Virus record (IMG/VR): IMGVR_UViG_3300007346_000025
Coordinates: 1 to 64,000 of that record
Strand: one strand, 5' to 3'
DNA length: 64,000 nucleotides
DNA from: a virus
Notes under the pieces: generated by a model
Database searches by the model: none
Told to the model about the DNA's origin: nothing
The model's input: the letters and a program-made list of their open reading frames with translations, nothing else
Made by a program: the position numbers and the translations under genes
In this document: piece by piece, positions 1-64,000 of the stretch
Numbering within the stretch: the first letter of the stretch is position 1
Layout: every line of letters begins with the position of its first letter

Positions 1-2
1 AT

Positions 3-1004
3 ACTGATAATCCAGTAGCAGGAATTGGTTGTTCTGCAAGTTATGATAATGAAAACAGTATTCTTTATTTTTCTAAAAAAGATTATAAATTAAAAACTGA
101 ATATTCACAATCAATAAGTTATGATAGCAGTATAGATACTTTTATTCATACAGATGAATTTGGATTAAGAACTCCATTTAAAATAGATAGTGATTTTGCA
201 AAAACATATTTTGATGATGCATCTTGGACAGTAAGTTATGATCCTAAGATGCAATACTTTATAAGTTTCCATGATTGGCATCCTGGTTTATACATCCCAA
301 GTAAAGGTAATTTTTCTACTGTACTAAAAAATGGTATCTGGAAACATGGGTATGCATGCAATGACTATTGTAATTTCTATGGTGTACAATATCCATTTGA
401 AATTGAATTACCTTTTATTACCGGTCAAACTGTAACAACATTAAAAGGTGTTGAATACTATTTAGAATGTTATAGAAGAGATGCAAATTATTGTGTGGAT
501 CAATTCCACGTATTAGATTATAACTTTGATAAAGCTGTTGTATATAATTCAGAACAGGTATCTGGATATCTTAATTTAAATATCTTTCCTAAAAACAATG
601 TAACTCTTAGTCAAACTTATCCTAAACTAAATACATCTAACTTACAATCATTTGATATTCTATTTAGTAAAGAAGAGAATAAGTATAGATTTAATCAATT
701 CTGGGATATTACAAAAAATCGTGGAGAATTTCCTATTGGATCAACTTATCCACCAACAGGTCCAGTTATTCCAGGAACTACAGTATTGCAAGGTAACTAT
801 GCTGAAAATAGAATATGGATTACAGAACCTAATGGTTATATTAAACTATTAAATTCAAATGCTGTAGATTATAATAAATCTAATTTACAACGTAAGAAGT
901 TTAGACATTATATTAATTTTTTAACTTTATCTAAAGAAGATTCTAGAAATACTAATATGATTCTAAAAATTATTAATACTAAAAATCAATATTCTCCTAG
1001 ATAA
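3..1004 (+). CDS. Tail stabilization protein (P22 gp10-like, crAss-like), 5'-truncated
   Basis: Frame is open from nt 3 (TDNPVAGIGC...DASWTVSYDPK) into the 249..1004 ORF. The WTVSYDP..FISFHDW.P segment resembles crAss-like stabilization protein C-termini, and the gene precedes the cargo genes. Confidence 0.65.
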   Translation, partial: TDNPVAGIGCSASYDNENSILYFSKKDYKLKTEYSQSISYDSSIDTFIHTDEFGLRTPFKIDSDFAKTYFDDASWTVSYDPKMQYFISFHDWHPGLYIPSKGNFSTVLKNGIWKHGYACNDYCNFYGVQYPFEIELPFITGQTVTTLKGVEYYLECYRRDANYCVDQFHVLDYNFDKAVVYNSEQVSGYLNLNIFPKNNVTLSQTYPKLNTSNLQSFDILFSKEENKYRFNQFWDITKNRGEFPIGSTYPPTGPVIPGTTVLQGNYAENRIWITEPNGYIKLLNSNAVDYNKSNLQRKKFRHYINFLTLSKEDSRNTNMILKIINTKNQYSPR

Positions 1005-4000
1005 TGAAAAAAGTTAAAGTAGGAAAGTCTAAGATTCATGGTAATGGTTTATTTGCAAATGAACCAATTAAAAGAGGTGATGTAATTGAGTTGGTACATA
1101 CCATTAGAGAGATTGAGCCAGGTATGATGAAAACAACCCCAACTCTTTTAGGAAGAAATTATAATCACTCTGATGAACCAAATGCATTAAATGTAATTGA
1201 TGGTAATAATAGATATCTTATTGCTTTAAAAGAAATAGAAAAAGGTGGAGAAATTACTACTAACTATAGAAATAATCCAGATCTTGAGCAACCAGATTCA
1301 TTTACTACTAATGATAACTATATTTCATTTGACTATGATGATACTTTAACTACACCAGAGGGATTTAAGTTAGCTCAGCAAATGAATAAGGATGGAAATA
1401 ATCTTTATGTTATTACAGCAAGAGATAAGATTACTCCTGAAATGATTGAAAGAGCAGAAGCTGCAGGTATTCCAAAAGAAAATATTATTGCTGCTGGATC
1501 TGATAAAGAAAAAGTTAGAATCATTAAAGAAAATAATATTAGTAAACATATAGACAACAAAGACTCTGTAATAAAAGAATTGGGAGATAAAGGAGAATTA
1601 TTTTCTCCAGATGCTTATCCGGATTTAAAAGCAGACTTTGTTGAAATGGATTTATCTGAAGAAGATCTAAATAAACTTAAAGAAGGTGGTTTTATTATTG
1701 ATAAATATCCTGGTAAATATAAAAGTTCATATGCAGTTGGTGGTGCAACATCTCCAAAAAATCTAGATCCAGAGCATATGAAAAAATATAAAGAGGGTCT
1801 TAAAATTAATGAGAACTCTATCAAAGCTGGATATAAAAATGGTCTATGGTATCCTCACCATAGTGTAGAAGGTGGTGCTGATACAATTGGATATGGACAT
1901 AAACTTTCTGGATCTAATAATAGTAAGTACTATAAAGGTTTATCAACGGCACAAGTAGAAGATCTACTTGACTCAGATATATTAAAGCATCAAGCTATTG
2001 CTAAAAGTATAGTAGATAAAAAATATGGTGAAGGAACATTTGATAGTCTTCCACAAGATTCACAAATGCTTTTAGTAGACTATGCATATAATGGTGTTCT
2101 AAATCAGTTTCCTACATTTACAAAAGGTGTAGTTGAAGGTGATAAAAACACTATGCTTAAAGAATATAAAAGATACAGTGGAAGTAACCCATTAACTCAA
2201 AGAAATACTTGGACAGAAAATGTAATAAACACTGGAGATTTTAGTATGCCAGTTAATGCACAAGCAAGTGAAGAAAATAGTGGTGGAATACAATCAGCAG
2301 TAAAAAATTATGTTTCTAGTATAGATCTAAATGAATATGCTAAAGGTGGAGATGTATGTCCTGAAGGATATATGAAAGATGAAAATGGTGATTGCATTAG
2401 GATTCAAGATATTCCTGATATAACTGTGACAAATACATATGATGTTAATGGTGGAAAATGGAAAATTAATAATGGTGTTTGGACACAGTTATCAAATGAT
2501 GCTAAAGTAACAAATGCTCACACAAGAGATAGACAATCTGCATATAAGAAAGGTAAATCAGAAAGAGCATTTAGAAATATAACACCTCAAGGATATGGAG
2601 ATCTTCTAAAAAATTTAGAGAGATATAAAAGGTATACAAATAATTTGGGTAGAGATAAAAATGAATTACGTTGGGATATTTCTCCTGAAGGAAAACAAAT
2701 GTATTACAGTATTCCTCGTAGAGATGATATGTTTAGTCTATATTTAGGTTTACCACAGCAAAATAATTCTTTTGTTCCACAATTAATGTATAGACCTACA
2801 AATGAAAAAGATCCAAGTAGTTTATATTATAAGCCTAATTATTGGACAGAAAAAGAAAAACAAGCATTGCTAGATCAGTATTTGCAAATGTCTAAAAATA
2901 ATTATAATAAGAATATTTATAATGAAAGAGATGCAGTATTAAAACCTATTGTAGATAGTTTAAAAAAAGCTGGTGTTCCTGATTGGGATCCACAATACGG
3001 AACAGTATTTGACAATCCTTTAGGAGATTTTACTGTTACAAAAGGTAAAGATGAGTATGGTAATTATATATCTATTTATGATAAAATAGATTTTAATCCC
3101 TTTCAAACAGGTGCAGGTGCATCTATAAATCCTGCAGGTGCAGCATTACAAGCTTATATGCAATTACAGGGTCATAATGTTAATGCAGATACTGAAGCTT
3201 CTTCTCTTTTTGGTGCAGGTAAACCTTATGAAATTTATGATAGAATTTATTATGATCCAAAAACAAAAAAAGTTATAAAGCAAAATAATTTTGATAAAGG
3301 TGGGGAACGTAGAAAGAAAAAATATAAAGAAACGGAGATTCCAGAAGAAGATAAAACCCCATCTAATTACACTGGTGATAAAAAGACTAGAATACAAAAA
3401 GGATATTATGATCCTGAAAATGAGTCTTCTTATATGCTAGAGACACCAGATTTTAGAGTTTATGATCCTAGTTTATGGGGAAAGTATGGTAGAAAGTATG
3501 ATGAATCTCATGACAAACAAGCTTATATTGATAGAAAAAAAAGACAGTACCTTGCATTACATCCTATATTAAATAGAAAGGCTGGTCTTAGTATGGATTA
3601 CTTTCCAGAGAAAGTAGAACAAAACTTTGCAGGTAATTATGATTATGATAAAAATACTCAATTAGTTAAAGATGTTGCTAAAGAAGAAGGTTGGAACCCA
3701 CATAGAAGAGAGTCTTATGTAGATGATCTTACTAAACAAGGACAAAGAATAGTGGGTAATTCTAAATTCGGAAATAAACTTCAAGCAGATTATTGGGCTA
3801 GAAGTTTAGCAGGTTTACAAGAACTTGGAAACTTTCTTATAAAAACAACATTACCTGGAGAACAAGGTGATGTTTTAAAATATAAAATACCAGGACTTAC
3901 AAAAAAAGAACAAAAAGATATTGCAGACTCTAATTTTGGAGCACTTGAGTCTCTTGCTTTTGCAGATATTCCTGGTGCTGTTATTGCAAATGCTGCAAAA

Positions 4001-6478
4001 AATAGAGGACTATCATATGGTTCAGACTATAAAGAATTACCAGGAGTTTTGTCAGGACAAAAAATGCCTAATGTATCAGATCTTGATGCTACAGCACTAA
4101 ATCCATTTACTTGGGCAGGATTAGCAGATCTACCACAAGCAGCTATAAGTTTAGGAAGAGGAGCTGCAAAATTAAGTAAGTCTGGATATACTTTAGGAAA
4201 AGATGCATATGATCTTGGTAAAGATATTTATAGTGCAGGTAGAGGAGATAATTTATATTTTGCTACTTCAGCGGAAGCTCAACTTGCCAGAGACTTAAAA
4301 GAAGCAGGATTATTAGGAGAAAAGGTTGATCCAAAAATATTTGGTAAATATCCTAATCTAGCTCAAACTGCCACTAAGAGAAAGTTAAAAGATTATAATA
4401 CTACATTCAGAGCTGTTGATCCAAATATTGAAAAAGCAGCAACAGAAGATTTAATTGGAATGTATGAAGCAGGTGTTAACATTGAAGATCCTGTAGATGT
4501 TGCAAAATATATGAGCACTCACGTTCCATCTGAACAATACTTCTGGAGAGTAGGTGCAGAAAGTTTAGGTAGCAACCAAGATGCTTTATACACTGCAAAG
4601 TTTCCAAATATAGAAGATGCTTCAACTGGTCTACATAAGTACGGTACATATGTTACTGAAGTAAGACCTCCTATGGATTTTTCAGAAGGAACACCAAGAG
4701 ATTGGTTTAATCAATACTACAGGGATAAGCCTTTTGCTTATGAAAAAGGAATTGAGGAAGGTGCAGGTTGGACCCGGAAACAAGGACCTATTCAGTCAGG
4801 TACTGTTGTTGCACCAGAATTTGCACAATACTGGCCTTATGTTGGAAATAAAGGAGAAAAGGTATTAGAAGCAGTTAGAACTGTACCAACAAAAATGAGT
4901 GCAGAAGCACAAAGACTAAAAGCACTTAGAGACAAAATAGCTGCAAAAAATCTAGAAGATGTTAATGACATTGTTGGTAAAAGGGTAAATGGTGTTACAG
5001 AGTATGTTAGTTCATCTAAAAAATTACCAGGTGTTTCTAATGGAACATTTGCTTATAGAAATCCAACTCCTAGTAAGGTAAGTCCTGCAATTGAATTTAC
5101 AGGACCTATGAAACATTCTTTTGAGGATACTCCTGAAGTATTAACAGCTTTAAGACAAAGAGGTAGTTATTGGGATAATACAGGAATTCCTGGAAAAGAT
5201 CTCTTACATTCAGATATGATTACTTATCATGGAACTTATTCGGGTAGACCTATAGTAGAAGTTAAAATGCCTGATGGTTCTTCTGAGATGTTTTATAAAT
5301 CTTCTGGATGGGCAGGGAAACAAGGATCTGGTGCAAATAATACAACAGAAGGTATGTGGCAAGTATTTGGGGGGCATGCTGATACTCCAAAAACATCTAA
5401 TTGGTTTATTAAAGATTCCGGCTATAAAGATTACTATGGTAGTAAAACTTTTGCTAATATGGCTGAAAATCTGGATAATGCATTAATGCAAAAGTTAAAT
5501 ATTAAATCAGTAGATGAGCTAGATGATGCATTTAATTTTCAAAACAGATTTGGTAATACAGATAGTTTTATACCATCAGATCCAGGTAGGGAATTTGCCT
5601 ATAAAAATATAACTTCTAATAAAGTGCGTCCTACAAATACAGGATTAACTAATGCTGATATAGAAAGAGAGGCTGCTAAAAACATTGAATGGATTACTTC
5701 TCCTGAATATGCAAAAAGAAGAGCTGCTAATACAGGGGAAACTTCAGAAGAAATCCAAAGGAGTATAAATCAGATTATTAAAGATGCTGGTAATGCAAAA
5801 TTTGATTTAAATTCTGATCCACGGATAGCAGACCTCTATGAACGGTCCGGGGTTATGAAAAAGAAAAGATTGTTCCGTCCTGCAAAAGTAGAAGTTTCTG
5901 CTAGTGCTGAACAACCTTTACAAACATTAAGTCATGAAACAAAGCATTTATATTCTCCAGCAGTACATGATAGTAAGAGAGCCTATGATAATTACCCTAC
6001 AATAGGGGATGTCAATGATCCTTATTTTGGTTCAGGTCCTGAACAACAAGTAAGACATTTAAATGCTAGAGAACAAATTTTAGCAGAAAATAATCTTCCA
6101 ATAGATGCTCAACTATCTGAAGAACAAGTAAGAGAATTTGTAGATAAATGGGCAAAAAGAATGAATAAAAATGATTCTAATGTTAAATATCAAGACTATG
6201 ATCAGTTATGGTCAGATGAAGCTGGTAGAATCCAAAAAGAAATGTTAAAAGCAAAATATAATACTGATGATTTAAGTTATATAGGCACTTTACCCTATAT
6301 GCAAAAACTTAGGTTTATGAGTGATTATAAAGATTTACTCACTAGATCTATTACTAATACTTTGAATAAAGCATGGATGACAATTCCTGTAGCTGGAGGA
6401 CTTGAATTAATGAATTCTGAAAGTGTTACACAAAGACATGGTGGATCAATTCATAAACTTAGTAAGTTTATTAATTAA
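1004..6478 (+). CDS. 1824-aa polyvalent virion-associated protein: SET, HAD-like, lysozyme-like, unknown domains and C-terminal zincin
   Basis: SET motifs IHGNGLFA, NHSDEPN, EITTNY; HAD motif FDYDDTL plus ITAR and HIDN; muramidase-like E...DTIGYGHKL; HETKH at 5933-5947. TAATG-coupled to the upstream gene. Confidence 0.75.
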   Translation: MKKVKVGKSKIHGNGLFANEPIKRGDVIELVHTIREIEPGMMKTTPTLLGRNYNHSDEPNALNVIDGNNRYLIALKEIEKGGEITTNYRNNPDLEQPDSFTTNDNYISFDYDDTLTTPEGFKLAQQMNKDGNNLYVITARDKITPEMIERAEAAGIPKENIIAAGSDKEKVRIIKENNISKHIDNKDSVIKELGDKGELFSPDAYPDLKADFVEMDLSEEDLNKLKEGGFIIDKYPGKYKSSYAVGGATSPKNLDPEHMKKYKEGLKINENSIKAGYKNGLWYPHHSVEGGADTIGYGHKLSGSNNSKYYKGLSTAQVEDLLDSDILKHQAIAKSIVDKKYGEGTFDSLPQDSQMLLVDYAYNGVLNQFPTFTKGVVEGDKNTMLKEYKRYSGSNPLTQRNTWTENVINTGDFSMPVNAQASEENSGGIQSAVKNYVSSIDLNEYAKGGDVCPEGYMKDENGDCIRIQDIPDITVTNTYDVNGGKWKINNGVWTQLSNDAKVTNAHTRDRQSAYKKGKSERAFRNITPQGYGDLLKNLERYKRYTNNLGRDKNELRWDISPEGKQMYYSIPRRDDMFSLYLGLPQQNNSFVPQLMYRPTNEKDPSSLYYKPNYWTEKEKQALLDQYLQMSKNNYNKNIYNERDAVLKPIVDSLKKAGVPDWDPQYGTVFDNPLGDFTVTKGKDEYGNYISIYDKIDFNPFQTGAGASINPAGAALQAYMQLQGHNVNADTEASSLFGAGKPYEIYDRIYYDPKTKKVIKQNNFDKGGERRKKKYKETEIPEEDKTPSNYTGDKKTRIQKGYYDPENESSYMLETPDFRVYDPSLWGKYGRKYDESHDKQAYIDRKKRQYLALHPILNRKAGLSMDYFPEKVEQNFAGNYDYDKNTQLVKDVAKEEGWNPHRRESYVDDLTKQGQRIVGNSKFGNKLQADYWARSLAGLQELGNFLIKTTLPGEQGDVLKYKIPGLTKKEQKDIADSNFGALESLAFADIPGAVIANAAKNRGLSYGSDYKELPGVLSGQKMPNVSDLDATALNPFTWAGLADLPQAAISLGRGAAKLSKSGYTLGKDAYDLGKDIYSAGRGDNLYFATSAEAQLARDLKEAGLLGEKVDPKIFGKYPNLAQTATKRKLKDYNTTFRAVDPNIEKAATEDLIGMYEAGVNIEDPVDVAKYMSTHVPSEQYFWRVGAESLGSNQDALYTAKFPNIEDASTGLHKYGTYVTEVRPPMDFSEGTPRDWFNQYYRDKPFAYEKGIEEGAGWTRKQGPIQSGTVVAPEFAQYWPYVGNKGEKVLEAVRTVPTKMSAEAQRLKALRDKIAAKNLEDVNDIVGKRVNGVTEYVSSSKKLPGVSNGTFAYRNPTPSKVSPAIEFTGPMKHSFEDTPEVLTALRQRGSYWDNTGIPGKDLLHSDMITYHGTYSGRPIVEVKMPDGSSEMFYKSSGWAGKQGSGANNTTEGMWQVFGGHADTPKTSNWFIKDSGYKDYYGSKTFANMAENLDNALMQKLNIKSVDELDDAFNFQNRFGNTDSFIPSDPGREFAYKNITSNKVRPTNTGLTNADIEREAAKNIEWITSPEYAKRRAANTGETSEEIQRSINQIIKDAGNAKFDLNSDPRIADLYERSGVMKKKRLFRPAKVEVSASAEQPLQTLSHETKHLYSPAVHDSKRAYDNYPTIGDVNDPYFGSGPEQQVRHLNAREQILAENNLPIDAQLSEEQVREFVDKWAKRMNKNDSNVKYQDYDQLWSDEAGRIQKEMLKAKYNTDDLSYIGTLPYMQKLRFMSDYKDLLTRSITNTLNKAWMTIPVAGGLELMNSESVTQRHGGSIHKLSKFIN
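5048..5638 (+). repeat. Degenerate 45-bp direct repeat pair (5048-5092 and 5594-5638)
   Basis: FAYRNPTPSKVSPAI vs FAYKNITSNKVRPTN; 34/45 nt identical by manual alignment. Confidence 0.75.
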
Positions 6479-6500
6479 AATGAAATTTAGTATATTTAAT
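6454..6500 (+). promoter_or_regulatory. Palindrome TAAACTT-AGT-AAGTTTA plus TTTAGTATATTTA promoter-like motif
   Basis: Palindrome at 6454-6470; G of GTATATT at 6490; ATG at 6515. The same architecture occurs at 12231-12275. Confidence 0.65.
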
Positions 6501-6514
6501 ATATATCCTGTGTA

Positions 6515-9500
6515 ATGAATAAAAAAGTAAGAATATATAATCCTCAGTATGCTCAAGGTGGTATTACTCAACAAGATATACAAAAATATCTAATGATGCA
6601 ACAACAGCAACAACCACAAATTACTGAAAGCAATTTAGTTGACTTAATTTATAATGAGTTAACTTTATTAGGAGATAAAGGTGGTTATGTTGATTCAGGG
6701 TACATTGATGACTTAGCTGAAAAAATAACAGCAATGTACAATCTTGATAATGACTATGTTATGAACTTAGTTACTGAAGTGTACTCAACTATTGCACCTT
6801 CAGAGTTGAAATATCAAAAAGATGTTATCAAAGAAAATTCTCCAAATCCAGAATTAGAAATGCTTGATCAAGAAAATGATGAAGAAAATCTTGAAGAAAA
6901 TATTTCAACTTATGATGATTATTATGGAGATGATATGGAAATGAAATATGGAGGAGTGTCTAGAAAAAAATTTATAAAAAAGTTTATTAAAAAAGCTCAA
7001 GAGGGTTTAGAACAAGAGTCTAATACATCTATAATAGGTAATAATGATATTCCAGATGGTAGAAATGCTTTAGTAAAAGGATTTGAATCTAGTGTTAAAA
7101 ATTCTGTAGTAGAAGCTGTTGCTAAAAATGAATTTGATAAAATGAAACAGCAAAGTTCTTATTTTACAAATGGTGGGTTTTATAATCCTACTAGTTCAGG
7201 TGATGAAGAAGCATATGCTCATCATTTAAATTTAATGGCACAAGCTAATAAAGATATTTTTAATCAACCTGGAATGACTACTGCTAGAGATGGTAGAGAG
7301 CAACGTAGAGCTAATAGGGATCAAAGAAGAGTTGGAAGAGATGTACAAAGAGTACTTAATAATCTTCCCGGGATGTATCCTGGAGGATTTAATGTATATA
7401 CAATGCCTGGACAAATTGTTCCAAATATGAGTCAATTAAGTCAAGGTATGCCGCCATTTACTATTGAAGGTGAGAGAAATATTTTTGGTGGTTTAAAAAG
7501 TTATAGAGCTACATTTGAAGGAGGTTTACCTGTAAACTTTATGGCAGGTATGATGATGCCTAGAACAATGGGAAGAGGAATGAATATGTTATCGTCAATG
7601 TATGGTTATCCATCATCATTCTATAATCAACGAAGTTATACTTATCCTGGTGAAATAATATACGAAGAAGTAAATAAAGAAGCTCTTAAAGAAGTAGATA
7701 AAAGTACACCAAATAATTCTTCAACAGAAGTAAAAGAATCTACAATACCTAGTCCATCTACAACTCCAGTAGTTCCTGGTATTAAGAAAACTAAAAAAAC
7801 TACAGTCCCACAGATAATCCCACAGACAACTCCACCTTATAAACCTGAGATAGATAGAGCAAAGTTTAAAGATGCTCTAGAACCAGATCCAGGAGAAAAT
7901 TATAAAGAGTGGAGAACAGAAGATGGTGGAGTAGGAGTTTCTTATGAAGCTCCCTATAAAACAGGGATGTTCGGTACAACAAAACCAGCAAGATATCAGA
8001 TTATATATAAACCTGATGGCAGTATAGATAAGAAAAAAAGTTTTGTTGCAGTTGTACAGTCAGAAGATTATGGAGGTGTAGTATATGTTCCATGGGATAA
8101 ACAAGGAACATTTTGGTATGATGATGGAGGAATAGTGATGAATACTAATACAAATCCTTTTGGTGAATTACAAAAGTATGTTTATGGTGGTTATGATCCA
8201 TCTGTTGCAGAACTTGACGGAACTAATCTTGTAGATCCATCAGATCCATATACAAGACAATTTTCTAATGGTGGAACAAAAGAAGAATATCAAAAGTATA
8301 TTGATTGGTATAATGAAGATGCTCCAGAAGAAGGAATGCGTAGAGCAGCTCCTCAATCATATGAAGAATGGATGGCAGAAAATCATCCAGAAATTAAACC
8401 TAAGCAAAATATTATTCCAAATTATAATCCTTATAATGCAGCTTTAGCAGCACAATATATGAATCAAGCAATGAACTTAAATAGAGAAATGCCTATGGGA
8501 ACATTAGCAAGATCTATTAATCCCTTCTCAATAAATAGAAGATTAGTTCAAAAAGGTTTGCCTATGATTGCAGGAACTAATATTCCATTTACTGGAGTAT
8601 TTGGTCCTGACACTAGAATATCTGAAATATATACTGAACCAAGAAGATTTGGTAAAGATGCCATACATTATAAATTTATGATTCCTGGTCAAGAAGGTCC
8701 TATGTTAGGAATGGATTGGCAACAACAAGTTCAACAGCAACAACAACAAAATCAACAACAGCAAGAAGGAGTTGTGGATGATTATTCTACTAGAACTAAG
8801 AAAAGAGGTCTTGAGGATGAAAGTCAAATTGCTATAAGACAAGGTGAAGGAGATGTAAGAAGAAGTACAAGAAGAGCAATGCGTCAAGATCCTGATGCTT
8901 TTTATGAAGGAGAACCATTAGAAGGTATGGTTACTCCTACATCTATGGAAGACTACATGGCAAAAATAAATGCTGATAATGCATTTAAAGTATTAGAAGA
9001 AAGGTTAAAAGAGAAAAATATAAAAGAGAAAAATGTAAAACCAAAATCTGAATATAAATCTAAAAGAGCAGCACTCAATGCTGCACTAAAGGGGGAATCA
9101 AGAAAAGACGTTAAAAATTTAGGTAAAGACTTTATTGGTTATAACCAAATACATAAAAATGTTGAAGAGCAAAAAAGAGTTTTTGATGAAATGCGTAAAG
9201 ATAAAACTCCAGAAGGTTTAGAAAAAACTCTTAGATATGGTACTGATATCCTTACACCTAATATGGAGAAAGTTTTAGCTAGAGGAAAATCTATAGAAGA
9301 TTATCAAGCTAATACTTCAAAAAAAGATAAAAGAAAAAATTTCAGAGAATTTAAAAAAGAAGCTAGAAATAGAGCAGAGGGTGGTTTTGTTCCAGACTAT
9401 ATGGCTTATGGTGGTACACCTATGTATCCTGATGGTGGATTTGTATATAACAATCCTGTAGATAATAGAGATAATACTGTAATGGGTGAAGACTTCTTTA

Positions 9501-9955
9501 CTGTAAATACAAATAATAATAATATTCCAGATTATCTTGAATGGCAATCAACACCTCAACAAGAAGTTGATGTAACATATCAGCAAAAAAATAAACTTAA
9601 TTTTCAACCTAGAGGTTTAATGCCTTTCCTTGGTAATATTGCAAGGAATACTAGAAATGCATTAGATGCTAGTATGATAGATAAGTTTAATACTCAAAAT
9701 ATGATGTCTTCTAATGGTAGAGTAGCTCCAACAGAAATGCTTTCTCAAGGTAGATATGATATTAATACTGGTAGAGAAATTGATAAAGGTTTTGAAGGTA
9801 TAATTGGAGCTGGACTTACTCAACAAACTTACTCTAAATTTGGTGGACAATTAAACTATGAAGAAGGTGGGGAATATGACCTTACAGAAGAAGAAATCCA
9901 AGCACTCATTGATGCCGGTGTAGATATTACTTTATTAGAAGATTATGAAGATTAG
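6515..9955 (+). CDS. 1146-aa low-complexity (Q/M/G/P-rich) putative virion cargo protein with many xxxGG motifs
   Basis: Long ORF in the structural block; poly-Q tracts; about 10 GG motifs such as YAQGG, FTNGG, YDDGG, FSNGG, YPDGG, YEEGG. Confidence 0.6.
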   Translation: MNKKVRIYNPQYAQGGITQQDIQKYLMMQQQQQPQITESNLVDLIYNELTLLGDKGGYVDSGYIDDLAEKITAMYNLDNDYVMNLVTEVYSTIAPSELKYQKDVIKENSPNPELEMLDQENDEENLEENISTYDDYYGDDMEMKYGGVSRKKFIKKFIKKAQEGLEQESNTSIIGNNDIPDGRNALVKGFESSVKNSVVEAVAKNEFDKMKQQSSYFTNGGFYNPTSSGDEEAYAHHLNLMAQANKDIFNQPGMTTARDGREQRRANRDQRRVGRDVQRVLNNLPGMYPGGFNVYTMPGQIVPNMSQLSQGMPPFTIEGERNIFGGLKSYRATFEGGLPVNFMAGMMMPRTMGRGMNMLSSMYGYPSSFYNQRSYTYPGEIIYEEVNKEALKEVDKSTPNNSSTEVKESTIPSPSTTPVVPGIKKTKKTTVPQIIPQTTPPYKPEIDRAKFKDALEPDPGENYKEWRTEDGGVGVSYEAPYKTGMFGTTKPARYQIIYKPDGSIDKKKSFVAVVQSEDYGGVVYVPWDKQGTFWYDDGGIVMNTNTNPFGELQKYVYGGYDPSVAELDGTNLVDPSDPYTRQFSNGGTKEEYQKYIDWYNEDAPEEGMRRAAPQSYEEWMAENHPEIKPKQNIIPNYNPYNAALAAQYMNQAMNLNREMPMGTLARSINPFSINRRLVQKGLPMIAGTNIPFTGVFGPDTRISEIYTEPRRFGKDAIHYKFMIPGQEGPMLGMDWQQQVQQQQQQNQQQQEGVVDDYSTRTKKRGLEDESQIAIRQGEGDVRRSTRRAMRQDPDAFYEGEPLEGMVTPTSMEDYMAKINADNAFKVLEERLKEKNIKEKNVKPKSEYKSKRAALNAALKGESRKDVKNLGKDFIGYNQIHKNVEEQKRVFDEMRKDKTPEGLEKTLRYGTDILTPNMEKVLARGKSIEDYQANTSKKDKRKNFREFKKEARNRAEGGFVPDYMAYGGTPMYPDGGFVYNNPVDNRDNTVMGEDFFTVNTNNNNIPDYLEWQSTPQQEVDVTYQQKNKLNFQPRGLMPFLGNIARNTRNALDASMIDKFNTQNMMSSNGRVAPTEMLSQGRYDINTGREIDKGFEGIIGAGLTQQTYSKFGGQLNYEEGGEYDLTEEEIQALIDAGVDITLLEDYED

Positions 9956-12233
9956 AATAAATAAATTACCTAAAAAACTTACTAAAGCATTAGTAGGAAA
10001 ACAAGTACAAGGATCTCTTGCCATTACTCCATCAGCATGGGGTGGTGGAGATTATAATGATAGTCTTGCTAATAAACAAACTCAAGTTAGAGATACTTTA
10101 CAACCAGTACCAAGAAATCTTGCTAATTTAGAAGCAGAAAGAGGAGAGTATGCATATGGTGGAATCTCTGGTGATAATATTCCAGATAACTTTAAAATAG
10201 GTGGTAAGAGACATTCTAAAGGTGGTACACCATTAGATCTTCCGGAAGGGTCATTTATTTTTTCTGACACAGCATCAATGAAGATTAAAGATCCATCTGT
10301 ATTAAAGATGTTTGATCTTAAACCAAAAAAAGGTGGATATACTCCTGCAGACATTGCAAAAAAGTATGATATTAATTCATACAAAAAATTGCTTTATGAT
10401 CCAAATACAGATGAGTTAACAAGAAAAACTGCAACTATCATGATTAAAAATTATATCATGAAGTTAGGATATCTTTCTATAGTTCAAGAAGCAATGAAAG
10501 GATTTCCACAAGGAATGCCTGAAGTAGCAAAACCTGTATTGGAAACTATGGGTTATTCTATGGAGCAATTTGTTCCTGAACCTGTACAACAAGGTCAACA
10601 AGAAATTATGGCTCAAGAGCAATCTGAAAATGAAATGCCAACAGAAATGCCAAATGGAGAACCTATTGCATCAATGGAAACAATGTATGGTGATGATGCT
10701 AATGCTCAACAAATACCAGTAAACCCTTCTATGCCAATGGCAGAGTATGGAATGACTCTTGGTGGTTATGATATGCCTATGTATCCTAATGGTGGTATGA
10801 TAATTCAACCATATGGAAGAGCAAATACACCTGCAGGAAATGAAACACCCACAGCTAAATCAAATACATGGAGTTCTCGTCAGCAACCACTACCTGAATT
10901 TTTAGCAGGATGGGAACAACATGTTCCAGGAATTTCTCAAATGACAGAAGGTCAAGCTCAAAAAGCAATGTATGAGTGGGCTCTTGAAAATAACCCAAGT
11001 GTTATTAGAGATATGTGGAAGGAATGGGGATTAACTGCTGCAGGAAGAGATATACCTAGTCTTGAAAGATTAACAATACCCGGTGATGATTATAGACATA
11101 GTGGTCATACAGGAGTATTTGATGATGCTACATTAGAAGATATTGAAAACTTAAGAGCTTTACAAGAAGGATTTGTTGATAACAAATTTGGTGCAAGACA
11201 GTTGAGTTATGATTATACACCACCTGAAAAGAAAGGATGCCCTTGTGAGGATGGAACTTACTCTGAAGAATGCTGTCCAGATACTCAGAAAAAGGGCTGT
11301 CCTTGTGAAGATGGTACATATTCTGAAGAATGTTGTCCAGATACTAGAAAGAAAAAATGTAAATGTGTAGATCCACAAACTGGTGTAGAAACAATAACAG
11401 AAATAGCTGAAGGTGAAGAGTGTAACTGTCCAGGAGGATCTTTTGAGCAACAAGGATTTCAAGATACTCCTGTATATTCAGACATAGCTTCTAGAAATAT
11501 TCTTACACAAATGACAATGGATCCAACTGTACCAAGAAGTAGTAGTGTGATGCCTAGTTATACTGAAACACCGGGTGCATATAAAGATTATTTAGCAGAT
11601 ATACAAAATATTGGTAGAGGACAATCTGCTATGATGGATATGATTCAAGGTACAGCAGGTAATGAAGGTAGTGCTTTTGCAAAAGCAATGACAACAGCAG
11701 CTCAATCTCAAGCTGCAAATCAAGCTGCTGTTAATGCAACACAAACAGATAACATTAATGCTGCTAGACAAGTTGGTCAGTATAATGCTCAAACTAAAGC
11801 TCTTAATAATGCTCAAAGAGCTGAGATTATGAACCAACAACTTCTTGCAACACAAGGAGAAAAACTTCAAGAAGTAATAAACCGTAATCAACTAGATCAG
11901 AATAAACAGGCAGCACTTCAAGATGCTGAAAGTGAGTTACAAGGTAGACTACTATCTAATTTTACAAATCAGCAATATGGTACAACATATAGAAGAGGAG
12001 TTCCATATTTTAAACAAGGTAAACCAAATGTTCCTGAAAAATCAACTGATGTTAATGAAAGAGTTAAACAGCTTCAAGCAATATATGGTAAAGATGCTAA
12101 AATAGGAGACTTACTTCAAATTATTAAAATGGAGCAGCAGCAGCAGCAGCCAAAACTTGTTAAAAAAGGTGGGCAAGCAACAGGTGGAGGATATATATTA
12201 GGTGAAAATATTTTTCCATTCATGTTTTACTAA
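9945..12233 (+). CDS. 762-aa crAss-like virion/cargo protein with Cys-rich tandem repeat
   Basis: NLEAERGE...GKRHSKGGTPLDLPEGSFIFSD N-terminal block resembles a conserved crAss-like structural gene; A/Q-rich helical C-terminus. Confidence 0.6.
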   Translation: MKIRINKLPKKLTKALVGKQVQGSLAITPSAWGGGDYNDSLANKQTQVRDTLQPVPRNLANLEAERGEYAYGGISGDNIPDNFKIGGKRHSKGGTPLDLPEGSFIFSDTASMKIKDPSVLKMFDLKPKKGGYTPADIAKKYDINSYKKLLYDPNTDELTRKTATIMIKNYIMKLGYLSIVQEAMKGFPQGMPEVAKPVLETMGYSMEQFVPEPVQQGQQEIMAQEQSENEMPTEMPNGEPIASMETMYGDDANAQQIPVNPSMPMAEYGMTLGGYDMPMYPNGGMIIQPYGRANTPAGNETPTAKSNTWSSRQQPLPEFLAGWEQHVPGISQMTEGQAQKAMYEWALENNPSVIRDMWKEWGLTAAGRDIPSLERLTIPGDDYRHSGHTGVFDDATLEDIENLRALQEGFVDNKFGARQLSYDYTPPEKKGCPCEDGTYSEECCPDTQKKGCPCEDGTYSEECCPDTRKKKCKCVDPQTGVETITEIAEGEECNCPGGSFEQQGFQDTPVYSDIASRNILTQMTMDPTVPRSSSVMPSYTETPGAYKDYLADIQNIGRGQSAMMDMIQGTAGNEGSAFAKAMTTAAQSQAANQAAVNATQTDNINAARQVGQYNAQTKALNNAQRAEIMNQQLLATQGEKLQEVINRNQLDQNKQAALQDAESELQGRLLSNFTNQQYGTTYRRGVPYFKQGKPNVPEKSTDVNERVKQLQAIYGKDAKIGDLLQIIKMEQQQQQPKLVKKGGQATGGGYILGENIFPFMFY
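11229..11348 (+). repeat. 2 x 60-bp tandem repeat encoding KKGCPCEDGTYSEECCPDT(Q/R)
   Basis: Directly visible: 19 identical residues with 9 synonymous nucleotide differences. Confidence 0.95.
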
Positions 12234-12277
12234 ACTTTATAAGTTTAATAAACTTATAAAATTTTAGTATTTTTATA
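12231..12277 (+). promoter_or_regulatory. Palindrome TAAACTT-TAT-AAGTTTA, overlapping 25-bp inverted repeat, and TTTAGTATTTTTA promoter-like motif
   Basis: Palindrome at 12231-12247; TTTATAAGTTTA-A-TAAACTTATAAA at 12236-12260; G of GTAT at 12267; ATG at 12294. Confidence 0.65.
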
Positions 12278-12293
12278 ATGTAAAGAATTTAAT

Positions 12294-15200
12294 ATGGCAA
12301 AGTATCCACAGGGGGTTTCAAGTTTTATTCCACAATATCAACCATACCAGGTTGATTTTAATTATGTGAATAATATGCTTGCAATAAAGCAAGATCAGTA
12401 TGATAGAAATTGGAAAGCTATCAATAAAGTATATGGACAGCTTTACTATGCTGATCTTACTAATCCCGCTAATATTCAAAAAAAAGAACAATTAGAAAAA
12501 CAAATTGATTTTAATTTAAAAAGAGTTGCAGGACTTGATTTATCATTAGATCAAAATGCTACTCAAGCTTTACAAATATTTAAACCTTTCTATGAAGATA
12601 AAAGTCTAATGTATGACATGGCATTTACCAAAAATGCTAAAATGGAAAAACTTACCGGTGAGTCATATAGAACAGCTACTGATGAAAAAATAAGAGAGCA
12701 GGCTTGGTCTGAAGGTATTAAAGCAATAGATTATAGAATTGATGAGTTTAGAAATTCTCCTATAGATGATATATTTTCTATACCTTCTCCTAAGTATGTC
12801 CCTTATCAAAATGTTAGTAAGAAAGCAATGGCTTATGCTAAGGAATTAGGGATTAAAGTAAAAGACTTTGGATTTACACCAGATGGTAGATTTATTATTG
12901 AACAACAAAATGGACAACCATTAGTAGGACCATTATATAAAATGTTTATGTCTGCATTTGGTAATGATGAGTCTATTATGGATGTGTATAGAACACAAGC
13001 ATATGTAAATAGAAAAGATTATATGTATGCTAATAAAGATAAATTAGGTAGTCTTGAAGCAGCAGAAGCTGAGTATTTAAATACAAAATTACAAGGATAT
13101 AAAGCTATTACTCAAGAAAGATATAATTTATTTAAAAATCAAGATAATACTTATACAAAGAATATTCAAAGCTTAGAACGTAGGATTGCTTCTGGAAATA
13201 AAGATCCTAGAGTAGCTGATCAATTAGAAAATATAAGAAAAGCTCAACAGGAAAATCAAGTTTTATTGGCTAAATATCAAAAATCCATAGAAGTAATGGA
13301 TGATGGTATATCTAGAACGGCTAATACTCAAGGAGGGGCTCCATCTAAAGATATAAATGATCTAAGATATAAAGTAGATTTTCTTGAACCTAGTTATATG
13401 TTAGAACAAGATCTTAGAGATGCTGCAGAATCATATGCAACTACAACTTCTGAAAGAACTATTAAAACAAATCAATTTAAACTTCAAGAAGAAAGAGCTG
13501 CACAAGCTAGAAGTTTGGCAATACTTAAAGATAAATTAGATACTAATAGACTTATTTTAAAATATAAACTTGACTCTGGAGAATATGATTTAGTTGAACA
13601 AGACAATCAAAAATTTTTAGTACCTAAAAAAGAACTTAATGAAGTTGAACCTATTAAAACTGAAGGAGGAGAGGGATTTACTAAACAATCAAATGAGTCA
13701 CAACAAGAAGCTCAAAAAAAACAAGAGGAAGTAGAAAGAACAAGAAATGAGCAAAGTGTAAAATCTATGTTTAGTACAATTCTTCAACTTCATGAATCTG
13801 GAGATATGTCTGATGAAGAATTCTTTAGTATAACTCAAGATCTTGGAATGTCTGAAAGATGGAATAGACGGCACCCCACTAAAGAAGCATTTAATTTTGG
13901 TTTTCCATCAAACTCTGATTCTAAAAATGATAGAAGAAGGAAGCTTGAAAACTATTCATCATTAGATATTAATGATATGTCTCCATTCTCTATAGCAGAA
14001 GTAACAGCTGGATTTAAAAATTGGATTACTAAAAAGAATAAACTTCCAGAATATCAAAATAATGGAAATTTTCAAAATGTAATAAATAACTTTAATAATA
14101 TTGAAGATATTGGTGAAGGTCTTATTGCTAAACATGACCTTAAAGTTAAATATGCTGAAGAAACTAGTAGATTATTAAATAAAGAATATAAAACTAATCT
14201 TGGTAAATATCTATTTGATAGTGATGGTAATATGCGAGATGATATTACTATAACTCAAATGATGGTAAATGATGGATTAGTTGTAGATGCAGATGGTAAT
14301 AAAATTGGTGTTGAGGGTGGTAATGATAATGCATATGGAACACAAAATAGAGCTTGGTTGGGTACACCAAAAGGTTTGGCAGCATGGACGGCTGCAGGTG
14401 CATCATTTGGTCTGATGGGTGGACCATTTGCTGAAGTTACAGTTCCTGCTGGTGCTTTCATTGCTGGTGTTGGTTATCTTGGAAGTAGTTTTGGAACAGC
14501 ACTTTATGATAAAATAGTTCAAGGAGATGATCCAAATGTATTAGCTTATGTAAAAGGAGAAAAAGATGGTTGGGAGTATAATAGATCAGTAAAAGATGCA
14601 TTAGAATTTGCAAAAGAATCTTTTGGTGATTTACAAGAAAAAAATATGATTAAAACACCATTATATGGTTATTCAAATACAGGAGGTGGAAAATTTTTAA
14701 CAAGCTCTGGTAGAATTACTGTTATGCCTGGTGCTTTTGGTACAGATAATTTTAAAAGATATTCACAATTAAATAATGCATTTAAAAATTTATCCTATAC
14801 AAAAGATGAAACAAGAGCAAGTGTTTCAGGTTATAGTGAAAATGATTGGAATACTGCAACTGATGAAAAATTAAATTCTGTTACTCAAAGTATACTTAAA
14901 GATCTTTATGAATATTCTAAAAATAAAAAAAATAAAGATAATAAATTTACTTTAGATTTTCATCCAGTTGCAAATGGGTCATTAAATTATTCAGCTGTTA
15001 CAATTGATATACCTGAAAAAATTGCTGAAAAATATAAAATGAAATATGAAGGTAAAGAAAATGAATCAGGTTTCTTAAGTTCACAAGTATATGATAAGTT
15101 AATTACAAATGGTTTAACACTTATTACTAAAAGTTCAAACTTTGCTGGAACAGATCTTTATGATAAGGCATTTATGGATCCTGTAGAAAATAGGGTAAGG

Positions 15201-15455
15201 GCACAATATGCAATTGATGGAACAGGAGTAACATATACAAATCCATACTATGATAATTACTCAATTTCTTTTACACAATTACCAAGTGGAGATATAGAAT
15301 ATAAACAAACAATTCCAATGTGGAATCCAAATACAAAGAGTTATGTGGATGTAGGAGCATCTGCTGTATTATCTGGACAAGGTTTACAACTTCAAAAGTT
15401 TAGAAATAATTTCTGGACTCAAGTTGCAGAGATGAATGAAAAAAATAACCCATGA
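12294..15455 (+). CDS. 1053-aa putative ejection (internal virion) protein
   Basis: Helical/coiled-coil composition; Gly/Ala-rich hydrophobic hairpin (GLAAWTAAGASFGLMGG...GAFIAGVGYLG, about 14370-14500); lies upstream of the virion RNAP. Confidence 0.6.
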   Translation: MAKYPQGVSSFIPQYQPYQVDFNYVNNMLAIKQDQYDRNWKAINKVYGQLYYADLTNPANIQKKEQLEKQIDFNLKRVAGLDLSLDQNATQALQIFKPFYEDKSLMYDMAFTKNAKMEKLTGESYRTATDEKIREQAWSEGIKAIDYRIDEFRNSPIDDIFSIPSPKYVPYQNVSKKAMAYAKELGIKVKDFGFTPDGRFIIEQQNGQPLVGPLYKMFMSAFGNDESIMDVYRTQAYVNRKDYMYANKDKLGSLEAAEAEYLNTKLQGYKAITQERYNLFKNQDNTYTKNIQSLERRIASGNKDPRVADQLENIRKAQQENQVLLAKYQKSIEVMDDGISRTANTQGGAPSKDINDLRYKVDFLEPSYMLEQDLRDAAESYATTTSERTIKTNQFKLQEERAAQARSLAILKDKLDTNRLILKYKLDSGEYDLVEQDNQKFLVPKKELNEVEPIKTEGGEGFTKQSNESQQEAQKKQEEVERTRNEQSVKSMFSTILQLHESGDMSDEEFFSITQDLGMSERWNRRHPTKEAFNFGFPSNSDSKNDRRRKLENYSSLDINDMSPFSIAEVTAGFKNWITKKNKLPEYQNNGNFQNVINNFNNIEDIGEGLIAKHDLKVKYAEETSRLLNKEYKTNLGKYLFDSDGNMRDDITITQMMVNDGLVVDADGNKIGVEGGNDNAYGTQNRAWLGTPKGLAAWTAAGASFGLMGGPFAEVTVPAGAFIAGVGYLGSSFGTALYDKIVQGDDPNVLAYVKGEKDGWEYNRSVKDALEFAKESFGDLQEKNMIKTPLYGYSNTGGGKFLTSSGRITVMPGAFGTDNFKRYSQLNNAFKNLSYTKDETRASVSGYSENDWNTATDEKLNSVTQSILKDLYEYSKNKKNKDNKFTLDFHPVANGSLNYSAVTIDIPEKIAEKYKMKYEGKENESGFLSSQVYDKLITNGLTLITKSSNFAGTDLYDKAFMDPVENRVRAQYAIDGTGVTYTNPYYDNYSISFTQLPSGDIEYKQTIPMWNPNTKSYVDVGASAVLSGQGLQLQKFRNNFWTQVAEMNEKNNP

Positions 15456-18400
15456 TGGAAGAAATGGATTTAAATCAATCATTATCACAAGAGACTAATG
15501 ATCTTTATTCTGGTGTAACGGATTTTAATGAATATTTTCCTATAAGTCCTTCTGAACCACCTACTGTTACAAATTTAGGAACACAGAATTATATTACAGG
15601 ATCTGCTCCAGGAAATCTTCCTTCACAGGTTCCAAAAAATCCAGCATATAATTTTGATGATCATAAAAAAGCTATGCAAAATTATATGTGGAATTTTGCT
15701 CAGCAAAATGCATATGATCCAAATGCTTATGGTAAAATTCAATCTTATGACTTAGGTCCTACTGGTAATGCATATTATCGTAGATATGCTGCATCTGGAT
15801 TAGATGTTATGGATGAACTAGGTTTTTTTCCAACTAAAGATAATGAACAAACTTGGAATGATAATACATCTTGGACAGATGATTTTTCTAGAATGATTAC
15901 CAATTCTTTTGGTACACTTTTTTATGAAGGTGTGGTTTCTGGACCTAAATCATTGTCAAGATGGTTACAGGGAGCTGATTTTTTTGATGTAGATCCAGAA
16001 GCAGCCATGAATTATGAAAGAGCTTCTGCTATAGGTTATAGCTCAAGAAAAGGAGCTGGTGCATTTACAAGTAATCTAGTTATGAACTTTGGTTATACAG
16101 CAGGTATAATTTCAGAGATTATGTTAGAGGAACTTGGAGCTGCTGTATTAGCTCCATTTACTGGTGGTGCATCATCAGCTGCTGTAACTGCAAATGCAGC
16201 TAGAAGACTTAATAGACTTAGTCATATTGATATGAGTACATTAAGAGTTGCAAAAGGATTTGATGCATCTATGGATGGAGCTCGTCAATTTGGTAATGTA
16301 CTTACTGAGTTAAATGATATAAATAATGCAAGGAAAACTTATGAAGCTGTTAAGACATCTAATAATATGCTTAGAGGTGAGAAGTTTTTCTCTAATTATT
16401 TTGTTAAAACTTTAAATCCTGCTACACAAACAGTATCAGAATTATATGATATATACCGTGCACAAGATAATCTTGCTGGGTTTGCCTCTATGTCTAGAAC
16501 TTTAGGAGCTTTTTATAGAGATATTAGAACTATCAATATGGCAAGATCTGAGTCAGCTCTTGAAGCAGGGATGGTTCAAAATAAAGTATTTGAGGATTTA
16601 TATAATAAGTACTATGCAGAAAATGGAGAAGTTGCTAGTGATGAAGAAATGCGTAATATGATGAACCAAGCACATGCTGCTGGTATTGAAACATCAATGT
16701 ATAACTTCCCTCTTATATATGCAACTAATAAAGTTACTTTTTCTAATCTTCTTAGTAAAGGAAAAATTAGTAATTATATAAATCAAAGTATTAGAGAACT
16801 TGGTGAGGTTGAAGCAGGAAGATTTGGAAAACTTGGTAAAGTTGTATATAATCAAAGTACTAAACAATTTGAATTTTGGAAATCAGGTTTAAAAAGTTGG
16901 TGGAAAGGTTGGAGAGCTGATCCTTTTTATAAGTCAGTAGGTAAAACAGTTGGATATTTTAAAGCTAATATTTCAGAAGGTATTCAAGAAACATTCCAAG
17001 AAGTAATTGCAGATGCTGCAGAAAAGTATTATGTAGAAACTTATGATAGTGATCTTGTACAAAAACAAATGTATAAAAATGGTCAGCTACCATATTTAAA
17101 TATTACTGGGGAATATTTTGCTAAAGGTTTTGAAAGATTCAACCCCTTTACAACAGCAGAAGGACTTGATATATTTGCATCTGGATTTTTTATGGGCTTT
17201 TTAGGTGGTGGTATGGATAAAGTCATTAATAATACCTTTATCCGTGCTAATAGAATTGTACAGCCAGAAAAATATAAAGAATATAAAGAAAAGAAATTAG
17301 AAATAACTAGAGACTTAGTTAATAGTTTAAATGGTCAAGGGGTAAGTAACTTCATTAATTCAAGAATGTGGGATGCTGGAGTTCAATCTAAAGCAGCTGC
17401 TGCAAAAAGAAAAGGAAATAAAAAAGAATTAGAAGATGCTGAGAATGAAGCATTTATTGCACATTTTACTGTATTATCTGAAAACGGTGTATTAGATCAA
17501 TATTTAGATGGTTTATTATCCTTAAATAAGTTAGGGGACGAAGAATTTATTGATGCTATGGATAATAGTATTACAGCAGAACAAATACCTCAAGCTAAAC
17601 AAAAAATCACAGATATAGTAGATAGAGCTAAAAAATTAGAAAGTAAATACAACTACTACAAAGAAAAATATCCTAGTCCTGTAGACATGAAACTGTTTGA
17701 TCCAGGAGCTAGTGAAGATTATACAGAAGCATATATCATGAATCAAGCATGGGAATATGCAACTAAGCAAGCAGTATTTTATAATGAGTCATTTGAAAAT
17801 ACTATGCAAAGAATGAAGGACATCATGGAACTGCAATATAATGAACGTCCTGTTAGTAAAATGACTAAAAGACAATCTGATGTATTATTTGTACCAAAAT
17901 TATTATCAAATGAAATAGGTCTTTTACAAAATGAAATTGATGCTTTATCAGAATTAGATGATCCAGCATCAAAAGAATTATTAAAAACAAAGAAAAAAGA
18001 ACTTAACGCACTTATTAAATACAAAGAAAAATTTGATTCATTTGACAGATATTATCATAGAGGTAGATATATTGAGGGTGTAAAAGAAAAATTATCTAAA
18101 GAAAGAGGTGGTGTTGAAATAACTAATGAAGAAGCTTCTGCATATATTCTTGAAGCATTAGGGGTAGATGAAGCTACTGAAGAAAAAGAACTTAAATTAA
18201 TTTCAGAATTAGAGACTGCATATAAAGAATATTTAAGAGGTATTTCTGAAGTAGAAGATGATTATATTTTTACAGATGGTATAGATACTGCATTTGAAAG
18301 ATTACTTGACTATTATAAATTAGACAATGAATCAAGAACTCTTGCAGAAGGTATCAATCTTCTTAATGACCCTATGGGTTATATAAATCTAGTTGAAAGA

Positions 18401-21400
18401 AATAAACAATGGATGACAGATCTTTATTCAAGAAGATCGGAATACTATGAGAAACTTGTAAAAGCTCAACTAGAACAACAGGAAAATAATGCATTATTAA
18501 ATGCACTTGCAGATGAAGGTATTTTTGTTAGTGTGGATGATTTTAAGAAATGGATAGATTTTAGAATCCCACCAAAAGAATTTTATGATCAAGCTAGAGG
18601 TATTGTAATACCAGAAGGCAGCCCAACCTATGATAAATATTATTTTTTATTTGAAAGAGTAGCAAAACTATCTGAAGATACATCCACTGAAATAGTAGAA
18701 GATACTATGGATACTGCTTTAAAGAATGAGCTAGGTAGACTTGATCTTGAAAAACAAGCCAAAATAGATAGTCTTCCTAAAATGACCGTAAGAGAAGATT
18801 TATCAGAAGTATTACCAAACCGTGGTAAAACAATGGGTATCAGAAGAATTGCTGGTCAAATTCCAATTGGTAATTATGCTGATGCTACATATATGGATCA
18901 AGACGTAGAAGAAGTACTTACTTTTTATAAAGATAGTAATGGTAATTTATTCTATGTAGTAGATGGAAATGTAACAAATCAAGTTGAATCTAACCTAGCA
19001 TATAAATTTACAAAAGCTCAAGTATTCAACTTTGCAGAAAAACCAGATCAAGTTGTAGTAGATAATCTTGAAAAAGATTATGAAGAACTTAAAAATGCAG
19101 TAAAAGAAAGATATGCAAAAGCTAAAGAAAATTTAAAACAAGATAAACAAGCTGAAAAAGAAAAAGTCTATACACCAGATACTGATCTAGATGAAATGCC
19201 TAACAGTCTTAAGAAAGAATTATATGAACTCTTTAAAAAAGAAGAGTTTGATAAACTTCCTGAAGAAGTTAGAGTCAACATGAAATACAATCAAGAACAA
19301 AACTTATTTGTTAAATTTATTCAAAGTAATCTTGCTGCAAAAGAAGTTATTGATAACTATAATAAGAAACAAAAAGCTACAAAAGCTACTGCTCCAACTG
19401 GAGAAAAGAATGACTTTACATTTAAGTTCTTGGGTAAAGAAGTAAATACAAAAGACTTAACTGCTGTAGAATTAAGATCTTATCAGAGAAGACTTAAACA
19501 AACAATCAGTGGTCTTACTGAAAAACAAAGAGACAATAGTATTACACCAGAAGAAAAGACTGAGTTAGCGAATGCTAAAGTAGTAAGTATTGATATTGAA
19601 AAATTAATTAAGACAAGATCTAAAAATGAACTTAGTCCTGAATTACAGGAAGCAGTTAAAAAGGTTGAGGATATAGAAGCTAAGCAAGAAAATCTTATTA
19701 CAACTGAACTTGGTGTAGTAGTAGATAACGTAGTGCATAGACCGGTTACACAAGTAACTATTGATAGTACACAAAAAAATGCTGCTAACATAGATGCTAA
19801 GAAAGCTGATGTAGAAAAGTATAAAGGAAAATCTAAATTTTCATATACAATACAAGGAAATAATGTTTATTTGGCTCCAAGTCTATCAGTAGAAAATAAT
19901 CATGAGGAATTAAAAAATACAATATTTGATTTTTTAAATATTCTATCTAAAAATAAAGATCTAAAATATTTAGAAGGAGGTATAAAAAGAGTTATAGAAT
20001 CCAGTAGAACATGGTACCCATTTAGTGTATTAGGTGATTATTTAGCTGGAAGATATAATACTACTATTGATAAAGTAATTTCACAATTTAAGTCTGCAGA
20101 CTTTACTCAAAATGAATTGGATGTACTTAAGTATTCTTTAGAAAATAGAACAAGTCCTTATGCAGAACAAACAACTTTAGAACAATCTTCTACAACACCA
20201 CAATCTACTGCAAATGAAAGTATTAGTTTTATTAATGAACAGTTAGATAATTTATTTACAAAAGACACTAGACCTGTATTTGATGAAACTAAGATAAGTA
20301 GAGAAGCATTTGATAATTTATTTGGGGATAATGGAATCTTTACTACTCTTAAGAAAAGAGAAGAAAATGGAGAGATCTATATTACTAGTAGAAATCTAAA
20401 AGTTTATGACACTGATTTAAAGTTAGCTGGTCAAATTGATTTATTAGTAGCAGACACTAAAAAGAACTTAACTATTGTTAAAGTAGATTTAAGAACTAAA
20501 GAACAGTGGAATGCCTTTGATAAAAAGAATAATGATCAGTTGCTTCCGCAAACACTAAATGCAAATCTGTTACAGAGAATGACTGGTGTAGCACCTAAGG
20601 TTGCTTTAATGCCAATTGAGATTATAACTGATAAGTCAGGTAAAATTACATCAGCAACTAAACCTTCAAGAGAAAATCTTTTAGATACTGAGTTCTTAAT
20701 TACATTAGATAAAAATTTAGTTAAAGACCAAGCTGAAGGAATTGTATCTGCAGTAAAACCAGTTCCTGAGATACAACCTACTGTACAAATGCCTGCTGAT
20801 GCTCAAAGTAGTGATGATCAACAGTCTCCAGCAGTTGAATCTGAAGGTGATCCTGTTGATCCTAAAGATGCATATAAATCAGAAAATGAAAGGATCACTT
20901 CAGAAGATATTGCAGAGAAATTAAAATCTGTAACAACAGAGCCTCAATTACTTAAACTTAAAATCCAGGTTAATCTAGATATTGCAGAAGGTAAAATTTT
21001 ACCAGAAGACATAGATAAAATTACTGAGATGTTAGATAATAAAGATCTTAGTTTATCAGAAGAAATTGATCCTAAAATTTCTCCAGATAACATGATAAAA
21101 GGTACACAACTTGTTGCTAAAAGCCTTATATTTACTGACAAAAATCAGACTGAAATCTTTGCAGAAGAAGATGATACTGTAGTAATTACTTCTACTAATA
21201 AAAAAGAAGGAACAGTAACAGTTCAACCTCTTGGTAAGAAAACACGTTTGAAACTTACTAGAGATGAATTAAATAATTTGTTTACTGAAAAAGAAGCAGT
21301 AATGGAAGCAAAAGAAAAACCAACAACTAAACCAGATAAAGAATCTAAAGCAAATGTTGTAGAAACATTAGATGCTGTAGATACATTTGTAGCTGATCAA

Positions 21401-21487
21401 GATGCTCTTTCTGAAATTGAAAAACAAGCAGAAAAGAAATCTTTGAAAGACTTAGATAATGACTTATTAGATGATATAGATTGTTAG
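15452..21487 (+). CDS. 2011-aa putative ejection protein with hydrophobic segments and a degenerate PD-(D/E)xK-like domain
   Basis: Hydrophobic LGAAVLAPFTGGAS and IFASGFFMGFLGGG segments; LAGQIDLLVAD near 20423; adjacent to the RNAP gene. Confidence 0.6.
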   Translation: MMEEMDLNQSLSQETNDLYSGVTDFNEYFPISPSEPPTVTNLGTQNYITGSAPGNLPSQVPKNPAYNFDDHKKAMQNYMWNFAQQNAYDPNAYGKIQSYDLGPTGNAYYRRYAASGLDVMDELGFFPTKDNEQTWNDNTSWTDDFSRMITNSFGTLFYEGVVSGPKSLSRWLQGADFFDVDPEAAMNYERASAIGYSSRKGAGAFTSNLVMNFGYTAGIISEIMLEELGAAVLAPFTGGASSAAVTANAARRLNRLSHIDMSTLRVAKGFDASMDGARQFGNVLTELNDINNARKTYEAVKTSNNMLRGEKFFSNYFVKTLNPATQTVSELYDIYRAQDNLAGFASMSRTLGAFYRDIRTINMARSESALEAGMVQNKVFEDLYNKYYAENGEVASDEEMRNMMNQAHAAGIETSMYNFPLIYATNKVTFSNLLSKGKISNYINQSIRELGEVEAGRFGKLGKVVYNQSTKQFEFWKSGLKSWWKGWRADPFYKSVGKTVGYFKANISEGIQETFQEVIADAAEKYYVETYDSDLVQKQMYKNGQLPYLNITGEYFAKGFERFNPFTTAEGLDIFASGFFMGFLGGGMDKVINNTFIRANRIVQPEKYKEYKEKKLEITRDLVNSLNGQGVSNFINSRMWDAGVQSKAAAAKRKGNKKELEDAENEAFIAHFTVLSENGVLDQYLDGLLSLNKLGDEEFIDAMDNSITAEQIPQAKQKITDIVDRAKKLESKYNYYKEKYPSPVDMKLFDPGASEDYTEAYIMNQAWEYATKQAVFYNESFENTMQRMKDIMELQYNERPVSKMTKRQSDVLFVPKLLSNEIGLLQNEIDALSELDDPASKELLKTKKKELNALIKYKEKFDSFDRYYHRGRYIEGVKEKLSKERGGVEITNEEASAYILEALGVDEATEEKELKLISELETAYKEYLRGISEVEDDYIFTDGIDTAFERLLDYYKLDNESRTLAEGINLLNDPMGYINLVERNKQWMTDLYSRRSEYYEKLVKAQLEQQENNALLNALADEGIFVSVDDFKKWIDFRIPPKEFYDQARGIVIPEGSPTYDKYYFLFERVAKLSEDTSTEIVEDTMDTALKNELGRLDLEKQAKIDSLPKMTVREDLSEVLPNRGKTMGIRRIAGQIPIGNYADATYMDQDVEEVLTFYKDSNGNLFYVVDGNVTNQVESNLAYKFTKAQVFNFAEKPDQVVVDNLEKDYEELKNAVKERYAKAKENLKQDKQAEKEKVYTPDTDLDEMPNSLKKELYELFKKEEFDKLPEEVRVNMKYNQEQNLFVKFIQSNLAAKEVIDNYNKKQKATKATAPTGEKNDFTFKFLGKEVNTKDLTAVELRSYQRRLKQTISGLTEKQRDNSITPEEKTELANAKVVSIDIEKLIKTRSKNELSPELQEAVKKVEDIEAKQENLITTELGVVVDNVVHRPVTQVTIDSTQKNAANIDAKKADVEKYKGKSKFSYTIQGNNVYLAPSLSVENNHEELKNTIFDFLNILSKNKDLKYLEGGIKRVIESSRTWYPFSVLGDYLAGRYNTTIDKVISQFKSADFTQNELDVLKYSLENRTSPYAEQTTLEQSSTTPQSTANESISFINEQLDNLFTKDTRPVFDETKISREAFDNLFGDNGIFTTLKKREENGEIYITSRNLKVYDTDLKLAGQIDLLVADTKKNLTIVKVDLRTKEQWNAFDKKNNDQLLPQTLNANLLQRMTGVAPKVALMPIEIITDKSGKITSATKPSRENLLDTEFLITLDKNLVKDQAEGIVSAVKPVPEIQPTVQMPADAQSSDDQQSPAVESEGDPVDPKDAYKSENERITSEDIAEKLKSVTTEPQLLKLKIQVNLDIAEGKILPEDIDKITEMLDNKDLSLSEEIDPKISPDNMIKGTQLVAKSLIFTDKNQTEIFAEEDDTVVITSTNKKEGTVTVQPLGKKTRLKLTRDELNNLFTEKEAVMEAKEKPTTKPDKESKANVVETLDAVDTFVADQDALSEIEKQAEKKSLKDLDNDLLDDIDC

Positions 21488-21490
21488 ACT

Positions 21491-24400
21491 ATGAAAATTA
21501 CATGTGCATTAAGCCAAAATCAAATTAAGAATCTATACAGTAATGTGTATGGTAACATGCTCAGCTCATTAAAAGAAGATACTCCTTTTGATGTTAATAC
21601 ATACATGGCAAGTGTATTTGATAAGATTAGCCAGAAGTCTAGTCCAGAAAATGCTGCTAAGTTTGTACAACAAATACCTAAAATGGTTTCTGTTGCTGCT
21701 AACCGTGAAGATTTATTTGACCTAGAAATTGACCTCAATGCAGTTAGAAAACTTGTAAAAGAGTTTGCTAATGAAGATACGGGAATTGAATCTGTAATGA
21801 AAAGATTTGCTCCTAAAAAATCTTCAAGTACTAAAAAAGAGTTAACAAATAAAAAAGCTAATGAAGCTTTTGATCCTACACAAACAGAGGATAAACCTGC
21901 AGAAACAAGACCATTATCATTAAAACCTTTCTCAATCTTTAATACAAGTTATCAAGAGTTTGAGGCAATTGATCCTAAAGCAAAAGAAGAAGGATACCAA
22001 GAAGTAGCAGATGAAACTAAAGAATTTATATATACTGCACTTGGTAAAATTGCTGCAGCAAATACTGATCTTGATAATGCTATGGATACCGCACAGTATC
22101 AAGGTAAAGAACTTAGACTTAAACCTATAGTTTTAGCTTCAGCTCCTGTTGAAATGCTTGATAAGTATTCTACAAGAATTAAAAATGTATCTACATTTTT
22201 TAGAAACTCTAATAAGAAAAACAATAGAGTAATTCAAGCCACTGAAATTATCTTAATGGCAATTTCAGATGAACAAGGTCAACTACTCTATTTTGATAAT
22301 GAAGGTAATATTGTAGATACTCCAGAACAAGGAAGAGTTGTTTATCAATTTTTAAGAAATGTAATTCAAGAGAATGGTAAATATGTAGATGTAAATATCT
22401 ATGGTTATTCTAATCAAATTGCATCACCTGAAGAAATATCTAAAGCTACTGGTGTACCAGTAGAAGAAGTTGCTAAAAATCAACAAGCTGACTTTAAAGC
22501 ATTGTATGATTATAAAAAATCTATCTTAGACGGTAATATAGCACTAGCACCATTAACAGGAATTAGTGAAGGAGTTTCTCCTAAACAATCTAAACAAATT
22601 ATAACATTAGCTAATATAAATCAATTTCCTTTTGGTAGTGATTCAATATTTAAATCTATTAAACCAGTTAAGACACCAAGAGGTATATTTAAAGATGGGG
22701 ATACTACAATTACAATTGAAGGTACTGAATATAAAATTGATAGACCAAATGCTACAGATGACATTATTAATAAAGTAGCTGATGTATTTAGTAATCCTAA
22801 TATATCTAATAAACAAAAATACAATTTCTATTTACAGTTTTTTTCAAAAAAAGCATCTCCATATACAAGAAGACATAATGTAGAATATGCTGAATCAACA
22901 GATGAATTAATTTTTACTTATTCTCCCACTACTTATGCTGAAAAATATTCTAAGTTTCAACCAATTGATAATTTAAATACTCCTGAAGCTAAAGAATTAA
23001 TTGTTGATATTTTAAAAAATGCTTCTGGTACAAAAGGAAAGTACTTTTCTGCTAAGATGAATTATGATGAGACTAATTTATCTAAAAATGGTTTTCTAGA
23101 TTATAACTTAGAAACAAGAACAGTAGATGAAGAATTTAGTAATTATATTGAATTACTAAAAACATTACCAAGAACTACTATATACTTTAGTGAATCTAGT
23201 GATCCTAAGAAGTTCAATGCATATATGAACTTTAGAATCCCAACTGAATTTATTAAAAATGTAGAAAAAGCTAAAGAAAATCCTGCTTTAGTAGAACCTT
23301 CTCCAACAAGAAAACAAAAAAATATTCTTGTTGATTATTTAAAAGGTCAACCTAAAATTACTCAGAATCTTAAATTAAATGTATCTGCTACCACTAAAAA
23401 GGGAATGGAAAATATATCTAATGAAGATTCTGAAATAAAAAATATAGATGAATCTAAATTTAAGAGACTAACTAATACTAATGAAAGTGAAAATGGATTT
23501 AGTGTTGAAGATGGTATTCTAAGAATTAGAGTTGGTGGATTAGATGTGTTTGGAAGAACTGGTGGTGCTACTCAAATAAGTTTAAAAGTACCTGAAGGAT
23601 TTAATCCAAATCTTTTTGCTGAAAAACTTAAGGACATAAGTCATGAAGGAGGAATTACAACACCAGAAGCTGTAAATCAAGTTATTACTGATATTAAAAA
23701 TGCTCTTAATCCAAATGTAACTACTGATATATCAAAGCAAGGTGTTGTAAATACTTCTGCTGCAGGCAATGAATTTGGAACTTTTAATATTACTTCTCCA
23801 GTAACAGGAGAATCACTTGTAGTTGCATTAGATAAAAAGTTTTTTAAAGAAGCTCCTTTATTAACTGTTGGTACACCTGTTTCATTAGCATTAACAACTT
23901 CTGAAACAGAAGATATGTATATCCCAGATATTATTGAAGTTAGAAATTCTGAAGGAAAAACTATTGGTCGTGTAATGGAAACAGACTATGGTAAAAAAGA
24001 AACTCCATTAGATAATTATTATAGAGAGCTTAAGAAACAAAGAAGTAAAACTATTGAGGAAAAAATTGAAGAAAGTACTAATACAAAAGGTACTGCTAAT
24101 CCAAAAGATGGTTTAGCTGGTAAGTTTTTCTTAAGAAGTGGACATTTGCAATATGATGCAACACCTGAGCAGGTTAAAAAAGCAGATAGTTGGTGGAATA
24201 CTAGTGATTTAAATAAGTATTTATCTTTTGAACAAGGAGTAGCAATTGTTAACTCAGATGCATTTGCAAGATTTATTGCTTATGGTTCTATTCTGAATGG
24301 TAAGTTAGGGATGATACAAATTGCAAATAAAGGTTCAATGGTAGATATATACCATGAAGCTTGGCATGGTTTCTCTCAGTTATTCTTAACACCTGAAGAA

Positions 24401-27400
24401 AAAACTCGTCTTTATAAAGAGGTACAAAGAAAGTTAGGTAGAAATAAAAAACTTTCATTTTTTGATATTGAAGAAATTTTAGCAGAAGACTTTAGAACTT
24501 ATGCTAAAAATCCAAAGGCTCTTGAAGATAGTCCTGAAAGAAATTCAATCTTTAGAAGAATATTAAATTTCTTAAAAGAGTTATTGGGTATAGGGTCAGT
24601 TACAAATGTAACAGATATTAAAAAAGTAAGAGAACTTTATAATAATCTTTACTTTAATGAAAATCTAAATCAATACACACCAAGTATTGATAATGTAATG
24701 TTTGATCTTCTCAATAGAAATTCTGGACTTCAAACATTAGCAGATGAAAATATTCAAGCTTTAAATAGACAAGATGCAACCACTGTAAAAAATTCAATGG
24801 ATAGTATCATATCTAAACTTACTGATAATTTATACTCAGAAAGAAAAGAAGATATAGAGCAATTGGGTCAGAACAAATCAGCAACAACTAAATTATTAGA
24901 AGATCCAAGAAATAGAAATGCATTGTATTCTTATATCTTTGATCAACTTGACACAAGAAGAATTGAATTACAAGATCAACTTGATAACCTTGAAGATGAT
25001 ACTAAAAACTTTTTAGAAAAACAAAAGTTAGAAAACAATATTAGAATTCTTACTGCTGCATTAGATAACTGGGGTAATCAATCTAATGGTATGATTAAAT
25101 ACCATATAGAAAACTCAGACTTTAATCTTCTAAGAGAAAAGTTTGTAGAAATGACACCTGAACAAGAAGATGCTGTAGAAGATGTTGAAGATACTGATAC
25201 TGAACCAACTGCTGCTGAAGATACTGAAAGAGTAGGTGATAAAAAAATTGGTGATAGATCTTTGCTTGAGTTAGCAGATAAGGAAGTAGTATATATTCTT
25301 AAGAGTCTATTTAAAAAAGATAGATCTGGTAAAGTAATCTTAAATGAACTTGGATTTGAAGAACTTGTAGATTTTAGAAGTACTTGGAATAATGTTGTTA
25401 GAACTATTGGTGGTGAACAAGATCCTATTGAACAATATAAATTATTAAAGGATGCTATCAAAATTCACCCGGAGTTTGAACAGTTGGTAAATTTTAAATT
25501 AGCAGATCCTAATCCAGACTCTGAAAATGCATCTAATAATTTATATGAAGCTAAAGCTACTACAGCATTTTGGCAAACATTTAGTAAACCAAGAGTACCA
25601 CTTTTACAAAGCACTATTTTTACAAATGGTATAACTCAAATTACAGAAGCTTCAATTGAAGCTGTAGATATATTAAGAGGTTTTGAAAATAAATTTAAAG
25701 CTGATATTAATAATGCATATATTATAAGAAGGAATGAAGATAATGTTCCTATGCTTGCACTCCAAGCATTAGTAGAAGATTTTTCAGATAAAAATGGTAA
25801 TCTTGATGATACTAAATACTATGAGTTTGCAAGAAGATTAGGTATATATCTTGATGATATTACTATAATTAAAAGAGCACTTACAAAGAATCAAAAAGCA
25901 GCAGAAGAATATGGTCTTCCTTACATTTTTAAAACAGTAAAAAAAGTTGCTGATTTAGAAGTAAATCCAAATGCCACTGAAAAGCAATTAAAATTTGTTG
26001 AAGATTTTAAGAAAAATCCTATTTTCTATTTAAGAACACAAATTCCTGCAGGAATAATATCTAATAAAGAAGAAACTCAGAAATATGCACTTAAAAAATT
26101 AGCAGAATTACAATCAAAATATGGATTAGATACTTCTAATTTTGGGGTACTTAATGCAGAAGGTAATACAGTATATGAACTTATTGAAAAGAGTACAGCA
26201 AGTAAAATTGCTTATGCTATAAATAAAGCTGAAAAACTTTCTGATCTATGGAATTCTAGTACTCTTAAATACATGAGTTATTTAAATCCAGCTATTAATA
26301 CATTTACAAATAACTCTAGATTTCTTAAAACAATCTTTGACTTTAATGATCCTGAGTTTACTAAAAGATCTGATAAAGAATTAGAATTATTTCTTTCTTC
26401 TGGTACTCAACAAATTGTTAATGAGGAATTCGGAATAAAAGATGGAAATAACACAACTTCATTAGATACAACTAGTAAGTTTCTTCAAGAAATGAACTCT
26501 ATGCTTAAAGCTGGTGTACAAGAATTCATTCGTCATGCATCTAAAAGTTCTGCATTTGGATTAAGAGTTAGCGGTGATATTATTGGTAGACCTGGTAAAC
26601 TAGATAGTGATCCTAGACTTTGGATTGATATAGATATGTTTGCTGATAATACTGCTGACTCATATGCATTAAAGACACATATTGTACCTTATATTGCAAC
26701 TGAAGCCAATAGAATTTATAAGTTTAAACAAAATAGAACTGAATTTGAAAAATATCAAGGATATAATAATGAAACTCCTAGTGGTAAAATGGCTGGAGAA
26801 GTATTTACTGCATTTGATAATGTATTAAGACCTTCAACTAAACAAGCAATATATTCAGCAATTGATAATGCAATACTTAATAAAGAATACTTTGATTTTA
26901 TTTCTTTTATTAAAACTGATCAAACAGGATTAGCTGATAAAATTAGAACTGATGTATTAGATTATTTTAATGAACTAACTGAAGAAAACTATAATATACT
27001 TCAGGAGACCAATTATATTAGTCCTGATATAATCAATAGACTTAAAAAATTTAATTTATCAAAAGAAGAACAAGATAAATTACTTACTAGAGCTTATACA
27101 TTTAACTCTTGGATACATAATTTTGAAACTATCAATCTTATGTATGGAGATATGGCACAGTATAATCATATTAAAGAAGAGTTACATAAAAGAAATACTG
27201 GTTTAACTTCAACAGGTAGATCTTTTAGAACAGACATAGCTGCTCAGAATTTAGTTAAAGGAGCACTTAGAAAAAATTCTTATGCTGAGAAAAAAGGATT
27301 TAACTATGTAGAATATGATGGTACACTTAATACAGCTATCATTCAAGATATAGAAAGATCATCTGTTTACTTACCAGTTATTGAAAAAGCTTTAATTGAA

Positions 27401-30400
27401 GATTATACAAATAAGCTTAAAGAAACAATAAAGGATCCTGCTAAACTTACTGAAGCTGTAGAATATAGAGTTAAGAAGGACTTAGATGCCTACAAGAAAA
27501 TGGTAGAAGGTGATGGTCAAGGGTGGGTTACTTTTGATACTTATAGAATTCTTAAGAATCTAGAGAATGCTTGGTCATATGAGCAAGAAGAATTATTTAC
27601 TAAAATAACTGATGGAGAATTTGTCTCTCCTACAGAAATTATTCAAATGTTCCCAGTATATAAAATACAAAACTTTGGCCACTTAGCTAATACAGGATTG
27701 CCTGTAAATGCTATGCATAAGTTTGCACTTGCTCCATTAATACCATCTATGATTGAAGGATCAGATCTTCAGTCTTTACATGAACAAATGATGGCAAATA
27801 ACATTCAGTATGTTACATTTCAGTCTGGTTCAAAAGTTGGTTCTGTTACTTCAGAAAAAGATTCTAAAGGTAAAGCAGCAGCAGACATCATTTATAAAGA
27901 TGATGAAATGAAAAATCTCAATAGAGATATTAATTTTACTCCAAACACTATTTACGTAGATTATCTTAAAAATGTTACAAATGTAAATAGCTCATATAAA
28001 GAAAAAGCAACATTCTCCACACAGTTAAGAAAATTAATCTTGGGGTCAATGTATCGTGAAGGTAAAATCATTAATCCCAATAATGAAGCAACTGTAAAAG
28101 AATATGAAAAAACTGTTGATGAGTACACTAAACTTTTAAAATTTGAGTTACTTAATGAAATTGGGTATGAAGAAGTAGACGGTAAGTATATTGGTAATCT
28201 TACAAACTTTTTAGATTTAGTTCAAAGAGAGTTAGGTAGAAGAAAATTACCAGAACACCATATTGAATTTGTTGGTCAAAATCTAGATAGCACATTAAAG
28301 ACTGATTTATCATTACACTTAAGAGCTGATGATATAGAAAAAATTCTAGTTAGTCTTATTGAAAAAAGATTTATTAAACAAAAAGTAAAAGGTGAAGCTT
28401 TAGTACAAGTATCCAGTGCTATGACAAATGGAATCTGGTCCACACCAACATTTAAAAAAGCAACAGCTGAAGAAATTAGAAAGTATATTGGCACTAATAA
28501 CTTACCTTTCTATAATCCAAGTAAAGATGGTACTTCAGCAATGAAAGTAGCAATTGCTTTACAGGGAGACTTTATAAAATTATTGAGAAGAAAAGATGTT
28601 GCAGTAATTGACACTGTTGATGGAAAAAGAACTCTTAATAAAAAAGCTAGTCTTGCTAAGTTAAATCAACTTATAAAAGATGAAGCATGGTTAGAAAATA
28701 ATAGAGATTTAATTAGAATGTCTGCTGTACGTATTCCAGTACAGGGTCTTAACTCTATGGAGTTCATGGAAGTCTATGAATTCTTAGATCCTGCAGCAAG
28801 TAATATTATTATTACACCAACAGAAATTGTTGCTAAATCAGGATCTGACTTTGACGTTGATAAACTCATCACTTTTATGCCTAATATAGATAATAGAGGT
28901 ATGTTTATTAAATCTGGTATGTCTGAAGAACAATTCCAAGATTTTGTAAAAAGAAATAAAAACAATAAAGATAGAGTAAAAGAAACAATTAAAACTCAAA
29001 AATCTGCTCTTGAAAATAAACTTATTACAACTATTAATAATATTCTTGCATTACCAGATAACTATGCAAATCTTGTAAGGCCTAACTCTACATATCTACT
29101 TAAAGATATTGCAGATAAACTTCAAGATTTTGTATCTGAGTATGATAGATTTAAAAATAAACTTGGTCAGGAATATGTAACAATAACTGATAAAGAAGAT
29201 AAAAAAGTAAAAGTTATTAGTCCTACAAGAACACTTGAAACTGGATACAATCTTCATAAACATGATGTAAACTTAACTGGTAAGAAAGTATTAGGTATTA
29301 CAGCTATTGAGAATTCATTAAATCCTATTCTTAATTCTTTGGGTGCAGCAATGCCAAAAACATATAAGCATTCTTATTATGATAATGCTATAAAGAAATG
29401 GGTAGAAACTGATACAACTTATAATACCAACTTGTATTTGCCACATAGAAAAATGGCAGATGGTAGAATTTCTCTTTCACATACTGAAAGCTTAGATGGA
29501 GATTCAATTTCTGATGTTCTATCACAAATGATGAATGGTCTAGTTGACGTAGAAAAAGATGCATGGATATTCTTTATACAGGCTAATTTAGAAATTGCTC
29601 CTACTTTATTGTATTTAATTAAAGCAGGTGTACCAAAAGAACATGCAATCATGTTTGTTTCTAATCCCCTTGTTAGAGATTATGCTAAAAATAAAAGGCT
29701 TTACAATAGTGCTTATTCTGAATTATCAGGTAGAAAACTTGATGATAAATCTTATGCTCAATACCAAGCTGCTACAGATGTAATCATTAGTCAACTTCCA
29801 ACACTTATTGAAGATCAGTTATCTAATATTAGAGATACTGAAACTATATATGTAAGAACAGGACGTTTTAATCCATACTTACAAGAAATGGAGTATGAAG
29901 ATATTCCAATGACTAAGTTGCAACTAATTCAAAAAGTAAAAGACAAAAATTTTGCTGAGTCATTTATTAATGTGCGTAAGGATAGTAAGAAAGGTGGGAT
30001 TATATTTAATAAACCATCTATAAGTAATAAAAAGTATTACTTAGACACTAAGTTCTATACTCAAGCATATATAAATAAAAATAAAGAGTTTGACTTAGAT
30101 CTTATGAAAAGAGTTATTCTTGATCCAAAGTCTTCAAAATATAGAGGAGCAGCAATGGCTATGTTTATGCACTTTATAGAAATTGAAAAACAAATCCGTG
30201 GTCTCCAAACATTAAAAAGACTTGCTAATCCAGATACTAGAACTTCTAAAACATTAGAAGAAGTAATTAGAAGAGGTGTATCACTTGAAGAACTTAAAGA
30301 ACTTTCTAAAGTAGATCCTGAGTTAGTAAGAAAATTAGTTGAAGAATCAATTCTTGGAAGCTTCTTTGATAATAAACTCATTGGAGAATTAGTAAAACCA

Positions 30401-32581
30401 TTGTTTCCACTAAGAAATAATGATAAGGTTACTAATTATGTAATTGCATTGCTTCAAACAAAAGCAGGATCTCTAGTTAAAAAATATGGTACTGGTCCTG
30501 AAGCAACAAGAGCATTTATTTCAGAATATAAAAACTCTATTGTAAACTATGTCTTCCAAAACTATATGTCAAACTTTATTGACGGTAAAGGAAACATAGT
30601 AAATGTTCCTACAGAGTATAAAGAAATGCCTGTAAAAATTAAAAAAGGAATTAAGAATGGAGCTCAAGTAGTTGATAATGTTGTCTATATAGATGAAGCT
30701 AGAATTTCTAAAGACTATGCTGAAAAATTATTTGCAGCAGAATCTGAAGCAGAAAATAGCTATAGAGCCCGTGGTCTTAGACCATTTAGAGCAGCAGAAA
30801 ATGTTTTTCCAACTGAATCTAGCTTCTTTAAATATGTAGTAGAAAGAGAGTATCAAAGATCTATGATACCTTTAGAAAAAGCATTGGAAAATAAAACATT
30901 TAAATATCTTAGAAATGTACTTAAATCATCTATTAAAGATGTTAAAACATTAAATGAACAAACTTATGAGGCATTTTTAAATCAAAGAGCTATGATCTTT
31001 GCATTTAATAGAGAAGCTCTTATGAAAACTATTAACTATTCTTATTCAGATCAGTTAATGGCATTAATTAGAGAATTCTCACAACTCAAAGATAAGTACC
31101 CAATATTAAATCAACTTACTAAACCTGCACTTAAAACAGGTGAAAAAGTAATCTCATTAAATGACTCCAGAATGTTAAAAGATCCACAGCTTGCTGAGAT
31201 CTATTATCAGAACATTAAAGATCTTGGGGATCCTACAGTTAAAAAAGTAGCTTTAGAATCAGACAATGAAAGAATAAGTGAGATGTTTGGTATACTTCCA
31301 TTAGTAGCTGTCTACCAACACGGTATTGGTTATAGCAGATTTGGATTTAATGAAGCACTTCCTTATGATAAATTCTTAGAAGTAATGGATTCTGCATCAA
31401 AGATATTCTTAGAAAAACAACTTAATAATGCTACTCTAGGAAATATCTATTTAAAGCTAATGGATCCTAAGAATAAATTATTTAAAGACTTTGTGGTTTC
31501 TCCAAAAGACTTTAATAATCCTACAGAAGAAACATTAGAACCTGAAGTTACAAATGAAGAGGTTGATGTTGAAGAAGAGGTTATTACTACACCATCAACT
31601 CAATTAGATTCTGAAAATACAATTAATATCTATGCAGGTACAGGAGAGAATGCTGAGTTAAGTAATTTTGCTGTAAGACCTTTTTCTCCAGTTATTGATG
31701 GAGTAGAATTAGGCCAATTTAACACTGTTGAGGGAGCATTTCAAGCAATGAAAATACTTAACTACTCAAGTGATAGACAAGTACAGACTGATAAATATAA
31801 AGCATTAAAAACAGCTACTGGTGCAAATGCTAAAGCTATAGGTCAAAAGGTTACTGGTTTAGACAAAAAATCTTGGGATAAAAATTCTTCTAGAATTATG
31901 AAAGAATTATTATTACAATCATTCCAACAAAATCCAGACGTTCTTGCTAAACTTCTTGCTACAGGTAATGCTACTCTCACTCATGTAGGTACTGAAAAAC
32001 CTAATAGATGGACTACAGAGTTTCCTAGATTACTAATGGAAGTAAGAGAAGAACTAGGTGGTACTCAACCTACAGAAATAAATCAAAAAATAAAAGATAT
32101 TATTGATAAAAGTAATTTAGAAAAAGATGAATATGAAGTAGTATTAGTTAATGGTGTTCAAACTTTTGTTGATTTAAGATTAATGCCAGAAAGCATTAAA
32201 AAAGGATATGGTGTATACTATTCTTTACAGAAAGATGGTTTACTTAAAAGAGCGGGTAAAAAAATAATAGTTCCTGGATATGAAGATATACAACTAATAT
32301 ATGATCAACTTGATGGTTCAATAATAGAATTAAGCACAGGATTGTTAATTCCAACACAAGAAAAAACACAAAGTAAAGTTATAAATGAATTACAGGATAT
32401 GTTTGAATTTAGAAATATTAGACTCGTATTAGAAAAATCTGATAAAATAACTGCTAATGAACCTAATACTGTTATCTCAAGTTTGGAAGGTCTATCTACT
32501 CAACCTACTCAAGAAGAATCTAAGAAAAATGCACCGGAAGGTCTACCTCCAATTGACAGATCTATAGACTCTTGTAGTTAA
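21491..32581 (+). CDS. Virion-packaged DNA-dependent RNA polymerase (crAss-like, phi14:2 gp66-like) with zincin and NADAR domains
   Basis: Catalytic GSDFDVDK at 28841-28864, preceded by RIPVQGLNSM; GDGQGW motif; HEAWH at 24353-24367 with downstream EEILAE; NADAR-like region about 31620-32060. Confidence 0.88.
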   Translation: MKITCALSQNQIKNLYSNVYGNMLSSLKEDTPFDVNTYMASVFDKISQKSSPENAAKFVQQIPKMVSVAANREDLFDLEIDLNAVRKLVKEFANEDTGIESVMKRFAPKKSSSTKKELTNKKANEAFDPTQTEDKPAETRPLSLKPFSIFNTSYQEFEAIDPKAKEEGYQEVADETKEFIYTALGKIAAANTDLDNAMDTAQYQGKELRLKPIVLASAPVEMLDKYSTRIKNVSTFFRNSNKKNNRVIQATEIILMAISDEQGQLLYFDNEGNIVDTPEQGRVVYQFLRNVIQENGKYVDVNIYGYSNQIASPEEISKATGVPVEEVAKNQQADFKALYDYKKSILDGNIALAPLTGISEGVSPKQSKQIITLANINQFPFGSDSIFKSIKPVKTPRGIFKDGDTTITIEGTEYKIDRPNATDDIINKVADVFSNPNISNKQKYNFYLQFFSKKASPYTRRHNVEYAESTDELIFTYSPTTYAEKYSKFQPIDNLNTPEAKELIVDILKNASGTKGKYFSAKMNYDETNLSKNGFLDYNLETRTVDEEFSNYIELLKTLPRTTIYFSESSDPKKFNAYMNFRIPTEFIKNVEKAKENPALVEPSPTRKQKNILVDYLKGQPKITQNLKLNVSATTKKGMENISNEDSEIKNIDESKFKRLTNTNESENGFSVEDGILRIRVGGLDVFGRTGGATQISLKVPEGFNPNLFAEKLKDISHEGGITTPEAVNQVITDIKNALNPNVTTDISKQGVVNTSAAGNEFGTFNITSPVTGESLVVALDKKFFKEAPLLTVGTPVSLALTTSETEDMYIPDIIEVRNSEGKTIGRVMETDYGKKETPLDNYYRELKKQRSKTIEEKIEESTNTKGTANPKDGLAGKFFLRSGHLQYDATPEQVKKADSWWNTSDLNKYLSFEQGVAIVNSDAFARFIAYGSILNGKLGMIQIANKGSMVDIYHEAWHGFSQLFLTPEEKTRLYKEVQRKLGRNKKLSFFDIEEILAEDFRTYAKNPKALEDSPERNSIFRRILNFLKELLGIGSVTNVTDIKKVRELYNNLYFNENLNQYTPSIDNVMFDLLNRNSGLQTLADENIQALNRQDATTVKNSMDSIISKLTDNLYSERKEDIEQLGQNKSATTKLLEDPRNRNALYSYIFDQLDTRRIELQDQLDNLEDDTKNFLEKQKLENNIRILTAALDNWGNQSNGMIKYHIENSDFNLLREKFVEMTPEQEDAVEDVEDTDTEPTAAEDTERVGDKKIGDRSLLELADKEVVYILKSLFKKDRSGKVILNELGFEELVDFRSTWNNVVRTIGGEQDPIEQYKLLKDAIKIHPEFEQLVNFKLADPNPDSENASNNLYEAKATTAFWQTFSKPRVPLLQSTIFTNGITQITEASIEAVDILRGFENKFKADINNAYIIRRNEDNVPMLALQALVEDFSDKNGNLDDTKYYEFARRLGIYLDDITIIKRALTKNQKAAEEYGLPYIFKTVKKVADLEVNPNATEKQLKFVEDFKKNPIFYLRTQIPAGIISNKEETQKYALKKLAELQSKYGLDTSNFGVLNAEGNTVYELIEKSTASKIAYAINKAEKLSDLWNSSTLKYMSYLNPAINTFTNNSRFLKTIFDFNDPEFTKRSDKELELFLSSGTQQIVNEEFGIKDGNNTTSLDTTSKFLQEMNSMLKAGVQEFIRHASKSSAFGLRVSGDIIGRPGKLDSDPRLWIDIDMFADNTADSYALKTHIVPYIATEANRIYKFKQNRTEFEKYQGYNNETPSGKMAGEVFTAFDNVLRPSTKQAIYSAIDNAILNKEYFDFISFIKTDQTGLADKIRTDVLDYFNELTEENYNILQETNYISPDIINRLKKFNLSKEEQDKLLTRAYTFNSWIHNFETINLMYGDMAQYNHIKEELHKRNTGLTSTGRSFRTDIAAQNLVKGALRKNSYAEKKGFNYVEYDGTLNTAIIQDIERSSVYLPVIEKALIEDYTNKLKETIKDPAKLTEAVEYRVKKDLDAYKKMVEGDGQGWVTFDTYRILKNLENAWSYEQEELFTKITDGEFVSPTEIIQMFPVYKIQNFGHLANTGLPVNAMHKFALAPLIPSMIEGSDLQSLHEQMMANNIQYVTFQSGSKVGSVTSEKDSKGKAAADIIYKDDEMKNLNRDINFTPNTIYVDYLKNVTNVNSSYKEKATFSTQLRKLILGSMYREGKIINPNNEATVKEYEKTVDEYTKLLKFELLNEIGYEEVDGKYIGNLTNFLDLVQRELGRRKLPEHHIEFVGQNLDSTLKTDLSLHLRADDIEKILVSLIEKRFIKQKVKGEALVQVSSAMTNGIWSTPTFKKATAEEIRKYIGTNNLPFYNPSKDGTSAMKVAIALQGDFIKLLRRKDVAVIDTVDGKRTLNKKASLAKLNQLIKDEAWLENNRDLIRMSAVRIPVQGLNSMEFMEVYEFLDPAASNIIITPTEIVAKSGSDFDVDKLITFMPNIDNRGMFIKSGMSEEQFQDFVKRNKNNKDRVKETIKTQKSALENKLITTINNILALPDNYANLVRPNSTYLLKDIADKLQDFVSEYDRFKNKLGQEYVTITDKEDKKVKVISPTRTLETGYNLHKHDVNLTGKKVLGITAIENSLNPILNSLGAAMPKTYKHSYYDNAIKKWVETDTTYNTNLYLPHRKMADGRISLSHTESLDGDSISDVLSQMMNGLVDVEKDAWIFFIQANLEIAPTLLYLIKAGVPKEHAIMFVSNPLVRDYAKNKRLYNSAYSELSGRKLDDKSYAQYQAATDVIISQLPTLIEDQLSNIRDTETIYVRTGRFNPYLQEMEYEDIPMTKLQLIQKVKDKNFAESFINVRKDSKKGGIIFNKPSISNKKYYLDTKFYTQAYINKNKEFDLDLMKRVILDPKSSKYRGAAMAMFMHFIEIEKQIRGLQTLKRLANPDTRTSKTLEEVIRRGVSLEELKELSKVDPELVRKLVEESILGSFFDNKLIGELVKPLFPLRNNDKVTNYVIALLQTKAGSLVKKYGTGPEATRAFISEYKNSIVNYVFQNYMSNFIDGKGNIVNVPTEYKEMPVKIKKGIKNGAQVVDNVVYIDEARISKDYAEKLFAAESEAENSYRARGLRPFRAAENVFPTESSFFKYVVEREYQRSMIPLEKALENKTFKYLRNVLKSSIKDVKTLNEQTYEAFLNQRAMIFAFNREALMKTINYSYSDQLMALIREFSQLKDKYPILNQLTKPALKTGEKVISLNDSRMLKDPQLAEIYYQNIKDLGDPTVKKVALESDNERISEMFGILPLVAVYQHGIGYSRFGFNEALPYDKFLEVMDSASKIFLEKQLNNATLGNIYLKLMDPKNKLFKDFVVSPKDFNNPTEETLEPEVTNEEVDVEEEVITTPSTQLDSENTINIYAGTGENAELSNFAVRPFSPVIDGVELGQFNTVEGAFQAMKILNYSSDRQVQTDKYKALKTATGANAKAIGQKVTGLDKKSWDKNSSRIMKELLLQSFQQNPDVLAKLLATGNATLTHVGTEKPNRWTTEFPRLLMEVREELGGTQPTEINQKIKDIIDKSNLEKDEYEVVLVNGVQTFVDLRLMPESIKKGYGVYYSLQKDGLLKRAGKKIIVPGYEDIQLIYDQLDGSIIELSTGLLIPTQEKTQSKVINELQDMFEFRNIRLVLEKSDKITANEPNTVISSLEGLSTQPTQEESKKNAPEGLPPIDRSIDSCS

Positions 32582-32600
32582 AAATTCGTATATTTATATA
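32582..32600 (+). promoter_or_regulatory. TTCGTATATTTA promoter-like motif
   Basis: Same GTATATT core (G at 32588) as upstream of 6515, 12294, 56080 and 56775. Confidence 0.55.
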
Positions 32601-32611
32601 AATAAGAAACA

Positions 32612-35600
32612 ATGCCTTGTAAGACTCAAATAAAAAACAAACTAACCGATCAAGTATATGATCTCGCACAACCTGGTTTAGGTATGTCTCAAGCTAATGC
32701 TAATGCACTTGCTGCTGATATAAATAGAAGTTTTGGTACACAGGTGGTTAGATTTAATAGTTATGTTACAGATGATCTTCTTGAAATGGATATTAATATC
32801 CCGCAAAGTTTAATAGATGTTTACTATGATAATGAACTTATATTAGAAGCAAAAGAACTAGAACAAAGCATTGAAGATGCAAGAAGAGCTCAACAAGAAG
32901 ATGCTGCTCGTTCAGGTGTAGAATATACAGATCAGTATTTATTTGATAATTCTTCTGCGGTAGAGGTAGCACTCTCCAGAGAAGGTATTGAAAGAAGGAG
33001 AGATATACAAATAGCAGAAGCACTTGGTGAGAAATATAGTAAAGCATTTAATATTCCTTATCAAATTATTACTGAGGGTCAAGCTATAGAAATTTTATCT
33101 GAAAGCCCAACACCATATAAAGGTAATATGTCTTCTTTTTTCTATGGGGACATAGTATACTTTGTTGAAGGTAAGTTTAAAGCCGGTAATGTAGTGCATG
33201 AGTATGCACACCCTTTAGTAAAAGGTATTCAGTTTCAGAACCCAAAGTTATTTGATAACTTATTTAATCAACTTAGTTTAAGTGAAACCGGAAAAAGAGC
33301 TTTACAGATTGTAAAAGAAAGATATCCTGAACTTGGAACAGACACGGTAAGATTTAAAGAAGAAGCCATTGTTACTGGAATAGAATTAGATTCTAATAAA
33401 AAACTGGATGAGACTATCAAAGATGATAATTTATTCCAAAGATTCATTACTAATGTAATGGCAGCTATTAAAAAAGTTTTAAGGGCTTTATCCACTAAAG
33501 TAAATCTTAAATCTTTGGATTCTACCACTACTAGAGATGAATTAGTTGATATGCTATTAGATGAAGACTTTGTAATTGAAGATTTAGAATATCAATTGTC
33601 TTTACTTCCAGAGTTTAAAAAAGAAGCTGAAAGTTTTCTAAATGATCTAGAAAAAGCTAAGAGTAAGGAACTTCTAACTGTAATTGATAGATACTATGAT
33701 AATGTTAACTTTCAACTTAATAAATTACGTAAGTCTCCTGATCAAGTAAAAAGTTTATTAGAAGGAAAAGTTGGAGAAGATATTTTAAAAAATATTGAAT
33801 CTTTTCTATCCCCATATATTGTAAGAAGTAAAAACTTAACAGCTGAGGAAGTTGAAGAAATTATCAATGCTATTGAAGAGAGTGAAGAAGATACTAGACT
33901 TAGAGCAATTGCATTTGTAAACAGTTTAGCTGAATCACAAGTTTATGCTGAAAGAATTAATAATGCCTTAGAAAAATTAGTTAGTACAAAAAGACACCTA
34001 ACACCAGAAGGAATTACCCAGGTAATTTACTATAAAGATATGTTGTCTGGACAATTTGCATTTTTTGAAGAAGCTGTAAAACAGTTAAATATTCCAAGAG
34101 ATAGTTCTATTATTCAAAAAATTCTTTCTGTAAAACAAGTTATCAAAGATGATCTAGAAGAAATAAATGAGATAATGTTTGATTTTTCTAAAGATTTAAT
34201 GAATGATGCTACTAAAAATATGCAGGAAAATTTAAATGCAGAATTTAAAGATAGGATAACTCAAATACTTAAAGCAGACGGTTTTAAAGAGGCTGATATA
34301 AATAAATTTTTAAACTCTGTTATTGATCTGATTGATATAAATAATAAAAAAGATTTTAAGGAAAGTGAACTTAATGCTTTACTTCCAAAAGCTTCTCCAA
34401 GAATAAGGTATATATTGAGAGCTGTAAAAAAATATGTAACAAAACATATTACACCAGATGTTATTCAAGATTTTCTTACAGGATATACACAAGATATTGG
34501 TCAAATTGGTTCTAGTTTGGTTCCACTTGGTAATATTGATGATGTATTAGGTGCTGTATTTAACTTTATGAAAGATAGAGCTGCAGATACAGATGTAGAA
34601 TCTCAACGTCAGTTAAATCAAATGGCTGATAGTTTATATCCATTCTTAGAAAAAGTAGGTTGGAATCCAAATAAAACTACTCAGCTTGGTGACCTTTTAT
34701 TATTTAAGGATACTGTTAAATTAGAAAGAAATGGTGAGTTAGTTGAAAAAGAAGTATACTCTTTTATTGATAAGTTTAAAAACTATAGAGCTGATAAAAC
34801 CCAATTAGAGTATGATCTTAAAAGAGCTAGAGAATTAAAGGATCAAGAACTTATTGATAGAGCAACTGAAGCTTTATGGGATTTTCATGAAAAATATATG
34901 CATAGAACTTTTACTCCTGAAGTGTATAAAGTTTTAAATATGTTTAAACAAGAAAATACTGTTATACATCCAGAAACAGGTGAAGTTTTAACGGTATCTA
35001 AAGAACTTTCTATGGAAGCATACCGAGAAAGAAAGAAAGCTTTAGAAACTTTAAATACTCAGAATAAAAGAGACTTTACAGAACTTGATGATTTGTTTGA
35101 TTACAATGAAGCTAGTGTAGCTAAAATACAGTATGAAGAACTATATAGTGTTATTGAACCAACAACCGGTGAATACAAACAAGGTGATGAATTAAAAAAA
35201 GTATTACTTAGAATTAAGTATAGAAATGATTCTAGAAAATTCTATGACTTTGATGTAAACTATGATAGAGTTCAAAGAGATCTAGATAATTTTATTAATG
35301 TAAGACTTGCAGCTAGAGGTATTACTCTTGATGCTACACCAGAAAGATTTCAAGCAGAGTTAGATAGATATCTACGTAAAAATTTTAGAGTTGCATACAC
35401 TGAAGAATATTATAAAGAATTAACAGCAATTTTTAATGAAATAGCTAGAATTAATGCTAAAGCTTCTGAATCAGATGTATCTAAAAAACTTGCTAGTTTA
35501 TATGATCAAAGAAAAACATATGTAAATATGGTTACTGATAAAGATGGAGAACCTAATGCTCTTAATCTTGACAGAGTTCAAATTGATCAAGTTAAACTTA

Positions 35601-38485
35601 TAGAAGATGAAATTGTTTCATTACAAAGTCAATTTGATAAAGCTTCTGGATTAACTAAAGAAGAAGCTGCTAGGTTACAGTTTTATGAAGTAAGATATAT
35701 TTCTAAAGGTAAAACTAATGAGTTATCTGATGAACAAAAATTAGAGTACTATAATCTTTCTAACAAATCAAATAAGTTTGGTTTATCTTCACAAGAAATG
35801 ACCAATTTAAGAAACTTATATAGACGTTTATCTGAACTTACTGATTTAATCCCTACTGATTATTATTTTGAAGCTTTTAACACAGCTGTAAATGGTGTTG
35901 ATATAGAGGAAATAAATTTTGAAAATGCTGATCAATGGATTAATTCTGATAATGTAGTATTAGCAAAAGCAGAAAGTGAAAGATTTGCAGAATGGTTTGA
36001 TAGAAATCATTATCAAAAAATGGTATATAATCCAGAAATAAATAGATATGAGAAAAAATATTTTAGAATTAAAGTATGGAGTGTATCAAGACCAACTGAC
36101 CCAAGATATTACAAAAAAACAGAAGTAATTAATCCTGCAACAAAAGAAAAAATAGAAGTATCTGGTGTTCCAGTTTCTAGATACACTATATCTAAAATTA
36201 AAGATAAATATAGAACAGGATATAATCCACAAACTAAAAAAGTTGAACTTAAAGTTGGAGTTCATATTAACAATAAAGGACAGTTTTTACCAAGAGAGTA
36301 CAATCCTAGTTTAGAAAATTCAGCATATGATAATAAGTATATGAATGAAAAGTATTATAAATTAAATACTAATAGTTCTACTTATAAATTACTTCAAAAA
36401 GTTAAAGAAGAATTTCTAAAAATTCAAGAAGGATCAGGAGAATATGAAAAATTATATTTAGATCTTCCAAGATTTAGAAAAAGAACTAATCTTGAAAGAA
36501 TTCAATCTGGTGATATACAAAGAAAGGGGGCTGCTTTTAAAGGAACATTGAAAGATGTTAAAGCCTCATTTAAAGCAGCAGAGGATGATCAAGACAAAGG
36601 TTTTAATGCTAATATTGATCCTTCATTTGTTCCTACGGATATGGATGGAAATCCAATATCAAGAATCCCAGTTCGTGGTCTATTTGCATTAGATGTTACT
36701 GAAACTTCTACAGATGTGTTAAGAGCACTTGGAGAATATATGTATTCAATAAATAAAACTAATGCACTTAAAAAAGATGAACCATTGTATTTAGCACTAA
36801 GAAATGTTTTATCTGATCCTAAAAATGCTGCTAAAAATATTAATCAAGCAAGTTCTACTCTTAGAAACTCTGGGTTAGGTGTAATGAGACTTCTACCTAA
36901 AAGTGAAAACCGTAAACTTAGACTTTTTAATGAAATACTTGAAAGAGAACTTTATGGTCAAGTAACTGATGATTTTCAACAAAATTTTAAATGGTTTGCA
37001 AAAGCTAGTGGAAAAATAATGGGTTTAGCAAGTTTATCTTTTTATGCTTTAGATGTTCAATCTGCAATGAAAAACAGATTTGGTATGACTGTGCAGAAAA
37101 TGATTCTTGCAGCTGGAGGCAGATTTATTAATACTAAATCATTAGCTACTGGTAAAATAAAAGCAGTTAAAGCTATGACAGAACTTACAACTTCTGGAGT
37201 ATATGAAAGAGGAGCTAAAAGTTTAAATATGCAAATGATGGATGCATTTGATTTAATACCTGGTAGAGCTCAATCTGATTTTGCACAATCTCTTACAAGA
37301 ACTATCTTATCAGATGCTAGTAATGCAACATTTTTATATGATTTTAGAAGATGGGTTGCAAATGAAGCATCATTAGAAGTTGGATATGCAGTACTGGATT
37401 ACCAAATGATAGAACAAAAAATGCCTAATGGTAAGTCTAGAATGATTCCATATTCAGAAGCTTTTGAAATAGGACCTGATAAATTATTAAAACTTAAAGA
37501 TGGCATTAATCCTGAATATGGTATGACTCAAATTAAACATACTTATGTTGATGGAGAAACCTATGAAGATTTGGCTAAGATGTATAACACAACTGTAGAA
37601 AATCTTAAGGATTACAATAAAGTAGAAAACTTATCTGAGTTAGACCCTGGTACAGAAATAATAATTTCCAATGCTAAAGAATTTAAAAATATACGTAGAA
37701 GATTAGCTGGTATAAATAAAAAACTCAATGGATATATTATAAGTATTGATAATCCGTCATTAAGTAGAAACTTACTATATAAACTATTTACTTATTCACG
37801 TAACTATGCTACGGGAATGTTTTTACAAAGATTTCAATTTGATACAGATAAAGATAATTTCTTTGGAGAAGTATATGACTGGGATTTAGATACTACATCT
37901 AGAGGTTTTTATATTACAGGAACTATTGCAATTATTAATTTAATTAGAGACTTTCAAAAATATAAAGGAATAATGACTGCTGATGAAGTAGCAGCTGTTA
38001 AACAAATGATATTTGAATTTGCATATTTATTCTTACTTGCTGCTGCTATTTATTTTGTATTTGGGTATGATCCTGGTGATGAAGATAGATGGGAAAAATT
38101 AAAAGGAAGAGAAGAAGAATACGGTAAGGCTGGTTGGATGGCTAATCAAATTCTTTATCAATTAATTATGGTAAAAAGAGAAAATGAAACATTTATTCCT
38201 ATACCAGGAGTAGGTTATGATGAATGGACTGAATATGTATCTACATCAACTATTGCTCTAGGACCTACACTTGAAGTTTATGAAGATCTTGCAGTAGATT
38301 TGTATCGTCTCTTAACAAACAGTGAAAAAGCATACTATAAACAAGATGTTGGTCCATATAAATGGCAAGAAAAAGGTTCTGCAAAAATATGGAATGATAT
38401 AGGTAGAGTATTTGGTATTAAAGGTAAAAATGTTTCACCAGTATGGGCAATTAAAAAAGCTGAAATGGCTGAAAATCTTAAATAA
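32612..38485 (+). CDS. 1957-aa ejection protein with N-terminal zincin, LysM domain and C-terminal hydrophobic helix
   Basis: HEYAH at 33197-33211 plus EEAIV; LysM-like HTYVDGETYEDLAKMYNTTVENLKDYN...LDPGTEIII about 37538-37666; FAYLFLLAAAIYFVFG about 38018-38066. Confidence 0.7.
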   Translation: MPCKTQIKNKLTDQVYDLAQPGLGMSQANANALAADINRSFGTQVVRFNSYVTDDLLEMDINIPQSLIDVYYDNELILEAKELEQSIEDARRAQQEDAARSGVEYTDQYLFDNSSAVEVALSREGIERRRDIQIAEALGEKYSKAFNIPYQIITEGQAIEILSESPTPYKGNMSSFFYGDIVYFVEGKFKAGNVVHEYAHPLVKGIQFQNPKLFDNLFNQLSLSETGKRALQIVKERYPELGTDTVRFKEEAIVTGIELDSNKKLDETIKDDNLFQRFITNVMAAIKKVLRALSTKVNLKSLDSTTTRDELVDMLLDEDFVIEDLEYQLSLLPEFKKEAESFLNDLEKAKSKELLTVIDRYYDNVNFQLNKLRKSPDQVKSLLEGKVGEDILKNIESFLSPYIVRSKNLTAEEVEEIINAIEESEEDTRLRAIAFVNSLAESQVYAERINNALEKLVSTKRHLTPEGITQVIYYKDMLSGQFAFFEEAVKQLNIPRDSSIIQKILSVKQVIKDDLEEINEIMFDFSKDLMNDATKNMQENLNAEFKDRITQILKADGFKEADINKFLNSVIDLIDINNKKDFKESELNALLPKASPRIRYILRAVKKYVTKHITPDVIQDFLTGYTQDIGQIGSSLVPLGNIDDVLGAVFNFMKDRAADTDVESQRQLNQMADSLYPFLEKVGWNPNKTTQLGDLLLFKDTVKLERNGELVEKEVYSFIDKFKNYRADKTQLEYDLKRARELKDQELIDRATEALWDFHEKYMHRTFTPEVYKVLNMFKQENTVIHPETGEVLTVSKELSMEAYRERKKALETLNTQNKRDFTELDDLFDYNEASVAKIQYEELYSVIEPTTGEYKQGDELKKVLLRIKYRNDSRKFYDFDVNYDRVQRDLDNFINVRLAARGITLDATPERFQAELDRYLRKNFRVAYTEEYYKELTAIFNEIARINAKASESDVSKKLASLYDQRKTYVNMVTDKDGEPNALNLDRVQIDQVKLIEDEIVSLQSQFDKASGLTKEEAARLQFYEVRYISKGKTNELSDEQKLEYYNLSNKSNKFGLSSQEMTNLRNLYRRLSELTDLIPTDYYFEAFNTAVNGVDIEEINFENADQWINSDNVVLAKAESERFAEWFDRNHYQKMVYNPEINRYEKKYFRIKVWSVSRPTDPRYYKKTEVINPATKEKIEVSGVPVSRYTISKIKDKYRTGYNPQTKKVELKVGVHINNKGQFLPREYNPSLENSAYDNKYMNEKYYKLNTNSSTYKLLQKVKEEFLKIQEGSGEYEKLYLDLPRFRKRTNLERIQSGDIQRKGAAFKGTLKDVKASFKAAEDDQDKGFNANIDPSFVPTDMDGNPISRIPVRGLFALDVTETSTDVLRALGEYMYSINKTNALKKDEPLYLALRNVLSDPKNAAKNINQASSTLRNSGLGVMRLLPKSENRKLRLFNEILERELYGQVTDDFQQNFKWFAKASGKIMGLASLSFYALDVQSAMKNRFGMTVQKMILAAGGRFINTKSLATGKIKAVKAMTELTTSGVYERGAKSLNMQMMDAFDLIPGRAQSDFAQSLTRTILSDASNATFLYDFRRWVANEASLEVGYAVLDYQMIEQKMPNGKSRMIPYSEAFEIGPDKLLKLKDGINPEYGMTQIKHTYVDGETYEDLAKMYNTTVENLKDYNKVENLSELDPGTEIIISNAKEFKNIRRRLAGINKKLNGYIISIDNPSLSRNLLYKLFTYSRNYATGMFLQRFQFDTDKDNFFGEVYDWDLDTTSRGFYITGTIAIINLIRDFQKYKGIMTADEVAAVKQMIFEFAYLFLLAAAIYFVFGYDPGDEDRWEKLKGREEEYGKAGWMANQILYQLIMVKRENETFIPIPGVGYDEWTEYVSTSTIALGPTLEVYEDLAVDLYRLLTNSEKAYYKQDVGPYKWQEKGSAKIWNDIGRVFGIKGKNVSPVWAIKKAEMAENLK

Positions 38486-38516
38486 AAAAAGGGGGTCATT
38501 AACCCCCTTTTCTTTT
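38484..38516. terminator. Bidirectional intrinsic terminator between the convergent gene blocks
   Basis: AAAAGGGGGT-CATTA-ACCCCCTTTT hairpin flanked by A and T tracts. Confidence 0.9.
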
Positions 38517-38928
38517 ATGTAGTAGTTGTTGTTTGCTCTATTAAGTTTTTAATTGACCTTCTACCTTTTTCTCCTATTGGAATAGGATTTCCCTCTTCAT
38601 CTATATGTACAAATGTAATATTTGTTTTTAAAACTAGAGACTGAACTCCAGTATAAACATTGTGTGCCCTTGCTTCCATATAAAGCATGACAGAAGTATT
38701 ACCTACTTTACTAGGTTTACCATATATTTTAAGTAACTGACTCTCTCTTGCAGGTTTTTCAAAGTTACATTTATCAATACTTACTGTGACCATTCTAGGT
38801 GTATCACATAACTGCATAGCATAACCTGCAGCAGCTGCATCAATCCATGCTAATAATTTACCTCCAAAGAGATTACCGTGGAAGCCAAGATCTGACTTCT
38901 TAATGGGATGAGAATTTAAGAATTCCAT
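38515..38928 (-). CDS. Acyl-CoA thioesterase (hotdog fold, YciA-like)
   Basis: DLGFHGNLFGGKLLAWIDAAA, VTVSID...F..P, VGNTSV and FVHIDEEGNPIPI motifs. Confidence 0.85.
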   Translation of the reverse strand: MEFLNSHPIKKSDLGFHGNLFGGKLLAWIDAAAAGYAMQLCDTPRMVTVSIDKCNFEKPARESQLLKIYGKPSKVGNTSVMLYMEARAHNVYTGVQSLVLKTNITFVHIDEEGNPIPIGEKGRRSIKNLIEQTTTTT

Positions 38929-39533
38929 TGATTAAAAAAGAATATTTGAAACAGTCTTCCTGTTTCTCTGTTGTGACCAAAGTAATCATTACCTGAGTGG
39001 ATTAAACCACCATCAAAAATAACTAGTCTATTGAATACATTACCTACTGTATCCTGTCTCTCAAATGGAGTGGGATCTAGAAATGTATCTTTAGAAAATG
39101 CATTACCATTCTCACCCACTGACCAATCTATCTGAGAATTATGAAACACTTTTGATTTCTTATTTCTGTAGAAACTAGTCCCTGATTGAGGTGGAGCATC
39201 TGGAGTTAGATATATAACAGCAGCCCATTGTTGTGCATCACAGTGGAATACTTGTGGTACACCACCAATGCAACTCTGATATCTACCGTTAATACCTACA
39301 TCATACCATCCATAACCATCATCTGTATGGTCTGCAATCTTTATCTGCATAATCTCTTCAAATCTTTCCTTAAGACCTTCAAATAAAAACTGCTGACGGG
39401 TTCTTTCACCCACAGCCCCTTCTCCTGGAAAGTATGTCTGAGCTAATGCATGTTCTCTTACAGCCATAGGATCTTCATAGAAGTCATCTACTACAAAGAA
39501 TCTCTTACTTTGGTTTGGATTAATATTAAACAT
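38916..39533 (-). CDS. 2OG-Fe(II) oxygenase-like protein (DUF6445-like)
   Basis: VVDDFYEDP start; HCD...H triad; AAVIYLTP; GTSFY; FNRLVIF; RLFQIFFF. Confidence 0.75.
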   Translation of the reverse strand: MFNINPNQSKRFFVVDDFYEDPMAVREHALAQTYFPGEGAVGERTRQQFLFEGLKERFEEIMQIKIADHTDDGYGWYDVGINGRYQSCIGGVPQVFHCDAQQWAAVIYLTPDAPPQSGTSFYRNKKSKVFHNSQIDWSVGENGNAFSKDTFLDPTPFERQDTVGNVFNRLVIFDGGLIHSGNDYFGHNRETGRLFQIFFFNQWNS

Positions 39534-39535
39534 AA

Positions 39536-39922
39536 CTATTTGATTTCTATAAATTTACTAAGATCTGGTCTAAAATAACCAGGTCCCTTCAAAATTTTTC
39601 CATCTTCACGAAGAATGGGTTTACCATCTTCTCCTAACTTACTCATATTACTTGCTTGTATCTCATTAAATACATCTTCTATAACATGTTGCATACCATG
39701 TTTAAGGATTGTACCACATAGAATATATAACTGATCACCAAGTGCATCAGCTATTTCTACTAATGAGTTCTTATGACATGCTTCTAGATATTCATCATTC
39801 TCTTCTTTCATTAAAGAGTGTCTGAGATTAAATTCATGTTCTTCTAATGGTCTTGGGTACTTACCATTCTCTTGCCCAAAGGCATTGTGGAATGTTTCCA
39901 CAGCTTTCAATTGTTCTCTCAT
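39536..39922 (-). CDS. MazG-like/PRA-PH family NTP pyrophosphohydrolase
   Basis: EENDEY...EIADALGDQLY, SNMSKL and DGKILKGPGY motifs. Start placed at MREQLK (39922) to avoid overlap with the upstream small ORF. Confidence 0.85.
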   Translation of the reverse strand: MREQLKAVETFHNAFGQENGKYPRPLEEHEFNLRHSLMKEENDEYLEACHKNSLVEIADALGDQLYILCGTILKHGMQHVIEDVFNEIQASNMSKLGEDGKPILREDGKILKGPGYFRPDLSKFIEIK

Positions 39923-39923
39923 A

Positions 39924-40097
39924 CTAACTTCCACAATATAAACATCCATCATCATCATCTAATTCTGGATTAGATTCAATCTTAGGATTAAGTTGTTTCT
40001 TAAGTTCATAAATCTGCTGCATAAGCTCTAAGTCCTGGAACATATCACCAGACAGCTTTGCTTTTAATTGTTCTATTTGTTCTTCTAGAGTTGCCAT
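39924..40097 (-). CDS. 57-aa protein ending in DDDDGCLYCGS (not in ORF track)
   Basis: Manual translation: MATLEEQIEQLKAKLSGDMFQDLELMQQIYELKKQLNPKIESNPELDDDDGCLYCGS*. Fits the gap exactly. Confidence 0.75.
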   Translation of the reverse strand: MATLEEQIEQLKAKLSGDMFQDLELMQQIYELKKQLNPKIESNPELDDDDGCLYCGS

Positions 40098-40108
40098 AAA
40101 ACAAAGTT

Positions 40109-40150
40109 AAAAAAAAAGGGGATGACTAAAAAGCCACCCCCCTCTCTTTT
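40109..40150 (-). terminator. Intrinsic terminator
   Basis: Minus strand GGGGGTGGCT-TTTT-AGTCATCCCC followed by T9; the G-U pairs work only on the minus strand. Confidence 0.75.
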
Positions 40151-40180
40151 GTGTATTATTGTTTACCCTTTTACAGGATC

Positions 40181-41401
40181 TTAGAAGAATGCTGCATCAT
40201 CATCCTCATCATCTGAGAAATTAAATGCAAAATCATCTTCCATTTCTTTCTCAAATTGTGTATGATTTTCTGGAGTAGGCTCTAAAGATGCACTATGTGC
40301 ATTTTCTCCTGTCCATTCTTGATCTTCAGCAATTTGAAATTCTTCTTTTTCTTGTTCTACATTCTCACTGATATCATCCATCCAGTCTTCATCCTCTGGG
40401 TCACTGTTGTGAACTTCAGGAATAACAGGAACTTCAAATGTGTTTCCAACTGGATCTGTATAGATAACTGTTTCTTCTATAGCTTCACTAGCACTTTCTT
40501 CAATTTCAAGGTCCTCAAGGATCTCAAGGTTCTCAAGGTCTGTTTTTGGTTCTAATTCTAATGAAGTTTCCTCAGCTTCTGTTCTCTCAATTTCAGTCAA
40601 AATATTAAGCTGATTTTCTGGTTGACCATAATTTTCAGTTAATGGATCTACCTCAGCTTCTATAACTGGTTGTGGTACTGAAGCTGCAGAAAAGTTATTA
40701 ACACTTGATATAAAGTAATGTAATACTCTCTGGTCTTCCATCCAAGTTTTAGGATGTGAAGCCTGGAGTGCTGTAGTTACATAATTATAAAAAGCCCATA
40801 GACTACTTGAGTCTTCAAATACATGTGAAGGTTTACTCATTTCAGATCTTACCATACTAGCCTGCTCAGTAGATAGAATCTGGTATTCAGCAAATAAGAT
40901 ACCAAGAAGTTGAGCTTGTTTTCTCTTGTTCATCTTGATCTCTTTCATTGCATCTTTATCAGACTTTAACTGATCATAATACATCTGAGCATCTTTAAGT
41001 TGATCTTTAATTGTTGCTATCGTTTCTTCATCTGCTGTACCAGTATGTTTTCTGGACCAGCTTCCCATATCTCCGTGTACCATGAATGTACCCGCTTGGT
41101 TTACATAAGCACCAACCCCGCATTTAAATCTTACTTGCTTGTTGTAACTATTAGTCCAAGCAAACATCATAGATAACTCAGGGTCAGAATTATATTGTAG
41201 CACATGGATACCATGTGCAATTTGTCCATCAGCAGTTGCTCTGTATGTTTCAGAGACTACTTTAAAACCTGCATTAGCAAGTTCTGTATATACATAATCA
41301 ATAACAGATTGATGACTAATTACTGTGTAAGTGTCACCATGTGTTGGTAAATCCACAGATACTAACTGTGCTTTTGTCCATTCCGTGATTTTCTTTGGCA
41401 T
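40181..41401 (-). CDS. DUF932/DUF945-like protein with long acidic C-terminal tail
   Basis: LPTHGDTYTVISH, NSYNKQ and SLWAFYNYVT motifs; the last about 165 aa are D/E-rich. Confidence 0.6.
   Translation of the reverse strand: MPKKITEWTKAQLVSVDLPTHGDTYTVISHQSVIDYVYTELANAGFKVVSETYRATADGQIAHGIHVLQYNSDPELSMMFAWTNSYNKQVRFKCGVGAYVNQAGTFMVHGDMGSWSRKHTGTADEETIATIKDQLKDAQMYYDQLKSDKDAMKEIKMNKRKQAQLLGILFAEYQILSTEQASMVRSEMSKPSHVFEDSSSLWAFYNYVTTALQASHPKTWMEDQRVLHYFISSVNNFSAASVPQPVIEAEVDPLTENYGQPENQLNILTEIERTEAEETSLELEPKTDLENLEILEDLEIEESASEAIEETVIYTDPVGNTFEVPVIPEVHNSDPEDEDWMDDISENVEQEKEEFQIAEDQEWTGENAHSASLEPTPENHTQFEKEMEDDFAFNFSDDEDDDAAFF
40506..40541. repeat. 4 x 9-bp tandem repeat TCAAGGnnn within the acidic tail
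   Basis: tcaaggtcc tcaaggatc tcaaggttc tcaaggtct; encodes DLENLEILEDLE on the minus strand. Confidence 0.7.
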
Positions 41402-41402
41402 T

Positions 41403-43301
41403 TTAAAATAAACTTAGTTGGTTATTAATAGGTTCTAAAGACCTTATTTCTTTATAGATATTCTCCAAATAGTATTTGAAGTTAATATCATATTCAGAAA
41501 AGTCTTTCTCTTCATAGTCAATCATAACAGTTTGCATCCATTTCCCGGCTTCTATCTGAATTTGTCTTCCATCAGAATTATTTTCTTTAATAATTTTAGA
41601 ACCAGAATTAGATACAAAATATCTTATAGTATGTTGTAAAGGAGTAACTGAATGTTCCCCATCAACAATAGCATGTTGATAGAAACTCCAATCACCTTTA
41701 ATCTTTACACCACCACAATAATCAAATATGTTTTGGTTTTGAGCTAGATAACTTTCAGGCTCAATACCATCTACAAAATAAGCATGTATTGCTTTAGGAA
41801 TAATTAAGAAACTTTTGTTCTTATGTAGGGCCAGGTTATCATATTCAAACCTACCCTTGCATTTAGACTTACCATCTTCTGTAATAGCAATATAATTATT
41901 TACATCACCCAGAATGATCTTGCTATACTTATCATGCTCTAATTGAAGACTTGTAATATCTTCCCATCTCTTGCAGATATCCATATACTTATCTACATAT
42001 TCTCTTGGGATCATTGTCTCAAGACCATCTGTATTTTGCATTAGTGGAATTGCATTAGGAATCTCTTCACAAATCATCTCATACAACATAGATAAACTTA
42101 GCTGACCATTAATAGTAATCCTCATAGTAAATTCAGGATCATACAAGAAACTATTCTCATCATTACTCAAACCATAGGTTGAATTAAGAATAATCTTATA
42201 TACATAATTCTTGGGGTCTTTCTTAGGAATCTTCTTTCTCTCTTCAAAGAACCACTCATACAAGTCACAGAATTCTTCTTGTGGTAAATGTGCTGGAGCC
42301 CACTTATTTCTAATAGCTAAGTTAGGATAGAAACTAGTAACATCAGATGTCATAATTACCATATCATCATTAGCTTCATAGACCTTAGTAGATCTAGCAC
42401 CATGAATACCACCAAGACCATAGTCAGTCTTAACTCCCTTATACTGTACTGAATATTTAAAACCTCCTTTAGTCTCTCCAGGATAGATAACTACTTCCTG
42501 GAACTTCTTTAGAAGATTTTGAAATGTTGCAGTTTTAAATTCAATATAAGGTAGAATAATATCTTTGACTGTAATCCTAGCTCTATGTGTCCGTGCTTGT
42601 CTGAGATCCCATTTCTTTACCTCAAGTTTCTGACTCAAGAAATGTAAGAATAACTCTTTAGAAATTCTTGGTTCAGATGCAGAATAGAGATTAATACCAT
42701 ACTCTGCTGTCAAGTTTCTTCTAAGATTAATCTGCTCTTTGCTGAGCTGCATAATCTGTTTAGTAGACTTAACATCATTAATACAATATTTAATAATCTC
42801 AGGAATCTGTTCTACTGTAATATGTTCAGTGTGACGGATTGGCATGTCAATAATATTTTTCCAATCCATTGTATACTGAATCCATTTGAGTGAACTCTTC
42901 TTAGCATTATTATCCCAGTGGTTTAGTTTGAATACATCTACCTGGTTAATTTGTAGATCTCTTGGACTAAACTCTAAGAACTCTCCTGAATTATGTTTCT
43001 CAATTACATTCTGTGCTTTACCATAAATCCATTTAGCAATTGTCTCTCCTGTGTTATGAATAACAGAGTCTTTGTTTCTTAGGATATACTCAGTAATCTG
43101 ACTGTCAAACCCAAGACCATTAAAACTAACATGCCATTCTTCAGAACTAATATTCTCTTGGAGAAACTCTACTAGTTCTAGGATATCATTCTGGCTCTCA
43201 TGAACCACAAAGATCTTCTGCTCTTCAGAATTTACAGCTTCAAATACTGCTATGAAACAATTACTAAGAGTTTCATAGTCCATTACCCAATGTGTTCTCA
43301 T
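41403..43301 (-). CDS. Family B DNA polymerase (crAss-like)
   Basis: Exonuclease motifs DYET, FNGLGFD, YCINDV; polymerase motifs SDVTSFYPN, KIILNSTYG, NTDG. Confidence 0.92.
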   Translation of the reverse strand: MRTHWVMDYETLSNCFIAVFEAVNSEEQKIFVVHESQNDILELVEFLQENISSEEWHVSFNGLGFDSQITEYILRNKDSVIHNTGETIAKWIYGKAQNVIEKHNSGEFLEFSPRDLQINQVDVFKLNHWDNNAKKSSLKWIQYTMDWKNIIDMPIRHTEHITVEQIPEIIKYCINDVKSTKQIMQLSKEQINLRRNLTAEYGINLYSASEPRISKELFLHFLSQKLEVKKWDLRQARTHRARITVKDIILPYIEFKTATFQNLLKKFQEVVIYPGETKGGFKYSVQYKGVKTDYGLGGIHGARSTKVYEANDDMVIMTSDVTSFYPNLAIRNKWAPAHLPQEEFCDLYEWFFEERKKIPKKDPKNYVYKIILNSTYGLSNDENSFLYDPEFTMRITINGQLSLSMLYEMICEEIPNAIPLMQNTDGLETMIPREYVDKYMDICKRWEDITSLQLEHDKYSKIILGDVNNYIAITEDGKSKCKGRFEYDNLALHKNKSFLIIPKAIHAYFVDGIEPESYLAQNQNIFDYCGGVKIKGDWSFYQHAIVDGEHSVTPLQHTIRYFVSNSGSKIIKENNSDGRQIQIEAGKWMQTVMIDYEEKDFSEYDINFKYYLENIYKEIRSLEPINNQLSLF

Positions 43302-43341
43302 AAGCTTTATGTTCAGTTAAGCTGTTCCCCCTTCTATCCAC

Positions 43342-43369
43342 AAAAAAAGGCAGCTATTGCTACCCTTTT
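43342..43369 (-). terminator. Intrinsic terminator
   Basis: Minus strand GGTAGC-AATA-GCTGCC followed by T7. Confidence 0.7.
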
Positions 43370-43392
43370 CTGCTGTTAACCTTTAACATCAA

Positions 43393-43734
43393 TTATGAAT
43401 TGATAATGCTAAGATAATCAAAATCTGGATTAACTGCAATAAGATTAATAAATTCTTTAATAGAATCTACATTGCTGATATAATATTCTTGAAATACTTC
43501 AAGCTTATGTCTATCTTGTTTCATTCCTTTAGTACCTGTAATAGCTTGACCATACTCATCAAGTTTAGGAAGCATCTGTAATGTATTTCTCTTTGTTTTA
43601 GAAATTACTACAAATACTTTGCTCTCTGGGTCAAAGATACATTCTACATAGGGACAATTTGCCGTCATTGGGATTGTTCTAAAGCTTGGTTTACCATTCC
43701 ATTCTGAGGCAACAAGCATCATATTTTTTTCCAT
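43393..43734 (-). CDS. Hypothetical protein (113 aa)
   Basis: ORF fits the operon; no motif recognised. Confidence 0.7.
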   Translation of the reverse strand: MEKNMMLVASEWNGKPSFRTIPMTANCPYVECIFDPESKVFVVISKTKRNTLQMLPKLDEYGQAITGTKGMKQDRHKLEVFQEYYISNVDSIKEFINLIAVNPDFDYLSIINS

Positions 43735-43755
43735 ACTGGTTTATTTTTACACAAA

Positions 43756-44322
43756 TTAACTTATAATCTTTAAATTTTCCAAATTAGCTACTTCAATTAA
43801 TAAAATTTCTTTTTCCATATTTGGTTTACTACATAACTCACCAACTGACTCAAGCATATTAATTGGTACATCTAGTAGTTCAGCATATTTTATAAAATAT
43901 TTTTCAGGAAAAAGATAACTTTCAATATAAAAATAGTTTCCACTATTTTTTGCAAAGTATGTTAAAATTTTATTTTTTCTTTCTAAATTAATTTTACTAT
44001 ATTTTCCATTTATAAAATGGAACCAATCTTGTTCTAAATCAGAAAAATCAAAAGTAAATACAGCTGTTTCATCATCTACAATAATATAATCACAGAGTCT
44101 TGTATGCTTTAATAAAATATTTTTTTCAAATTGTCTATATTCAGCATCTGTTCTTATTTTGTAAACACAAATTAGCTTCATATCCTCAGGAGTATAAGAT
44201 GTTCCCCAACCCAAATAGGTTTCTTGAGGAACAGTGCTTACCCCCCTTTTAATATCCAAGAGCGGATATAAAAATATCTTGGACTTTTGAAAATATTTCT
44301 TATAAATCCCAGTTATTGCCAT
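43756..44322 (-). CDS. Hypothetical protein (188 aa)
   Basis: ORF directly follows the nuclease gene; no motif recognised. Confidence 0.7.
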   Translation of the reverse strand: MAITGIYKKYFQKSKIFLYPLLDIKRGVSTVPQETYLGWGTSYTPEDMKLICVYKIRTDAEYRQFEKNILLKHTRLCDYIIVDDETAVFTFDFSDLEQDWFHFINGKYSKINLERKNKILTYFAKNSGNYFYIESYLFPEKYFIKYAELLDVPINMLESVGELCSKPNMEKEILLIEVANLENLKIIS

Positions 44323-44324
44323 AA

Positions 44325-45344
44325 TTATAGTGTTACATTACCTAAAGCTAATTGATACGGTAAACTATATTCTTTGTTTTCATAGTGGTATCTTAATACA
44401 TCTTCTATTTCATCAAATCTAGCTAACCACATCTCCATTGTTTCCATGCTAACTTGGTAAGGATACACTTGATTATACTTGTCAATTACAATGAATGTTA
44501 CCATTATGTTCCATTCTGCTGAATCTTCAAGCTCTCTCAAGAACTCATACCAAGCCATTTTATAGTATATAGACGCTTGAATCCAGTACTTGTAATACTC
44601 TACAGACTCAGGAAAAGATGCAATATCTTTACCTGTTGTCTTTAAGTCATTGATAAACAAGGTCTTAGATGCATAATCTATAACTACATTATCTAGAATA
44701 CCTTTAAAACCATATGGTAAATAATCCAAATCAACCTTGATTTCATGCTCACTAAATGTTTTAATGTGCTTGTCATCATCTGACTTATCTAGTTGTAAAA
44801 GTGTTCTAACTGCTTGATTGGACTTTAGTTCAATAACTGATTCTCTGCAGCCATTCAGAGTAACTTCATCTACTACAGTCTTATCAAGACTTTCTTTGAG
44901 AAAATTAAAATAATTTTTGTTTTCTTCCGTTAGTACTTTATCTAATCTTTGTTGATCAGTTTTAAGACTTTGGTAAAGATTTGCTGTGAGTAGTTGTGTA
45001 AGTATCTCTTGTAAGTAGTCTTCCAAAGATAAAGAATCATTTCCAACTGTACAATGATATTTGAAAATATTATCAATAATTTTTCTTTGGCTATCAGTTG
45101 GGAACTTACCCTGCATACTGATAAAATACTTGTCATAGTTCTCAGGTTCAAATAAAAGACAGTGTAAGACACGACCTGCTACCAGGTGCGTGTCTGTACT
45201 GTCTTCTCTTTGGTTGAGCACATAATGACTGTAAAACATTCTAGGTGAGAACAACAGCTTATTAATGCTACTGTAACTAAAATAGAATTTGTTTTTATAA
45301 AATAGTTCTAGTTCATCAGAACCAGTCAATGTCGGTAGACTCAT
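44325..45344 (-). CDS. PD-(D/E)xK exonuclease (RecB/ExoVIII-like)
   Basis: FSYSSI, GRVLHCLL, FKGILDNVVID, INDLKTT and YWIQASIY motifs. Confidence 0.85.
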   Translation of the reverse strand: MSLPTLTGSDELELFYKNKFYFSYSSINKLLFSPRMFYSHYVLNQREDSTDTHLVAGRVLHCLLFEPENYDKYFISMQGKFPTDSQRKIIDNIFKYHCTVGNDSLSLEDYLQEILTQLLTANLYQSLKTDQQRLDKVLTEENKNYFNFLKESLDKTVVDEVTLNGCRESVIELKSNQAVRTLLQLDKSDDDKHIKTFSEHEIKVDLDYLPYGFKGILDNVVIDYASKTLFINDLKTTGKDIASFPESVEYYKYWIQASIYYKMAWYEFLRELEDSAEWNIMVTFIVIDKYNQVYPYQVSMETMEMWLARFDEIEDVLRYHYENKEYSLPYQLALGNVTL

Positions 45345-46557
45345 TTGTTTCTATTTGATGGTTATTTGATACAAGTTCTGGCTCAGTTTCTACTACAGAT
45401 TCAACTGTTTCTGGCTCAATGTTGAGCTCTATTACTGCAGGAGGATCTGGTAACATCTCTTTTTCTTCAGATTCAATTTCTTTTTCTGGAAGAACATTTA
45501 GTTCAGTTACAGTAATAGCTTGATTATTTTCATCATACTCTACAATACCGGAATATGGTTCATTTATAGCAGTTTCAACTGCAGGTGTAGGAACAAACTC
45601 TCTTACATTAAAAGTTTTACTCCAATAAATATTTCTAATAAACCAATCTATTCTCTCTTGAAGTAGAATATGTGTCCAATCTCTAGTAAGTAAACTAAGA
45701 TCTATAAGCTTGCTAGCAACTCTATCTGGATCTAGATTTCCAATTTCTTTAACTGCCATATTAAAATAACTTACCATAGACTTAAAATTTACATGGTTTC
45801 TAGTATTGCAGGATGAGATTTTATGTTCAAATCCTTCAAGAAGTAGTAGAAGATACAAGGCACTATCTACATAATTAGAATTTGCCATAATCTCCATAGC
45901 CATGATATGATTATCCTGGTCAGAACTCTCAAACATCTTAACTAGTTGTTGATATACCTCAGCTGTAATAGTAACAGCATCATCACCATTAATTAGAGCA
46001 AGTAACTCTGATTCATCAAAAATTGGTTTGTTCTGAATACTATCAAGCATACTTCTATATTCATCTTCAACAAAATAAACACCAGAAGAATATTGTTCAG
46101 ATATTTTAAATCCTGAACTAAGCATATGACTTTTTGTACTATACTCAAGGTATATTACATCTGGATTACATGCATCTACAGCGGTCTTATACTTATCTGT
46201 ATAGTACATATCAAGTCCCTTATCGGTCTTTAACCACTCTACATATTTAGTAAACTCTTCAGTTTCAGCATTGTGCAACCAACGGTAACCTGTAATCTTA
46301 TTTAAAGTTGCTTTACCTGAAATAATAACATTAGCTCTTTCAGGATCTCTAACTATTTTTACTCCAAGATCTAATGCTAGATCTCTAAGTTTAACCCTAG
46401 GAATATTAACTCCTGGCATTAAGTATATACTATCTCCTTGTGCGGGAACATATCCCTTATCTACTGTATAAATATCACTCCTATTCTTTGGTATACCATA
46501 CAATAGTTCTACATCTAATGTATCATCGTTTTTGTTACAAATTATAATTTGTTCCAT
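45316..46557 (-). CDS. Hypothetical protein (413 aa), possible N-terminal BRCT-like segment, SxDxDN helix, acidic tail
   Basis: IYLMPGVNIPRVKLRDLALDLGVKIVRDPERANVII is weakly BRCT-like; MFESSDQDNHIMA motif. Confidence 0.6.
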   Translation of the reverse strand: MEQIIICNKNDDTLDVELLYGIPKNRSDIYTVDKGYVPAQGDSIYLMPGVNIPRVKLRDLALDLGVKIVRDPERANVIISGKATLNKITGYRWLHNAETEEFTKYVEWLKTDKGLDMYYTDKYKTAVDACNPDVIYLEYSTKSHMLSSGFKISEQYSSGVYFVEDEYRSMLDSIQNKPIFDESELLALINGDDAVTITAEVYQQLVKMFESSDQDNHIMAMEIMANSNYVDSALYLLLLLEGFEHKISSCNTRNHVNFKSMVSYFNMAVKEIGNLDPDRVASKLIDLSLLTRDWTHILLQERIDWFIRNIYWSKTFNVREFVPTPAVETAINEPYSGIVEYDENNQAITVTELNVLPEKEIESEEKEMLPDPPAVIELNIEPETVESVVETEPELVSNNHQIETNESTDIDWF

Positions 46558-46562
46558 AATAT

Positions 46563-46590
46563 AAAAATATAGGGGGCTGCTACACCCCCT
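46563..46590 (-). terminator. Possible intrinsic terminator downstream of the MoxR-like gene
   Basis: Minus strand AGGGGG-TGTAGCAG-CCCCCT followed by ATATTTTT. Confidence 0.6.
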
Positions 46591-46596
46591 GGTTAA

Positions 46597-47766
46597 TTAT
46601 TGAATTGCCATCTTTACTACTGCAGTATCTGCCATTAATGCAGAGAACTTAACTTTGTTACCATTTACAATCTCCTTGACCATATAATATCTCAAGTCAT
46701 TTGTAAATCCATCAAACTCAGTAGTAACTTTAGCCAATCTATCAATCATAGCTTTAGGAACTACTCCCTTATCAGCTACAGTAAGTGCATAGTTAATTAC
46801 ACGTGTTGCAATTACACTAGACAAATCTGCACGGAAATCATCTCCTTCACCAACTGAAGCTAACAAAGCACCTTTTACATATACTTCATCTTTAGTTAGT
46901 AAATCTTCCGGAGAAATCATCTTATCAAGCTTGTTATTGATAAACATAGTAAACATGCTAGAGAAATCTGCACCAACAGAACCCTCACCAATCATCTGAA
47001 CAAGAGGTAACTCATCTTCAAACTTTGGAATAGAACTGATAGCATTAAAGAAAGTAGTAATAGATCTTGGATTCACACGTTGTGTTACAAGTTCTGGATT
47101 CATCAACATAAAGTTGATACATCTACCATCAATACCTGCTTTCTCAGCCCACTTAGCCCATACATTGACATCATATTTCATCTCAACAGAAATAAATCTG
47201 GTCTTCTGAGCTACGTCAAGACTAGTAACATTATAGTCACCATTGTCTGGATTAGTAGTCAAAATAACATGCCAGTTCTTTGGAAGTTTCCAAGAGACAT
47301 ATTCTTGTCTATCTAGAATCTCCATAGTAGCTTGCATAAATCTGTGGTCAGCACGAGTATAGTCATCCAAGATTAGGAAACCACCCTCACTTTTACCCTG
47401 AATCCATTCAGGAGCAGCATGAGCCATTCTCTTATCTACAACAGTATAACCTGCTTTAAGAGCACCATTTACTTGAGCTTCAGTAATCCATCTTTGTTTA
47501 CCTTCTTGATTCTTTACAAGAAATTCTTTTACAGGAAAACCAACAAGGTCACCTAATTCTTCTATCTGAGATAGATTAAGTTTTACTACATCCATACCAA
47601 GTTCTTTACCCAACTGCAAGATTGCAGAAGTTTTACCAAGACCGGCATCACCTTCAATATTAATTGCAACAGGAACTTTTCCTTCTGCTTGTATATGCTG
47701 ATTATTCTTAACCATGTGACGGATGAAACCTTTCAACTCATCTACGTTCAATTGTACTGTGCTCAT
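46597..47766 (-). CDS. MoxR-like AAA+ ATPase
   Basis: Walker A GDAGLGKT; DLVGFP; Walker B LILDDYTR; sensor TTNP; LDVAQKTRF; NPRS. Confidence 0.85.
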   Translation of the reverse strand: MSTVQLNVDELKGFIRHMVKNNQHIQAEGKVPVAINIEGDAGLGKTSAILQLGKELGMDVVKLNLSQIEELGDLVGFPVKEFLVKNQEGKQRWITEAQVNGALKAGYTVVDKRMAHAAPEWIQGKSEGGFLILDDYTRADHRFMQATMEILDRQEYVSWKLPKNWHVILTTNPDNGDYNVTSLDVAQKTRFISVEMKYDVNVWAKWAEKAGIDGRCINFMLMNPELVTQRVNPRSITTFFNAISSIPKFEDELPLVQMIGEGSVGADFSSMFTMFINNKLDKMISPEDLLTKDEVYVKGALLASVGEGDDFRADLSSVIATRVINYALTVADKGVVPKAMIDRLAKVTTEFDGFTNDLRYYMVKEIVNGNKVKFSALMADTAVVKMAIQ

Positions 47767-47769
47767 AAT

Positions 47770-48951
47770 TTATAATTCTAATTTTATTACTTGACCTGGT
47801 AATTCTTCATTCATGTCTGATCTCTCTGACAAAACCCACAGAACTCTGCTTCTTGGTTTTACAGATGTATAACACTCACCGTCAGTAAAATACACCAGGC
47901 TAGTATATTTCTTAAGGTTTGCATTGTAATAGTCTAGGACGGGATCAAATTCAGTCCCACCTCTTCCATGTACTTTTAGATCATTTTTACCCTTATAAGG
48001 CTCAATAGACCGGATACTTGTATCACATTGTACTATAGTAATATCAACACCTGCTTTATGGATATGATGTATCTCATTCATAAACTCAGCAAGTTCATCA
48101 TTACTTACAGATCCAGAAGTATCAATAGCCAATAACATATGTTGTTTCATCTTGATTTTAAGACCAGGATTCTCTTCATATCTACGGTTCTCTTTTCTTC
48201 TAATCTTCTTTGTAAAGATTTTAGTACTTGTGCCAGTGAATCTTCTAAGATATCCTTTCCAATCAAACTTGGGCTTGGTAAACTCTTCAACAACAATAAG
48301 TCCTTCAATCTCACCAGGAACATTACCACGTTTCTTAATGGTCTGTTCTTTAGCATCACTTAGAATCTTTTGTACTTGTTTCTCAATGAGTTTCTTCTCA
48401 GCTTCAGAAAGATCATTAAACTCTTCCCATGTAGAATGATCTGGTATGTCTCCATTTGCTATATCATCAAGCAATTGGTCCATACCCTGATTACCTGTAC
48501 TACCTTTCTTTTCTTTCTCATCTTGAAGACGGAGAAGCTGGTCATAGTAATATCTACAACCAGCTTTTTTATCTAGATTGAGTTCTGCATAGTCATCAAT
48601 ATTGATACCTCCTTCTGGCAGCCAAGAGGCTTCAATATACTGATTAATCTCCATATCCATTGCAACATTTGCAAGTTTTTTGTTACTAAAAGAACCAAAA
48701 CTTACAAGGTGTCCAAATGCAATATGAAGTAATTCATGTTTCAGTAAACCCATTTTATGATCATCACTTAGTCCAGTCCAGAATTCTTCATTAATGGCTA
48801 ACTGATAATTAATATTGTGCTTACTTACACCTGCAGTAGGGAGATCTTTTCTCCATACTTTATTCAACATAATGAGAAAGAACCCATAATAGGGCTCTTT
48901 CAACATTAGTTCTTTACTTATTTTACTAAGGCTTTGTACTTTGTCCATCAT
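47770..48951 (-). CDS. Metallopeptidase-like plus vWA domain protein (DUF2201-like)
   Basis: HELLH zincin motif; NVAMDMEINQ; MIDAS DTSGS; GRGGTEF; YFTDG. Confidence 0.88.
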   Translation of the reverse strand: MMDKVQSLSKISKELMLKEPYYGFFLIMLNKVWRKDLPTAGVSKHNINYQLAINEEFWTGLSDDHKMGLLKHELLHIAFGHLVSFGSFSNKKLANVAMDMEINQYIEASWLPEGGINIDDYAELNLDKKAGCRYYYDQLLRLQDEKEKKGSTGNQGMDQLLDDIANGDIPDHSTWEEFNDLSEAEKKLIEKQVQKILSDAKEQTIKKRGNVPGEIEGLIVVEEFTKPKFDWKGYLRRFTGTSTKIFTKKIRRKENRRYEENPGLKIKMKQHMLLAIDTSGSVSNDELAEFMNEIHHIHKAGVDITIVQCDTSIRSIEPYKGKNDLKVHGRGGTEFDPVLDYYNANLKKYTSLVYFTDGECYTSVKPRSRVLWVLSERSDMNEELPGQVIKLEL

Positions 48952-49333
48952 CTTTGATTTTCACATCAATGCTTATTTGATTCATATCATACCCTATCTG
49001 ACCCAACATACTTGTTAGATCTCTGACAAAGTTTTCTATGAACAGCTCAACCAAAAGCTTATCAGCTCCGTGTGTAGTTAATAATCCTAGTACTCTTGCA
49101 CTAGATAGTGCTCCTATTTGTTCAGATATAACTGGCATAAGTACTTTATAAGATTTTGGTGCTTGTTTTTCCCATTCACCATGATCTCTTTTAGAATACT
49201 TATATAATACAATTAACTCCGGTGCAGTTAAACCACTACTTTCTATTGCCTGAAAAGCAATAACATGGTTATCTGCATCTGAAGAGTTAAACATAGAAAT
49301 CAGATTGTTTAATTCAGCTTTACTAAGTTTCAT
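48926..49333 (-). CDS. Hypothetical protein (135 aa) with N-terminal SxDxDN helix
   Basis: Translationally coupled ORF; MFNSSDADNHVIA. Confidence 0.7.
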   Translation of the reverse strand: MKLSKAELNNLISMFNSSDADNHVIAFQAIESSGLTAPELIVLYKYSKRDHGEWEKQAPKSYKVLMPVISEQIGALSSARVLGLLTTHGADKLLVELFIENFVRDLTSMLGQIGYDMNQISIDVKIKDDGQSTKP

Positions 49334-49674
49334 TAGTCTTCAATTTTAAGTGTTTTAATCATCCATTCTGTGGGTTTGTTTATATTATCTACCCACTCTT
49401 TTGCACTTGGGATATATCCATTACAGTCTTCTTTTACATGCTGTTCTCCAATATATCTTACGTACACTTTCTTACCATCAGAGTTTTCAATTATTTGACC
49501 GAAGACTTTCTCACATTCAAATATTCCCTCACTATGGTGACGGAACATTCTATGTTTACTATGACCAATCCATGCTTTTGTAGCATCAAACCACTCATGA
49601 ATCTCTAAATAATCTAACCAAGAACCACCAAACTTTCTAGCTGATGATTTTGCATGTTCTACAGGATGTGACAT
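49333..49674 (-). CDS. DUF6915-like His-rich protein
   Basis: HPVEHAKSSARKFGG...IHEWFD...HRMFRHHSEGIF...GEQHVKED. Confidence 0.75.
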   Translation of the reverse strand: MSHPVEHAKSSARKFGGSWLDYLEIHEWFDATKAWIGHSKHRMFRHHSEGIFECEKVFGQIIENSDGKKVYVRYIGEQHVKEDCNGYIPSAKEWVDNINKPTEWMIKTLKIED

Positions 49675-49676
49675 AA

Positions 49677-50093
49677 TTATAAAGATTGATCAATTAAAGA
49701 ACCATCATGATTAAATGTTTCCACTTCAGTGATTCTAATATTATTTTCTAATTGATACTTACCAGATGGTATTAGAATGCACATTGTACCATAGCCACCA
49801 TCATTGTTCCACCAATCTTCTACATCATTCAAGATCTTTTCTTCAGCAAAATTTGAAATATCAGAACATAAACCTGAGTCAAGAACACTTAGATTTTGTG
49901 GTCCTGGATCCCATGGATTTAATGATTTAATTTCATCAAATGCATCTTCTTCATTTTCAGGTAGTTTATCTGTTGTATAAAGTACTTCCTCTATTGCTCC
50001 AGAGTCTCCACCGCCTTCATAACGTACTTGGATACCAGTCACACCAAGGTCAGCCAACTGAATCAGGAGGCTTGTCATCATTGTTTCATTCAT
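49677..50093 (-). CDS. DUF6878-like protein
   Basis: V.YEGGGDSGAIE and DWWNNDGGYG motifs; adjacent to the DUF6915-like gene. Confidence 0.7.
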   Translation of the reverse strand: MNETMMTSLLIQLADLGVTGIQVRYEGGGDSGAIEEVLYTTDKLPENEEDAFDEIKSLNPWDPGPQNLSVLDSGLCSDISNFAEEKILNDVEDWWNNDGGYGTMCILIPSGKYQLENNIRITEVETFNHDGSLIDQSL

Positions 50094-50095
50094 AA

Positions 50096-50521
50096 CTATT
50101 TAATTTTGTAAAACCTGCCAAGGATATTGGCATTTAAATATTCTTCTTTTTCTAGTACCTCTCTTGTAAATTGGTACTTAGTCTCATGATATGTTAGTTC
50201 TGTCTTAGAAAAACAGATTCTTACCATGAACCTTTTAATGGGAATTCCATTCTTATGTGCATCTTGTAGCACTTTATTGCTACTGTAATAATTCTGATAG
50301 TTAGGTTTTACCTGGATAGTATACTTCTTTGCACGTTTGTCTTCCATATTAGCAACAGCTCTCTTACCAAACTTCTTTTTAGTTGTGGAATAAAAGTTCT
50401 TCTTGCCAACATATCTAACAGACTTACCATCAATGATAGCTTCCATCTCATATATAAACCCAACGGCTCCTTCTGGGATCTTGCTATCATTAAATACTTC
50501 TCCTTTGTATAACCAACTCAT
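50096..50521 (-). CDS. GIY-YIG family nuclease (T4 endonuclease II-like)
   Basis: GFIY...YVGKK, YYSS, conserved E, YLNANILG. Confidence 0.75.
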   Translation of the reverse strand: MSWLYKGEVFNDSKIPEGAVGFIYEMEAIIDGKSVRYVGKKNFYSTTKKKFGKRAVANMEDKRAKKYTIQVKPNYQNYYSSNKVLQDAHKNGIPIKRFMVRICFSKTELTYHETKYQFTREVLEKEEYLNANILGRFYKIK

Positions 50522-51495
50522 ACTGCTTGTTTTAGTAAAGATAATAATTTATCTCTAACAGCTTCAACACCATGATCTTTCACAGAATCTGATAGATCTT
50601 TAGACATGTCAAGATTAATAGATTTAATACCATACTTATCTTGATATCTTTTAGCAGCCTTAAGACCAGGTTCATCATTATCAAACAGTACAATTATAGA
50701 ATTATACCGTTTACTAAGTGATTTGATGATAGACTCACCTATCATAGTATTCTCACTGTCTGGAGCAATGCATTCTATATTACCAATACCAAGTCTTCTA
50801 AAGCTCATAAGGTCTTTAAGAGAAGACACAATCAGTAAATACTTAGAATCATACTTCAGTTGATCCATACCTTGAGTATAGTTCTGGATCTTAATAAACT
50901 TTTTCTCAGGAACCTTTGGCATATAAATTTTATAGAGCTCACCATCTTCACGGAAATAACCATAAACATAGGGTCTAGAAAACTTATAGCTTGTAATAGA
51001 ACCATCTGGTTCAGTCTTAGACATTGTAAAGAATTCCAATGGAACTACATTATACTGACTTAAGATACTAGAACCAATTTTAAATTGTGTCCAATACTTT
51101 TGGTCTAATGTATTCCAGTGTCTCATTTCAAAATCTACAACTTTGAACTTATCATAGAACTGTATAGGACCTCTTTCTACAGGTGCATTATGTTTTAAAT
51201 ACTCCTGATAATCACTTAATATGCGTGAAATAGACTTAATTCTAGTATCATATTGAAATAAATACTTAACAAGTTCTATTTGGTCACCCTGAAATCCTGA
51301 AGAAAAATCCTTGAACTTATACTTACCATTATCTTGATAAACAAACATGCTAGGCACTTTATCTTTAACATTAAATGCAGATAGCATCTTTATGTTCTGT
51401 CCTGTAAGTTTTTCTCTTAAGTTCAAATAATACTCAAATACCCATTCTTTAGGTACTTCATCTAAATCAGATATAATATTCCTTGTTAAAATCAT
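50518..51495 (-). CDS. dnaG: DNA primase (crAss-like DnaG/TOPRIM)
   Basis: FKDFSSG, KIYMP, SSLKDLM, APDSE, LFDNDEPG, KDLSD; ATG at 51495. Confidence 0.85.
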   Translation of the reverse strand: MILTRNIISDLDEVPKEWVFEYYLNLREKLTGQNIKMLSAFNVKDKVPSMFVYQDNGKYKFKDFSSGFQGDQIELVKYLFQYDTRIKSISRILSDYQEYLKHNAPVERGPIQFYDKFKVVDFEMRHWNTLDQKYWTQFKIGSSILSQYNVVPLEFFTMSKTEPDGSITSYKFSRPYVYGYFREDGELYKIYMPKVPEKKFIKIQNYTQGMDQLKYDSKYLLIVSSLKDLMSFRRLGIGNIECIAPDSENTMIGESIIKSLSKRYNSIIVLFDNDEPGLKAAKRYQDKYGIKSINLDMSKDLSDSVKDHGVEAVRDKLLSLLKQAV

Positions 51496-51508
51496 AACCA
51501 ATAAAATA

Positions 51509-51565
51509 TAAAGGGGGAGCCCTTGATTTCAGTTGAAATGTTATTAACTAAAAACTCCCCCTTTA
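51509..51565. other. 11-bp perfect inverted repeat with 35-nt loop containing an inner hairpin
   Basis: TAAAGGGGGAG (51509-51519) / CTCCCCCTTTA (51555-51565); inner ATTTC-AGTT-GAAAT. Confidence 0.7.
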
Positions 51566-51578
51566 AAAAGAGTAAGTA

Positions 51579-52259
51579 TTAGTCTAAACTAAAATCAGAA
51601 GATGTCTTTGAACTCTGAAAAACATCATCATCCCCAAAAGATTTAACTTCTTTAACTTCTAATTTCTTAAGATGTTTAGTTTCATCATAAGGAATAACTA
51701 CACCACCCTCAATAGCACCAAAGGCATATTTCTTACCTTCAGCTTTTGGAAGCCACATGTCATAATTAGTATAACCTGTCTTGCCTTCATATTCTTTACC
51801 AGCAACACAGAATTCTAAGAACTTACCTCTAAAGTCTGCAGTATCATTGAATGCTTTAACAAAGTCTTCAATTGTTTCATGCTGACCATCTTGTTCAAGA
51901 AACCATGAGTCAAGTTCCATAGCATGAGCCAAAGTCCTTAAGAAAATCAAAATAGATCTATCTCTCTGAATTTTAATACCAGATTTAGTTTCACCATCTG
52001 CAAATGCATATTGACTTGCTTTAACTCTACCAATCTGACCCTCATATCTTCCTTTGCTTTCATCATCTTTGTCAATAAGAAAACCTTCAAAACCTTCAAT
52101 AGGTTGAGTTTCTACATGTAACATAAGATGATATGCACCATCAATAAATCTAAAATCTTCTAGCTCAATGCTATTAATTTTTAATACATGATTACCTGGG
52201 GTAATTGTTTTTGGTAGTCCTGAGCCTCCTGTGCCCAAATCAGTTGTGCTTAATGCCAT
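51579..52259 (-). CDS. Putative single-stranded DNA-binding protein
   Basis: Lies between the Sak4-like ATPase and primase; beta-rich; acidic-aromatic tail (DDDVF...DFSLD). Confidence 0.5.
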   Translation of the reverse strand: MALSTTDLGTGGSGLPKTITPGNHVLKINSIELEDFRFIDGAYHLMLHVETQPIEGFEGFLIDKDDESKGRYEGQIGRVKASQYAFADGETKSGIKIQRDRSILIFLRTLAHAMELDSWFLEQDGQHETIEDFVKAFNDTADFRGKFLEFCVAGKEYEGKTGYTNYDMWLPKAEGKKYAFGAIEGGVVIPYDETKHLKKLEVKEVKSFGDDDVFQSSKTSSDFSLD

Positions 52260-52278
52260 TTTTCTTAAAATTTAATTG

Positions 52279-53001
52279 TTAAATAAAAACTTTGTCCCAG
52301 TGAAATTCTAACTCACCAGATTCATTCATCTCTGTTACCACTATTTCTTCATTACGTAAGTGTTCAGGTCTTGCACCGCAAGTTACCTCTTCACTTGTTT
52401 TAAATGACAAAATAGTTTTGTTTCCTTTTCTATACATATAACCTATTGCATCTGCGTTAGCACAGATCAAAGACTTAATCTTACCTGTCAAATCAATGTT
52501 TGCAGCAAGAACCATCTCACCTTTATCATCTACCTGTTTGTCTTTAATGTGACCAGATAGAATAATATGGGGTGCTAATGTATCAATAAAATCTAAAACT
52601 TGAAAGAAAGCTTGTCTTAAATATAAATATCCTGCACCATTTGGTAAGGATAAGACATTATCTCCATCATAGTTTTTACCCATGCTTGTAGCACGGTAAA
52701 GTTTAATTGCAAGAGGCATAACCATATCTTCTAATGCAGTTACAGTATCTATTGTAACATACTTGTATGGATTACCTGCTGCTTTGATTGCTTTTCCTGC
52801 ATCTAACAACTCTTGTAAAGAACCAATCTTTACTTTGAGTGCTTCTACATAATCAGCACCATTCTCTAAATCAAGAATTAAATTGTCTTCAAGACCAGCA
52901 AATGCTGTAGTCTTACCAGTCTTTGGCTTTGAATAAATAATTAATCTCTTTGGATTAACTCTCTCAGCTTTGACTTTCTTAGTTGGAAGTACTATACTCA
53001 T
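52279..53001 (-). CDS. AAA_24 / Sak4-like ATPase (recombinase)
   Basis: YSKPKTGKTT, LDLENG, VTIDTVT, GAGY, ILSGH and ADAIGY motifs. Confidence 0.82.
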   Translation of the reverse strand: MSIVLPTKKVKAERVNPKRLIIYSKPKTGKTTAFAGLEDNLILDLENGADYVEALKVKIGSLQELLDAGKAIKAAGNPYKYVTIDTVTALEDMVMPLAIKLYRATSMGKNYDGDNVLSLPNGAGYLYLRQAFFQVLDFIDTLAPHIILSGHIKDKQVDDKGEMVLAANIDLTGKIKSLICANADAIGYMYRKGNKTILSFKTSEEVTCGARPEHLRNEEIVVTEMNESGELEFHWDKVFI

Positions 53002-53002
53002 A

Positions 53003-53590
53003 TCACTTTAATTTTTGTGCTAGTTTTTGAAAGTCTCCAGCTATTCTTAAAAGTATATCAGATGCAGACTCATCAATAGATAAATCTTCTTTAGTATCTT
53101 TAAGTTTTGGAATATACTGTTCTTCAAAATCTGGAAATACTGATAAAGTAACTTGTTCTTTAGGAGCTTCAGCTTTTCTTTTCTCATAAAGATTATAAGT
53201 AATCTCTTCACCATCAGGCATAATAACCATTAATTCAGATATTGGAACTATATAAGCTTGATATGATTCACCTGCTGTATTTGTACCATCCCTAACATCA
53301 TATTCTTCTGAATAATAAGGATTGAATTTACATTTAAAAAGAGGTCTGTCATCATAGGCAGGTTCAATGTTTTTGTCTCTACCAGATTCATCTCTAACAA
53401 TATCAATGAATTCAATATAGACATCCTCACCTCTCTTTAATTCACTTTCAAATAACTGAACCTGTTTGCCATACTTACCTTTCTGAAAGAAAGCAGTTTT
53501 TAGGACAAAATAAGGATCAGAAATTTGAGCTTTTCTAAACTTATCAGCTTGATAAGCAAAGAACTCTTTTTCTTTTTCTTTTCTGGTCAT
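53003..53590 (-). CDS. Hypothetical protein (195 aa)
   Basis: ORF between dnaB and the Sak4-like gene; no motif recognised. Confidence 0.7.
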   Translation of the reverse strand: MTRKEKEKEFFAYQADKFRKAQISDPYFVLKTAFFQKGKYGKQVQLFESELKRGEDVYIEFIDIVRDESGRDKNIEPAYDDRPLFKCKFNPYYSEEYDVRDGTNTAGESYQAYIVPISELMVIMPDGEEITYNLYEKRKAEAPKEQVTLSVFPDFEEQYIPKLKDTKEDLSIDESASDILLRIAGDFQKLAQKLK

Positions 53591-53592
53591 AA

Positions 53593-54588
53593 TTATAATT
53601 TAATTTTAGTTGCTTGTGGAGGTGTTTCTATTTCAACTATCCTCATGTTTTCTCTATCTAGCTTAAAGAAGCTTAACCTAGTTGTTCCATTCCTGGATTT
53701 TAAGAAGTGAAATGCAAGAAGATCTTCATCATTCACTATAAATCTTTCAGGACCATAGAACCTAATCTTTCTGATAGAAGGTTTATTAATACCAAGTACT
53801 ACATCAGCATGTTGTAATAGAGCATCTGCTCCAAATAAATCAGAATCTAATACATAATTACCATAGTCACCATCTTTGGATCTCTCCGGATTATCTATAT
53901 TTCTATTCAACTGACTCAATATAAGAAATGCCACAGGATAGTGTTTTTTCATATATGTCATGGCTTCACCAAGAGCATATAGTACTTCAAACTTATCTCT
54001 CTGACCTTTTCCTACTTTAAGTAAAGCTGAGTGGTCAATAGTAACCAGAGCATTTGTGTAGTTACCTGCATCATCCTTATGTGCTTCCATATAATAATGT
54101 ATAGTAGCACACATTTCATCAACAGTACACGGATCATATACTACATCTATGACATCAGTATTTTCTGTTTGTTCATAATACTGCACACACCTTAGGTATA
54201 GATCCTTATCCACAGGTTCACCCTTGCTCATTAATGTATTGTAATCAGAACCTGTATTCAGACTCAGCTTTCTGATACCATTGGTCTCATCAAGCATTTC
54301 AAACTGGAACTTAAGGACTCTAAACTTATGGTCTTTATTCTCTTCAATAATATCAGAAATTAACTGTTCCATAAATAAAGTCTTACCTGTTCCTGGTCTA
54401 GCACCAACTACGGTGATAGTTCTCCATTCCAATCCATCACAGAAGGCATCATTAAACTTGGGCCATGAACTTTTGAGGGATTTGAGTTCACCAGATCTCC
54501 TAGCCTTCATCTTAAGGATAGCTTTTCTTAGAGCATCTCTCTCACTCACAGGCTTCAGAGCCCGGGCACCGTTAAATAATTCTGCCAT
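53593..54588 (-). CDS. dnaB: DnaB-like replicative helicase (SF4, C-terminal domain only)
   Basis: GARPGTGKT, FEM, IDH, LSQLNR, ADVVL, KSRNG. Confidence 0.9.
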   Translation of the reverse strand: MAELFNGARALKPVSERDALRKAILKMKARRSGELKSLKSSWPKFNDAFCDGLEWRTITVVGARPGTGKTLFMEQLISDIIEENKDHKFRVLKFQFEMLDETNGIRKLSLNTGSDYNTLMSKGEPVDKDLYLRCVQYYEQTENTDVIDVVYDPCTVDEMCATIHYYMEAHKDDAGNYTNALVTIDHSALLKVGKGQRDKFEVLYALGEAMTYMKKHYPVAFLILSQLNRNIDNPERSKDGDYGNYVLDSDLFGADALLQHADVVLGINKPSIRKIRFYGPERFIVNDEDLLAFHFLKSRNGTTRLSFFKLDRENMRIVEIETPPQATKIKL

Positions 54589-54599
54589 AATTAAGGATT

Positions 54600-54770
54600 T
54601 TATTCTTGTAGTTTAAGTTTTATGTCATTATATGCATAATGAGAAAAACCTACTATAAACTCAATTGCTAAGAACTGTAGAAAGTTCATATCAATTAGAG
54701 CTGTTTTAACTAGTAGCCAAGATAGAATACTACCTACACATGCTACTATAAACATTTTAAATCTAATCAT
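54600..54770 (-). CDS. 56-aa two-helix membrane protein (not in ORF track)
   Basis: Manual translation: MIRFKMFIVACVGSILSWLLVKTALIDMNFLQFLAIEFIVGFSHYAYNDIKLKLQE*. Confidence 0.55.
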   Translation of the reverse strand: MIRFKMFIVACVGSILSWLLVKTALIDMNFLQFLAIEFIVGFSHYAYNDIKLKLQE

Positions 54771-55354
54771 ACTATATTCTCTTTAAAAAATACTGTTTGT
54801 TGATAATCATCTCTTAAAATCATATCACAATAAGTTGCTAGAGTAGAATCCCAGGTTTTATCTGTATTCTGTTTTCTAATAAAATATTGTGAGTTTCTCA
54901 TGTAGTTGTATTTAGTTATAGAATACTCCTCTACATATAACTCAGTAGCTTGAATAACTGTATCCCAAGTATAATCAAATTCCTGAAAGAACCATCTAAA
55001 TGCATTTTCTAAACTCTTTACATTAACTCTTGCATAAACACCACTTGGCAACTTGGTTGCTGGAAATAGTTCATTATAAGTTTTAATGTTCTCTAGGAAA
55101 CTATCACCCATAAGGGCTTTAGATGTTTTCTTCTTAGATTTCTTGAAATAGCCTTCAATTTCTTGTATAAATTTAAGGGTATTACCTGATAATTCCAAAT
55201 TTTCTGTAAGGTAATTACCTGATTTTAATCTAGAAACTTCTAGAGAAGCATTAACTGATTTATCAGGTACAACTTTATTATACATACAGTACAATACATA
55301 AAAAGAATTAGGTGTTAAACCTGCTTTAATTAGTTTATTAAATACTTCTTGCAT
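54767..55354 (-). CDS. Putative replication initiator / helicase-loader-like protein
   Basis: Upstream of dnaB; N-terminal wHTH-like region and YNELFP...YMRNSQYFI C-terminal block. Function is inferred. Confidence 0.45.
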   Translation of the reverse strand: MQEVFNKLIKAGLTPNSFYVLYCMYNKVVPDKSVNASLEVSRLKSGNYLTENLELSGNTLKFIQEIEGYFKKSKKKTSKALMGDSFLENIKTYNELFPATKLPSGVYARVNVKSLENAFRWFFQEFDYTWDTVIQATELYVEEYSITKYNYMRNSQYFIRKQNTDKTWDSTLATYCDMILRDDYQQTVFFKENIV

Positions 55355-56049
55355 TACCAGTGAATTGTGTAATTATACAAATGTTTAACAGTAGTCTGTA
55401 CATCTTGAAAGACTCCTTTAGAATCCCATTTACTACCATTATAAGCAGCACTTGCAGGATGTGAGACTATAAATTTAGTACAATTTTCTCCACATACCTC
55501 TACCCACTCTTGAGATTTTTTACCCATATAAACATAAACTAGTCCAGGACAAAAGTTTTTGAGATAGTCAAATACATATGCAACAAATGGAGCCCACAGT
55601 TCATAATGCTTACCAATCTTACCAACTTCAGTTGTAAGAGCTGTATTAAGCATAAGTATACCCTGTCGGGACCATTTTGATAGATCCAGTGGTCTTTCAT
55701 ATCCGTCTGGGTATAATTTTTCAACTTCATTAAGAATAAACTTTAAAGAAGGCTGTTCTTTTTGAGACTTACTACAACTAAATGCAATACCATCTGCTAC
55801 ACCTAATGTAGGATAAGGATCTTGTCCAACCATTACAACTTTTAAATCATCATAAGGACATTCCTCAAATGCTCTAAATAAGTCTTTAAGCACCGGAGTA
55901 AATCTTTGCCCACTATTAGACATATTGTATAAATCAGTTAGAATCTTTTCAAATTCTAAACTAAATATAAATGGTTTAAGAACTCTTCCCCAACCACTAG
56001 GTTCAAGTTTATTAAATATTTTTTGTTTATATTCTTCAATATCAATCAT
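55354..56049 (-). CDS. ung: Uracil-DNA glycosylase, family 1
   Basis: KVVMVGQDPYP, ADGIAFS, QGILMLNTALT, SHPAS. Confidence 0.93.
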   Translation of the reverse strand: MIDIEEYKQKIFNKLEPSGWGRVLKPFIFSLEFEKILTDLYNMSNSGQRFTPVLKDLFRAFEECPYDDLKVVMVGQDPYPTLGVADGIAFSCSKSQKEQPSLKFILNEVEKLYPDGYERPLDLSKWSRQGILMLNTALTTEVGKIGKHYELWAPFVAYVFDYLKNFCPGLVYVYMGKKSQEWVEVCGENCTKFIVSHPASAAYNGSKWDSKGVFQDVQTTVKHLYNYTIHW

Positions 56050-56079
56050 ATTAATGTATATTTGTTAAAAGTAATTACA

Positions 56080-56382
56080 ATGGCCACAGTAAAAGAATTA
56101 AAAGATGATGCATTAGTTGAAATTAAAATCAATAAATCATTTTACTATATGCTTAAAAATACCCTATATAATTTATTTGTAAATATTAAAGGGGATAAAC
56201 CAGAAGAAAAAGAAGAATACATAAAAGAAATTATGTCTAAATCTTATTCTGAATTATCTGAAGAGCAAAAATCTTTTTTTACAGTTACTCTTGCTATTCT
56301 TGAAGTTGAAAGAGTAGCTCAAGAACAAAATCTTTTTGAAGAAAAAGAAATTACTCTTCCTAAAGATATTAAGAAAGATTAA
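56080..56382 (+). CDS. Hypothetical protein (100 aa), + strand island
   Basis: Start at MATVKE (56080), preceded by GTATATTTG (56056-56064), which matches the Bacteroidota TAnnTTTG -7 element. Confidence 0.65.
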   Translation: MATVKELKDDALVEIKINKSFYYMLKNTLYNLFVNIKGDKPEEKEEYIKEIMSKSYSELSEEQKSFFTVTLAILEVERVAQEQNLFEEKEITLPKDIKKD

Positions 56383-56743
56383 TATTAAACTCCTTACCAA
56401 TTTCTATACAAGCTTCAATAGCTAGTATTAACTGACTCTTACTACAGTCTCCAAAAGACTTACAGTATTCCATGCCATCATCATCAAAACAGAGACCGGC
56501 ATGTTTCTTTACAATTACTTTCATCTCACTAAAAGTATATCCTGATTCCTTTGCCAGTTCACGGATACAAGCATGCACTTTAGCAATCTGTGCAGCAGAT
56601 TTATCATTAGAAGAAAGGTCCATAAATACTTCTATTTCCTGTCCTTCAGAAAGTTTATCAAGAAAAATCTGGTAATTTAATTTGGATTTGTCATCTGGAT
56701 AAACTAACTTCCCGGCACGTTTCACTAATTTTGAAGTAAACAT
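56369..56743 (-). CDS. NinB/Orf-like recombination protein
   Basis: KSAAQIAKVHACIRELAKESGYTFSEMK...KSFGDCSKSQL resembles the NinB pattern. Confidence 0.5.
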   Translation of the reverse strand: MFTSKLVKRAGKLVYPDDKSKLNYQIFLDKLSEGQEIEVFMDLSSNDKSAAQIAKVHACIRELAKESGYTFSEMKVIVKKHAGLCFDDDGMEYCKSFGDCSKSQLILAIEACIEIGKEFNINLS

Positions 56744-56774
56744 AAGCTGATTTTTTAGTATATTATTAATAGAT

Positions 56775-57800
56775 ATGGCAGTAACAAAAAACTCAAGTCA
56801 TCCACAAAAAGATACTGAAATCATTCTAGAGTATCTAGAAAAATTCCCAGAAGCACCTTCTAAAACTCTTGCTAGAAAAATCTATTCAGAAAATACATTT
56901 CTTAGGTCTCTTGAGAGTGTCTATAGTAAAGTTAGGTATTACCGTGGACAATGTGGTACAAAACATAGAAAAGATTTAAAGAATAAAAAATTCCAGAAAG
57001 AACTTAAAGTAGAATTTACTATGAAAGAAAAATTCTTACCAGAGTCTTATGCTAACAGGCGTGATACTTTTATATTTCCAACAGGGTGCAATACACTAGG
57101 AGTTATTGGAGACCTGCACATACCATATCAAGATAATGATGCTATTGAAGCAGCATTTGCAGAAATGGAAGAACAGAACATTGAATCTCTATTCATTAAT
57201 GGTGACATGTTGGACTTCTATCAGCTCTCATTTCATGAAAAAGATCCAAGAATGGTTCATTTCAAACAAGAAATAGAAGCTGGTAGACAGTTTCTTGAAT
57301 ACTGTAGATACAGATTCCCAGGAATTCCAATTTACTTTATACCAGGTAACCATGAAAATAGATTTGAAAGATACCTTAGAGTTAAGGCATCTGAACTATT
57401 AGACATGGATGAGTTCAGACTAGATGTACTTCTACATGTAGCTGAATATGGTGTACAGTATATTCCATTTAGATCTAAAGTTGTCTTTGGTGACTTCCTT
57501 ATAGAACATGGAGATAAAATCCCAGGTGCAGGTGGTGTAGTACCAGCCCGCACTGCTCTAATGAGACTAAAAACTAATTGTCTTATAAATCACTTTCACA
57601 AAACTAGTTCTAGTTCACAAAGAGTTTATGGTCCAGGAGAGTCTACAACTATCCGTGGATATAGTCTTGGATGCTTATGTGAACTAACACCAGAATATTT
57701 AGAAATAAATGAATGGAACCATGGATTTGCTATTCTAAAAAGAAATGGTAACTTAGTACAAGTTAACAATTATAAAATAGAAGGTAATCAAATAGTATAA
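56775..57800 (+). CDS. Calcineurin-like metallophosphoesterase with N-terminal HTH-like region
   Basis: GDLHIP, NGDMLD, GNHE, EHG, NHFH motifs; upstream TTTAGTATATTA (G at 56758). Confidence 0.85.
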   Translation: MAVTKNSSHPQKDTEIILEYLEKFPEAPSKTLARKIYSENTFLRSLESVYSKVRYYRGQCGTKHRKDLKNKKFQKELKVEFTMKEKFLPESYANRRDTFIFPTGCNTLGVIGDLHIPYQDNDAIEAAFAEMEEQNIESLFINGDMLDFYQLSFHEKDPRMVHFKQEIEAGRQFLEYCRYRFPGIPIYFIPGNHENRFERYLRVKASELLDMDEFRLDVLLHVAEYGVQYIPFRSKVVFGDFLIEHGDKIPGAGGVVPARTALMRLKTNCLINHFHKTSSSSQRVYGPGESTTIRGYSLGCLCELTPEYLEINEWNHGFAILKRNGNLVQVNNYKIEGNQIV

Positions 57801-58111
57801 TGTTTCTACCAATTGAATTTCAAGACTCTGATGGTCCATACTTTGAACACTTAAATGTTGTTCATATAACAAGAATTTCCTTCATTAATCCTAGAAACCC
57901 TGATGCTGGTGCAAGAATACACCTAAGAACAGGTGAAGTCTTATCTACTAAAATGCCTTTTGATCAGCTATCCCAAGCTATTGATGAAGCTTGGGAATCT
58001 GCATCTGCTCTTGTACTAAGTACTCTTCTATCTGAAAAAGCACAACTTATACCCTCTGGTAGCCTACAGTCTGGAGAAAAGAAAGTAATTCTTGGGGACT
58101 CTGAAGTCTAA
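57800..58111 (+). CDS. Hypothetical protein (103 aa)
   Basis: TAATG-coupled to the phosphoesterase gene. Confidence 0.6.
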   Translation: MFLPIEFQDSDGPYFEHLNVVHITRISFINPRNPDAGARIHLRTGEVLSTKMPFDQLSQAIDEAWESASALVLSTLLSEKAQLIPSGSLQSGEKKVILGDSEV

Positions 58112-58301
58112 AATTATCAGGCCAATCTAAGTTCATAACATACCAATTACCATCTTGTACTCTATCACTGTCTACTGAACAAAGGGTTAAATTTTCAAAT
58201 ATTTCTAATGTGTAATAGAAATAATCATATCCATTTTGACTCTCTAAGTCATTGACTTCCACTTTGTTAAAGCCAAGATTTGTTAAATCACTTTCTGTCA
58301 T
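58047..58301 (-). CDS. Hypothetical protein (84 aa)
   Basis: MTESDLTNLGF start; 3' end overlaps the convergent + strand ORF. Confidence 0.6.
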   Translation of the reverse strand: MTESDLTNLGFNKVEVNDLESQNGYDYFYYTLEIFENLTLCSVDSDRVQDGNWYVMNLDWPDNFRLQSPQELLSFLQTVGYQRV

Positions 58302-58455
58302 ATGTTAATTGTTTAGCAATCTTCTTAGCTAAGTAAGGAGTGCATTTATATTTGTACATCACATAACCTGCAATAATCCTAGGATTGTTTACTTTAATGT
58401 CTGTATACTCTAATCTCATTGCTTTCACTATGTGATCTACTATTACATTTGCCAT
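58288..58455 (-). CDS. 55-aa basic hypothetical protein (not in ORF track)
   Basis: Manual translation MANVIVDHIVKAMRLEY...KKIAKQLTYDRK*; TAATG-coupled to the upstream ORF. Confidence 0.55.
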   Translation of the reverse strand: MANVIVDHIVKAMRLEYTDIKVNNPRIIAGYVMYKYKCTPYLAKKIAKQLTYDRK

Positions 58456-58868
58456 TATTTAGCTGCCATTGTTTGCATGAATATTTCATGGTTGAGTATC
58501 TCATGTGCATAGTTCTTAGCAACTTTCCAGTATGCTTGGTTTACTTTGCTATACTCACCATGCTCTTCTAATCTGAGTTTTCTAAAGTTCTTGATGGATA
58601 ATGTAACCATATGAAGATTATCTTGGTCTTCAGACTCAAGCATATGTATCATATTTTTTATCTCAACATCATTTATATAACCCATGTGTTTTAGCAACTG
58701 CAGTTCTGCCATATATACAAATGGTCGGAACATACCTGCTTTACTACCTTTATGGTACATATACCATAGATAATGTAGATTCTGATCTACACCATCTGTA
58801 ATGTTATAATGCTCTTCTGCAATCTGTGCAGAGAGTGATTCCATTTCTCTTCTAATATCTTTTTCCAT
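58455..58868 (-). CDS. Hypothetical protein (137 aa) with SxDxDN helix
   Basis: Start placed at MEKDIRR (58868), just after the splB-like stop; contains MLESEDQDNLHMV. Confidence 0.65.
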   Translation of the reverse strand: MEKDIRREMESLSAQIAEEHYNITDGVDQNLHYLWYMYHKGSKAGMFRPFVYMAELQLLKHMGYINDVEIKNMIHMLESEDQDNLHMVTLSIKNFRKLRLEEHGEYSKVNQAYWKVAKNYAHEILNHEIFMQTMAAK

Positions 58869-58869
58869 C

Positions 58870-59739
58870 TTAAAACATGTACCTAATTGTATTCCACGGA
58901 AGTATTCCAGTGTGAATCTGTCTAAACTGATCAATGTATTGAGCTTTTCTTTTGTGCTCATACCTAACATTACTCCCTCCATATTGGGAAATCTTAGCTT
59001 CTTGAATCTCAGGAGTCCAAAGAAATTCTTCACCAGGGATTTTATGTTCCACATTGTACTTGTGTTTTGCTTCATTATGTGTTAAAAAAATTACCTCAGC
59101 TTTAACTCTATCATCAGCCCAACCATTTAATTTTGCTACTCTGTCTATAAGATTAAATAAAGACATGTAGCTCTGTAGCCAATTATCATGTACAATGACA
59201 GGACTAAAGTTCAAATGAACTTCATATCCTGCATTTAGAAAAAGCTTCACAGCAAAAAGTCTGTCATATATATCTGCAGTATTAGGTTCTAGTATTCTTT
59301 GTAACTCTACAGGCATTATACTAAATCTAATTCTGATTTTACCTTCAGGATTAAAATCTAGTAGATCCTTATTAACACACTTAGTAGCAAATGAACCCAT
59401 AGCAAGTGGATGATCTCTAAAGAACTTAAAGATAGTCTTCCAATCATGATACTTAGCATGCAGAGCAAAGTCTTCATTACAAGAGATATCATATGTAATA
59501 TACTCTCCTGTCTGATTTGGTTTGTCTACAGTAGCAAAGAATGCATGTGAATTTATTTCTGTCAGGATATCCGTGGTATTTGTTGCCACAGTTAGTCCTT
59601 CCGGTTTATTCCTCTTCATATAACAGTAACTACAGTTATACAAACAGCCATGACCAAAAGACGGAGCAATAAAGTCTGTGCTCCGTCCTGAGGGTCTAAT
59701 AATCATACTCTTTCTTACAACCTCTTCTACAACACTCAT
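58870..59739 (-). CDS. splB: Spore photoproduct lyase-like radical SAM enzyme
   Basis: GCLYNCSYCYM (CxxxCxxC); DISCNED aligns with the SplB catalytic Cys region; ATK, RIRFSI, FSPVI. Confidence 0.8.
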   Translation of the reverse strand: MSVVEEVVRKSMIIRPSGRSTDFIAPSFGHGCLYNCSYCYMKRNKPEGLTVATNTTDILTEINSHAFFATVDKPNQTGEYITYDISCNEDFALHAKYHDWKTIFKFFRDHPLAMGSFATKCVNKDLLDFNPEGKIRIRFSIMPVELQRILEPNTADIYDRLFAVKLFLNAGYEVHLNFSPVIVHDNWLQSYMSLFNLIDRVAKLNGWADDRVKAEVIFLTHNEAKHKYNVEHKIPGEEFLWTPEIQEAKISQYGGSNVRYEHKRKAQYIDQFRQIHTGILPWNTIRYMF

Positions 59740-59785
59740 AATCTCTTAATCCGTTGCACTTTTCCTAACACTTCTGTAGAAAAGG

Positions 59786-59965
59786 TTATTTTAGAAAGTT
59801 AATATATGCTTGTGCAGATCTTTTTGTAATGTGCACAGAATCACTTCCTGATTTATTCTTTGCAGTTTTCCAGAAGAAACATAATACTCTCTTCTTCACA
59901 ACATACCTGGTCTCATAACCATATTGCTCTTCTACAATTTTGTAGTTCTTTTTATTTACACTCAT
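59786..59965 (-). CDS. 59-aa hypothetical protein (not in ORF track)
   Basis: Manual translation MSVNKKNYKIVEEQYGYETRYVVKKRVLCFFW...SAQAYINFLK*. Confidence 0.55.
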   Translation of the reverse strand: MSVNKKNYKIVEEQYGYETRYVVKKRVLCFFWKTAKNKSGSDSVHITKRSAQAYINFLK

Positions 59966-59968
59966 AAC

Positions 59969-60058
59969 TTAAAATATATAATTAAACAATATATAACCAA
60001 AGCCAATTCCGGCTGAAAAGTAAACAAGATTGTTTACCCATTTAGGATAATTTTCCAT
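59969..60058 (-). CDS. 29-aa single-pass membrane peptide
   Basis: MENYPKWVNNLVYFSAGIGFGYILFNYIF*; TGATG-coupled to the upstream ORF. Confidence 0.5.
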   Translation of the reverse strand: MENYPKWVNNLVYFSAGIGFGYILFNYIF

Positions 60059-60162
60059 CATAGATCAAATATAAAGTGTATAATCAGACCCAATGATACT
60101 ACAGTAATTAATATCATTGTGCCTATAGCTGCTAGGTATTCTTTGTCTTTTCTGTCTTTCAT
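60058..60162 (-). CDS. 34-aa single-pass membrane peptide
   Basis: MKDRKDKEYLAAIGTMILITVVSLGLIIHFIFDL*. Confidence 0.5.
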   Translation of the reverse strand: MKDRKDKEYLAAIGTMILITVVSLGLIIHFIFDL

Positions 60163-60189
60163 TTTATTCTGATTTATCATTTCTATTAA

Positions 60190-60597
60190 CTATATGTGGT
60201 AATTTTTACCCCTTTTCCTTTTTAGTTCGTGTTTTACTATTTCAAAAACTTTATAGGATTCCTCTTCTGCCCATGTAATTATATCTTCTTCATCATCATG
60301 CATGTCAAAAGATTGATGCATTAACTCATGCATTATAAGACCAAAGGTTTCTATATCTGTTGTACATCTTGTAAGATTAATGTACACAAATTTAGGGTCA
60401 CCTTTTTCATAAATACCATCTTCTTGTGGTGCATAATTACACCACCCTGCTATATAAGCACTATCTGGAGTATTATGGTATGCATTACATTCTACAAGAG
60501 ATAGTCCATGCATTTCATCTACATTATAATAAGTAAATACATCACAAGGATTATAACTTAATAAAAGTATATAAGCTCCCCTAATTATTGTTATCAT
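60190..60597 (-). CDS. Small zincin-like metallopeptidase
   Basis: FVYINL...IMHELMH...EEDIITWAEE. Start placed at MITIIR (60597). Confidence 0.6.
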   Translation of the reverse strand: MITIIRGAYILLLSYNPCDVFTYYNVDEMHGLSLVECNAYHNTPDSAYIAGWCNYAPQEDGIYEKGDPKFVYINLTRCTTDIETFGLIMHELMHQSFDMHDDEEDIITWAEEESYKVFEIVKHELKRKRGKNYHI

Positions 60598-60781
60598 TCT
60601 TTGAGTCTTTGTAATCAATAATAAAACCAATTGCCACAATTATATTCATACCAAAGGACATTATAATCTCATGTATATCTTCATAAACTGTTGTCATTAG
60701 ATGTACATGACCTACCATCCAAAAAGGTATGGACAAGTTTTGGCTTATCCATACCACTGTGTATTTAATAAAATGTTTCAT
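60581..60781 (-). CDS. 66-aa membrane protein
   Basis: Two hydrophobic stretches. Confidence 0.55.
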   Translation of the reverse strand: MKHFIKYTVVWISQNLSIPFWMVGHVHLMTTVYEDIHEIIMSFGMNIIVAIGFIIDYKDSKNDNNN

Positions 60782-60796
60782 TAGTCACCTTCTTCA

Positions 60797-61063
60797 TTAT
60801 TCACCCTTAAGAATGATTTTAGTTTCTGCTCTTTTAAATTGGTTGTCCCAATATTCTTTAGTTTGAGCAGCCTTTGTAATCTCTCTTGGGTTCTCTTGTT
60901 TAATCTTGAAAACTCTAATTTTCTCTTGTTCTCTCTCATACTCTTGCCAGTTATAGATTCTTAACTCTTTCATTCTTGCTACATCTGCAATAGTAAGTTC
61001 TTCTGGAATCTTGCCATCATTGGCTTCCATGATTTCCATATAATACTCTTTCATTCTTCCCAT
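60797..61063 (-). CDS. Hypothetical protein (88 aa)
   Basis: MGRMKE start; overlaps the upstream gene stop. Confidence 0.6.
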   Translation of the reverse strand: MGRMKEYYMEIMEANDGKIPEELTIADVARMKELRIYNWQEYEREQEKIRVFKIKQENPREITKAAQTKEYWDNQFKRAETKIILKGE

Positions 61064-61506
61064 AACTTCATAGATTTTTTAAGTAAAGTTTTAATTGTTG
61101 TAGATATCTTATCATCTCCCATAACATCACCATATGCTTTTATTTTTTTATATGTCTTGATGTCAAGGGATAAAACTACTGTAGTTCCTCTTCTTAATTT
61201 GTTTGCTGAAGAAGGAAAGTCATAGGGAAACCTTTGAATAAACTCACAAGCATTTGCTGTAAAAGTAATATCATTATAACTTAATAAGTTATAAGCATGT
61301 GCTTTACTTGCACGTACAGTAGAATCATCTATATTAAATAGATCTGCTATGTACTGTGATCTCTTACCATACTTATAATGTAATAGTCCAATTAAATAGT
61401 TTCTCTTATCAAGATACCCTCTCTCACGTTTCTTCTTAGATGTTCTATTTTGAGCAGCTAAGATCCGACATTCTTCAAGAATATCTTCTAATTTATAATC
61501 TTCCAT
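61051..61506 (-). CDS. Putative DNA-binding regulator (DnaA domain IV/TrpR-like HTH plus RHH-like C-terminus)
   Basis: RNYLIGLLH...IADLFNIDDSTV; C-terminal TVVLSLDIKTYKKIKAYG...ISTTIKTLL. Confidence 0.55.
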   Translation of the reverse strand: MEDYKLEDILEECRILAAQNRTSKKKRERGYLDKRNYLIGLLHYKYGKRSQYIADLFNIDDSTVRASKAHAYNLLSYNDITFTANACEFIQRFPYDFPSSANKLRRGTTVVLSLDIKTYKKIKAYGDVMGDDKISTTIKTLLKKSMKLWEE

Positions 61507-61511
61507 AATTT

Positions 61512-61787
61512 TTAAATTAAATCTAGATCAGCTTCTAATACTTCTGGTTCTTCTTCTTGTAGTTCATAAACTCTTAGGTCTAATGGAATGAACCTATCTG
61601 CATCATAGTACTCATAGGGAAAACAATCAGCAGACATTTGTACTTCTTTAAGAAGTACTCCATGTTTACCATTCTGTAATCCCATTTGTACTATTTTAAT
61701 AATAGTATATACTTCACCTTCTTTTATCCACTGTTCTACAGGGACTTTAGCAGGTTTATTAGTACTATCAATGCATATCACCCTCAT
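61512..61787 (-). CDS. Hypothetical protein (91 aa, SH3-like beta pattern)
   Basis: MRVICID...IKEGEVYTI...YDADRF. Confidence 0.6.
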   Translation of the reverse strand: MRVICIDSTNKPAKVPVEQWIKEGEVYTIIKIVQMGLQNGKHGVLLKEVQMSADCFPYEYYDADRFIPLDLRVYELQEEEPEVLEADLDLI

Positions 61788-62022
61788 AAGGTTCCATTTT
61801 AACTTTTAAATCTACTTTCTCAAGGAATTCTCTCATAGTTTCAATTTGTGCCCAACAACCATATTTTATTGTACACTGACCAGCTAGATCAGCTACAAGT
61901 GCACACTGTTCTGCTTGTATTGGTTCATGACCACAGAATTTAATGAGACAAGCTATAACATAATCTATACTATGTTCATCATCATTAAATAGTATTAACT
62001 TATGATCTTCAGGTAGTTCCAT
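61768..62022 (-). CDS. clpS: ClpS-like N-degron adaptor
   Basis: LILFNDDEHSIDYVI...HEPIQAEQCA...GQCTIKYG, Bacteroidota-type ClpS pattern. Confidence 0.82.
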   Translation of the reverse strand: MELPEDHKLILFNDDEHSIDYVIACLIKFCGHEPIQAEQCALVADLAGQCTIKYGCWAQIETMREFLEKVDLKVKMEPYEGDMH

Positions 62023-62032
62023 AACTGCTAAT

Positions 62033-63124
62033 TTACAATTTTACTCCGTAATCTTTCCAAATAATCTTACTCTCATCAAAAGACTCTAGTGCTTCTTTAA
62101 CCCATCTTTCATCTACAGTACCCTTATAACATAGTATATGTACAATAGCTTTTTCATCAGGATTAAGTCTCAAAAGTCTTCCAATTCTCTGACTTGCTTT
62201 TCTTTCATTACCATAAGCATGCATAATAATACCTTGTCTTAATTGAGGAATATTAACACCTTCATTTAACTGTAGTACACATGATAGCTTATTAATTCTA
62301 CCTTCTTTAAATGCAATAAGATTATCTTCAGAATTACTATTACCACTATGATAACTAAATCTGCAAAGTCTGTCAGCCTGTTCTTGAGTATTAGCAAACA
62401 CAATACACTTAGTATTAATGCTTTCCATTAATTTTTTAGTGTATTTTTCTTTACTTGGATACTCCATCATGGCCTTCATTCTCATTACTCTTAGCATCTG
62501 AATGGGACCTTGACCCATATCTATTCTACCACCCCAGTACTGATAATTCAATTTTTCTGAAGTAACAAAAGATTTAGTCTTCATATCTACTTGATAGTTC
62601 TTTGCTTCATCTAACTTAAGCTCATGTACAATAATTTGGTAATCATTAATGATTCCATTATCAATTGCATCATCAGCTTTAAAGGTATAGACTACAGGAC
62701 AGAACTGTGCTACCATTATTCCCTTCTCAGAGCTTTTATGTTTAGGTGGTGTACCTGTTAAACCCAGGATCCCACCTTTGTACAGATCAAGAAAAACTCT
62801 ATGAGAGTCAAGAAGTGAATGGCACTCATCAAGATAGATATAGTCATACTCATTTGGATCACGTTTAGGTAGACCAATATAGGTAGAAAAAGTAATTCTT
62901 TTTAGCAAATCTTCTTTACCAAATTTTACAGCATCATCAGACCAGGACTGAAAAATAGATTTCTTAGGAGCTACTACTAATACGTTGTGTAGCTCATTAG
63001 TATTATTTTCAATATGTAATAGCCCAACAAGAGTCTTACCAACTCCTGTTCCTAATACTACTGAACACCTTCTTCTTCCTTCAGTTGCCTTTAATGCTTC
63101 TTCTTGAATCTCTTCTCTTGTCAT
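62033..63124 (-). CDS. Superfamily 2 helicase (UvsW/XPB-like)
   Basis: Q motif, GTGVGKT, DECH, GLTGT, LNEGVNIP, QRIGRLLR. Confidence 0.9.
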   Translation of the reverse strand: MTREEIQEEALKATEGRRRCSVVLGTGVGKTLVGLLHIENNTNELHNVLVVAPKKSIFQSWSDDAVKFGKEDLLKRITFSTYIGLPKRDPNEYDYIYLDECHSLLDSHRVFLDLYKGGILGLTGTPPKHKSSEKGIMVAQFCPVVYTFKADDAIDNGIINDYQIIVHELKLDEAKNYQVDMKTKSFVTSEKLNYQYWGGRIDMGQGPIQMLRVMRMKAMMEYPSKEKYTKKLMESINTKCIVFANTQEQADRLCRFSYHSGNSNSEDNLIAFKEGRINKLSCVLQLNEGVNIPQLRQGIIMHAYGNERKASQRIGRLLRLNPDEKAIVHILCYKGTVDERWVKEALESFDESKIIWKDYGVKL

Positions 63125-63342
63125 TTTTCAAGTGCTTTTTGTTCTGCTCTCATTTTAAGTTTAACATCAGTTGCAATATGATCTTTAACTATAAATGATT
63201 TTTCATTTAATTTAACTAACCAACTATTTGGTAACCAAATTTGTATTCTAGGTATAATCTCAAATAGAGTTGCTTTATCTGTTTTCTTTACAATTCTTTT
63301 AAAAGAAAACTTACTATACCCTTGTTCATAATAACGTCTCAT
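63121..63342 (-). CDS. Hypothetical protein (73 aa)
   Basis: TDKATLF...IWLPNSW pattern; ATGA overlap with the helicase gene. Confidence 0.6.
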   Translation of the reverse strand: MRRYYEQGYSKFSFKRIVKKTDKATLFEIIPRIQIWLPNSWLVKLNEKSFIVKDHIATDVKLKMRAEQKALEK

Positions 63343-63347
63343 TATAA

Positions 63348-63758
63348 CTATTTTAAATAACCAAGTATTCTAGCCTCTTCAGGATGTTCATGAACCCAAT
63401 TGTGACAAACTCTACAAGTAGCTTTCCAGGTAGATTGAACTAAATAGAAAGCATCTCTGTTGGAACCGGCATATGTATGGTGTACATCAGTAGCACCATT
63501 CATACAACCGGCAACAGAGATCTGACATATTGGATTCTCAGTAAGAAACCTTTCTCTTAACTTAAGATACTCAGCATCCTTCTTCTTTCTTTTAGAAGAA
63601 ACCTGAGGGACTACAGAACGTTTGGTTGGTTTCTGTGAAATCTCTTTACTATTGTGGCAACTCCAGCAAAGTTTACAGTATCTGAATCCCTCATGGTTCT
63701 TCCATATTTGTGATAGTTTGCCACAACCATCACATTCTTTTAGTTTAACCTTTATCAT
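63348..63758 (-). CDS. HNH-type nuclease with N-terminal Zn finger
   Basis: CDGC...CKLC; CQISVAGC...ATDVHH...CRVCHNWVH. Confidence 0.75.
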   Translation of the reverse strand: MIKVKLKECDGCGKLSQIWKNHEGFRYCKLCWSCHNSKEISQKPTKRSVVPQVSSKRKKKDAEYLKLRERFLTENPICQISVAGCMNGATDVHHTYAGSNRDAFYLVQSTWKATCRVCHNWVHEHPEEARILGYLK

Positions 63759-63999
63759 TTTTAAGTCTTGGTAGTGCTAATGGAGCATCTTTTAAATCCA
63801 AAAAGTTTTTTGGTAAGATTCCTTCAGCAATAAAGATAGTAATAATATCTTTCTTTTCAATACCTAAATCTTTAAAAGTTAAAGTGTTCTTGAACTTCTC
63901 ATCTGTCTCATTATCAGCCAATAAGAACTGTGTAATTGGACTTTTTGGAAACAATTTCTCAAAGATTAAGTTAGAATATTTAATGGTTACTTGCTGTTT
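63745..63999 (-). CDS. Hypothetical protein, 5'-truncated
   Basis: Frame is open to the window edge (KQQVTIKYSNLIFEKLFPK...). Confidence 0.6.
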   Translation of the reverse strand, partial: KQQVTIKYSNLIFEKLFPKSPITQFLLADNETDEKFKNTLTFKDLGIEKKDIITIFIAEGILPKNFLDLKDAPLALPRLKNDKG

Positions 64000-64000
64000 A

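Follow-up and report, generated by a model that had tools for sequence, protein, structure and literature searches.

Crassviruses pack megadaltons of protein cargo (PMC10172136, sections 10-11). The closest described system is that of Bacteroides phage crAss001, for which the cargo proteins C1 (gp45) and C2 (gp46) were presented by Bayfield et al. 2023 (PMC10172136) and for which products of the cargo genes are detected in virions by mass spectrometry (section 10 of that paper). The gp45 and gp46 genes immediately follow the muzzle gene and precede those of the RNA-polymerase giants. A second point of comparison is given by the polyvalent proteins of phages and conjugative elements, which carry at least two unrelated effector domains in one polypeptide and are thought to enter the host together with the DNA (Iyer et al. 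2017, PMC5512222).

The window analysed here, a stretch of 64,000 nucleotides, belongs to a contig that is a fragment (∼61% complete) of the genome of an uncultured crAss-like phage, and its order of muzzle, cargo and RNA-polymerase genes is the same as in crAss001 (Table 1). The last part of a crassvirus muzzle gene (ORF A) lies at the start of the window. The cargo block therefore begins with ORFs B, C and D, which directly follow this muzzle gene and precede the giants of the virion RNA polymerase. The muzzle homologue, which anchors the synteny, matches phrog_37948 (E 5.8e-18) and, in tblastn, the ‘Muzzle protein’ of phage csAssE-Sib (26.5% identity, 90% query coverage, E 5e-17), while giant ORF G contains a match to the DFDxD motif described for crAss-like virion RNA polymerases (10.1101/2020.03.07.982082). 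Capsid, portal and ring genes are absent from the contig. ORFs B, C and D probably encode virion-borne, injected cargo (ejection) proteins; in the case of ORF B, synteny with the crAss001 cargo genes is what points to packaging and delivery into the host.

Table 1. Coordinates of the genes, seams, linkers and domains discussed in the text.
Feature	Position	Strand	Basis or remark
Muzzle-protein homologue (ORF A), C-terminal end	3..1004	+	5′ part lost at contig end
ORF B, 1824 aa	1004..6478	+	mosaic ‘polyvalent’ protein, probable cargo
Mini-domain, internal copy, ORF B residues 205-236, contains LKEGG	1616..1711	+	HMM i-E 0.037
YAVGG seam, start of ORF B lysozyme module	1730..1744	+	homologue alignments
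YAKGG seam, after ORF B lysozyme module	2336..2350	+	module 2 ends 408-462, module 3 starts 464-475
FDKGG seam, end of ORF B module 3	3290..3304	+	alignment ends at GG
C-terminal stretch of ORF B, residues 1795-1824, PVAGG and QRHGG	6386..6475	+	sequence
ORF C, 1146 aa	6515..9955	+	most motif-rich probable cargo protein, 17 GG pairs
Tandem Tyr/Met-rich GG linkers, ORF C residues 953-977	9371..9445	+	three GG pairs, spacing 8-10 residues
C-terminal mini-domain, ORF C residues 1105-1146	9827..9952	+	HMM i-E 3.7e-14
ORF D, 762 aa	9945..12233	+	probable cargo protein
Folded domain, ORF D residues 43-188	10071..10508	+	AlphaFold2
Linker with MTLGG and YPNGG, ORF D residues 266-286	10740..10802	+	alignment rows
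Double-GG C-terminus of ORF D (VKKGG ... GGGY)	12156..12230	+	alignment rows
HEAWH zincin-like motif, candidate co-packaged protease	24353..24367	+	giant ORF G
DFDVD	28847..28861	+	ORF G; match to DFDxD catalytic motif of crAss-like virion RNA polymerases

A preliminary description of this DNA had pointed to a recurrent xxxGG motif punctuating the three cargo proteins. All of the motifs it listed (4 in ORF B, 11 in ORF C and 2 in ORF D) are found where it placed them, including QRHGG of ORF B at nt 6431, and form a selection from the 11, 17 and 12 GG pairs present in total. Compared with 2000 whole-protein shuffles per ORF, ORF C has 17 GG pairs versus 8.0 expected and 10 [YFMW]xxGG versus 1.1, with 0/2000 shuffles as high in either case, and ORF D has 12 versus 6.2 (P 0.0125) and 4 versus 0.7 (P 0.006), while ORF B is enriched in neither (11 versus 11.5, P 0.61, and 3 versus 1.4, P 0.16). 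Shuffles confined to 30- or 60-residue blocks (3000 each) agree, ORFs C and D being significant and ORF B not. GG is about twofold enriched in ORFs C and D, and an aromatic residue or Met followed by x-x-GG is the sharper pattern. Per 1000 aa, GG and [YFMW]xxGG amount to 6.0 and 1.6 in ORF B, 14.8 and 8.7 in ORF C and 15.8 and 5.3 in ORF D, versus 2.26 and 0.21 in the remaining 61 contig ORFs (19,054 aa); the raw GG excess of ORF B follows from its glycine content, since GG is at chance level in the shuffles. Enrichment over a composition-matched background thus holds for ORFs C and D and fails for ORF B. The rarity of the motif in the downstream giants is borne out, as ORFs E, F, G and H show no excess like that of ORFs C and D (GG 6, 5, 6 and 1 versus 4.5, 4.9, 8.0 and 4.0 expected; [YFMW]xxGG 0, 2, 0 and 0).

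The same pattern is found in related phages. An excess of [YFMW]xxGG is present in 35/35 homologues of ORF C (each P <= 0.038). In a replication set of 20 of 34 related viral loci (the other 14 being mostly duplicates or short), it reaches P < 0.05 in 19/20 C-like and 14/18 D-like ORFs, versus 1/18 E-like and 0/17 F-like ORFs. These data support a recurrent conserved Gly-Gly element as punctuation of the cargo proteins; the RNA-polymerase giants lack it.

The gp45 protein of crAss001 is likewise GG-rich (21 versus 13.2 expected, P 0.011), with AYGG/AFGG-type sites and a double-GG C-terminus, and its resolved segments as given in the paper (214-245 and 425-552) start at or just past GG sites. 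Differences are also evident. Unlike ORFs C and D, gp45 shows no enrichment of [YFMW]xxGG (3 versus 1.4), and it has no significant sequence or profile similarity to either of them; crAss001 lacks the strand-helix-strand mini-domain described below, and the record annotation of gp45 and gp46 shows no recognised enzyme modules. For the portal-bound domain of gp45 (Pfam PF25725, crAss_CARG1), a six-frame search of the contig (E <= 10) is negative, as is a search of 17 D-family and 31 C-family members (E <= 1); the domain is carried by P0072, a relative of ORF B (E 4.6e-13).

The GG pairs of ORFs B-D are not one motif but the punctuation of three conserved elements, namely a GG-bracketed mini-domain, Tyr/Met-rich tandem linkers, and beta-turns inside small folded domains. 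The mini-domain, a strand-helix-strand unit of ∼30 residues that closes cargo proteins and stands between their modules, begins with aromatic-x-x-GG and a short strand, continues with an acidic helix (..ELT.EEI..Y..) and, after a second GG or GY, finishes with a hydrophobic strand. A local set contains 80 unique copies, 62 C-terminal and 18 internal, and a profile built from 38 copies retrieves 1264 cluster representatives (E <= 0.001) among 1.84 billion proteins. In the best 150 of these 1264 representatives, each with 2-4 copies, a copy lies at most 12 residues from the C-terminus in 127/150 and another GG follows within 14 residues in 125/227 internal copies. Domains found in the carriers include SET, lysozyme, amidase, SLT, VanY, LysM and ART-PolyVal (from 38 scanned proteins, 14 of which have a Pfam match). 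Two known families were considered as identities for the mini-domain and rejected, every score being under the curated cut-offs (27 and 29.3 bits): DUF7210 (PF23843), matched by one copy (E 3.3e-5, 23.7 bits) and not mentioned in the literature searched, and SutA-RBD (PF20661), matched by 8/38 copies (best E 1.9e-4, 21.1 bits) over profile positions 11-26 of 35 only.

The motif is densest in ORF C, where an aromatic residue or Met stands at most three residues before GG in 14/17 pairs and the residue after GG is a bulky hydrophobic one in 13/17. Sixteen of the 17 pairs are conserved in most of 35 homologues; GDKGG, present in 1/32 rows, is private to the source phage. The AlphaFold2 model, made with 31 sequences, has pLDDT <50 in 813/1146 residues, a value that cannot tell disorder from poor prediction. 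In this model GG 471 and 520 are turns of a confident beta domain, and most other pairs flank predicted helices or fall in low-confidence stretches. The three pairs of the tandem linker are kept in 27/27, 29/32 and 29/29 occupied rows; the linker has pLDDT <50, and tandem linkers of this MAYGG/YPDGG type lie in regions of predicted disorder. SKFGG and YEEGG stand before the C-terminal mini-domain, which is modelled as a strand (1120-1124), a helix (1125-1133) and a second strand (1137-1140) with moderate confidence (block pLDDT 59-77).

ORF D consists of an N-terminal folded domain, GG linkers, a Cys-rich repeat, a long helix and a double-GG C-terminus. Across 17 family members, conservation is seen for seven of its 12 GG pairs, while YAYGG, FKIGG and NCPGG, found in 1-2 of 16-17 rows, are private to the source phage. 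In the AlphaFold2 model (block pLDDT 74-91 for residues 51-200), GG 72, 86 and 93 are beta-turns of the folded domain, and H90-x-x-G93-G94 is invariant. The linker with MTLGG and YPNGG, which resembles the tandem linker of ORF C, is kept in 14/15 and 16/17 rows and has pLDDT <50, and the two C-terminal GG sites are kept in 15/17 and 17/17. By BLASTP, ORF D matches a 946-aa protein of csAssE-Sib (E 1e-7). A relationship between its folded domain and the domain of crAss001 cargo protein 1 that binds the portal is possible: the best Foldseek match in the PDB is 7qog_M, though a weak one (E 0.52), and the VIA alignment (Z 4.9, rmsd 4.2 Å, 96/126 residues aligned, 20% identity; gp45 segment 425-552 in the paper, chain range 433-549 aligned) ties with an unrelated helical chain. 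Profile comparison of ORF D with gp45 gives nothing.

ORF B combines a SET domain (residues 13-88, Pfam E 3.9e-8), the mini-domain, a lysozyme (residues 290-392, Pfam E 0.0019, under the Pfam cut-off, and 1.6e-8 in relatives), other modules of the swappable kind and, at the C-terminus, a module that contains HETKH (residue 1644). With SET, lysozyme and HExxH modules in one chain it corresponds to the polyvalent type, and its relatives carry ART-PolyVal, amidase, SLT, VanY and YkuD. The main text of PMC5512222, taken apart from its supplementary files, contains neither ‘glycine’ nor ‘linker’ nor crAss, and within that text polyvalent proteins are described without conserved GG seams or a terminal mini-domain. 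Homologues of ORF B have 9-29% of the length in common, the exception being a 100%-identical shorter form (86% coverage), and define blocks at 1-236, 240-414/462, 464-767, 793-1066, 1362-1524 and 1523-1823.

Some block borders of ORF B lie at GG seams. The mini-domain at 205-236, which aligns in register with 37 other copies, is the end of the conserved N-terminal block in homologues. Homologues of the lysozyme module begin at ORF B 240-243 and carry YAVGG, YATGG, FATGG, FKKGG or YAAGG there; the bracketing of the lysozyme by YAVGG and YAKGG, as first described, is correct (GG pairs at residues 246 and 448). Alignments to P0061 and P0037 stop at residues 767 and 768, exactly at FDKGG. The C-terminal stretch 1795-1824, conserved in P0038 and P0039, looks by eye like a degenerate terminal mini-domain; the mini-domain HMM gives it no score. 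The last 1000 residues of ORF B are without GG punctuation. That GG pairs mark domain borders, another claim of the preliminary description, is partly borne out: in the B family as a whole GG lies within 10 residues of 140/485 junction clusters versus 71.9 expected (joints include YPDGG, KQMGG and FAKGG), and in ORF B itself this applies to 2/12 BLAST-defined junction clusters.

The reading favoured here, with moderate confidence, is that of uncut hinges combined with a shared handle. The GG pairs would end strands and helices and serve as hinges, allowing each module to fold, unfold and thread the portal and tail independently, the shared terminal mini-domain would give different cargo proteins one handle for recognition, be it in loading or in anchoring within the particle, and the cargo chains would remain uncut. 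The T4 capsid-targeting sequence is N-terminal and removed by the prohead protease, and the encapsulin cargo-loading peptide is a shorter, unstructured motif. The mini-domain may work like these tags, as a short conserved terminal element on unrelated proteins inside an HK97-type shell. Of the docking or targeting tag first suggested, the position at the extreme C-terminus stands as circumstantial support, and no partner was found. Weighing against hinges and a handle are this missing partner, the moderate confidence of the mini-domain model, the lack of GG excess and the few GG-associated junctions in ORF B, the weak match of ORF D to the gp45 domain (Z 4.9) without profile support, the fact that gp45, the uncut precedent, comes from a distant phage without the mini-domain, and the conserved peptides at the joints of swappable modules, which are also the expected look of cleavage sites.

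A possible, if doubtful, alternative is that the GG pairs are neutral turns or linkers kept as recombination-friendly seams, with no role in loading, docking or cleavage. The mosaic nature of ORF B, whose homologues share only blocks with it, the coincidence of GG pairs with turns and helix ends in the models and the lack of a binding partner are consistent with such joints. Conservation, however, extends beyond GG to the upstream aromatic residue or Met, the downstream hydrophobic residue and the entire acidic helix; 127 of the best 150 representatives hold the mini-domain at their extreme C-terminus, a position to which a neutral linker need not be tied; and the DNA flanking the 40 GG pairs of ORFs B-D contains no common sequence, although the first Gly codon favours GGT (31/40).

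It is unlikely that the GG seams are processing sites, cut by a co-packed phage zincin-like protease or a host enzyme so that SET, lysozyme and other effectors would be freed individually, be it prior to packaging, within the head or once injected. The preliminary description had invoked a phage maturation protease cutting after GG, by comparison with adenovirus protease and ASFV pS273R, in whose systems a Gly-Gly pair also recurs in virion proteins; direct support for it is lacking. The adenovirus-type consensus places Met, Ile or Leu two residues before GG ([MIL]xGG), and the hydrophobic residue of the cargo motif is one position further away. This consensus is found once in ORF C and never in ORFs B and D, and a bulky hydrophobic residue follows GG at most ORF C sites (13/17). 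The proposed search for a protease, carried out in five near-complete relatives (each at least 91% complete, the source phage's own genome being incomplete), revealed no GG-specific family among the four covered: Peptidase_C48 (Ulp1-like, clan CE), Peptidase_C39, Peptidase_S78 and CLP_protease were each found in 0/5. Double-glycine leaders with C39 exporters were also considered and rejected, as C39 was found in none of these five relatives and the GG pairs, instead of closing a short N-terminal leader, lie scattered over chains 762-1824 residues long.

Further evidence bears on cleavage from both sides. Many GG sites are 8-10 residues apart or form turns inside folds predicted with confidence, and in crAss001 gp45 the pairs 434 and 447 (427 by the paper's range) remain intact within a stretch modelled as one compact virion domain. 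Neither ‘cleav’ nor ‘protease’ appears in the main text of Bayfield et al. (PMC10172136), and giant G, a protease-RNAP fusion for which the literature would lead one to expect cleavage, has 0 [YFMW]xxGG and 6 GG versus 8.0 expected. In favour of processing, conserved short peptides mark module joints in the B family (the 140/485 clusters), and the mini-domain found at the end of free-standing proteins lies inside fused ones, so that a cut after it would recreate the free-standing form. Zincin-like motifs, candidate proteases, are present in ORFs B, G and H, so cleavage keeps some probability; HE[AS]WH and a downstream acidic stretch are kept in 4/4 ORF G orthologues (found in four of the five complete relatives), with a parallel in phi14:2 gp65 (10.1101/2020.03.07.982082), and HExxH of the last ORF B block is kept in 3/3 homologues. 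Self-processing through metallopeptidase domains has been proposed for polyvalent proteins (PMC5512222), and cleavage for crAss-like RNAP polyproteins (10.1101/2020.03.07.982082).

Quite improbable is a combined version in which the mini-domain is the virion-loading and ejection code of a large crAss-like clade and the zincin-like protease, packaged along with the cargo, cuts the seam after each internal copy. The terminal copy would then mark a protein for encapsidation, and one polyvalent precursor would give several injected effectors, each with its own tag.

Chance is a highly improbable explanation: that GG is merely frequent in glycine-rich proteins, with instances picked by eye, agrees with the overall GG count of ORF B, with ‘xxxGG’ as written fixing only GG and with the private instances in ORFs C and D, but is refuted for ORFs C and D, which exceed composition-matched and local-block shuffles, have GG sites conserved across homologues down to ∼26% identity and show a pattern seen again in the 20 related loci, though not in E- and F-like ORFs.

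It remains to be learnt how crassviruses select their cargo, store it and thread it out (PMC10172136, sections 10-11). An element found in more than 1000 protein clusters, closing cargo proteins and standing between their enzyme modules, offers a testable handle on this question, and with the mini-domain the sequence by itself would be enough to identify effectors that uncultured phages inject.

The window covers the first 64 kb of a single viral contig of 72,792 bp, which lacks a terminal repeat and has an estimated completeness of ∼61%. Its large ORFs A to H follow one another (Table), and the replication module lies downstream of the giants E to H on the opposite strand. In phage csAssE-Sib, ORF A is matched by the C-terminal region of the protein annotated as muzzle; Flavobacterium and Cellulophaga phages give matches as well. 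ORF G holds both a zincin-like HEAWH and the sequence DFDVD, which fits DFDxD, a motif reported in the virion RNA polymerases of crAss-like phages (10.1101/2020.03.07.982082). The order muzzle, cargo proteins, RNA-polymerase giants is common to this contig and to Bacteroides phage crAss001. Given the muzzle match, the ORF G motifs and this gene order, ORFs B, C and D are therefore considered the first cargo genes of an uncultured crAss-like phage. No close relatives of the three were found in the phage collection (for B and C by DNA and protein searches), and PDB sequence searches with C, F and G gave no useful match. ORF H displays HEYAH at residue 196 (33197-33211) and a LysM domain at residues 1648-1685 (37553-37666; Pfam 2.6e-5), features that point to peptidoglycan binding and, possibly, a metallopeptidase in this giant. 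A NADAR domain is located near the C-terminus of ORF G (residues 3387-3498; 31649-31984; Pfam E 7.2e-13), in the same giant as the RNA-polymerase and zincin-like motifs; if injected, this domain could serve as an enzyme of counter-defence against ADP-ribosylation.

Table. Consecutive large ORFs at the start of the viral contig (nucleotide positions in the window)
ORF	Position	Strand	Length (aa)	Remark
A	3-1004	+		5' end open
B	1004-6478	+	1824	
C	6515-9955	+	1146	
D	9945-12233	+	762	
E		+	1053	
F		+	2011	
G		+	3696	
H		+	1957	

All GG motif instances named in the preliminary description are present where it placed them. Its wording, 'xxxGG', fixes only the two glycines, and its list is a selection from the 11, 17 and 12 GG pairs of B, C and D. 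The enrichment it proposed to check against a composition-matched background is found in two of these ORFs: in 2000 composition-preserving shuffles, the pairs exceed expectation in C (17 versus 8.0, a count reached by none of the shuffles) and in D (12 versus 6.2, P 0.0125), but remain at chance level in B (11 versus 11.5). An aromatic residue or methionine stands three residues ahead of GG in 10 cases in C, where 1.1 are expected, and in four in D, where 0.7 are. In ORF C such a residue occurs within three positions before GG in 14 of 17 pairs, and a hydrophobic residue follows in 13. Since the enrichment persists when shuffling is confined to blocks of 30 or 60 residues, patches rich in Gly and Tyr do not account for the signal. 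The motif is indeed rare in the downstream giants, ORFs E to H being without enrichment, and the other 61 ORFs of the contig contain 0.21 motifs per 1000 aa, roughly one tenth, or less, of the 1.6-8.7 counted in B to D. At the DNA level, no sequence is common to the flanks of the 40 GG pairs (1004-12233). The first glycine codon is GGT in 31 of these pairs, compared with 54% over all glycine codons of B to D, a preference that may reflect avoidance of GGAGG.

The GG pattern of ORFs C and D is real, conserved, syntenic and widespread. The motif excess is kept in all 35 database homologues of C, six of which are 28-56% identical over 9-34% of the query; 16 of the 17 pairs are kept in the majority of aligned rows, four of them without exception. 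A scan of viral contigs with the C sequence alone gave no match, while the C alignment profile retrieved 34 related loci, 20 of which were analysed, the other 14 being mostly duplicates or short. Across these 20 loci, [YFMW]xxGG is enriched at P < 0.05 in 19/20 C-like and 14/18 D-like ORFs, against 1/18 E-like and 0/17 F-like ORFs, and is often enriched in the variable ORFs directly upstream. The D family (17 members, 26-37% identity) conserves seven of 12 pairs, including both of those first named. Pfam scans of the C and D families yielded scattered weak matches only.

In ORF B, the GG pattern is a matter of position and not of count. This ORF is a mosaic whose homologues have only blocks in common (residues 1-236, 240-414/462, 464-767, 793-1066, 1362-1524 and 1523-1823). 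YAVGG stands at the start of the lysozyme block, where relatives have it too, YAKGG sits between the second and third blocks, FDKGG is the exact end point of two alignments, and QRHGG falls within a C-terminal stretch with two GG pairs. The proposed link between the motifs and domain borders therefore holds in part: of the four motifs named in ORF B, three lie at the edges of blocks, and across the B family GG occurs within 10 residues of 140 of 485 junction clusters (71.9 expected), but in ORF B itself this holds for only two of 12 clusters, and its last 1000 residues contain borders without GG.

A mini-domain of ∼30 residues is common to the C-termini of B-like, pre-C and C-like proteins. 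It comprises, in order, GG, a short strand, an acidic helix (..ELT.EEI..Y..), a second GG or GY, and a hydrophobic strand. In ORF C it occupies residues 1105-1146 and is modelled as strand-helix-strand (block pLDDT 59-77). ORF B has an internal copy at residues 205-236, aligned in register (i-E 0.037), and its C-terminal double-GG stretch, to which the HMM gave no score, looks by eye like a degenerate copy. Among the 80 unique copies of the local set, 62 lie at the C-terminus. A profile built from 38 copies detected 1264 cluster representatives at E ≤ 0.001 among 1.84 billion proteins. The best 150 of these 1264 hold two to four copies each; 127 have a copy at most 12 residues from the C-terminus. 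Of the 227 internal copies in these 150 proteins, 125 have a further GG no more than 14 residues downstream, typically as YQDGG or YPDGG. Carriers bear SET, lysozyme, amidase, SLT, VanY, LysM and ART-PolyVal domains (Pfam match in 14 of 38 scanned). The Pfam matches of the mini-domain itself, DUF7210 and SutA-RBD, are all below threshold; no published description of the GG seams or of DUF7210 was found, supplementary files lying outside the search. The cultured relative Flavobacterium phage FPSV-S29 is unsuited as an experimental stand-in because it has neither GG enrichment nor mini-domain. A SET-domain methyltransferase module opens ORF B (residues 13-88; 1040-1267) and recurs at the N-terminus of many B relatives and mini-domain carriers. 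Where an internal copy lacks a trailing GG, another conserved seam, of the form S-[VI]-P-x-L-[TN] or P-K-A-Q-x-G, often comes next (proteins P0074-P0223 and viral loci L004-L037); ORF C contains KKAQEG at residues 160-165.

In confident regions of the structural models, GG lies between predicted strands (C 471 and 520; D 72, 86 and 93); other pairs stand directly ahead of predicted helices (C 15, 56, 146 and 586; D 130). A tandem Tyr/Met-rich linker at residues 953-977 of ORF C contains three GG pairs 8-10 residues apart and is resembled by residues 266-286 of ORF D, both being conserved and in low-confidence model regions. Foldseek of the C model, mostly of low confidence, gave no PDB match at E ≤ 0.001. 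Poly-glutamine runs adjoin GG-rich linkers in C and D (6599-6613, 8732-8764 and 12135-12149) and, with the Tyr/Gly/Met-rich stretches, give a low-complexity, prion-like composition. Residues 425-480 of ORF D (11217-11384) form a tandem Cys-rich repeat of two near-identical units with CPC and CC, possibly a knot stabilised by metal or disulfides; across the D family, Cys 472 and Cys 493 are almost invariant. A Lys-rich N-terminal strand, M-x-K-[KR]-[VI]-R-I, is alike in C (6515-6604), D (9945-10010) and a 946-aa structural protein of csAssE-Sib (locus L001, 28019-30859) and may be an N-terminal signal; it is followed by GG at residue 15 in C and the csAssE-Sib protein, the first GG of D being at residue 33.

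The same csAssE-Sib protein matches D around an invariant H-x-x-GG (E 1e-7). For the confident domain of D (residues 43-188), the best Foldseek match is crAss001 cargo protein gp45 (7qog_M), a weak one (E 0.52), and in VIA it reaches Z 4.9 across 96 aligned residues, a score shared by an unrelated chain. Profile comparison of the C and D families with gp45 gave no signal, BLASTP of D against gp45 no match, and the Pfam model crAss_CARG1 (PF25725) no match.

Cutting of the GG seams by a protease, as initially supposed, is unlikely. Candidates exist: HE[AS]WH of ORF G, near residue 955, is kept in all four orthologues, recovered from the four of five complete relatives with a match, and the last block of ORF B has a conserved HExxH near residue 1644. 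Self-processing by metallopeptidase domains has been proposed for polyvalent proteins (PMC5512222), as has cleavage of crAss-like RNA-polymerase polyproteins (10.1101/2020.03.07.982082). Nothing ties the zincin-like candidates of G and B to GG, and ORF G, a fusion expected to be cleaved, is without the motif. The suggested protease search revealed no C48, C39, S78 or ClpP family member in five relatives at least 91% complete. The adenovirus protease register, [MIL]xGG, is essentially absent, with 0, 1 and 0 occurrences in B, C and D, respectively. Moreover, gp45 is modelled as one compact domain over residues 425-552, inside which fall the GG pairs at 434, 447 and, by the range stated in the paper, 427. 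Its capsid-side and tail-side parts are treated as one protein, ejected N to C, in the crAss001 structure paper, the main text of which never mentions cleavage (PMC10172136); the supplements (mass-spectrometry tables, gp45 coverage figure) may be relevant to the question of a full-length gp45.

That the GG joints have no function is similarly improbable, and a chance origin of the pattern is excluded for C and D. With moderate confidence, the pattern is attributed to a modular architecture in which GG pairs act as hinges and end strands or helices around a terminal handle that the proteins have in common. Such hinges and handle would suit proteins that are loaded into the particle and then threaded through it.

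Follow-up and report, generated by a model that had tools for sequence, protein, structure and literature searches.

Some phages deliver enzymes that modify host proteins at entry, among them ADP-ribosyltransferases such as T4 Alt. No injected lysine methyltransferase is known to us from any phage, and a search of the literature found none. The closest viral counterpart is vSET (A612L; 1n3j, 3kma) of PBCV-1, a chlorovirus infecting eukaryotes, which is a free-standing SET protein that methylates histone H3 at K27. Early in infection, vSET, which PBCV-1 'encodes and packages', acts on a host protein, and it has been implicated in host transcription shut-off (PMC7019647). Among cellular SET proteins, Gö1-SET of Methanosarcina mazei methylates MC1-alpha, an archaeal chromatin protein; LegAS4 of Legionella and BaSET of Bacillus anthracis are secreted effectors that are delivered into another cell, where they methylate the histones of the host (PMC3980110). 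Two further systems bear on how such a domain might be carried by a phage. In ΦcrAss001, virion mass spectrometry identified gp45, gp46, gp47, gp49 and gp50 as cargo; the gene numbering puts the cargo genes just after the muzzle gene, and cargo ejection has been modelled as N-terminus first (PMC10172136). Polyvalent proteins, known from phages and conjugative elements, in turn combine unrelated, freely shuffled effector-type domains in one giant protein (Iyer et al. 2017, PMC5512222).

Here, we analyzed a window of 64,000 nucleotides (positions 1 to 64,000 of IMG/VR record IMGVR_UViG_3300007346_000025), in which a SET domain heads an 1824-aa protein encoded directly after a muzzle homolog (Table 1). 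The viral contig has a completeness of 61% by CheckV and, because it is incomplete, the capsid, portal and any protease genes are out of view. The muzzle homolog matches PHROG phrog_37948, 'virion structural protein' (E 5.8e-18), as well as a csAssE-Sib CDS annotated 'Muzzle protein' (26.5% identity, E 5e-17), Fpv1 gp30 and virion structural proteins of Cellulophaga phages (all three by tblastn). A possible host among the Bacteroidota is suggested by the Flavobacterium and Cellulophaga phages that carry muzzle homologs; a Leptolyngbya phage likewise matches. By these sequence comparisons, the source may well be an uncultured, crAss-like, muzzle-bearing podophage, with ORF 1004..6478 encoding its mosaic 'polyvalent' cargo protein.

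The ATG at 1004 uses the final A of the upstream TAA stop (1002-1004), giving a one-base overlap, TAATG. This start codon is supported because 49 of 88 long homologs align from the first residues of the query in blastp, nearly all with residue 1 against residue 1. The first-pass annotation, which had put the SET domain at the N-terminus of a structural-module protein, was right in this respect: the ORF starts where the domain starts, and the muzzle homolog adjoins it upstream. Related loci share the arrangement, with the SET ORF directly downstream of the muzzle gene in 32 of the 33 that have a muzzle homolog, although this ratio overstates the number of independent cases because the loci were fetched with the post-SET motif pattern and some are near-duplicates.

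Table 1. Features of the locus, with nucleotide positions in the window and residue numbers of the 1824-aa protein
Feature	Position	Strand	Remarks
Muzzle (tail-tip gatekeeper) homolog, crassvirus-type, C-terminal 333 aa	3..1004	+	5' part lost at contig start
Mosaic polyvalent protein, 1824 aa, putative ejected cargo	1004..6478	+	First gene after muzzle gene
Minimal SET domain, residues 1-100	1004..1303	+	Pfam, predicted fold, invariant catalytic residues
Cap-less HAD-like phosphatase fold, residues 101-210	1304..1633	+	Motif I D110-x-D112-x-T114; pLDDT 90-96
GH24 (phage lysozyme)-like module, residues 240-416	1721..2251	+	PF00959; homologs with PF00959
Body module M4, residues 470-768	2411..3307	+	Block common to other proteins
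Body module M5, residues 792-1294	3377..4885	+	Block common to other proteins
Body module M6, residues 1360-1525	5081..5578	+	Most widely shared module
C-terminal module M7, residues 1523-1823	5570..6472	+	Block common to other proteins
Six further large ORFs (1146, 762, 1053, 2011, 3696 and 1957 aa)	6515..38485	+	Presumed remainder of cargo/virion module

The sequence strings on which the SET assignment had originally been based are all present in the ORF (SKIHGNGLFA at residues 9-18, RNYNHSDEPNA at 51-61 and LIALKEIEKGGEITTNY at 72-88), and the Pfam search confirms the assignment: with a curated cut-off of 22.4 bits, PF00856 scores 42.8 bits (E 7.7e-11) for residues 1-109 and, when the whole protein is the query, 34.1 bits (E 3.9e-8). 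The interval first proposed, 1004-1275, covers residues 1-90; with its conserved post-SET motif (P92-D-L-E-Q-P-D-S-F100) the domain extends to about residue 100 (nt 1303). A phmmer search of the PDB recovered 4rz0 (E 4e-7) and PBCV-1 vSET (1n3j, E 5e-4), the latter aligned over residues 4-97. The cofactor motifs of SET enzymes are GxG and NH(S/C)xxPN, and their catalytic tyrosine lies in a C-terminal E-x-x-x-x-Y motif. Both cofactor motifs are present (G13-N-G15 and N54-H55-S56-D-E-P59-N60), with Asp replacing the usual Cys of NHSC, and the phmmer alignment places E83-I-T-T-N-Y88 over E-I-T-I-S-Y of vSET. Residues 1-100 are a genuine SET domain, with a match far beyond chance.

Structure prediction likewise returned the SET fold that had been proposed. 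The AlphaFold model reaches a pLDDT of 85-97 over residues 1-96, and its top Foldseek matches are SET structures (vSET, 4rz0, MLL1, SETD8 and ASH1L, at E 3e-7 to 3e-5), with the best match, chlorovirus vSET (3kma_A, E 2.9e-7, TM 0.70, 25% identity), bearing out the likeness noted at first pass. VIA gave Z 12.0 to 4rz0_B (rmsd 2.7, 89 aligned), 11.8 to MLL1 and 11.0 to SET8 (rmsd 2.0, 77 aligned). Eight residues (G13, G15, H32, G50, N54, H55, E83 and Y88) are invariant in all 154 SET domains from the best 150 of 924 representatives, which were clustered at 50% identity, and the SET codons are under purifying selection, with a dN/dS of 0.084 against one related locus (L006). Compact and apparently intact, the domain is predicted to be catalytically complete.

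Set beside vSET, the phage domain is likewise a minimal viral SET without zinc-cluster pre- and post-SET regions, and residues 1-450 contain no Cys. It is shorter, however, at ~92-100 aa versus 119 aa and, unlike vSET, is fused to the N-terminus of a mosaic protein and carries a conserved post-SET motif of its own, P-E/D-L-E-Q-P. The two also differ in host, the presumed one here being bacterial, and bacteria lack histones. Gö1-SET, LegAS4 and BaSET are cellular proteins, whereas the phage subfamily is nearly confined to viral contigs and its delivery, if any, would be by the virion.

While the first-pass annotation had the N-terminal SET domain right, it lacked the HAD-like and lysozyme-like modules and the mosaic make-up of the protein, which runs from SET through the HAD-like fold and the GH24-like lysozyme to four shuffled modules (~1350 residues of unknown fold). 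For the HAD-like fold, VIA gave Z 10.8 to the 3'-phosphatase domain of T4 Pnkp (5uj0_B; rmsd 2.4, 99 aligned), with many other HAD hydrolases at Z 10.4-8.7 and one universal stress protein at Z 10.6; homologs ~50% identical to this region keep the DxDxT (D110-Y-D112-D-T114), (T/S)AR and HxD(N/D)K motifs. We call residues 101-210 HAD-like by fold and motif, and not a HAD member, because they matched no HAD family in Pfam (E<=5) or NCBIfam; in PHROG they matched only phrog_4256, of unknown function. The PF00959 cut-off is 22.3 bits; the excised GH24-like segment scores 22.5 and the whole protein 18.9, and homologs of this block have precomputed PF00959 assignments. Confidence in the GH24-like model is moderate (pLDDT 67-89, residues 320-390), and the candidate catalytic Glu, E289, falls in a low-confidence part.

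The remaining modules are defined by their recurrence in other proteins. M4 occurs at 52-98% identity, and at varying positions, in P0002, P0239, P0240, P0244, P0245, P0248 and P0249, M5 in P0233 (53%), P0005/6, P0235/6 and others, and M7 is 61-68% identical to the C-termini of P0003, P0004, P0241 and P0243. M6 attains a depth of 17 in the coverage profile of 31 compared proteins and has 60 invariant columns in alignment A2; it is left without a fold match because its best VIA Z in a wide search was 3.6, and in the AF2 model of residues 1300-1560 the mean pLDDT is 54, with 70-86 in the M6 core. Pfam gave no significant match for the HAD region or body segments 470-1824, NCBIfam nothing significant for any segment of the protein, and the ESM Atlas, for residues 470-1824, only unnamed clusters whose scores, 0.85 and 0.78, are too low to be of use. 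A hydropathy scan found no convincing transmembrane helix (best 19-residue Kyte-Doolittle mean 1.21, residues 980-998) and none in the N-terminal region. The entire protein has only two Cys. GG as a general processing site was dropped, since the overall count of GG dipeptides is as expected (11 vs 11.5); GG is enriched only directly after the SET head.

The first-pass view of the domain as unusual phage cargo stands for deposited phages but not for metagenomes. SET-like sequence occurs in only 2 of 50,697 deposited phage records (E<=1e-3), whereas the mini-SET is common in metagenomes, with 924 representatives of clusters at 50% identity (E<=1e-3) and 72 viral loci, the latter from an alignment-based scan (a single-sequence scan found 2 loci). 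Across 185,579 species genomes the subfamily pattern appeared in 2 contigs, both from metagenome bins, and the subfamily is almost confined to viral contigs. SET stands at the N-terminus of a larger protein in 124 of the best 150 representatives. Eleven of these 150, found by exhaustive search, are shorter than 200 aa (43-54% identity), some of them named 'SET domain-containing protein' in their source; a word-indexed search returned no stand-alone homologs of 59-191 aa at E<=1e-5. Relatives join the same SET to SLT, YkuD, LysM and ART-PolyVal, while the body modules of our protein sit behind ART-PolyVal, VanY, YkuD and SLT heads; ART-PolyVal (PF18760) accompanies SET in P0216 and is also found in P0233 and P0249, which have the body modules of the query. 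The literature search found no publication describing a mini-SET family of phages. At full length, the 1824-aa protein had no match at E 1e-5 in the 50,697 phage records (tblastn); the neighboring 2011-aa protein had no match there either, and no cultured relative with the SET gene was found among deposited phage records.

ORF 1004..6478 lies within a 37-kb same-strand run of very large ORFs, of which the 3696-aa one encodes a NADAR domain and the 1957-aa one LysM. Cysteine is depleted across this run: the replication-side ORFs contain 83 Cys in 7,045 aa, whereas six of the seven large plus-strand ORFs together have 6 in 11,687 aa (Fisher p 1.5e-28), and five of the six downstream large ORFs are nearly cysteine-free, the exception being the 762-aa ORF. 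A scan of the large ORFs for the RNA polymerase motif D-x-D-x-D gave one suggestive site. Apart from one small hypothetical protein, the genes that follow the muzzle homolog of Cellulophaga phage phi17:2 carry virion structural or tail protein annotations. The protein resembles C1 (gp45) of ΦcrAss001 in being encoded by the first same-strand gene after the muzzle, ahead of very large proteins, and N-terminus-first ejection would be expected for it too. The link to gp45 is by gene position only, because no sequence similarity to deposited phage proteins was found: none to gp45 was detected by tblastn (E 1e-5) in the 50,697 records, among which ΦcrAss001 is possibly not included. The two differ in size (90.8 kDa for gp45 versus 1824 aa) and in that gp45 has a predicted N-terminal transmembrane helix, and the account of gp45 consulted here reports no SET, HAD-like or lysozyme-like module. 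The presence of SET, HAD-like and lysozyme-like domains in one giant shuffled protein on a viral contig matches the description of polyvalent proteins, and the ART-PolyVal domain of its relatives was defined in the same study (PMC5512222). The main text of that study contains no SET domain ('set' occurs eight times, always as the ordinary word) and neither 'lysine methyl' nor 'protein methyl', and its hub domains MPTase, ArdC-N, SNF2 and N6A-methylase were not found in our protein by Pfam.

Because a genuine SET domain heads a huge protein encoded right after the muzzle, a SET enzyme that is carried in the virion and injected is probable. In our main reading, to which we assign a probability of roughly one half, the product of ORF 1004..6478 is a lysine methyltransferase that would be packaged in the virion, injected and directed at host proteins, making it the phage equivalent of a packaged vSET; we infer its packaging, ejection, activity and target. 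The protein would be loaded into the capsid or tail cargo space at assembly and, at infection, extruded through the tail before the DNA. The lysozyme module would help to breach the cell wall while the SET head, together with the HAD-like module, would reach the cytoplasm and, using host SAM, methylate lysines of a host protein ahead of any phage gene expression; candidate targets include a nucleoid-associated, transcription or defence protein. Plausible, too, is the earlier proposal that the enzyme, injected or working at maturation, would target nucleoid or defence proteins of the host or proteins of the virion. A topological difficulty for injection is that lysozyme works in the periplasm and SET needs cytoplasmic SAM, which is hard to reconcile with an N-terminal-first exit.

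This difficulty would vanish if the domain were active in the producer cell, drawing on SAM solely in that cell's cytoplasm, to methylate phage proteins (itself, cargo, capsid or tail) during assembly, and then travelled as a passenger. Such methylation could protect lysines or tune packing, and it would suit the covalent joining of SET to a protein placed among virion genes, the lysine-rich peptides right after SET in relatives and the K/R-rich stretches in the neighboring 1146-aa ORF. We nevertheless consider it unlikely: a free enzyme would suffice, yet SET is predominantly an N-terminal fusion in the best 150 representatives; the N-terminus is the end ejected first in the ΦcrAss001 model (PMC10172136); and the partner domains (lysozyme, SLT, YkuD and ART-PolyVal) have entry or host-directed activities. 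It is rather improbable that the domain is an active SAM-dependent methyltransferase of something other than protein lysine, such as a small molecule, an envelope amino group or another nucleophile. The SET-like BurB with free methionine (9l4t_A, Z 9.2) is among the structural matches, the domain has neither i-SET insert nor zinc clusters, the features by which eukaryotic enzymes shape their binding of histone peptides, and its partners are cell-wall enzymes; but every one of the best matches, by structure or by sequence, is a protein-lysine methyltransferase, the lysine-channel tyrosine is among the invariant residues of the 154 domains, and the periplasm, where cell-wall substrates lie, has no SAM.

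We also give a low probability to the protein being unpackaged, in which case it would be an ordinary multi-enzyme protein, early or late, that stays inside the cell and whose gene simply adjoins the muzzle gene. Its lack of similarity to any verified cargo protein within the records searched (with the same reservation over ΦcrAss001) and of a helix in the hydropathy scan would suit this, but the gene is on the same strand as the muzzle gene, translationally coupled to it and inside the large-ORF run, cysteine depletion separates the large ORFs from the replication genes, and muzzle adjacency is kept across the related loci, near-duplicates included. Moreover, the corresponding proteins are virion components by mass spectrometry in ΦcrAss001 (PMC10172136) and by annotation in phi17:2. 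Finally, the domain could have lost catalysis and been retained for binding or structure, for example as a tail plug or adaptor. Such a pseudo-enzyme would fit the extreme trimming of the domain and the structural roles implied by resolved ΦcrAss001 cargo bound to portal, tail barrel and muzzle (PMC10172136), but is highly improbable given purifying selection and the invariance of all checked cofactor-binding and catalytic residues.

Returning to the injected lysine methyltransferase, we tentatively propose for the family as a whole that these are the smallest known SET domains and that they could serve as a swappable warhead of crAss-like cargo, with methylation (here accompanied by a phosphatase) as a means of takeover or counter-defence. 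A host nucleoid, transcription or defence protein would then be rewritten within seconds of adsorption, in parallel to chromatin silencing by vSET. If active and ejected, the SET family would bring protein methylation into the takeover and counter-defence repertoire of phages, and would provide the first enzymatic function of crAss-like cargo beyond RNA polymerase and cell-wall lysis, in a group of phages that is very abundant. On the same condition, at ~92-100 residues it would offer structural and engineering work a SET scaffold more compact than any other known.

The first-pass annotation had placed a SET-domain methyltransferase at the N-terminus of the protein beginning at position 1004, and this assignment is borne out by Pfam matches, phmmer matches and support for the start codon. 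The three strings it quoted are found in the translation of this ORF (residues 9-18, 51-61 and 72-88), and Pfam SET (PF00856) scored 42.8 bits (E 7.7e-11) for residues 1-109 and 34.1 bits for the whole protein, against a curated cut-off of 22.4. Searches of PDB sequences with phmmer recovered 4rz0, a SET protein from Plasmodium (E 4e-7), and the chlorovirus vSET 1n3j (E 5e-4), the latter alignment spanning query residues 4-97. One base of the ATG at 1004 also belongs to the TAA that ends the upstream ORF, and in 49 of 88 long homologs recovered by blastp the alignment starts at the first residues of the query, nearly always at residue 1 in both proteins; both the start codon and the placement of the domain at the N-terminus can therefore be relied on.

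Structure prediction likewise agreed with the annotated domain: an AlphaFold2 model of residues 1-470, built on a 39-sequence alignment, adopts a SET fold over residues 1-96 (pLDDT 85-97). The top Foldseek matches in the PDB were vSET 3kma_A (E 2.9e-7, target-normalised TM 0.70, 25% identity) and 4rz0, with MLL1, SETD8, ASH1L, NSD and SET7/9 ranked lower, and an independent structural search against representatives returned 4rz0_B (Z 12.0, rmsd 2.7, 89 aligned), MLL1 (Z 11.8) and SET8 (Z 11.0, rmsd 2.0, 77 aligned). The domain is cysteine-free and thus lacks a zinc-binding pre- or post-SET region. It spans ~100 aa here and ~92 aa in relatives without an 8-residue insert, whereas vSET, termed 'the smallest histone methyl-transferase' in one review (PMC7019647), has 119 aa.

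Coordinates of the SET protein, its modules and two domains encoded downstream
Feature	Residues	Window position	Strand	Remarks
SET protein ORF		1004..6478	+	1824 aa
HAD-like module	101-210	1304-1633	+	cap-less Rossmannoid fold, pLDDT 90-96
GG pairs of SET protein	228-229, 246-247	1685-1690, 1739-1744	+	SET+HAD/lysozyme junction
Lysozyme-like module	240-416		+	Phage_lysozyme PF00959, at threshold
Body module M4	470-768		+	blast mapping
Body module M5	792-1294		+	blast mapping
Body module M6	1360-1525	5081-5578	+	blast mapping
Body module M7	1523-1823		+	blast mapping
NADAR domain PF08719	3387-3498 of 3696-aa ORF	31649-31984	+	49.5 bits, cut-off 35.1
LysM	1648-1685 of 1957-aa ORF	37553-37666	+	24.5 bits, cut-off 20.9

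Directly behind the SET domain lies a module whose best structural match is the 3'-phosphatase domain of T4 Pnkp (Z 10.8, rmsd 2.4, 99 aligned); many HAD hydrolases scored Z ~9-10, and a universal stress protein also reached 10.6. The module has an intact HAD nucleophile motif, D110-x-D112-x-T114, and the (T/S)AR and HxD(N/D)K motifs downstream of it are kept in ~50%-identical homologs. Since no HAD profile in Pfam or NCBIfam matches residues 101-210, we term the module HAD-like by fold and motif only. Given the match of the model to T4 Pnkp, the module could conceivably serve in end-healing or counter-defence. A HAD-like fold behind SET also occurs, at ~50% identity, in another protein group.

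The SET+HAD block (residues 1-236) travels as a unit, retaining 80-88% identity in ~20 proteins with unrelated remainders, which makes the whole protein an extreme mosaic. Within 20 residues after the L/M-E-Q-P motif of the SET head, a (K)GG is found in 86 of 123 instances, as against 16% of random windows. In relatives P0089-P0232 the (K)GG closes the SET or SET+HAD head, and short conserved peptides, such as M-T-P-Q-K-D-G-Y-R-T-Y-S-P-F-K, often follow it. The (K)GG may serve as a linker, as an anchoring peptide, or as a processing or protease site that frees the head. The lysozyme-like module matched PF00959 with 22.5 bits as an excised segment (cut-off 22.3) and 18.9 bits within the whole protein, and homologs of this block carry the same family. 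The remaining 1350 residues (M4-M7) recur in other giant proteins in varying order and combination; Pfam families of these module-sharing proteins include ART-PolyVal, VanY, YkuD, SLT, tail lysozyme PF18013 and LysM. The most widely shared body module, M6, has 60 invariant columns in 13 sequences, and its moderate-confidence model found no counterpart among solved structures (best Z 3.6). The SET protein corresponds to what Iyer et al. 2017 (PMC5512222) termed a 'polyvalent protein', in a study from whose main text, online tables aside, the SET domain is absent.

The source IMG/VR record is linear (72,792 bases; CheckV completeness 61%), with bases 1-64000 in the window, and the ORF upstream of the SET protein is 5'-truncated. 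This ORF hits the 'virion structural protein' family PHROG 37948 (E 5.8e-18). With tblastn it aligned with a CDS of csAssE-Sib that is annotated 'Muzzle protein' (26.5% identity, E 5e-17) and with structural proteins of Flavobacterium and Cellulophaga phage virions. Locus L005, one of the viral loci with this SET subfamily, encodes a full-length muzzle homolog, which also matches Leptolyngbya phage Lbo-JY46 and, more weakly, virion proteins of three uncultured crAss-like phages (cr55_1, cr50_1 and cr10_1) at their N-termini. Among 72 viral loci retrieved via the post-SET motif, several of them near-duplicates (e.g. L004/L005, L010/11/13/14), the fetched DNA includes a muzzle homolog in 33, and in 32 of these the SET ORF adjoins it; in the exception, L067, SET lies within an ORF found 4.3 kb downstream of the muzzle. 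In the other 39 loci, SET is located at the C-terminus of ORFs of ~700 aa, lies internally, or stands alone as a protein of 110-210 aa. In ΦcrAss001, gp45, gp46, gp47, gp49 and gp50 were detected as cargo by mass spectrometry of virions; the paper's numbering puts their genes directly behind the muzzle gene, and its model has them ejected with the N-terminus leading (PMC10172136). The genes that follow the muzzle homolog in Cellulophaga phage phi17:2 carry annotations as tail or virion structural proteins, except for one small hypothetical protein.

Downstream of the SET protein, plus-strand ORFs of 1146, 762, 1053, 2011, 3696 and 1957 aa precede a replication module on the opposite strand. 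The six largest plus-strand ORFs contain 6 Cys in 11,687 aa, compared with 83 in 7,045 aa (1.18%) for minus-strand replication-side ORFs (Fisher p 1.5e-28); the exception among the seven large plus-strand ORFs (window 1004-38485) is the 762-aa ORF at 9945..12233, with 12 Cys. This depletion is consistent with, though not proof of, proteins that travel unfolded through tail and envelope.

Several of these neighbors have features of their own. The 1146-aa ORF (6515-9955) is of odd composition, with runs of poly-Q, stretches rich in K/R and 17 GG dipeptides against ~8 expected, mostly after an aromatic residue (Y-A-Q-G-G, K-Y-G-G, A-Y-G-G, K-F-G-G), and it has no match in Pfam or PHROG. The largest ORF (3696 aa, 21491..32581) contains a NADAR domain close to its C-terminus; because NADAR enzymes remove ADP-ribose from DNA, this domain is a candidate for a second packaged module of counter-defence. 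The only D-x-D-x-D motif of the same ORF lies in S-G-S-D-F-D-V-D-K at residue 2453 (window ~28847-28861), presumably akin to the motif with which virion RNA polymerases of crAss-like phages bind metal. A LysM peptidoglycan-binding domain is encoded in the last giant ORF (32612..38485), and between the virion and replication modules a minus-strand cluster (38515-41401) encodes a 4HBT thioesterase, DUF6445, a MazG-like PRA-PH pyrophosphohydrolase and DUF932.

When 1.84 billion cluster representatives were searched exhaustively with HMMER, 924 matched the SET domain at E<=1e-3 and 241 at E<=1e-10. Among the best 150 representatives, SET lies within 60 residues of the N-terminus in 124, at the C-terminus in 18 and internally in 8, and four contain two SET domains; 65 are at least 1000 aa long and 11 are below 200 aa, many probably shortened by contig ends. 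Two SETs stand in tandem near the N-terminus of P0109, P0116, P0134 and P0148. A Pfam scan of 27 giant relatives detected SET at E<=1e-4 in 25, with SLT (2 proteins), YkuD (4), LysM (1) and ART-PolyVal (1) as partner domains above cut-off. Scanning one genome per species across 185,579 prokaryote species returned only two contigs, both from metagenome bins, a lower bound because a single pattern was used. The SET region was matched at E<=1e-3 in only 2 of 50,697 deposited phage records, and by two PHROGs of unknown function.

The best-supported reading, to which we assign a probability of about one half, is that the protein would be a virion-packed polyvalent cargo whose SET head methylates a host protein after ejection. 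A weak point of this reading is a conflict of topology, the lysozyme being periplasmic and SAM cytoplasmic. SET might instead act in the producer cell, on virion proteins, which we regard as unlikely. The motif P-(E/D)-L-E-Q-P-(E/D)-x-F behind the domain is near-invariant and specific to the subfamily, and by inference it would close off the channel for cofactor and lysine. That the substrate is something other than lysine seems improbable. Two further points weigh against the cargo reading: tblastn against the 50,697 phage records revealed no similarity to verified cargo proteins, and a hydropathy scan predicted no transmembrane helix in the SET protein. That the protein is not packaged at all seems as improbable as a non-lysine substrate. 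A pseudo-enzyme is very improbable in view of the invariance of G13, G15, H32, G50, N54, H55, E83 and Y88 in 154 of 154 SET domains (best 150 representatives), residues among which we count the catalytic tyrosine and the cofactor motifs GxG and NH, and of the low dN/dS of the SET codons (0.084, dS ~1.07, against the 83%-identical locus L006).

Full-text literature searches on SET domains in phages, virions, polyvalent proteins and Crassvirales found no such protein described; the sole crassvirus match concerned immunoglobulin 'C2-set domains', not the SET domain. For at least one isolated phage, another paper (PMC9025141) refers briefly to stand-alone 'SET domain protein' genes. The enzyme fold and the concept of delivery are each known; it is their combination that we did not find described. 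Under the virion-cargo reading, a polyvalent SET protein would be packed in the virion, and on ejection its SET head would immediately methylate a host protein using host SAM, as an analogue of the packaged vSET.

What the first reader, a model, noticed from the sequence alone, without database searches (positions are those of the whole stretch)
21482..32620. Giant ejected proteins carry Cys only at facing termini: possible head-to-tail linked chain
Seen: by my reading the four giant proteins (1053, 2011, 3696 and 1957 aa, about 8700 residues) contain only four Cys. They are the last residue of the 2011-aa protein (DIDC, 21482), residue 5 of the RNAP (MKITC, 21503), the penultimate RNAP residue (DSCS, 32573) and residue 3 of the 1957-aa protein (MPCK, 32618). 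Each C-terminal Cys is matched by an N-terminal Cys in the next gene product, and the outer ends have none. Established: crAss-like giant proteins are packaged in the capsid and ejected through the tail. Inference: disulfide or metal bridges join them in gene order into one chain for stoichiometric packaging and ordered ejection, released in the reducing cytoplasm.
Basis: partly seen in the sequence, partly recalled or inferred. Interest (0 to 1): 0.85.

Follow-up and report, generated by a model that had tools for sequence, protein, structure and literature searches.

The report
Terminal cysteine pairs chain crAss cargo
Three giant proteins of this crAss-like phage, with its particle-borne RNA polymerase in the middle, have no cysteine except one at each end that faces the next protein, a rule kept by hundreds of relatives that points to untested end-to-end disulfide links tying them into one thread.

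Summary
The four ORFs (1053, 2011, 3696 and 1957 aa) hold four Cys in 8717 residues. They are the last residue of the 2011-aa protein (A), residues 5 and 3695 of the RNA polymerase (B), and residue 3 of the 1957-aa protein (C). About 100 Cys would be expected. The 1053-aa protein has none and is outside the pattern.

The rule is conserved. It holds in 204 database homologues and in 80 IMG/VR loci. At 221 gene junctions, 143 have a Cys on both sides, 77 on neither, and 1 is discordant because of an assembly frameshift. It also holds in the cultured phages phi14:2 and crAss001.

Where modules are split off as separate proteins, a new Cys pair flanks the break. Where they are fused, the seam has none.

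An unrelated cyanophage, A4, shows the same pattern, and cryo-EM shows that pair as a disulfide.

Best reading, about 0.65: disulfides join A-B-C head to tail inside the virion. The link itself, ordered ejection and reductive release are untested.

I found no paper describing this for crAss-like phages. This scan has reported the same pattern on at least eight other crAss-like genomes.

The parts
15452..21487 (+). Protein A, 2011 aa, first chain member. Its only Cys is the last residue (motif DLLDDIDC).
   Evidence: C2011 is invariant in a 31-sequence alignment. 52 of 53 homologues have a Cys within 4 residues of the C-end, and 48 of them have it as the last residue. There is a weak blastp match to crAss001 gp47 (E 0.002).
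21482..21484 (+). TGT codon of Cys2011 of A, followed by the TAG stop at 21485-21487.
21491..32581 (+). Protein B, 3696 aa, the virion RNA polymerase and middle chain member. Its only Cys are residues 5 and 3695.
   Evidence: blastp to phi14:2 g066 gives E 1e-23, and to cr118_1 gp14 E 3e-28. tblastn hits fall on annotated Crassvirales RNAP subunits. C5 is invariant and C3695 is at least 90% conserved in 25 homologues.
21503..21505 (+). TGT codon of Cys5 of B (MKITC).
   Evidence: All 107 of 107 homologues with a complete N-terminus have a Cys at positions 3-12.
24353..24367 (+). HEAWH (HExxH) motif of B, residues 955-959. It marks a module that lies in protein A in crAss001 and crAss002.
   Evidence: The motif is invariant. 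Its positions are compared across phages.
28847..28861 (+). DFDVD catalytic motif of the two-barrel RNAP, residues 2453-2457.
   Evidence: D2453, D2455 and D2457 are invariant. The DFDxD motif is named in the abstract of 10.1101/2020.03.07.982082 (listing).
31649..31984 (+). NADAR domain in the C-terminal accessory region of B, residues 3387-3498.
   Evidence: Pfam PF08719, E 7e-13. PDB 2b3w (YbiA), E 1e-3.
32573..32575 (+). TGT codon of Cys3695 of B (DSCS, then the TAA stop).
   Evidence: All 120 of 120 homologues have a Cys within 13 residues of the C-end, 118 of them within 5.
32612..38485 (+). Protein C, 1957 aa, last chain member. Its only Cys is residue 3 (MPCK). It has HEYAH at residue 196, a LysM domain at 1648-1685, and a hydrophobic segment near the C-end.
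   Evidence: 29 of 31 homologues have a Cys at positions 3-7 and none has a C-terminal Cys. blastp to crAss001 gp49 gives E 6e-9.
32618..32620 (+). TGT codon of Cys3 of C.
12294..15455 (+). Cys-free 1053-aa protein upstream of A. It is probably cargo but lies outside the Cys-pair chain.
   Evidence: The + strand ORF that directly precedes A is Cys-free in 69 of the 71 IMG/VR loci that hold both (L069 and L070 have two internal Cys). The count includes 5'-open ORFs and, in L066, the first piece of a split A. Their homology to the window's protein was not tested.

Best explanation
A (2011 aa), the RNA polymerase B (3696 aa) and C (1957 aa) are translated separately and packed into the capsid as cargo. 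There, or on exposure to an oxidising environment, the C-terminal Cys of A bonds to Cys5 of B, and Cys3695 of B bonds to Cys3 of C. The result is one unbranched thread of 7664 residues, roughly 0.87 MDa by my arithmetic.

Every Cys sits within a few residues of a chain end, so each joint is barely wider than a polypeptide. It can therefore pass the portal and tail channel with the unfolded chain, one protein drawing the next. All other Cys have been purged so that no wrong link or loop can form. Inside the cell, the reducing cytoplasm would free the polymerase.

Shown here: the pattern, its conservation, its parity, and the way it tracks break points.
Inferred: the bond itself, its timing, the direction and order of ejection, and reductive release.
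For: 1. Pattern and statistics in the window.

2. Conservation in database homologues.
- B family: 120 of 120 have a C-terminal Cys, and 107 of 120 an N-terminal Cys. The 13 without one are 5'-truncated calls, because their first residue aligns to position 23-1398 of an 85-100% identical full-length relative. Only 4 of 120 have an internal Cys.
- A family: 52 of 53 have the C-terminal Cys.
- C family: 29 of 31 have the N-terminal Cys.

3. IMG/VR loci. 80 loci were examined; the 72 that carry a DFDxD-bearing ORF fall into 54 clusters at 90% identity of the catalytic segment.
- Of 221 junctions, 143 have a Cys on both sides, 77 on neither, and 1 is discordant. The discordant one is a poly-A frameshift with a true N-terminus MVNC.
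- 225 chain members total 565,359 aa, with 22 internal Cys against 292 terminal Cys.

4. Extra chain members carry Cys at both ends: the 252-307 aa proteins in L021, L024 and L042, the 655-aa protein in L039, and the 762- and 300-aa proteins in L048. They are homologous to segments that in other loci lie inside B or C, which have no internal Cys there.

5. The fused A+B proteins of cr118_1 and cr50_1 lack an N-terminal Cys and lack a pair at the seam, yet keep the B|C pair.

6. The YHEA[WF]H module lies in A in crAss001 (2157 of 2341) and crAss002. It lies in B (955) here. The break point has therefore moved about 1100 residues, and the pair moved with it.

7. In crAss001, gp47 lies on the opposite strand from gp50 and gp49, and the termini still keep the rule.

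8. phi14:2 g067, g066 and g065 follow it exactly, with Cys at 1797 (last residue); 3 and 2179; and 3. Their virion presence is annotated from MS/MS.

9. Precedent. A-4L gp27 (1717 aa) has its only Cys at 1715, and gp26 (1114 aa) has its only Cys at 5. The cryo-EM paper reports a disulfide between exactly these residues (PMC12002296, passages read).

10. Disulfides do occur in crAss001 virions, between tail hub and ring proteins (PMC10172136, passages read).

11. Both TGT (263) and TGC (29) are used. Gaps at the junctions range from -11 to +36 nt, and only 30 of 143 junctions are in the same frame. The constraint therefore acts on the protein, not on the DNA.
Against: - No experiment shows the bond in any crAss-like phage.
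- Published crAss001 and phi14:2 work, as far as I read it (passages only), does not mention these Cys. gp66 was purified and crystallised with DTT or TCEP.
- The host cytoplasm is reducing and gut phages live in an anoxic habitat, so when and how oxidation occurs is open.
- Sequence alone cannot exclude other pairings, such as an A-A dimer, a C-C dimer, or a B ring or polymer.
- crAss001 gp50 and crAss002 gp33 keep 1 and about 6 internal Cys respectively, so the purge is not absolute.
- L066 has protein A in two ORFs with no Cys at that break. This may be a frameshift or a true exception, and it was not resolved.
- Authors have proposed that fused forms are cleaved after assembly. If that is true, covalent continuity may not be what matters.
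Confidence: 0.65

Rival explanations
1. The terminal Cys form disulfides, but not in the head-to-tail hetero order. Examples are A-A and C-C dimers with B circles or B polymers, or links to another virion protein such as the portal or a ring protein.
For: Sequence cannot fix the partners. crAss001 virions do have disulfides among tail proteins.
Against: The parity rule argues against it: the first member never has an N-terminal Cys, the last never has a C-terminal Cys, and inserted members always have both. The pair also appears at a split and is absent at a fusion. Both are what a replacement for a peptide bond predicts, and not what a hub or a homodimer predicts. In A4 the observed bond runs from the C-terminus of gp27 to the N-terminus of gp26.
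Confidence: 0.12
2. The facing termini dock non-covalently or through a bound metal. The Cys act as ligands or contact residues, not as a disulfide.
For: A's tail is acidic ([DE]LL[DE]D[IL][DE]C) and could add carboxylate ligands. The cytoplasm is reducing at assembly.
Against: Each junction has only two thiols. No conserved His or further Cys is seen near any of the four termini in the terminal sequences. The strict purge of every other Cys is the signature of avoiding wrong disulfides, not of metal binding. In the A4 precedent the pair is a disulfide.
Confidence: 0.08
3. The Cys are free thiols used for something other than joining. Examples are a redox switch of the cargo, or a recognition or cleavage determinant for the HExxH protease modules.
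For: HExxH modules are conserved in B and C. Fused forms are proposed to be cleaved.
Against: This does not explain why the C-terminal and N-terminal Cys always come in matched pairs across a gene boundary, and never singly (143 against 0 true discordant junctions). It also does not explain why the outer ends lack them.
Confidence: 0.08
4. The pattern is a by-product. It could be general Cys avoidance in ejected proteins plus chance, or a DNA-level signal at gene junctions (translational coupling, or read-through of the in-frame TAG between A and B).
For: Cys suppression in ejection proteins is known for Schitoviridae (PMC11445570). In the window, A and B are in the same frame and are separated only by TAG ACT.
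Against: - Schitoviridae proteins have essentially no Cys at all, whereas these keep exactly the terminal ones.
- Placement by chance has P about 2.6e-12 in the window alone, and it repeats in hundreds of relatives.
- Junction gaps range from -11 to +36 nt, only 30 of 143 junctions are in the same frame, and 130 of 143 stops are TAA.
- In crAss001 the A and B genes are not adjacent.
- Both Cys codons are used.
Confidence: 0.02

Closest known systems
Cyanopodophage A4 / Anabaena phage A-4L ejection proteins gp27 and gp26 (Saffermanviridae; PMC12002296)
   Same: Two large consecutive ejection proteins. The only Cys of each lies at the facing termini: gp27 Cys1715 of 1717, and gp26 Cys5 of 1114. 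Cryo-EM shows these two residues disulfide-bonded inside the capsid (passages read).
   Different: It is a single joint, not a chain of two to four joints. No RNA polymerase is involved. The proteins form a pentameric pre-ejectosome ring. There is no detectable sequence similarity to the window's proteins (best blastp E 0.5). In the passages I read, the authors describe the bond as a stabiliser and do not state a general rule.
phi14:2 gp67-gp66-gp65 and crAss001 gp47-gp50-gp49 (Crassvirales virion RNAP and its two associated cargo proteins)
   Same: Orthologous trio (blastp; same DFDxD motif). They are virion proteins by mass spectrometry (annotation). They follow the same terminal-Cys rule.
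   Different: They are shorter (B is 2180 and 2412 aa, against 3696 aa here). The A|B break lies on the other side of the HExxH module in crAss001. Neither the preprint on gp66 (0 occurrences of cysteine or disulfide) nor the crAss001 atlas (0 occurrences of 'cysteine'; disulfides only for tail proteins) mentions the pattern.
Fused A+B proteins of Suoliviridae (cr118_1 gp14, 4946 aa; cr50_1 gp059, 4774 aa) and 'polyprotein' forms noted for crAss-like phages
   Same: The module order is the same: A part, HExxH module, RNAP core. The next protein still starts with Cys3, and the fused protein still ends with a Cys at -4 or -2.
   Different: A peptide bond sits where the window has a Cys pair. The fused protein has no N-terminal Cys and no adjacent pair at the seam.
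Schitoviridae (N4-like) ejection proteins: vRNAP N4 gp50 / DEV gp71, plus gp72 and gp73
   Same: They include a giant virion RNA polymerase that is ejected into the host. Cys is strongly suppressed, against 0.865% in the proteomes. This is explained as avoiding periplasmic disulfide formation (PMC11445570).
   Different: They have essentially no Cys at all, and so no terminal pairs. The polymerase is of a different type (the T7-like assignment is recalled, not tested here).

Membership tests
Crassvirales virion two-barrel RNA polymerase (phi14:2 gp66-like) | DFDxD catalytic motif | tested here: met
   DFDVD at residues 2453-2457. The three Asp are invariant in 25 homologues.
Crassvirales virion two-barrel RNA polymerase (phi14:2 gp66-like) | Sequence homology to characterised members | tested here: met
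   blastp to phi14:2 g066 gives E 1e-23 over 945 aa; crAss002 gp33 1e-14; crAss001 gp50 1e-9. tblastn hits fall on annotated RNAP subunits. phmmer against PDB sequences found only the NADAR part.
Crassvirales virion two-barrel RNA polymerase (phi14:2 gp66-like) | Packaged in the virion and ejected | not testable with these tools
   This is known for phi14:2 and crAss001 only (annotation). For this phage it is inferred from orthology.
Terminal-Cys disulfide joint between consecutive ejection proteins (as A4 gp27-gp26) | The upstream protein's only Cys is within a few residues of its C-end, and the downstream protein's only Cys is within a few residues of its N-end | tested here: met
   for the window. 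for relatives. for A-4L itself.
Terminal-Cys disulfide joint between consecutive ejection proteins (as A4 gp27-gp26) | Disulfide bond observed in the particle | not testable with these tools
   It has been seen only for A4. No structure or gel exists for the crAss trio.
Terminal-Cys disulfide joint between consecutive ejection proteins (as A4 gp27-gp26) | Sequence homology to A4 gp26 or gp27 | tested here: not met
   Best blastp E 0.5-0.7. This is a likeness of mechanism, not family membership.
Cys-free ejection proteins (Schitoviridae type) | No Cys at all in the ejected proteins | tested here: not met
   Internal Cys are purged (0 in 7664 residues of A, B and C), but four terminal Cys are kept and conserved.
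Single fused cargo polyprotein | A, B and C read as one ORF | tested here: not met
   There are three ORFs with stops TAG and TAA. The in-frame TAG between A and B is not conserved: L001 has a 4-nt gap in another frame, and only 30 of 143 junctions are in the same frame.

The most novel reading that the evidence does not exclude
The injected cargo of crAss-like phages is a 'virtual polyprotein' of about 1 MDa. Module order is conserved, while the places where the chain is cut into separate genes drift over evolution. At every cut a disulfide between two near-terminal Cys stands in for the missing peptide bond. The whole cargo, RNA polymerase included, then leaves the capsid as one thread and is unstitched by the reducing cytoplasm. 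The same device evolved independently in cyanophage A4, so it would be a general design rule for podophage ejection proteins.
Probability: 0.45. Interest if true: 0.9.

Novelty: new variant of a known kind. Interest (0 to 1): 0.8.

Why it matters
How podophages push hundreds of kilodaltons of folded protein through a narrow tail, and in what order, is an open question. The crAss001 atlas says only that the order 'is likely to be controlled' by packing and mutual interactions.

A conserved covalent stitch between cargo proteins would give a concrete physical mechanism for ordered delivery of the polymerase that starts infection. It can be tested at once on two cultured phages, phi14:2 and crAss001, with gels and mass spectrometry.

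It also gives annotators a simple sequence rule for recognising cargo chains, correcting start codons and spotting frameshifts. It explained crAss002 gp33 and L024 here. Finally, it shows how gene fission and fusion can be tolerated in giant proteins.

Tried and rejected
1. GenBank phage tblastn with the first 1000 aa of B and the last 999 aa of A found no match. Only the catalytic region reaches known Crassvirales.

2. PHROGs gave nothing for A, C or the 1053-aa protein. Pfam gave only NADAR and LysM.

3. Read-through of the in-frame TAG between A and B was rejected.

4. A DNA-level junction signal was rejected.

5. The apparent exceptions were checked.
- The 13 B homologues without an N-terminal Cys are truncated calls.
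- The L024 discordance is a frameshift.
- crAss002 gp33 'Cys35' follows Met33, so the annotated start is probably too far upstream.
- The L066 split of A without Cys was left unresolved.

6. Complex prediction gave 'no answer' (score 0.01). It used the last 250 aa of A with the first 600 aa of B, window sequences only and no alignment. This is evidence neither way.

7. Literature searches found no paper describing terminal Cys in crAss-like cargo proteins. Subscription journals and supplements were not visible.

8. My ORF script takes the first ATG. N-terminal Cys positions are counted from the nearest upstream Met, which favours small numbers. The junction count used the first 20 and the last 12 residues. 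Near-duplicate loci were not removed from the counts: L008 is the contig of L001, L041 is the contig of L003, and L018/L019, L037/L051, L060/L065 and L032/L075 are pairs.


Full report
**What is in the window**

One search lists a + strand block of giant ORFs. One search gives their Cys content.
- 12294-15455, 1053 aa: no Cys.
- 15452-21487, 2011 aa (here called A): one Cys, the last residue.
- 21491-32581, 3696 aa (B): Cys5 and Cys3695.
- 32612-38485, 1957 aa (C): Cys3.

The neighbouring 1146-aa ORF is also Cys-free. The 1824-aa ORF has two Cys. The 762-aa ORF has twelve in one cluster. Replication proteins in the rest of the window have 0.3-1.9% Cys.

**Is it more than chance?**

One search gives four measures.
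- In frame there are 4 TGT/TGC triplets. The other two frames of the same DNA have 98 and 498.
- Position-specific base composition predicts 96.8 Cys codons.
- Forty other ORFs of the same 72.8-kb contig have 1.18% Cys. That predicts about 102 Cys in 8717 residues, with Poisson P(<=4) = 1.5e-38.
- Four randomly placed Cys would fall one each within five residues of the four facing termini with P about 2.6e-12.

**What the proteins are**

B carries DFDVD at residues 2453-2457. This is the motif the phi14:2 paper's abstract names for crAss-like virion RNA polymerases (listing).
- B matches phi14:2 g066 by blastp (E 1e-23), cr118_1 gp14 (3e-28), crAss002 gp33 (1e-14) and crAss001 gp50 (1e-9).
- tblastn hits fall on annotated Crassvirales RNAP subunits.
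- B also carries a NADAR domain near its C-end.
- C matches crAss001 gp49 (E 6e-9). It has HEYAH at residue 196 and a LysM domain at 1648-1685.
- A matches crAss001 gp47 only weakly (E 0.002).

The phi14:2 and crAss001 counterparts are virion proteins by mass spectrometry (annotation; PMC10172136 passages). The window is therefore a divergent crAss-like phage. The three proteins are the RNAP and its two associated cargo proteins. Packaging in this particular phage is inferred, not shown.

**Conservation in protein databases**

*B family.* A search with the catalytic region of B returned 746 hits, of which 120 are listed. In these 120:
- All have a Cys within 13 residues of the C-end, 118 of them within 5.
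- 107 have a Cys at positions 3-12, mostly as MK[IV]xC.
- Four have one internal Cys each.
- The 13 without an N-terminal Cys are truncated gene calls. Their first residue aligns to position 23-1398 of a full-length relative that is 85-100% identical.

*A family* (53 homologues):
- 52 have a Cys within 4 residues of the C-end, and 48 have it as the last residue.
- None has an N-terminal Cys.
- One has an internal Cys.

*C family* (31 homologues):
- 29 have a Cys at positions 3-7.
- None has a C-terminal Cys.
- Five have one internal Cys.
- Two have no Cys and have different N-termini.

**Conservation with gene context**

An alignment of 25 B homologues retrieved 80 IMG/VR loci with 10-kb flanks. 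Of these, 72 carry a DFDxD-bearing ORF. They fall into 54 clusters at 90% identity and 40 clusters at 70% identity of the catalytic segment.

I called + strand ORFs of at least 250 aa. I then scored every junction between consecutive ORFs with a gap of at most 300 nt.
- 143 junctions have a Cys in the last 12 residues upstream and in the first 20 residues downstream.
- 77 junctions have neither.
- 1 junction has only the upstream Cys.

That one, in L024, is a frameshift in an A-run. The true N-terminus reads MVNC.

The 225 chain members total 565,359 residues. They hold 22 internal Cys and 292 terminal Cys.
- N-terminal Cys lie at positions 3-6, with one at 14.
- C-terminal Cys lie at positions -1 to -10.
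- The codons are TGT 263 times and TGC 29 times.

Junction gaps range from -11 to +36 nt. Only 30 of 143 junctions are in the same frame, and 130 of 143 stops are TAA. The signal is therefore in the proteins, not in the DNA around the junction.

**Natural experiments**

1. *Longer chains.* Extra proteins between B and the last member carry a Cys at both ends. They are the 252-307 aa proteins in L021, L022, L024, L030 and L042, the 655-aa protein in L039, and the 762- and 300-aa proteins in L048.

2. *Split against fused.* The C-terminal halves of these small proteins are homologous to the last 115-140 residues of B in L015, L068 and L074. Their N-terminal halves in L042 and L048 match residues 1-170 of C in L018. 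The 655-aa protein of L039 matches residues 3401-3851 of B in L046. The fused proteins have no internal Cys at all. So a pair is present only where the chain is cut.

3. *Fused A+B.* cr118_1 gp14 is 4946 aa, with HExxH at 1734 and DFDxD at 3209. cr50_1 gp059 is 4774 aa. Both lack an N-terminal Cys and lack an adjacent pair at the seam. They still end with a Cys (-4 and -2), and the next protein starts with Cys3.

4. *A moved break.* The YHEA[WF]H module lies in A in crAss001 (2157 of 2341) and in crAss002 (1814 of 2020). It lies in B (955) in the window. The distance from this module to DFDxD stays near 1500-1670 residues. The cut has moved by about 1100 residues, and the Cys pair sits at the cut in each lineage.

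5. *Broken gene adjacency.* In crAss001, gp47 is on the + strand while gp50 and gp49 are on the - strand. Even so, gp47 has its only Cys at -3. gp50 has Cys5, Cys1334 and a Cys at -9. gp49 has its only Cys at 5.

6. *phi14:2.* g067 has its only Cys as the last residue. g066 has Cys at 3 and 2179 only. g065 has Cys3 only.

**Precedent and literature**

- The PNAS paper (PMC12002296, passages read) reports a disulfide between Cys1715 of gp27 and Cys5 of gp26 in the cryo-EM map of the pre-ejectosome.
- In the GenBank record of A-4L, gp27 (1717 aa) and gp26 (1114 aa) each have exactly one Cys, at those positions.
- These proteins show no sequence similarity to the window's proteins. The likeness is one of mechanism.

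For context:
- Cys suppression in ejected proteins is known for N4-like phages and is explained by transit through the periplasm (PMC11445570, passages).
- The crAss001 atlas reports disulfides only between tail proteins, and the word 'cysteine' does not occur in it.
- The phi14:2 RNAP preprint mentions neither cysteine nor disulfide. [quoted passage not shown]
- Five searches found no paper on terminal Cys in crAss-like cargo. Subscription journals and supplements were out of reach.

**Mechanism**

The best-supported reading is that each facing pair forms a disulfide in the particle, joining A, B and C head to tail.
- The closeness of every Cys to a chain end keeps the joint thin enough to pass a channel that admits only unfolded chain. 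This is an inference. The crAss001 paper proposes partial unfolding of cargo during extrusion.
- The purge of all other Cys prevents wrong links.
- C carries peptidase-like, LysM and hydrophobic segments. That fits a role at the cell envelope. Which end leaves first is unknown.
- Release of the polymerase by cytoplasmic reduction is an inference.
A non-covalent terminal contact might come first, as in A4, where a C-terminal helix sits in a cleft of the partner.

**What speaks against it**

- No direct evidence exists for any crAss-like phage.
- The partners cannot be fixed from sequence.
- Some lineages tolerate internal Cys (crAss001 gp50 has one; crAss002 gp33 has about six).
- L066 shows A in two ORFs without Cys at the break, and this is unresolved.
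- Fused forms may be cleaved after assembly.
- A co-folding attempt with window sequences alone gave no verdict and counts neither way.

**Verdict**

This is a new variant of a known kind. The single A4 joint is known. A conserved, order-wide chain of several joints around the virion RNAP has not been described in the papers I could search.

The same pattern has already been reported by this scan on at least eight other crAss-like genomes. This window is a further, independent instance. It adds the moved-break comparison and the 221-junction count.

Noticed in passing
window 24353-24367 (B residues 955-959): An invariant YHEAWH (HExxH, zincin-like) module lies in the N-terminal third of the RNA polymerase protein. 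The homologous module lies in protein A in crAss001 (gp47, 2157) and crAss002 (gp32, 1814), and in the fused gp14 of cr118_1 (1734). C has a second HExxH (HEYAH, residue 196), as phi14:2 g065 does (245).
   Followed up: partly
window 11238-11429 (762-aa ORF 9945-12233, residues 432-495): Twelve Cys in a CxC/CC repeat with a period of about 10 residues, within an otherwise Cys-free protein of the structural block. This may be a metal or disulfide mini-domain. A first-stage note (e1-6182322) also records it.
   Followed up: no
window 31649-31984: A NADAR domain (PF08719) sits in the variable C-terminal region of B. Homologues carry other accessory domains there instead or as well (PF13532, PF18760, PF13671, PF12694, PF25176 and PF09397), and B length varies from about 3100 to 6400 aa.
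   Followed up: no
window 39924-40097 (- strand): A 57-aa ORF ends in DDDDGCLYCGS, an acidic tail with CxxC, just downstream of the cargo block. A small redox-active protein next to a putative disulfide chain may be worth a look. First-stage notes also record it.
   Followed up: no
window 21485-21493: A and B are in the same frame and are separated only by TAG ACT. Read-through would fuse them. This is not conserved: L001 has a 4-nt gap in another frame, and only 30 of 143 junctions are in the same frame.
   Followed up: yes
L066 2791-9998: Protein A is in two ORFs (1613 aa and 789 aa, overlapping by 4 nt) with no Cys at the break. It is either an assembly frameshift or a real exception to the pair-at-every-break rule.
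   Followed up: partly
L005 (crAss002) 16137-16241: The annotated start of gp33 seems to lie 32 codons too far upstream. Met33-Ser-Cys35 would give the usual MxC N-terminus, following a 170-nt gap after gp32. gp33 also keeps about six internal Cys, so the purge is weaker in this lineage.
   Followed up: partly
L017 7386-26531 and L074 9998-25768: B reaches 6381 aa and 5256 aa, with Cys still only at the two ends. These are the largest single links seen. What is fused into them was not worked out.
   Followed up: no
window 1004-6478: The 1824-aa ORF upstream has only two Cys, 12 residues apart (452 and 464), and the 1146-aa ORF at 6515-9955 has none. Cys depletion extends over most of the giant-gene block.
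   Followed up: no
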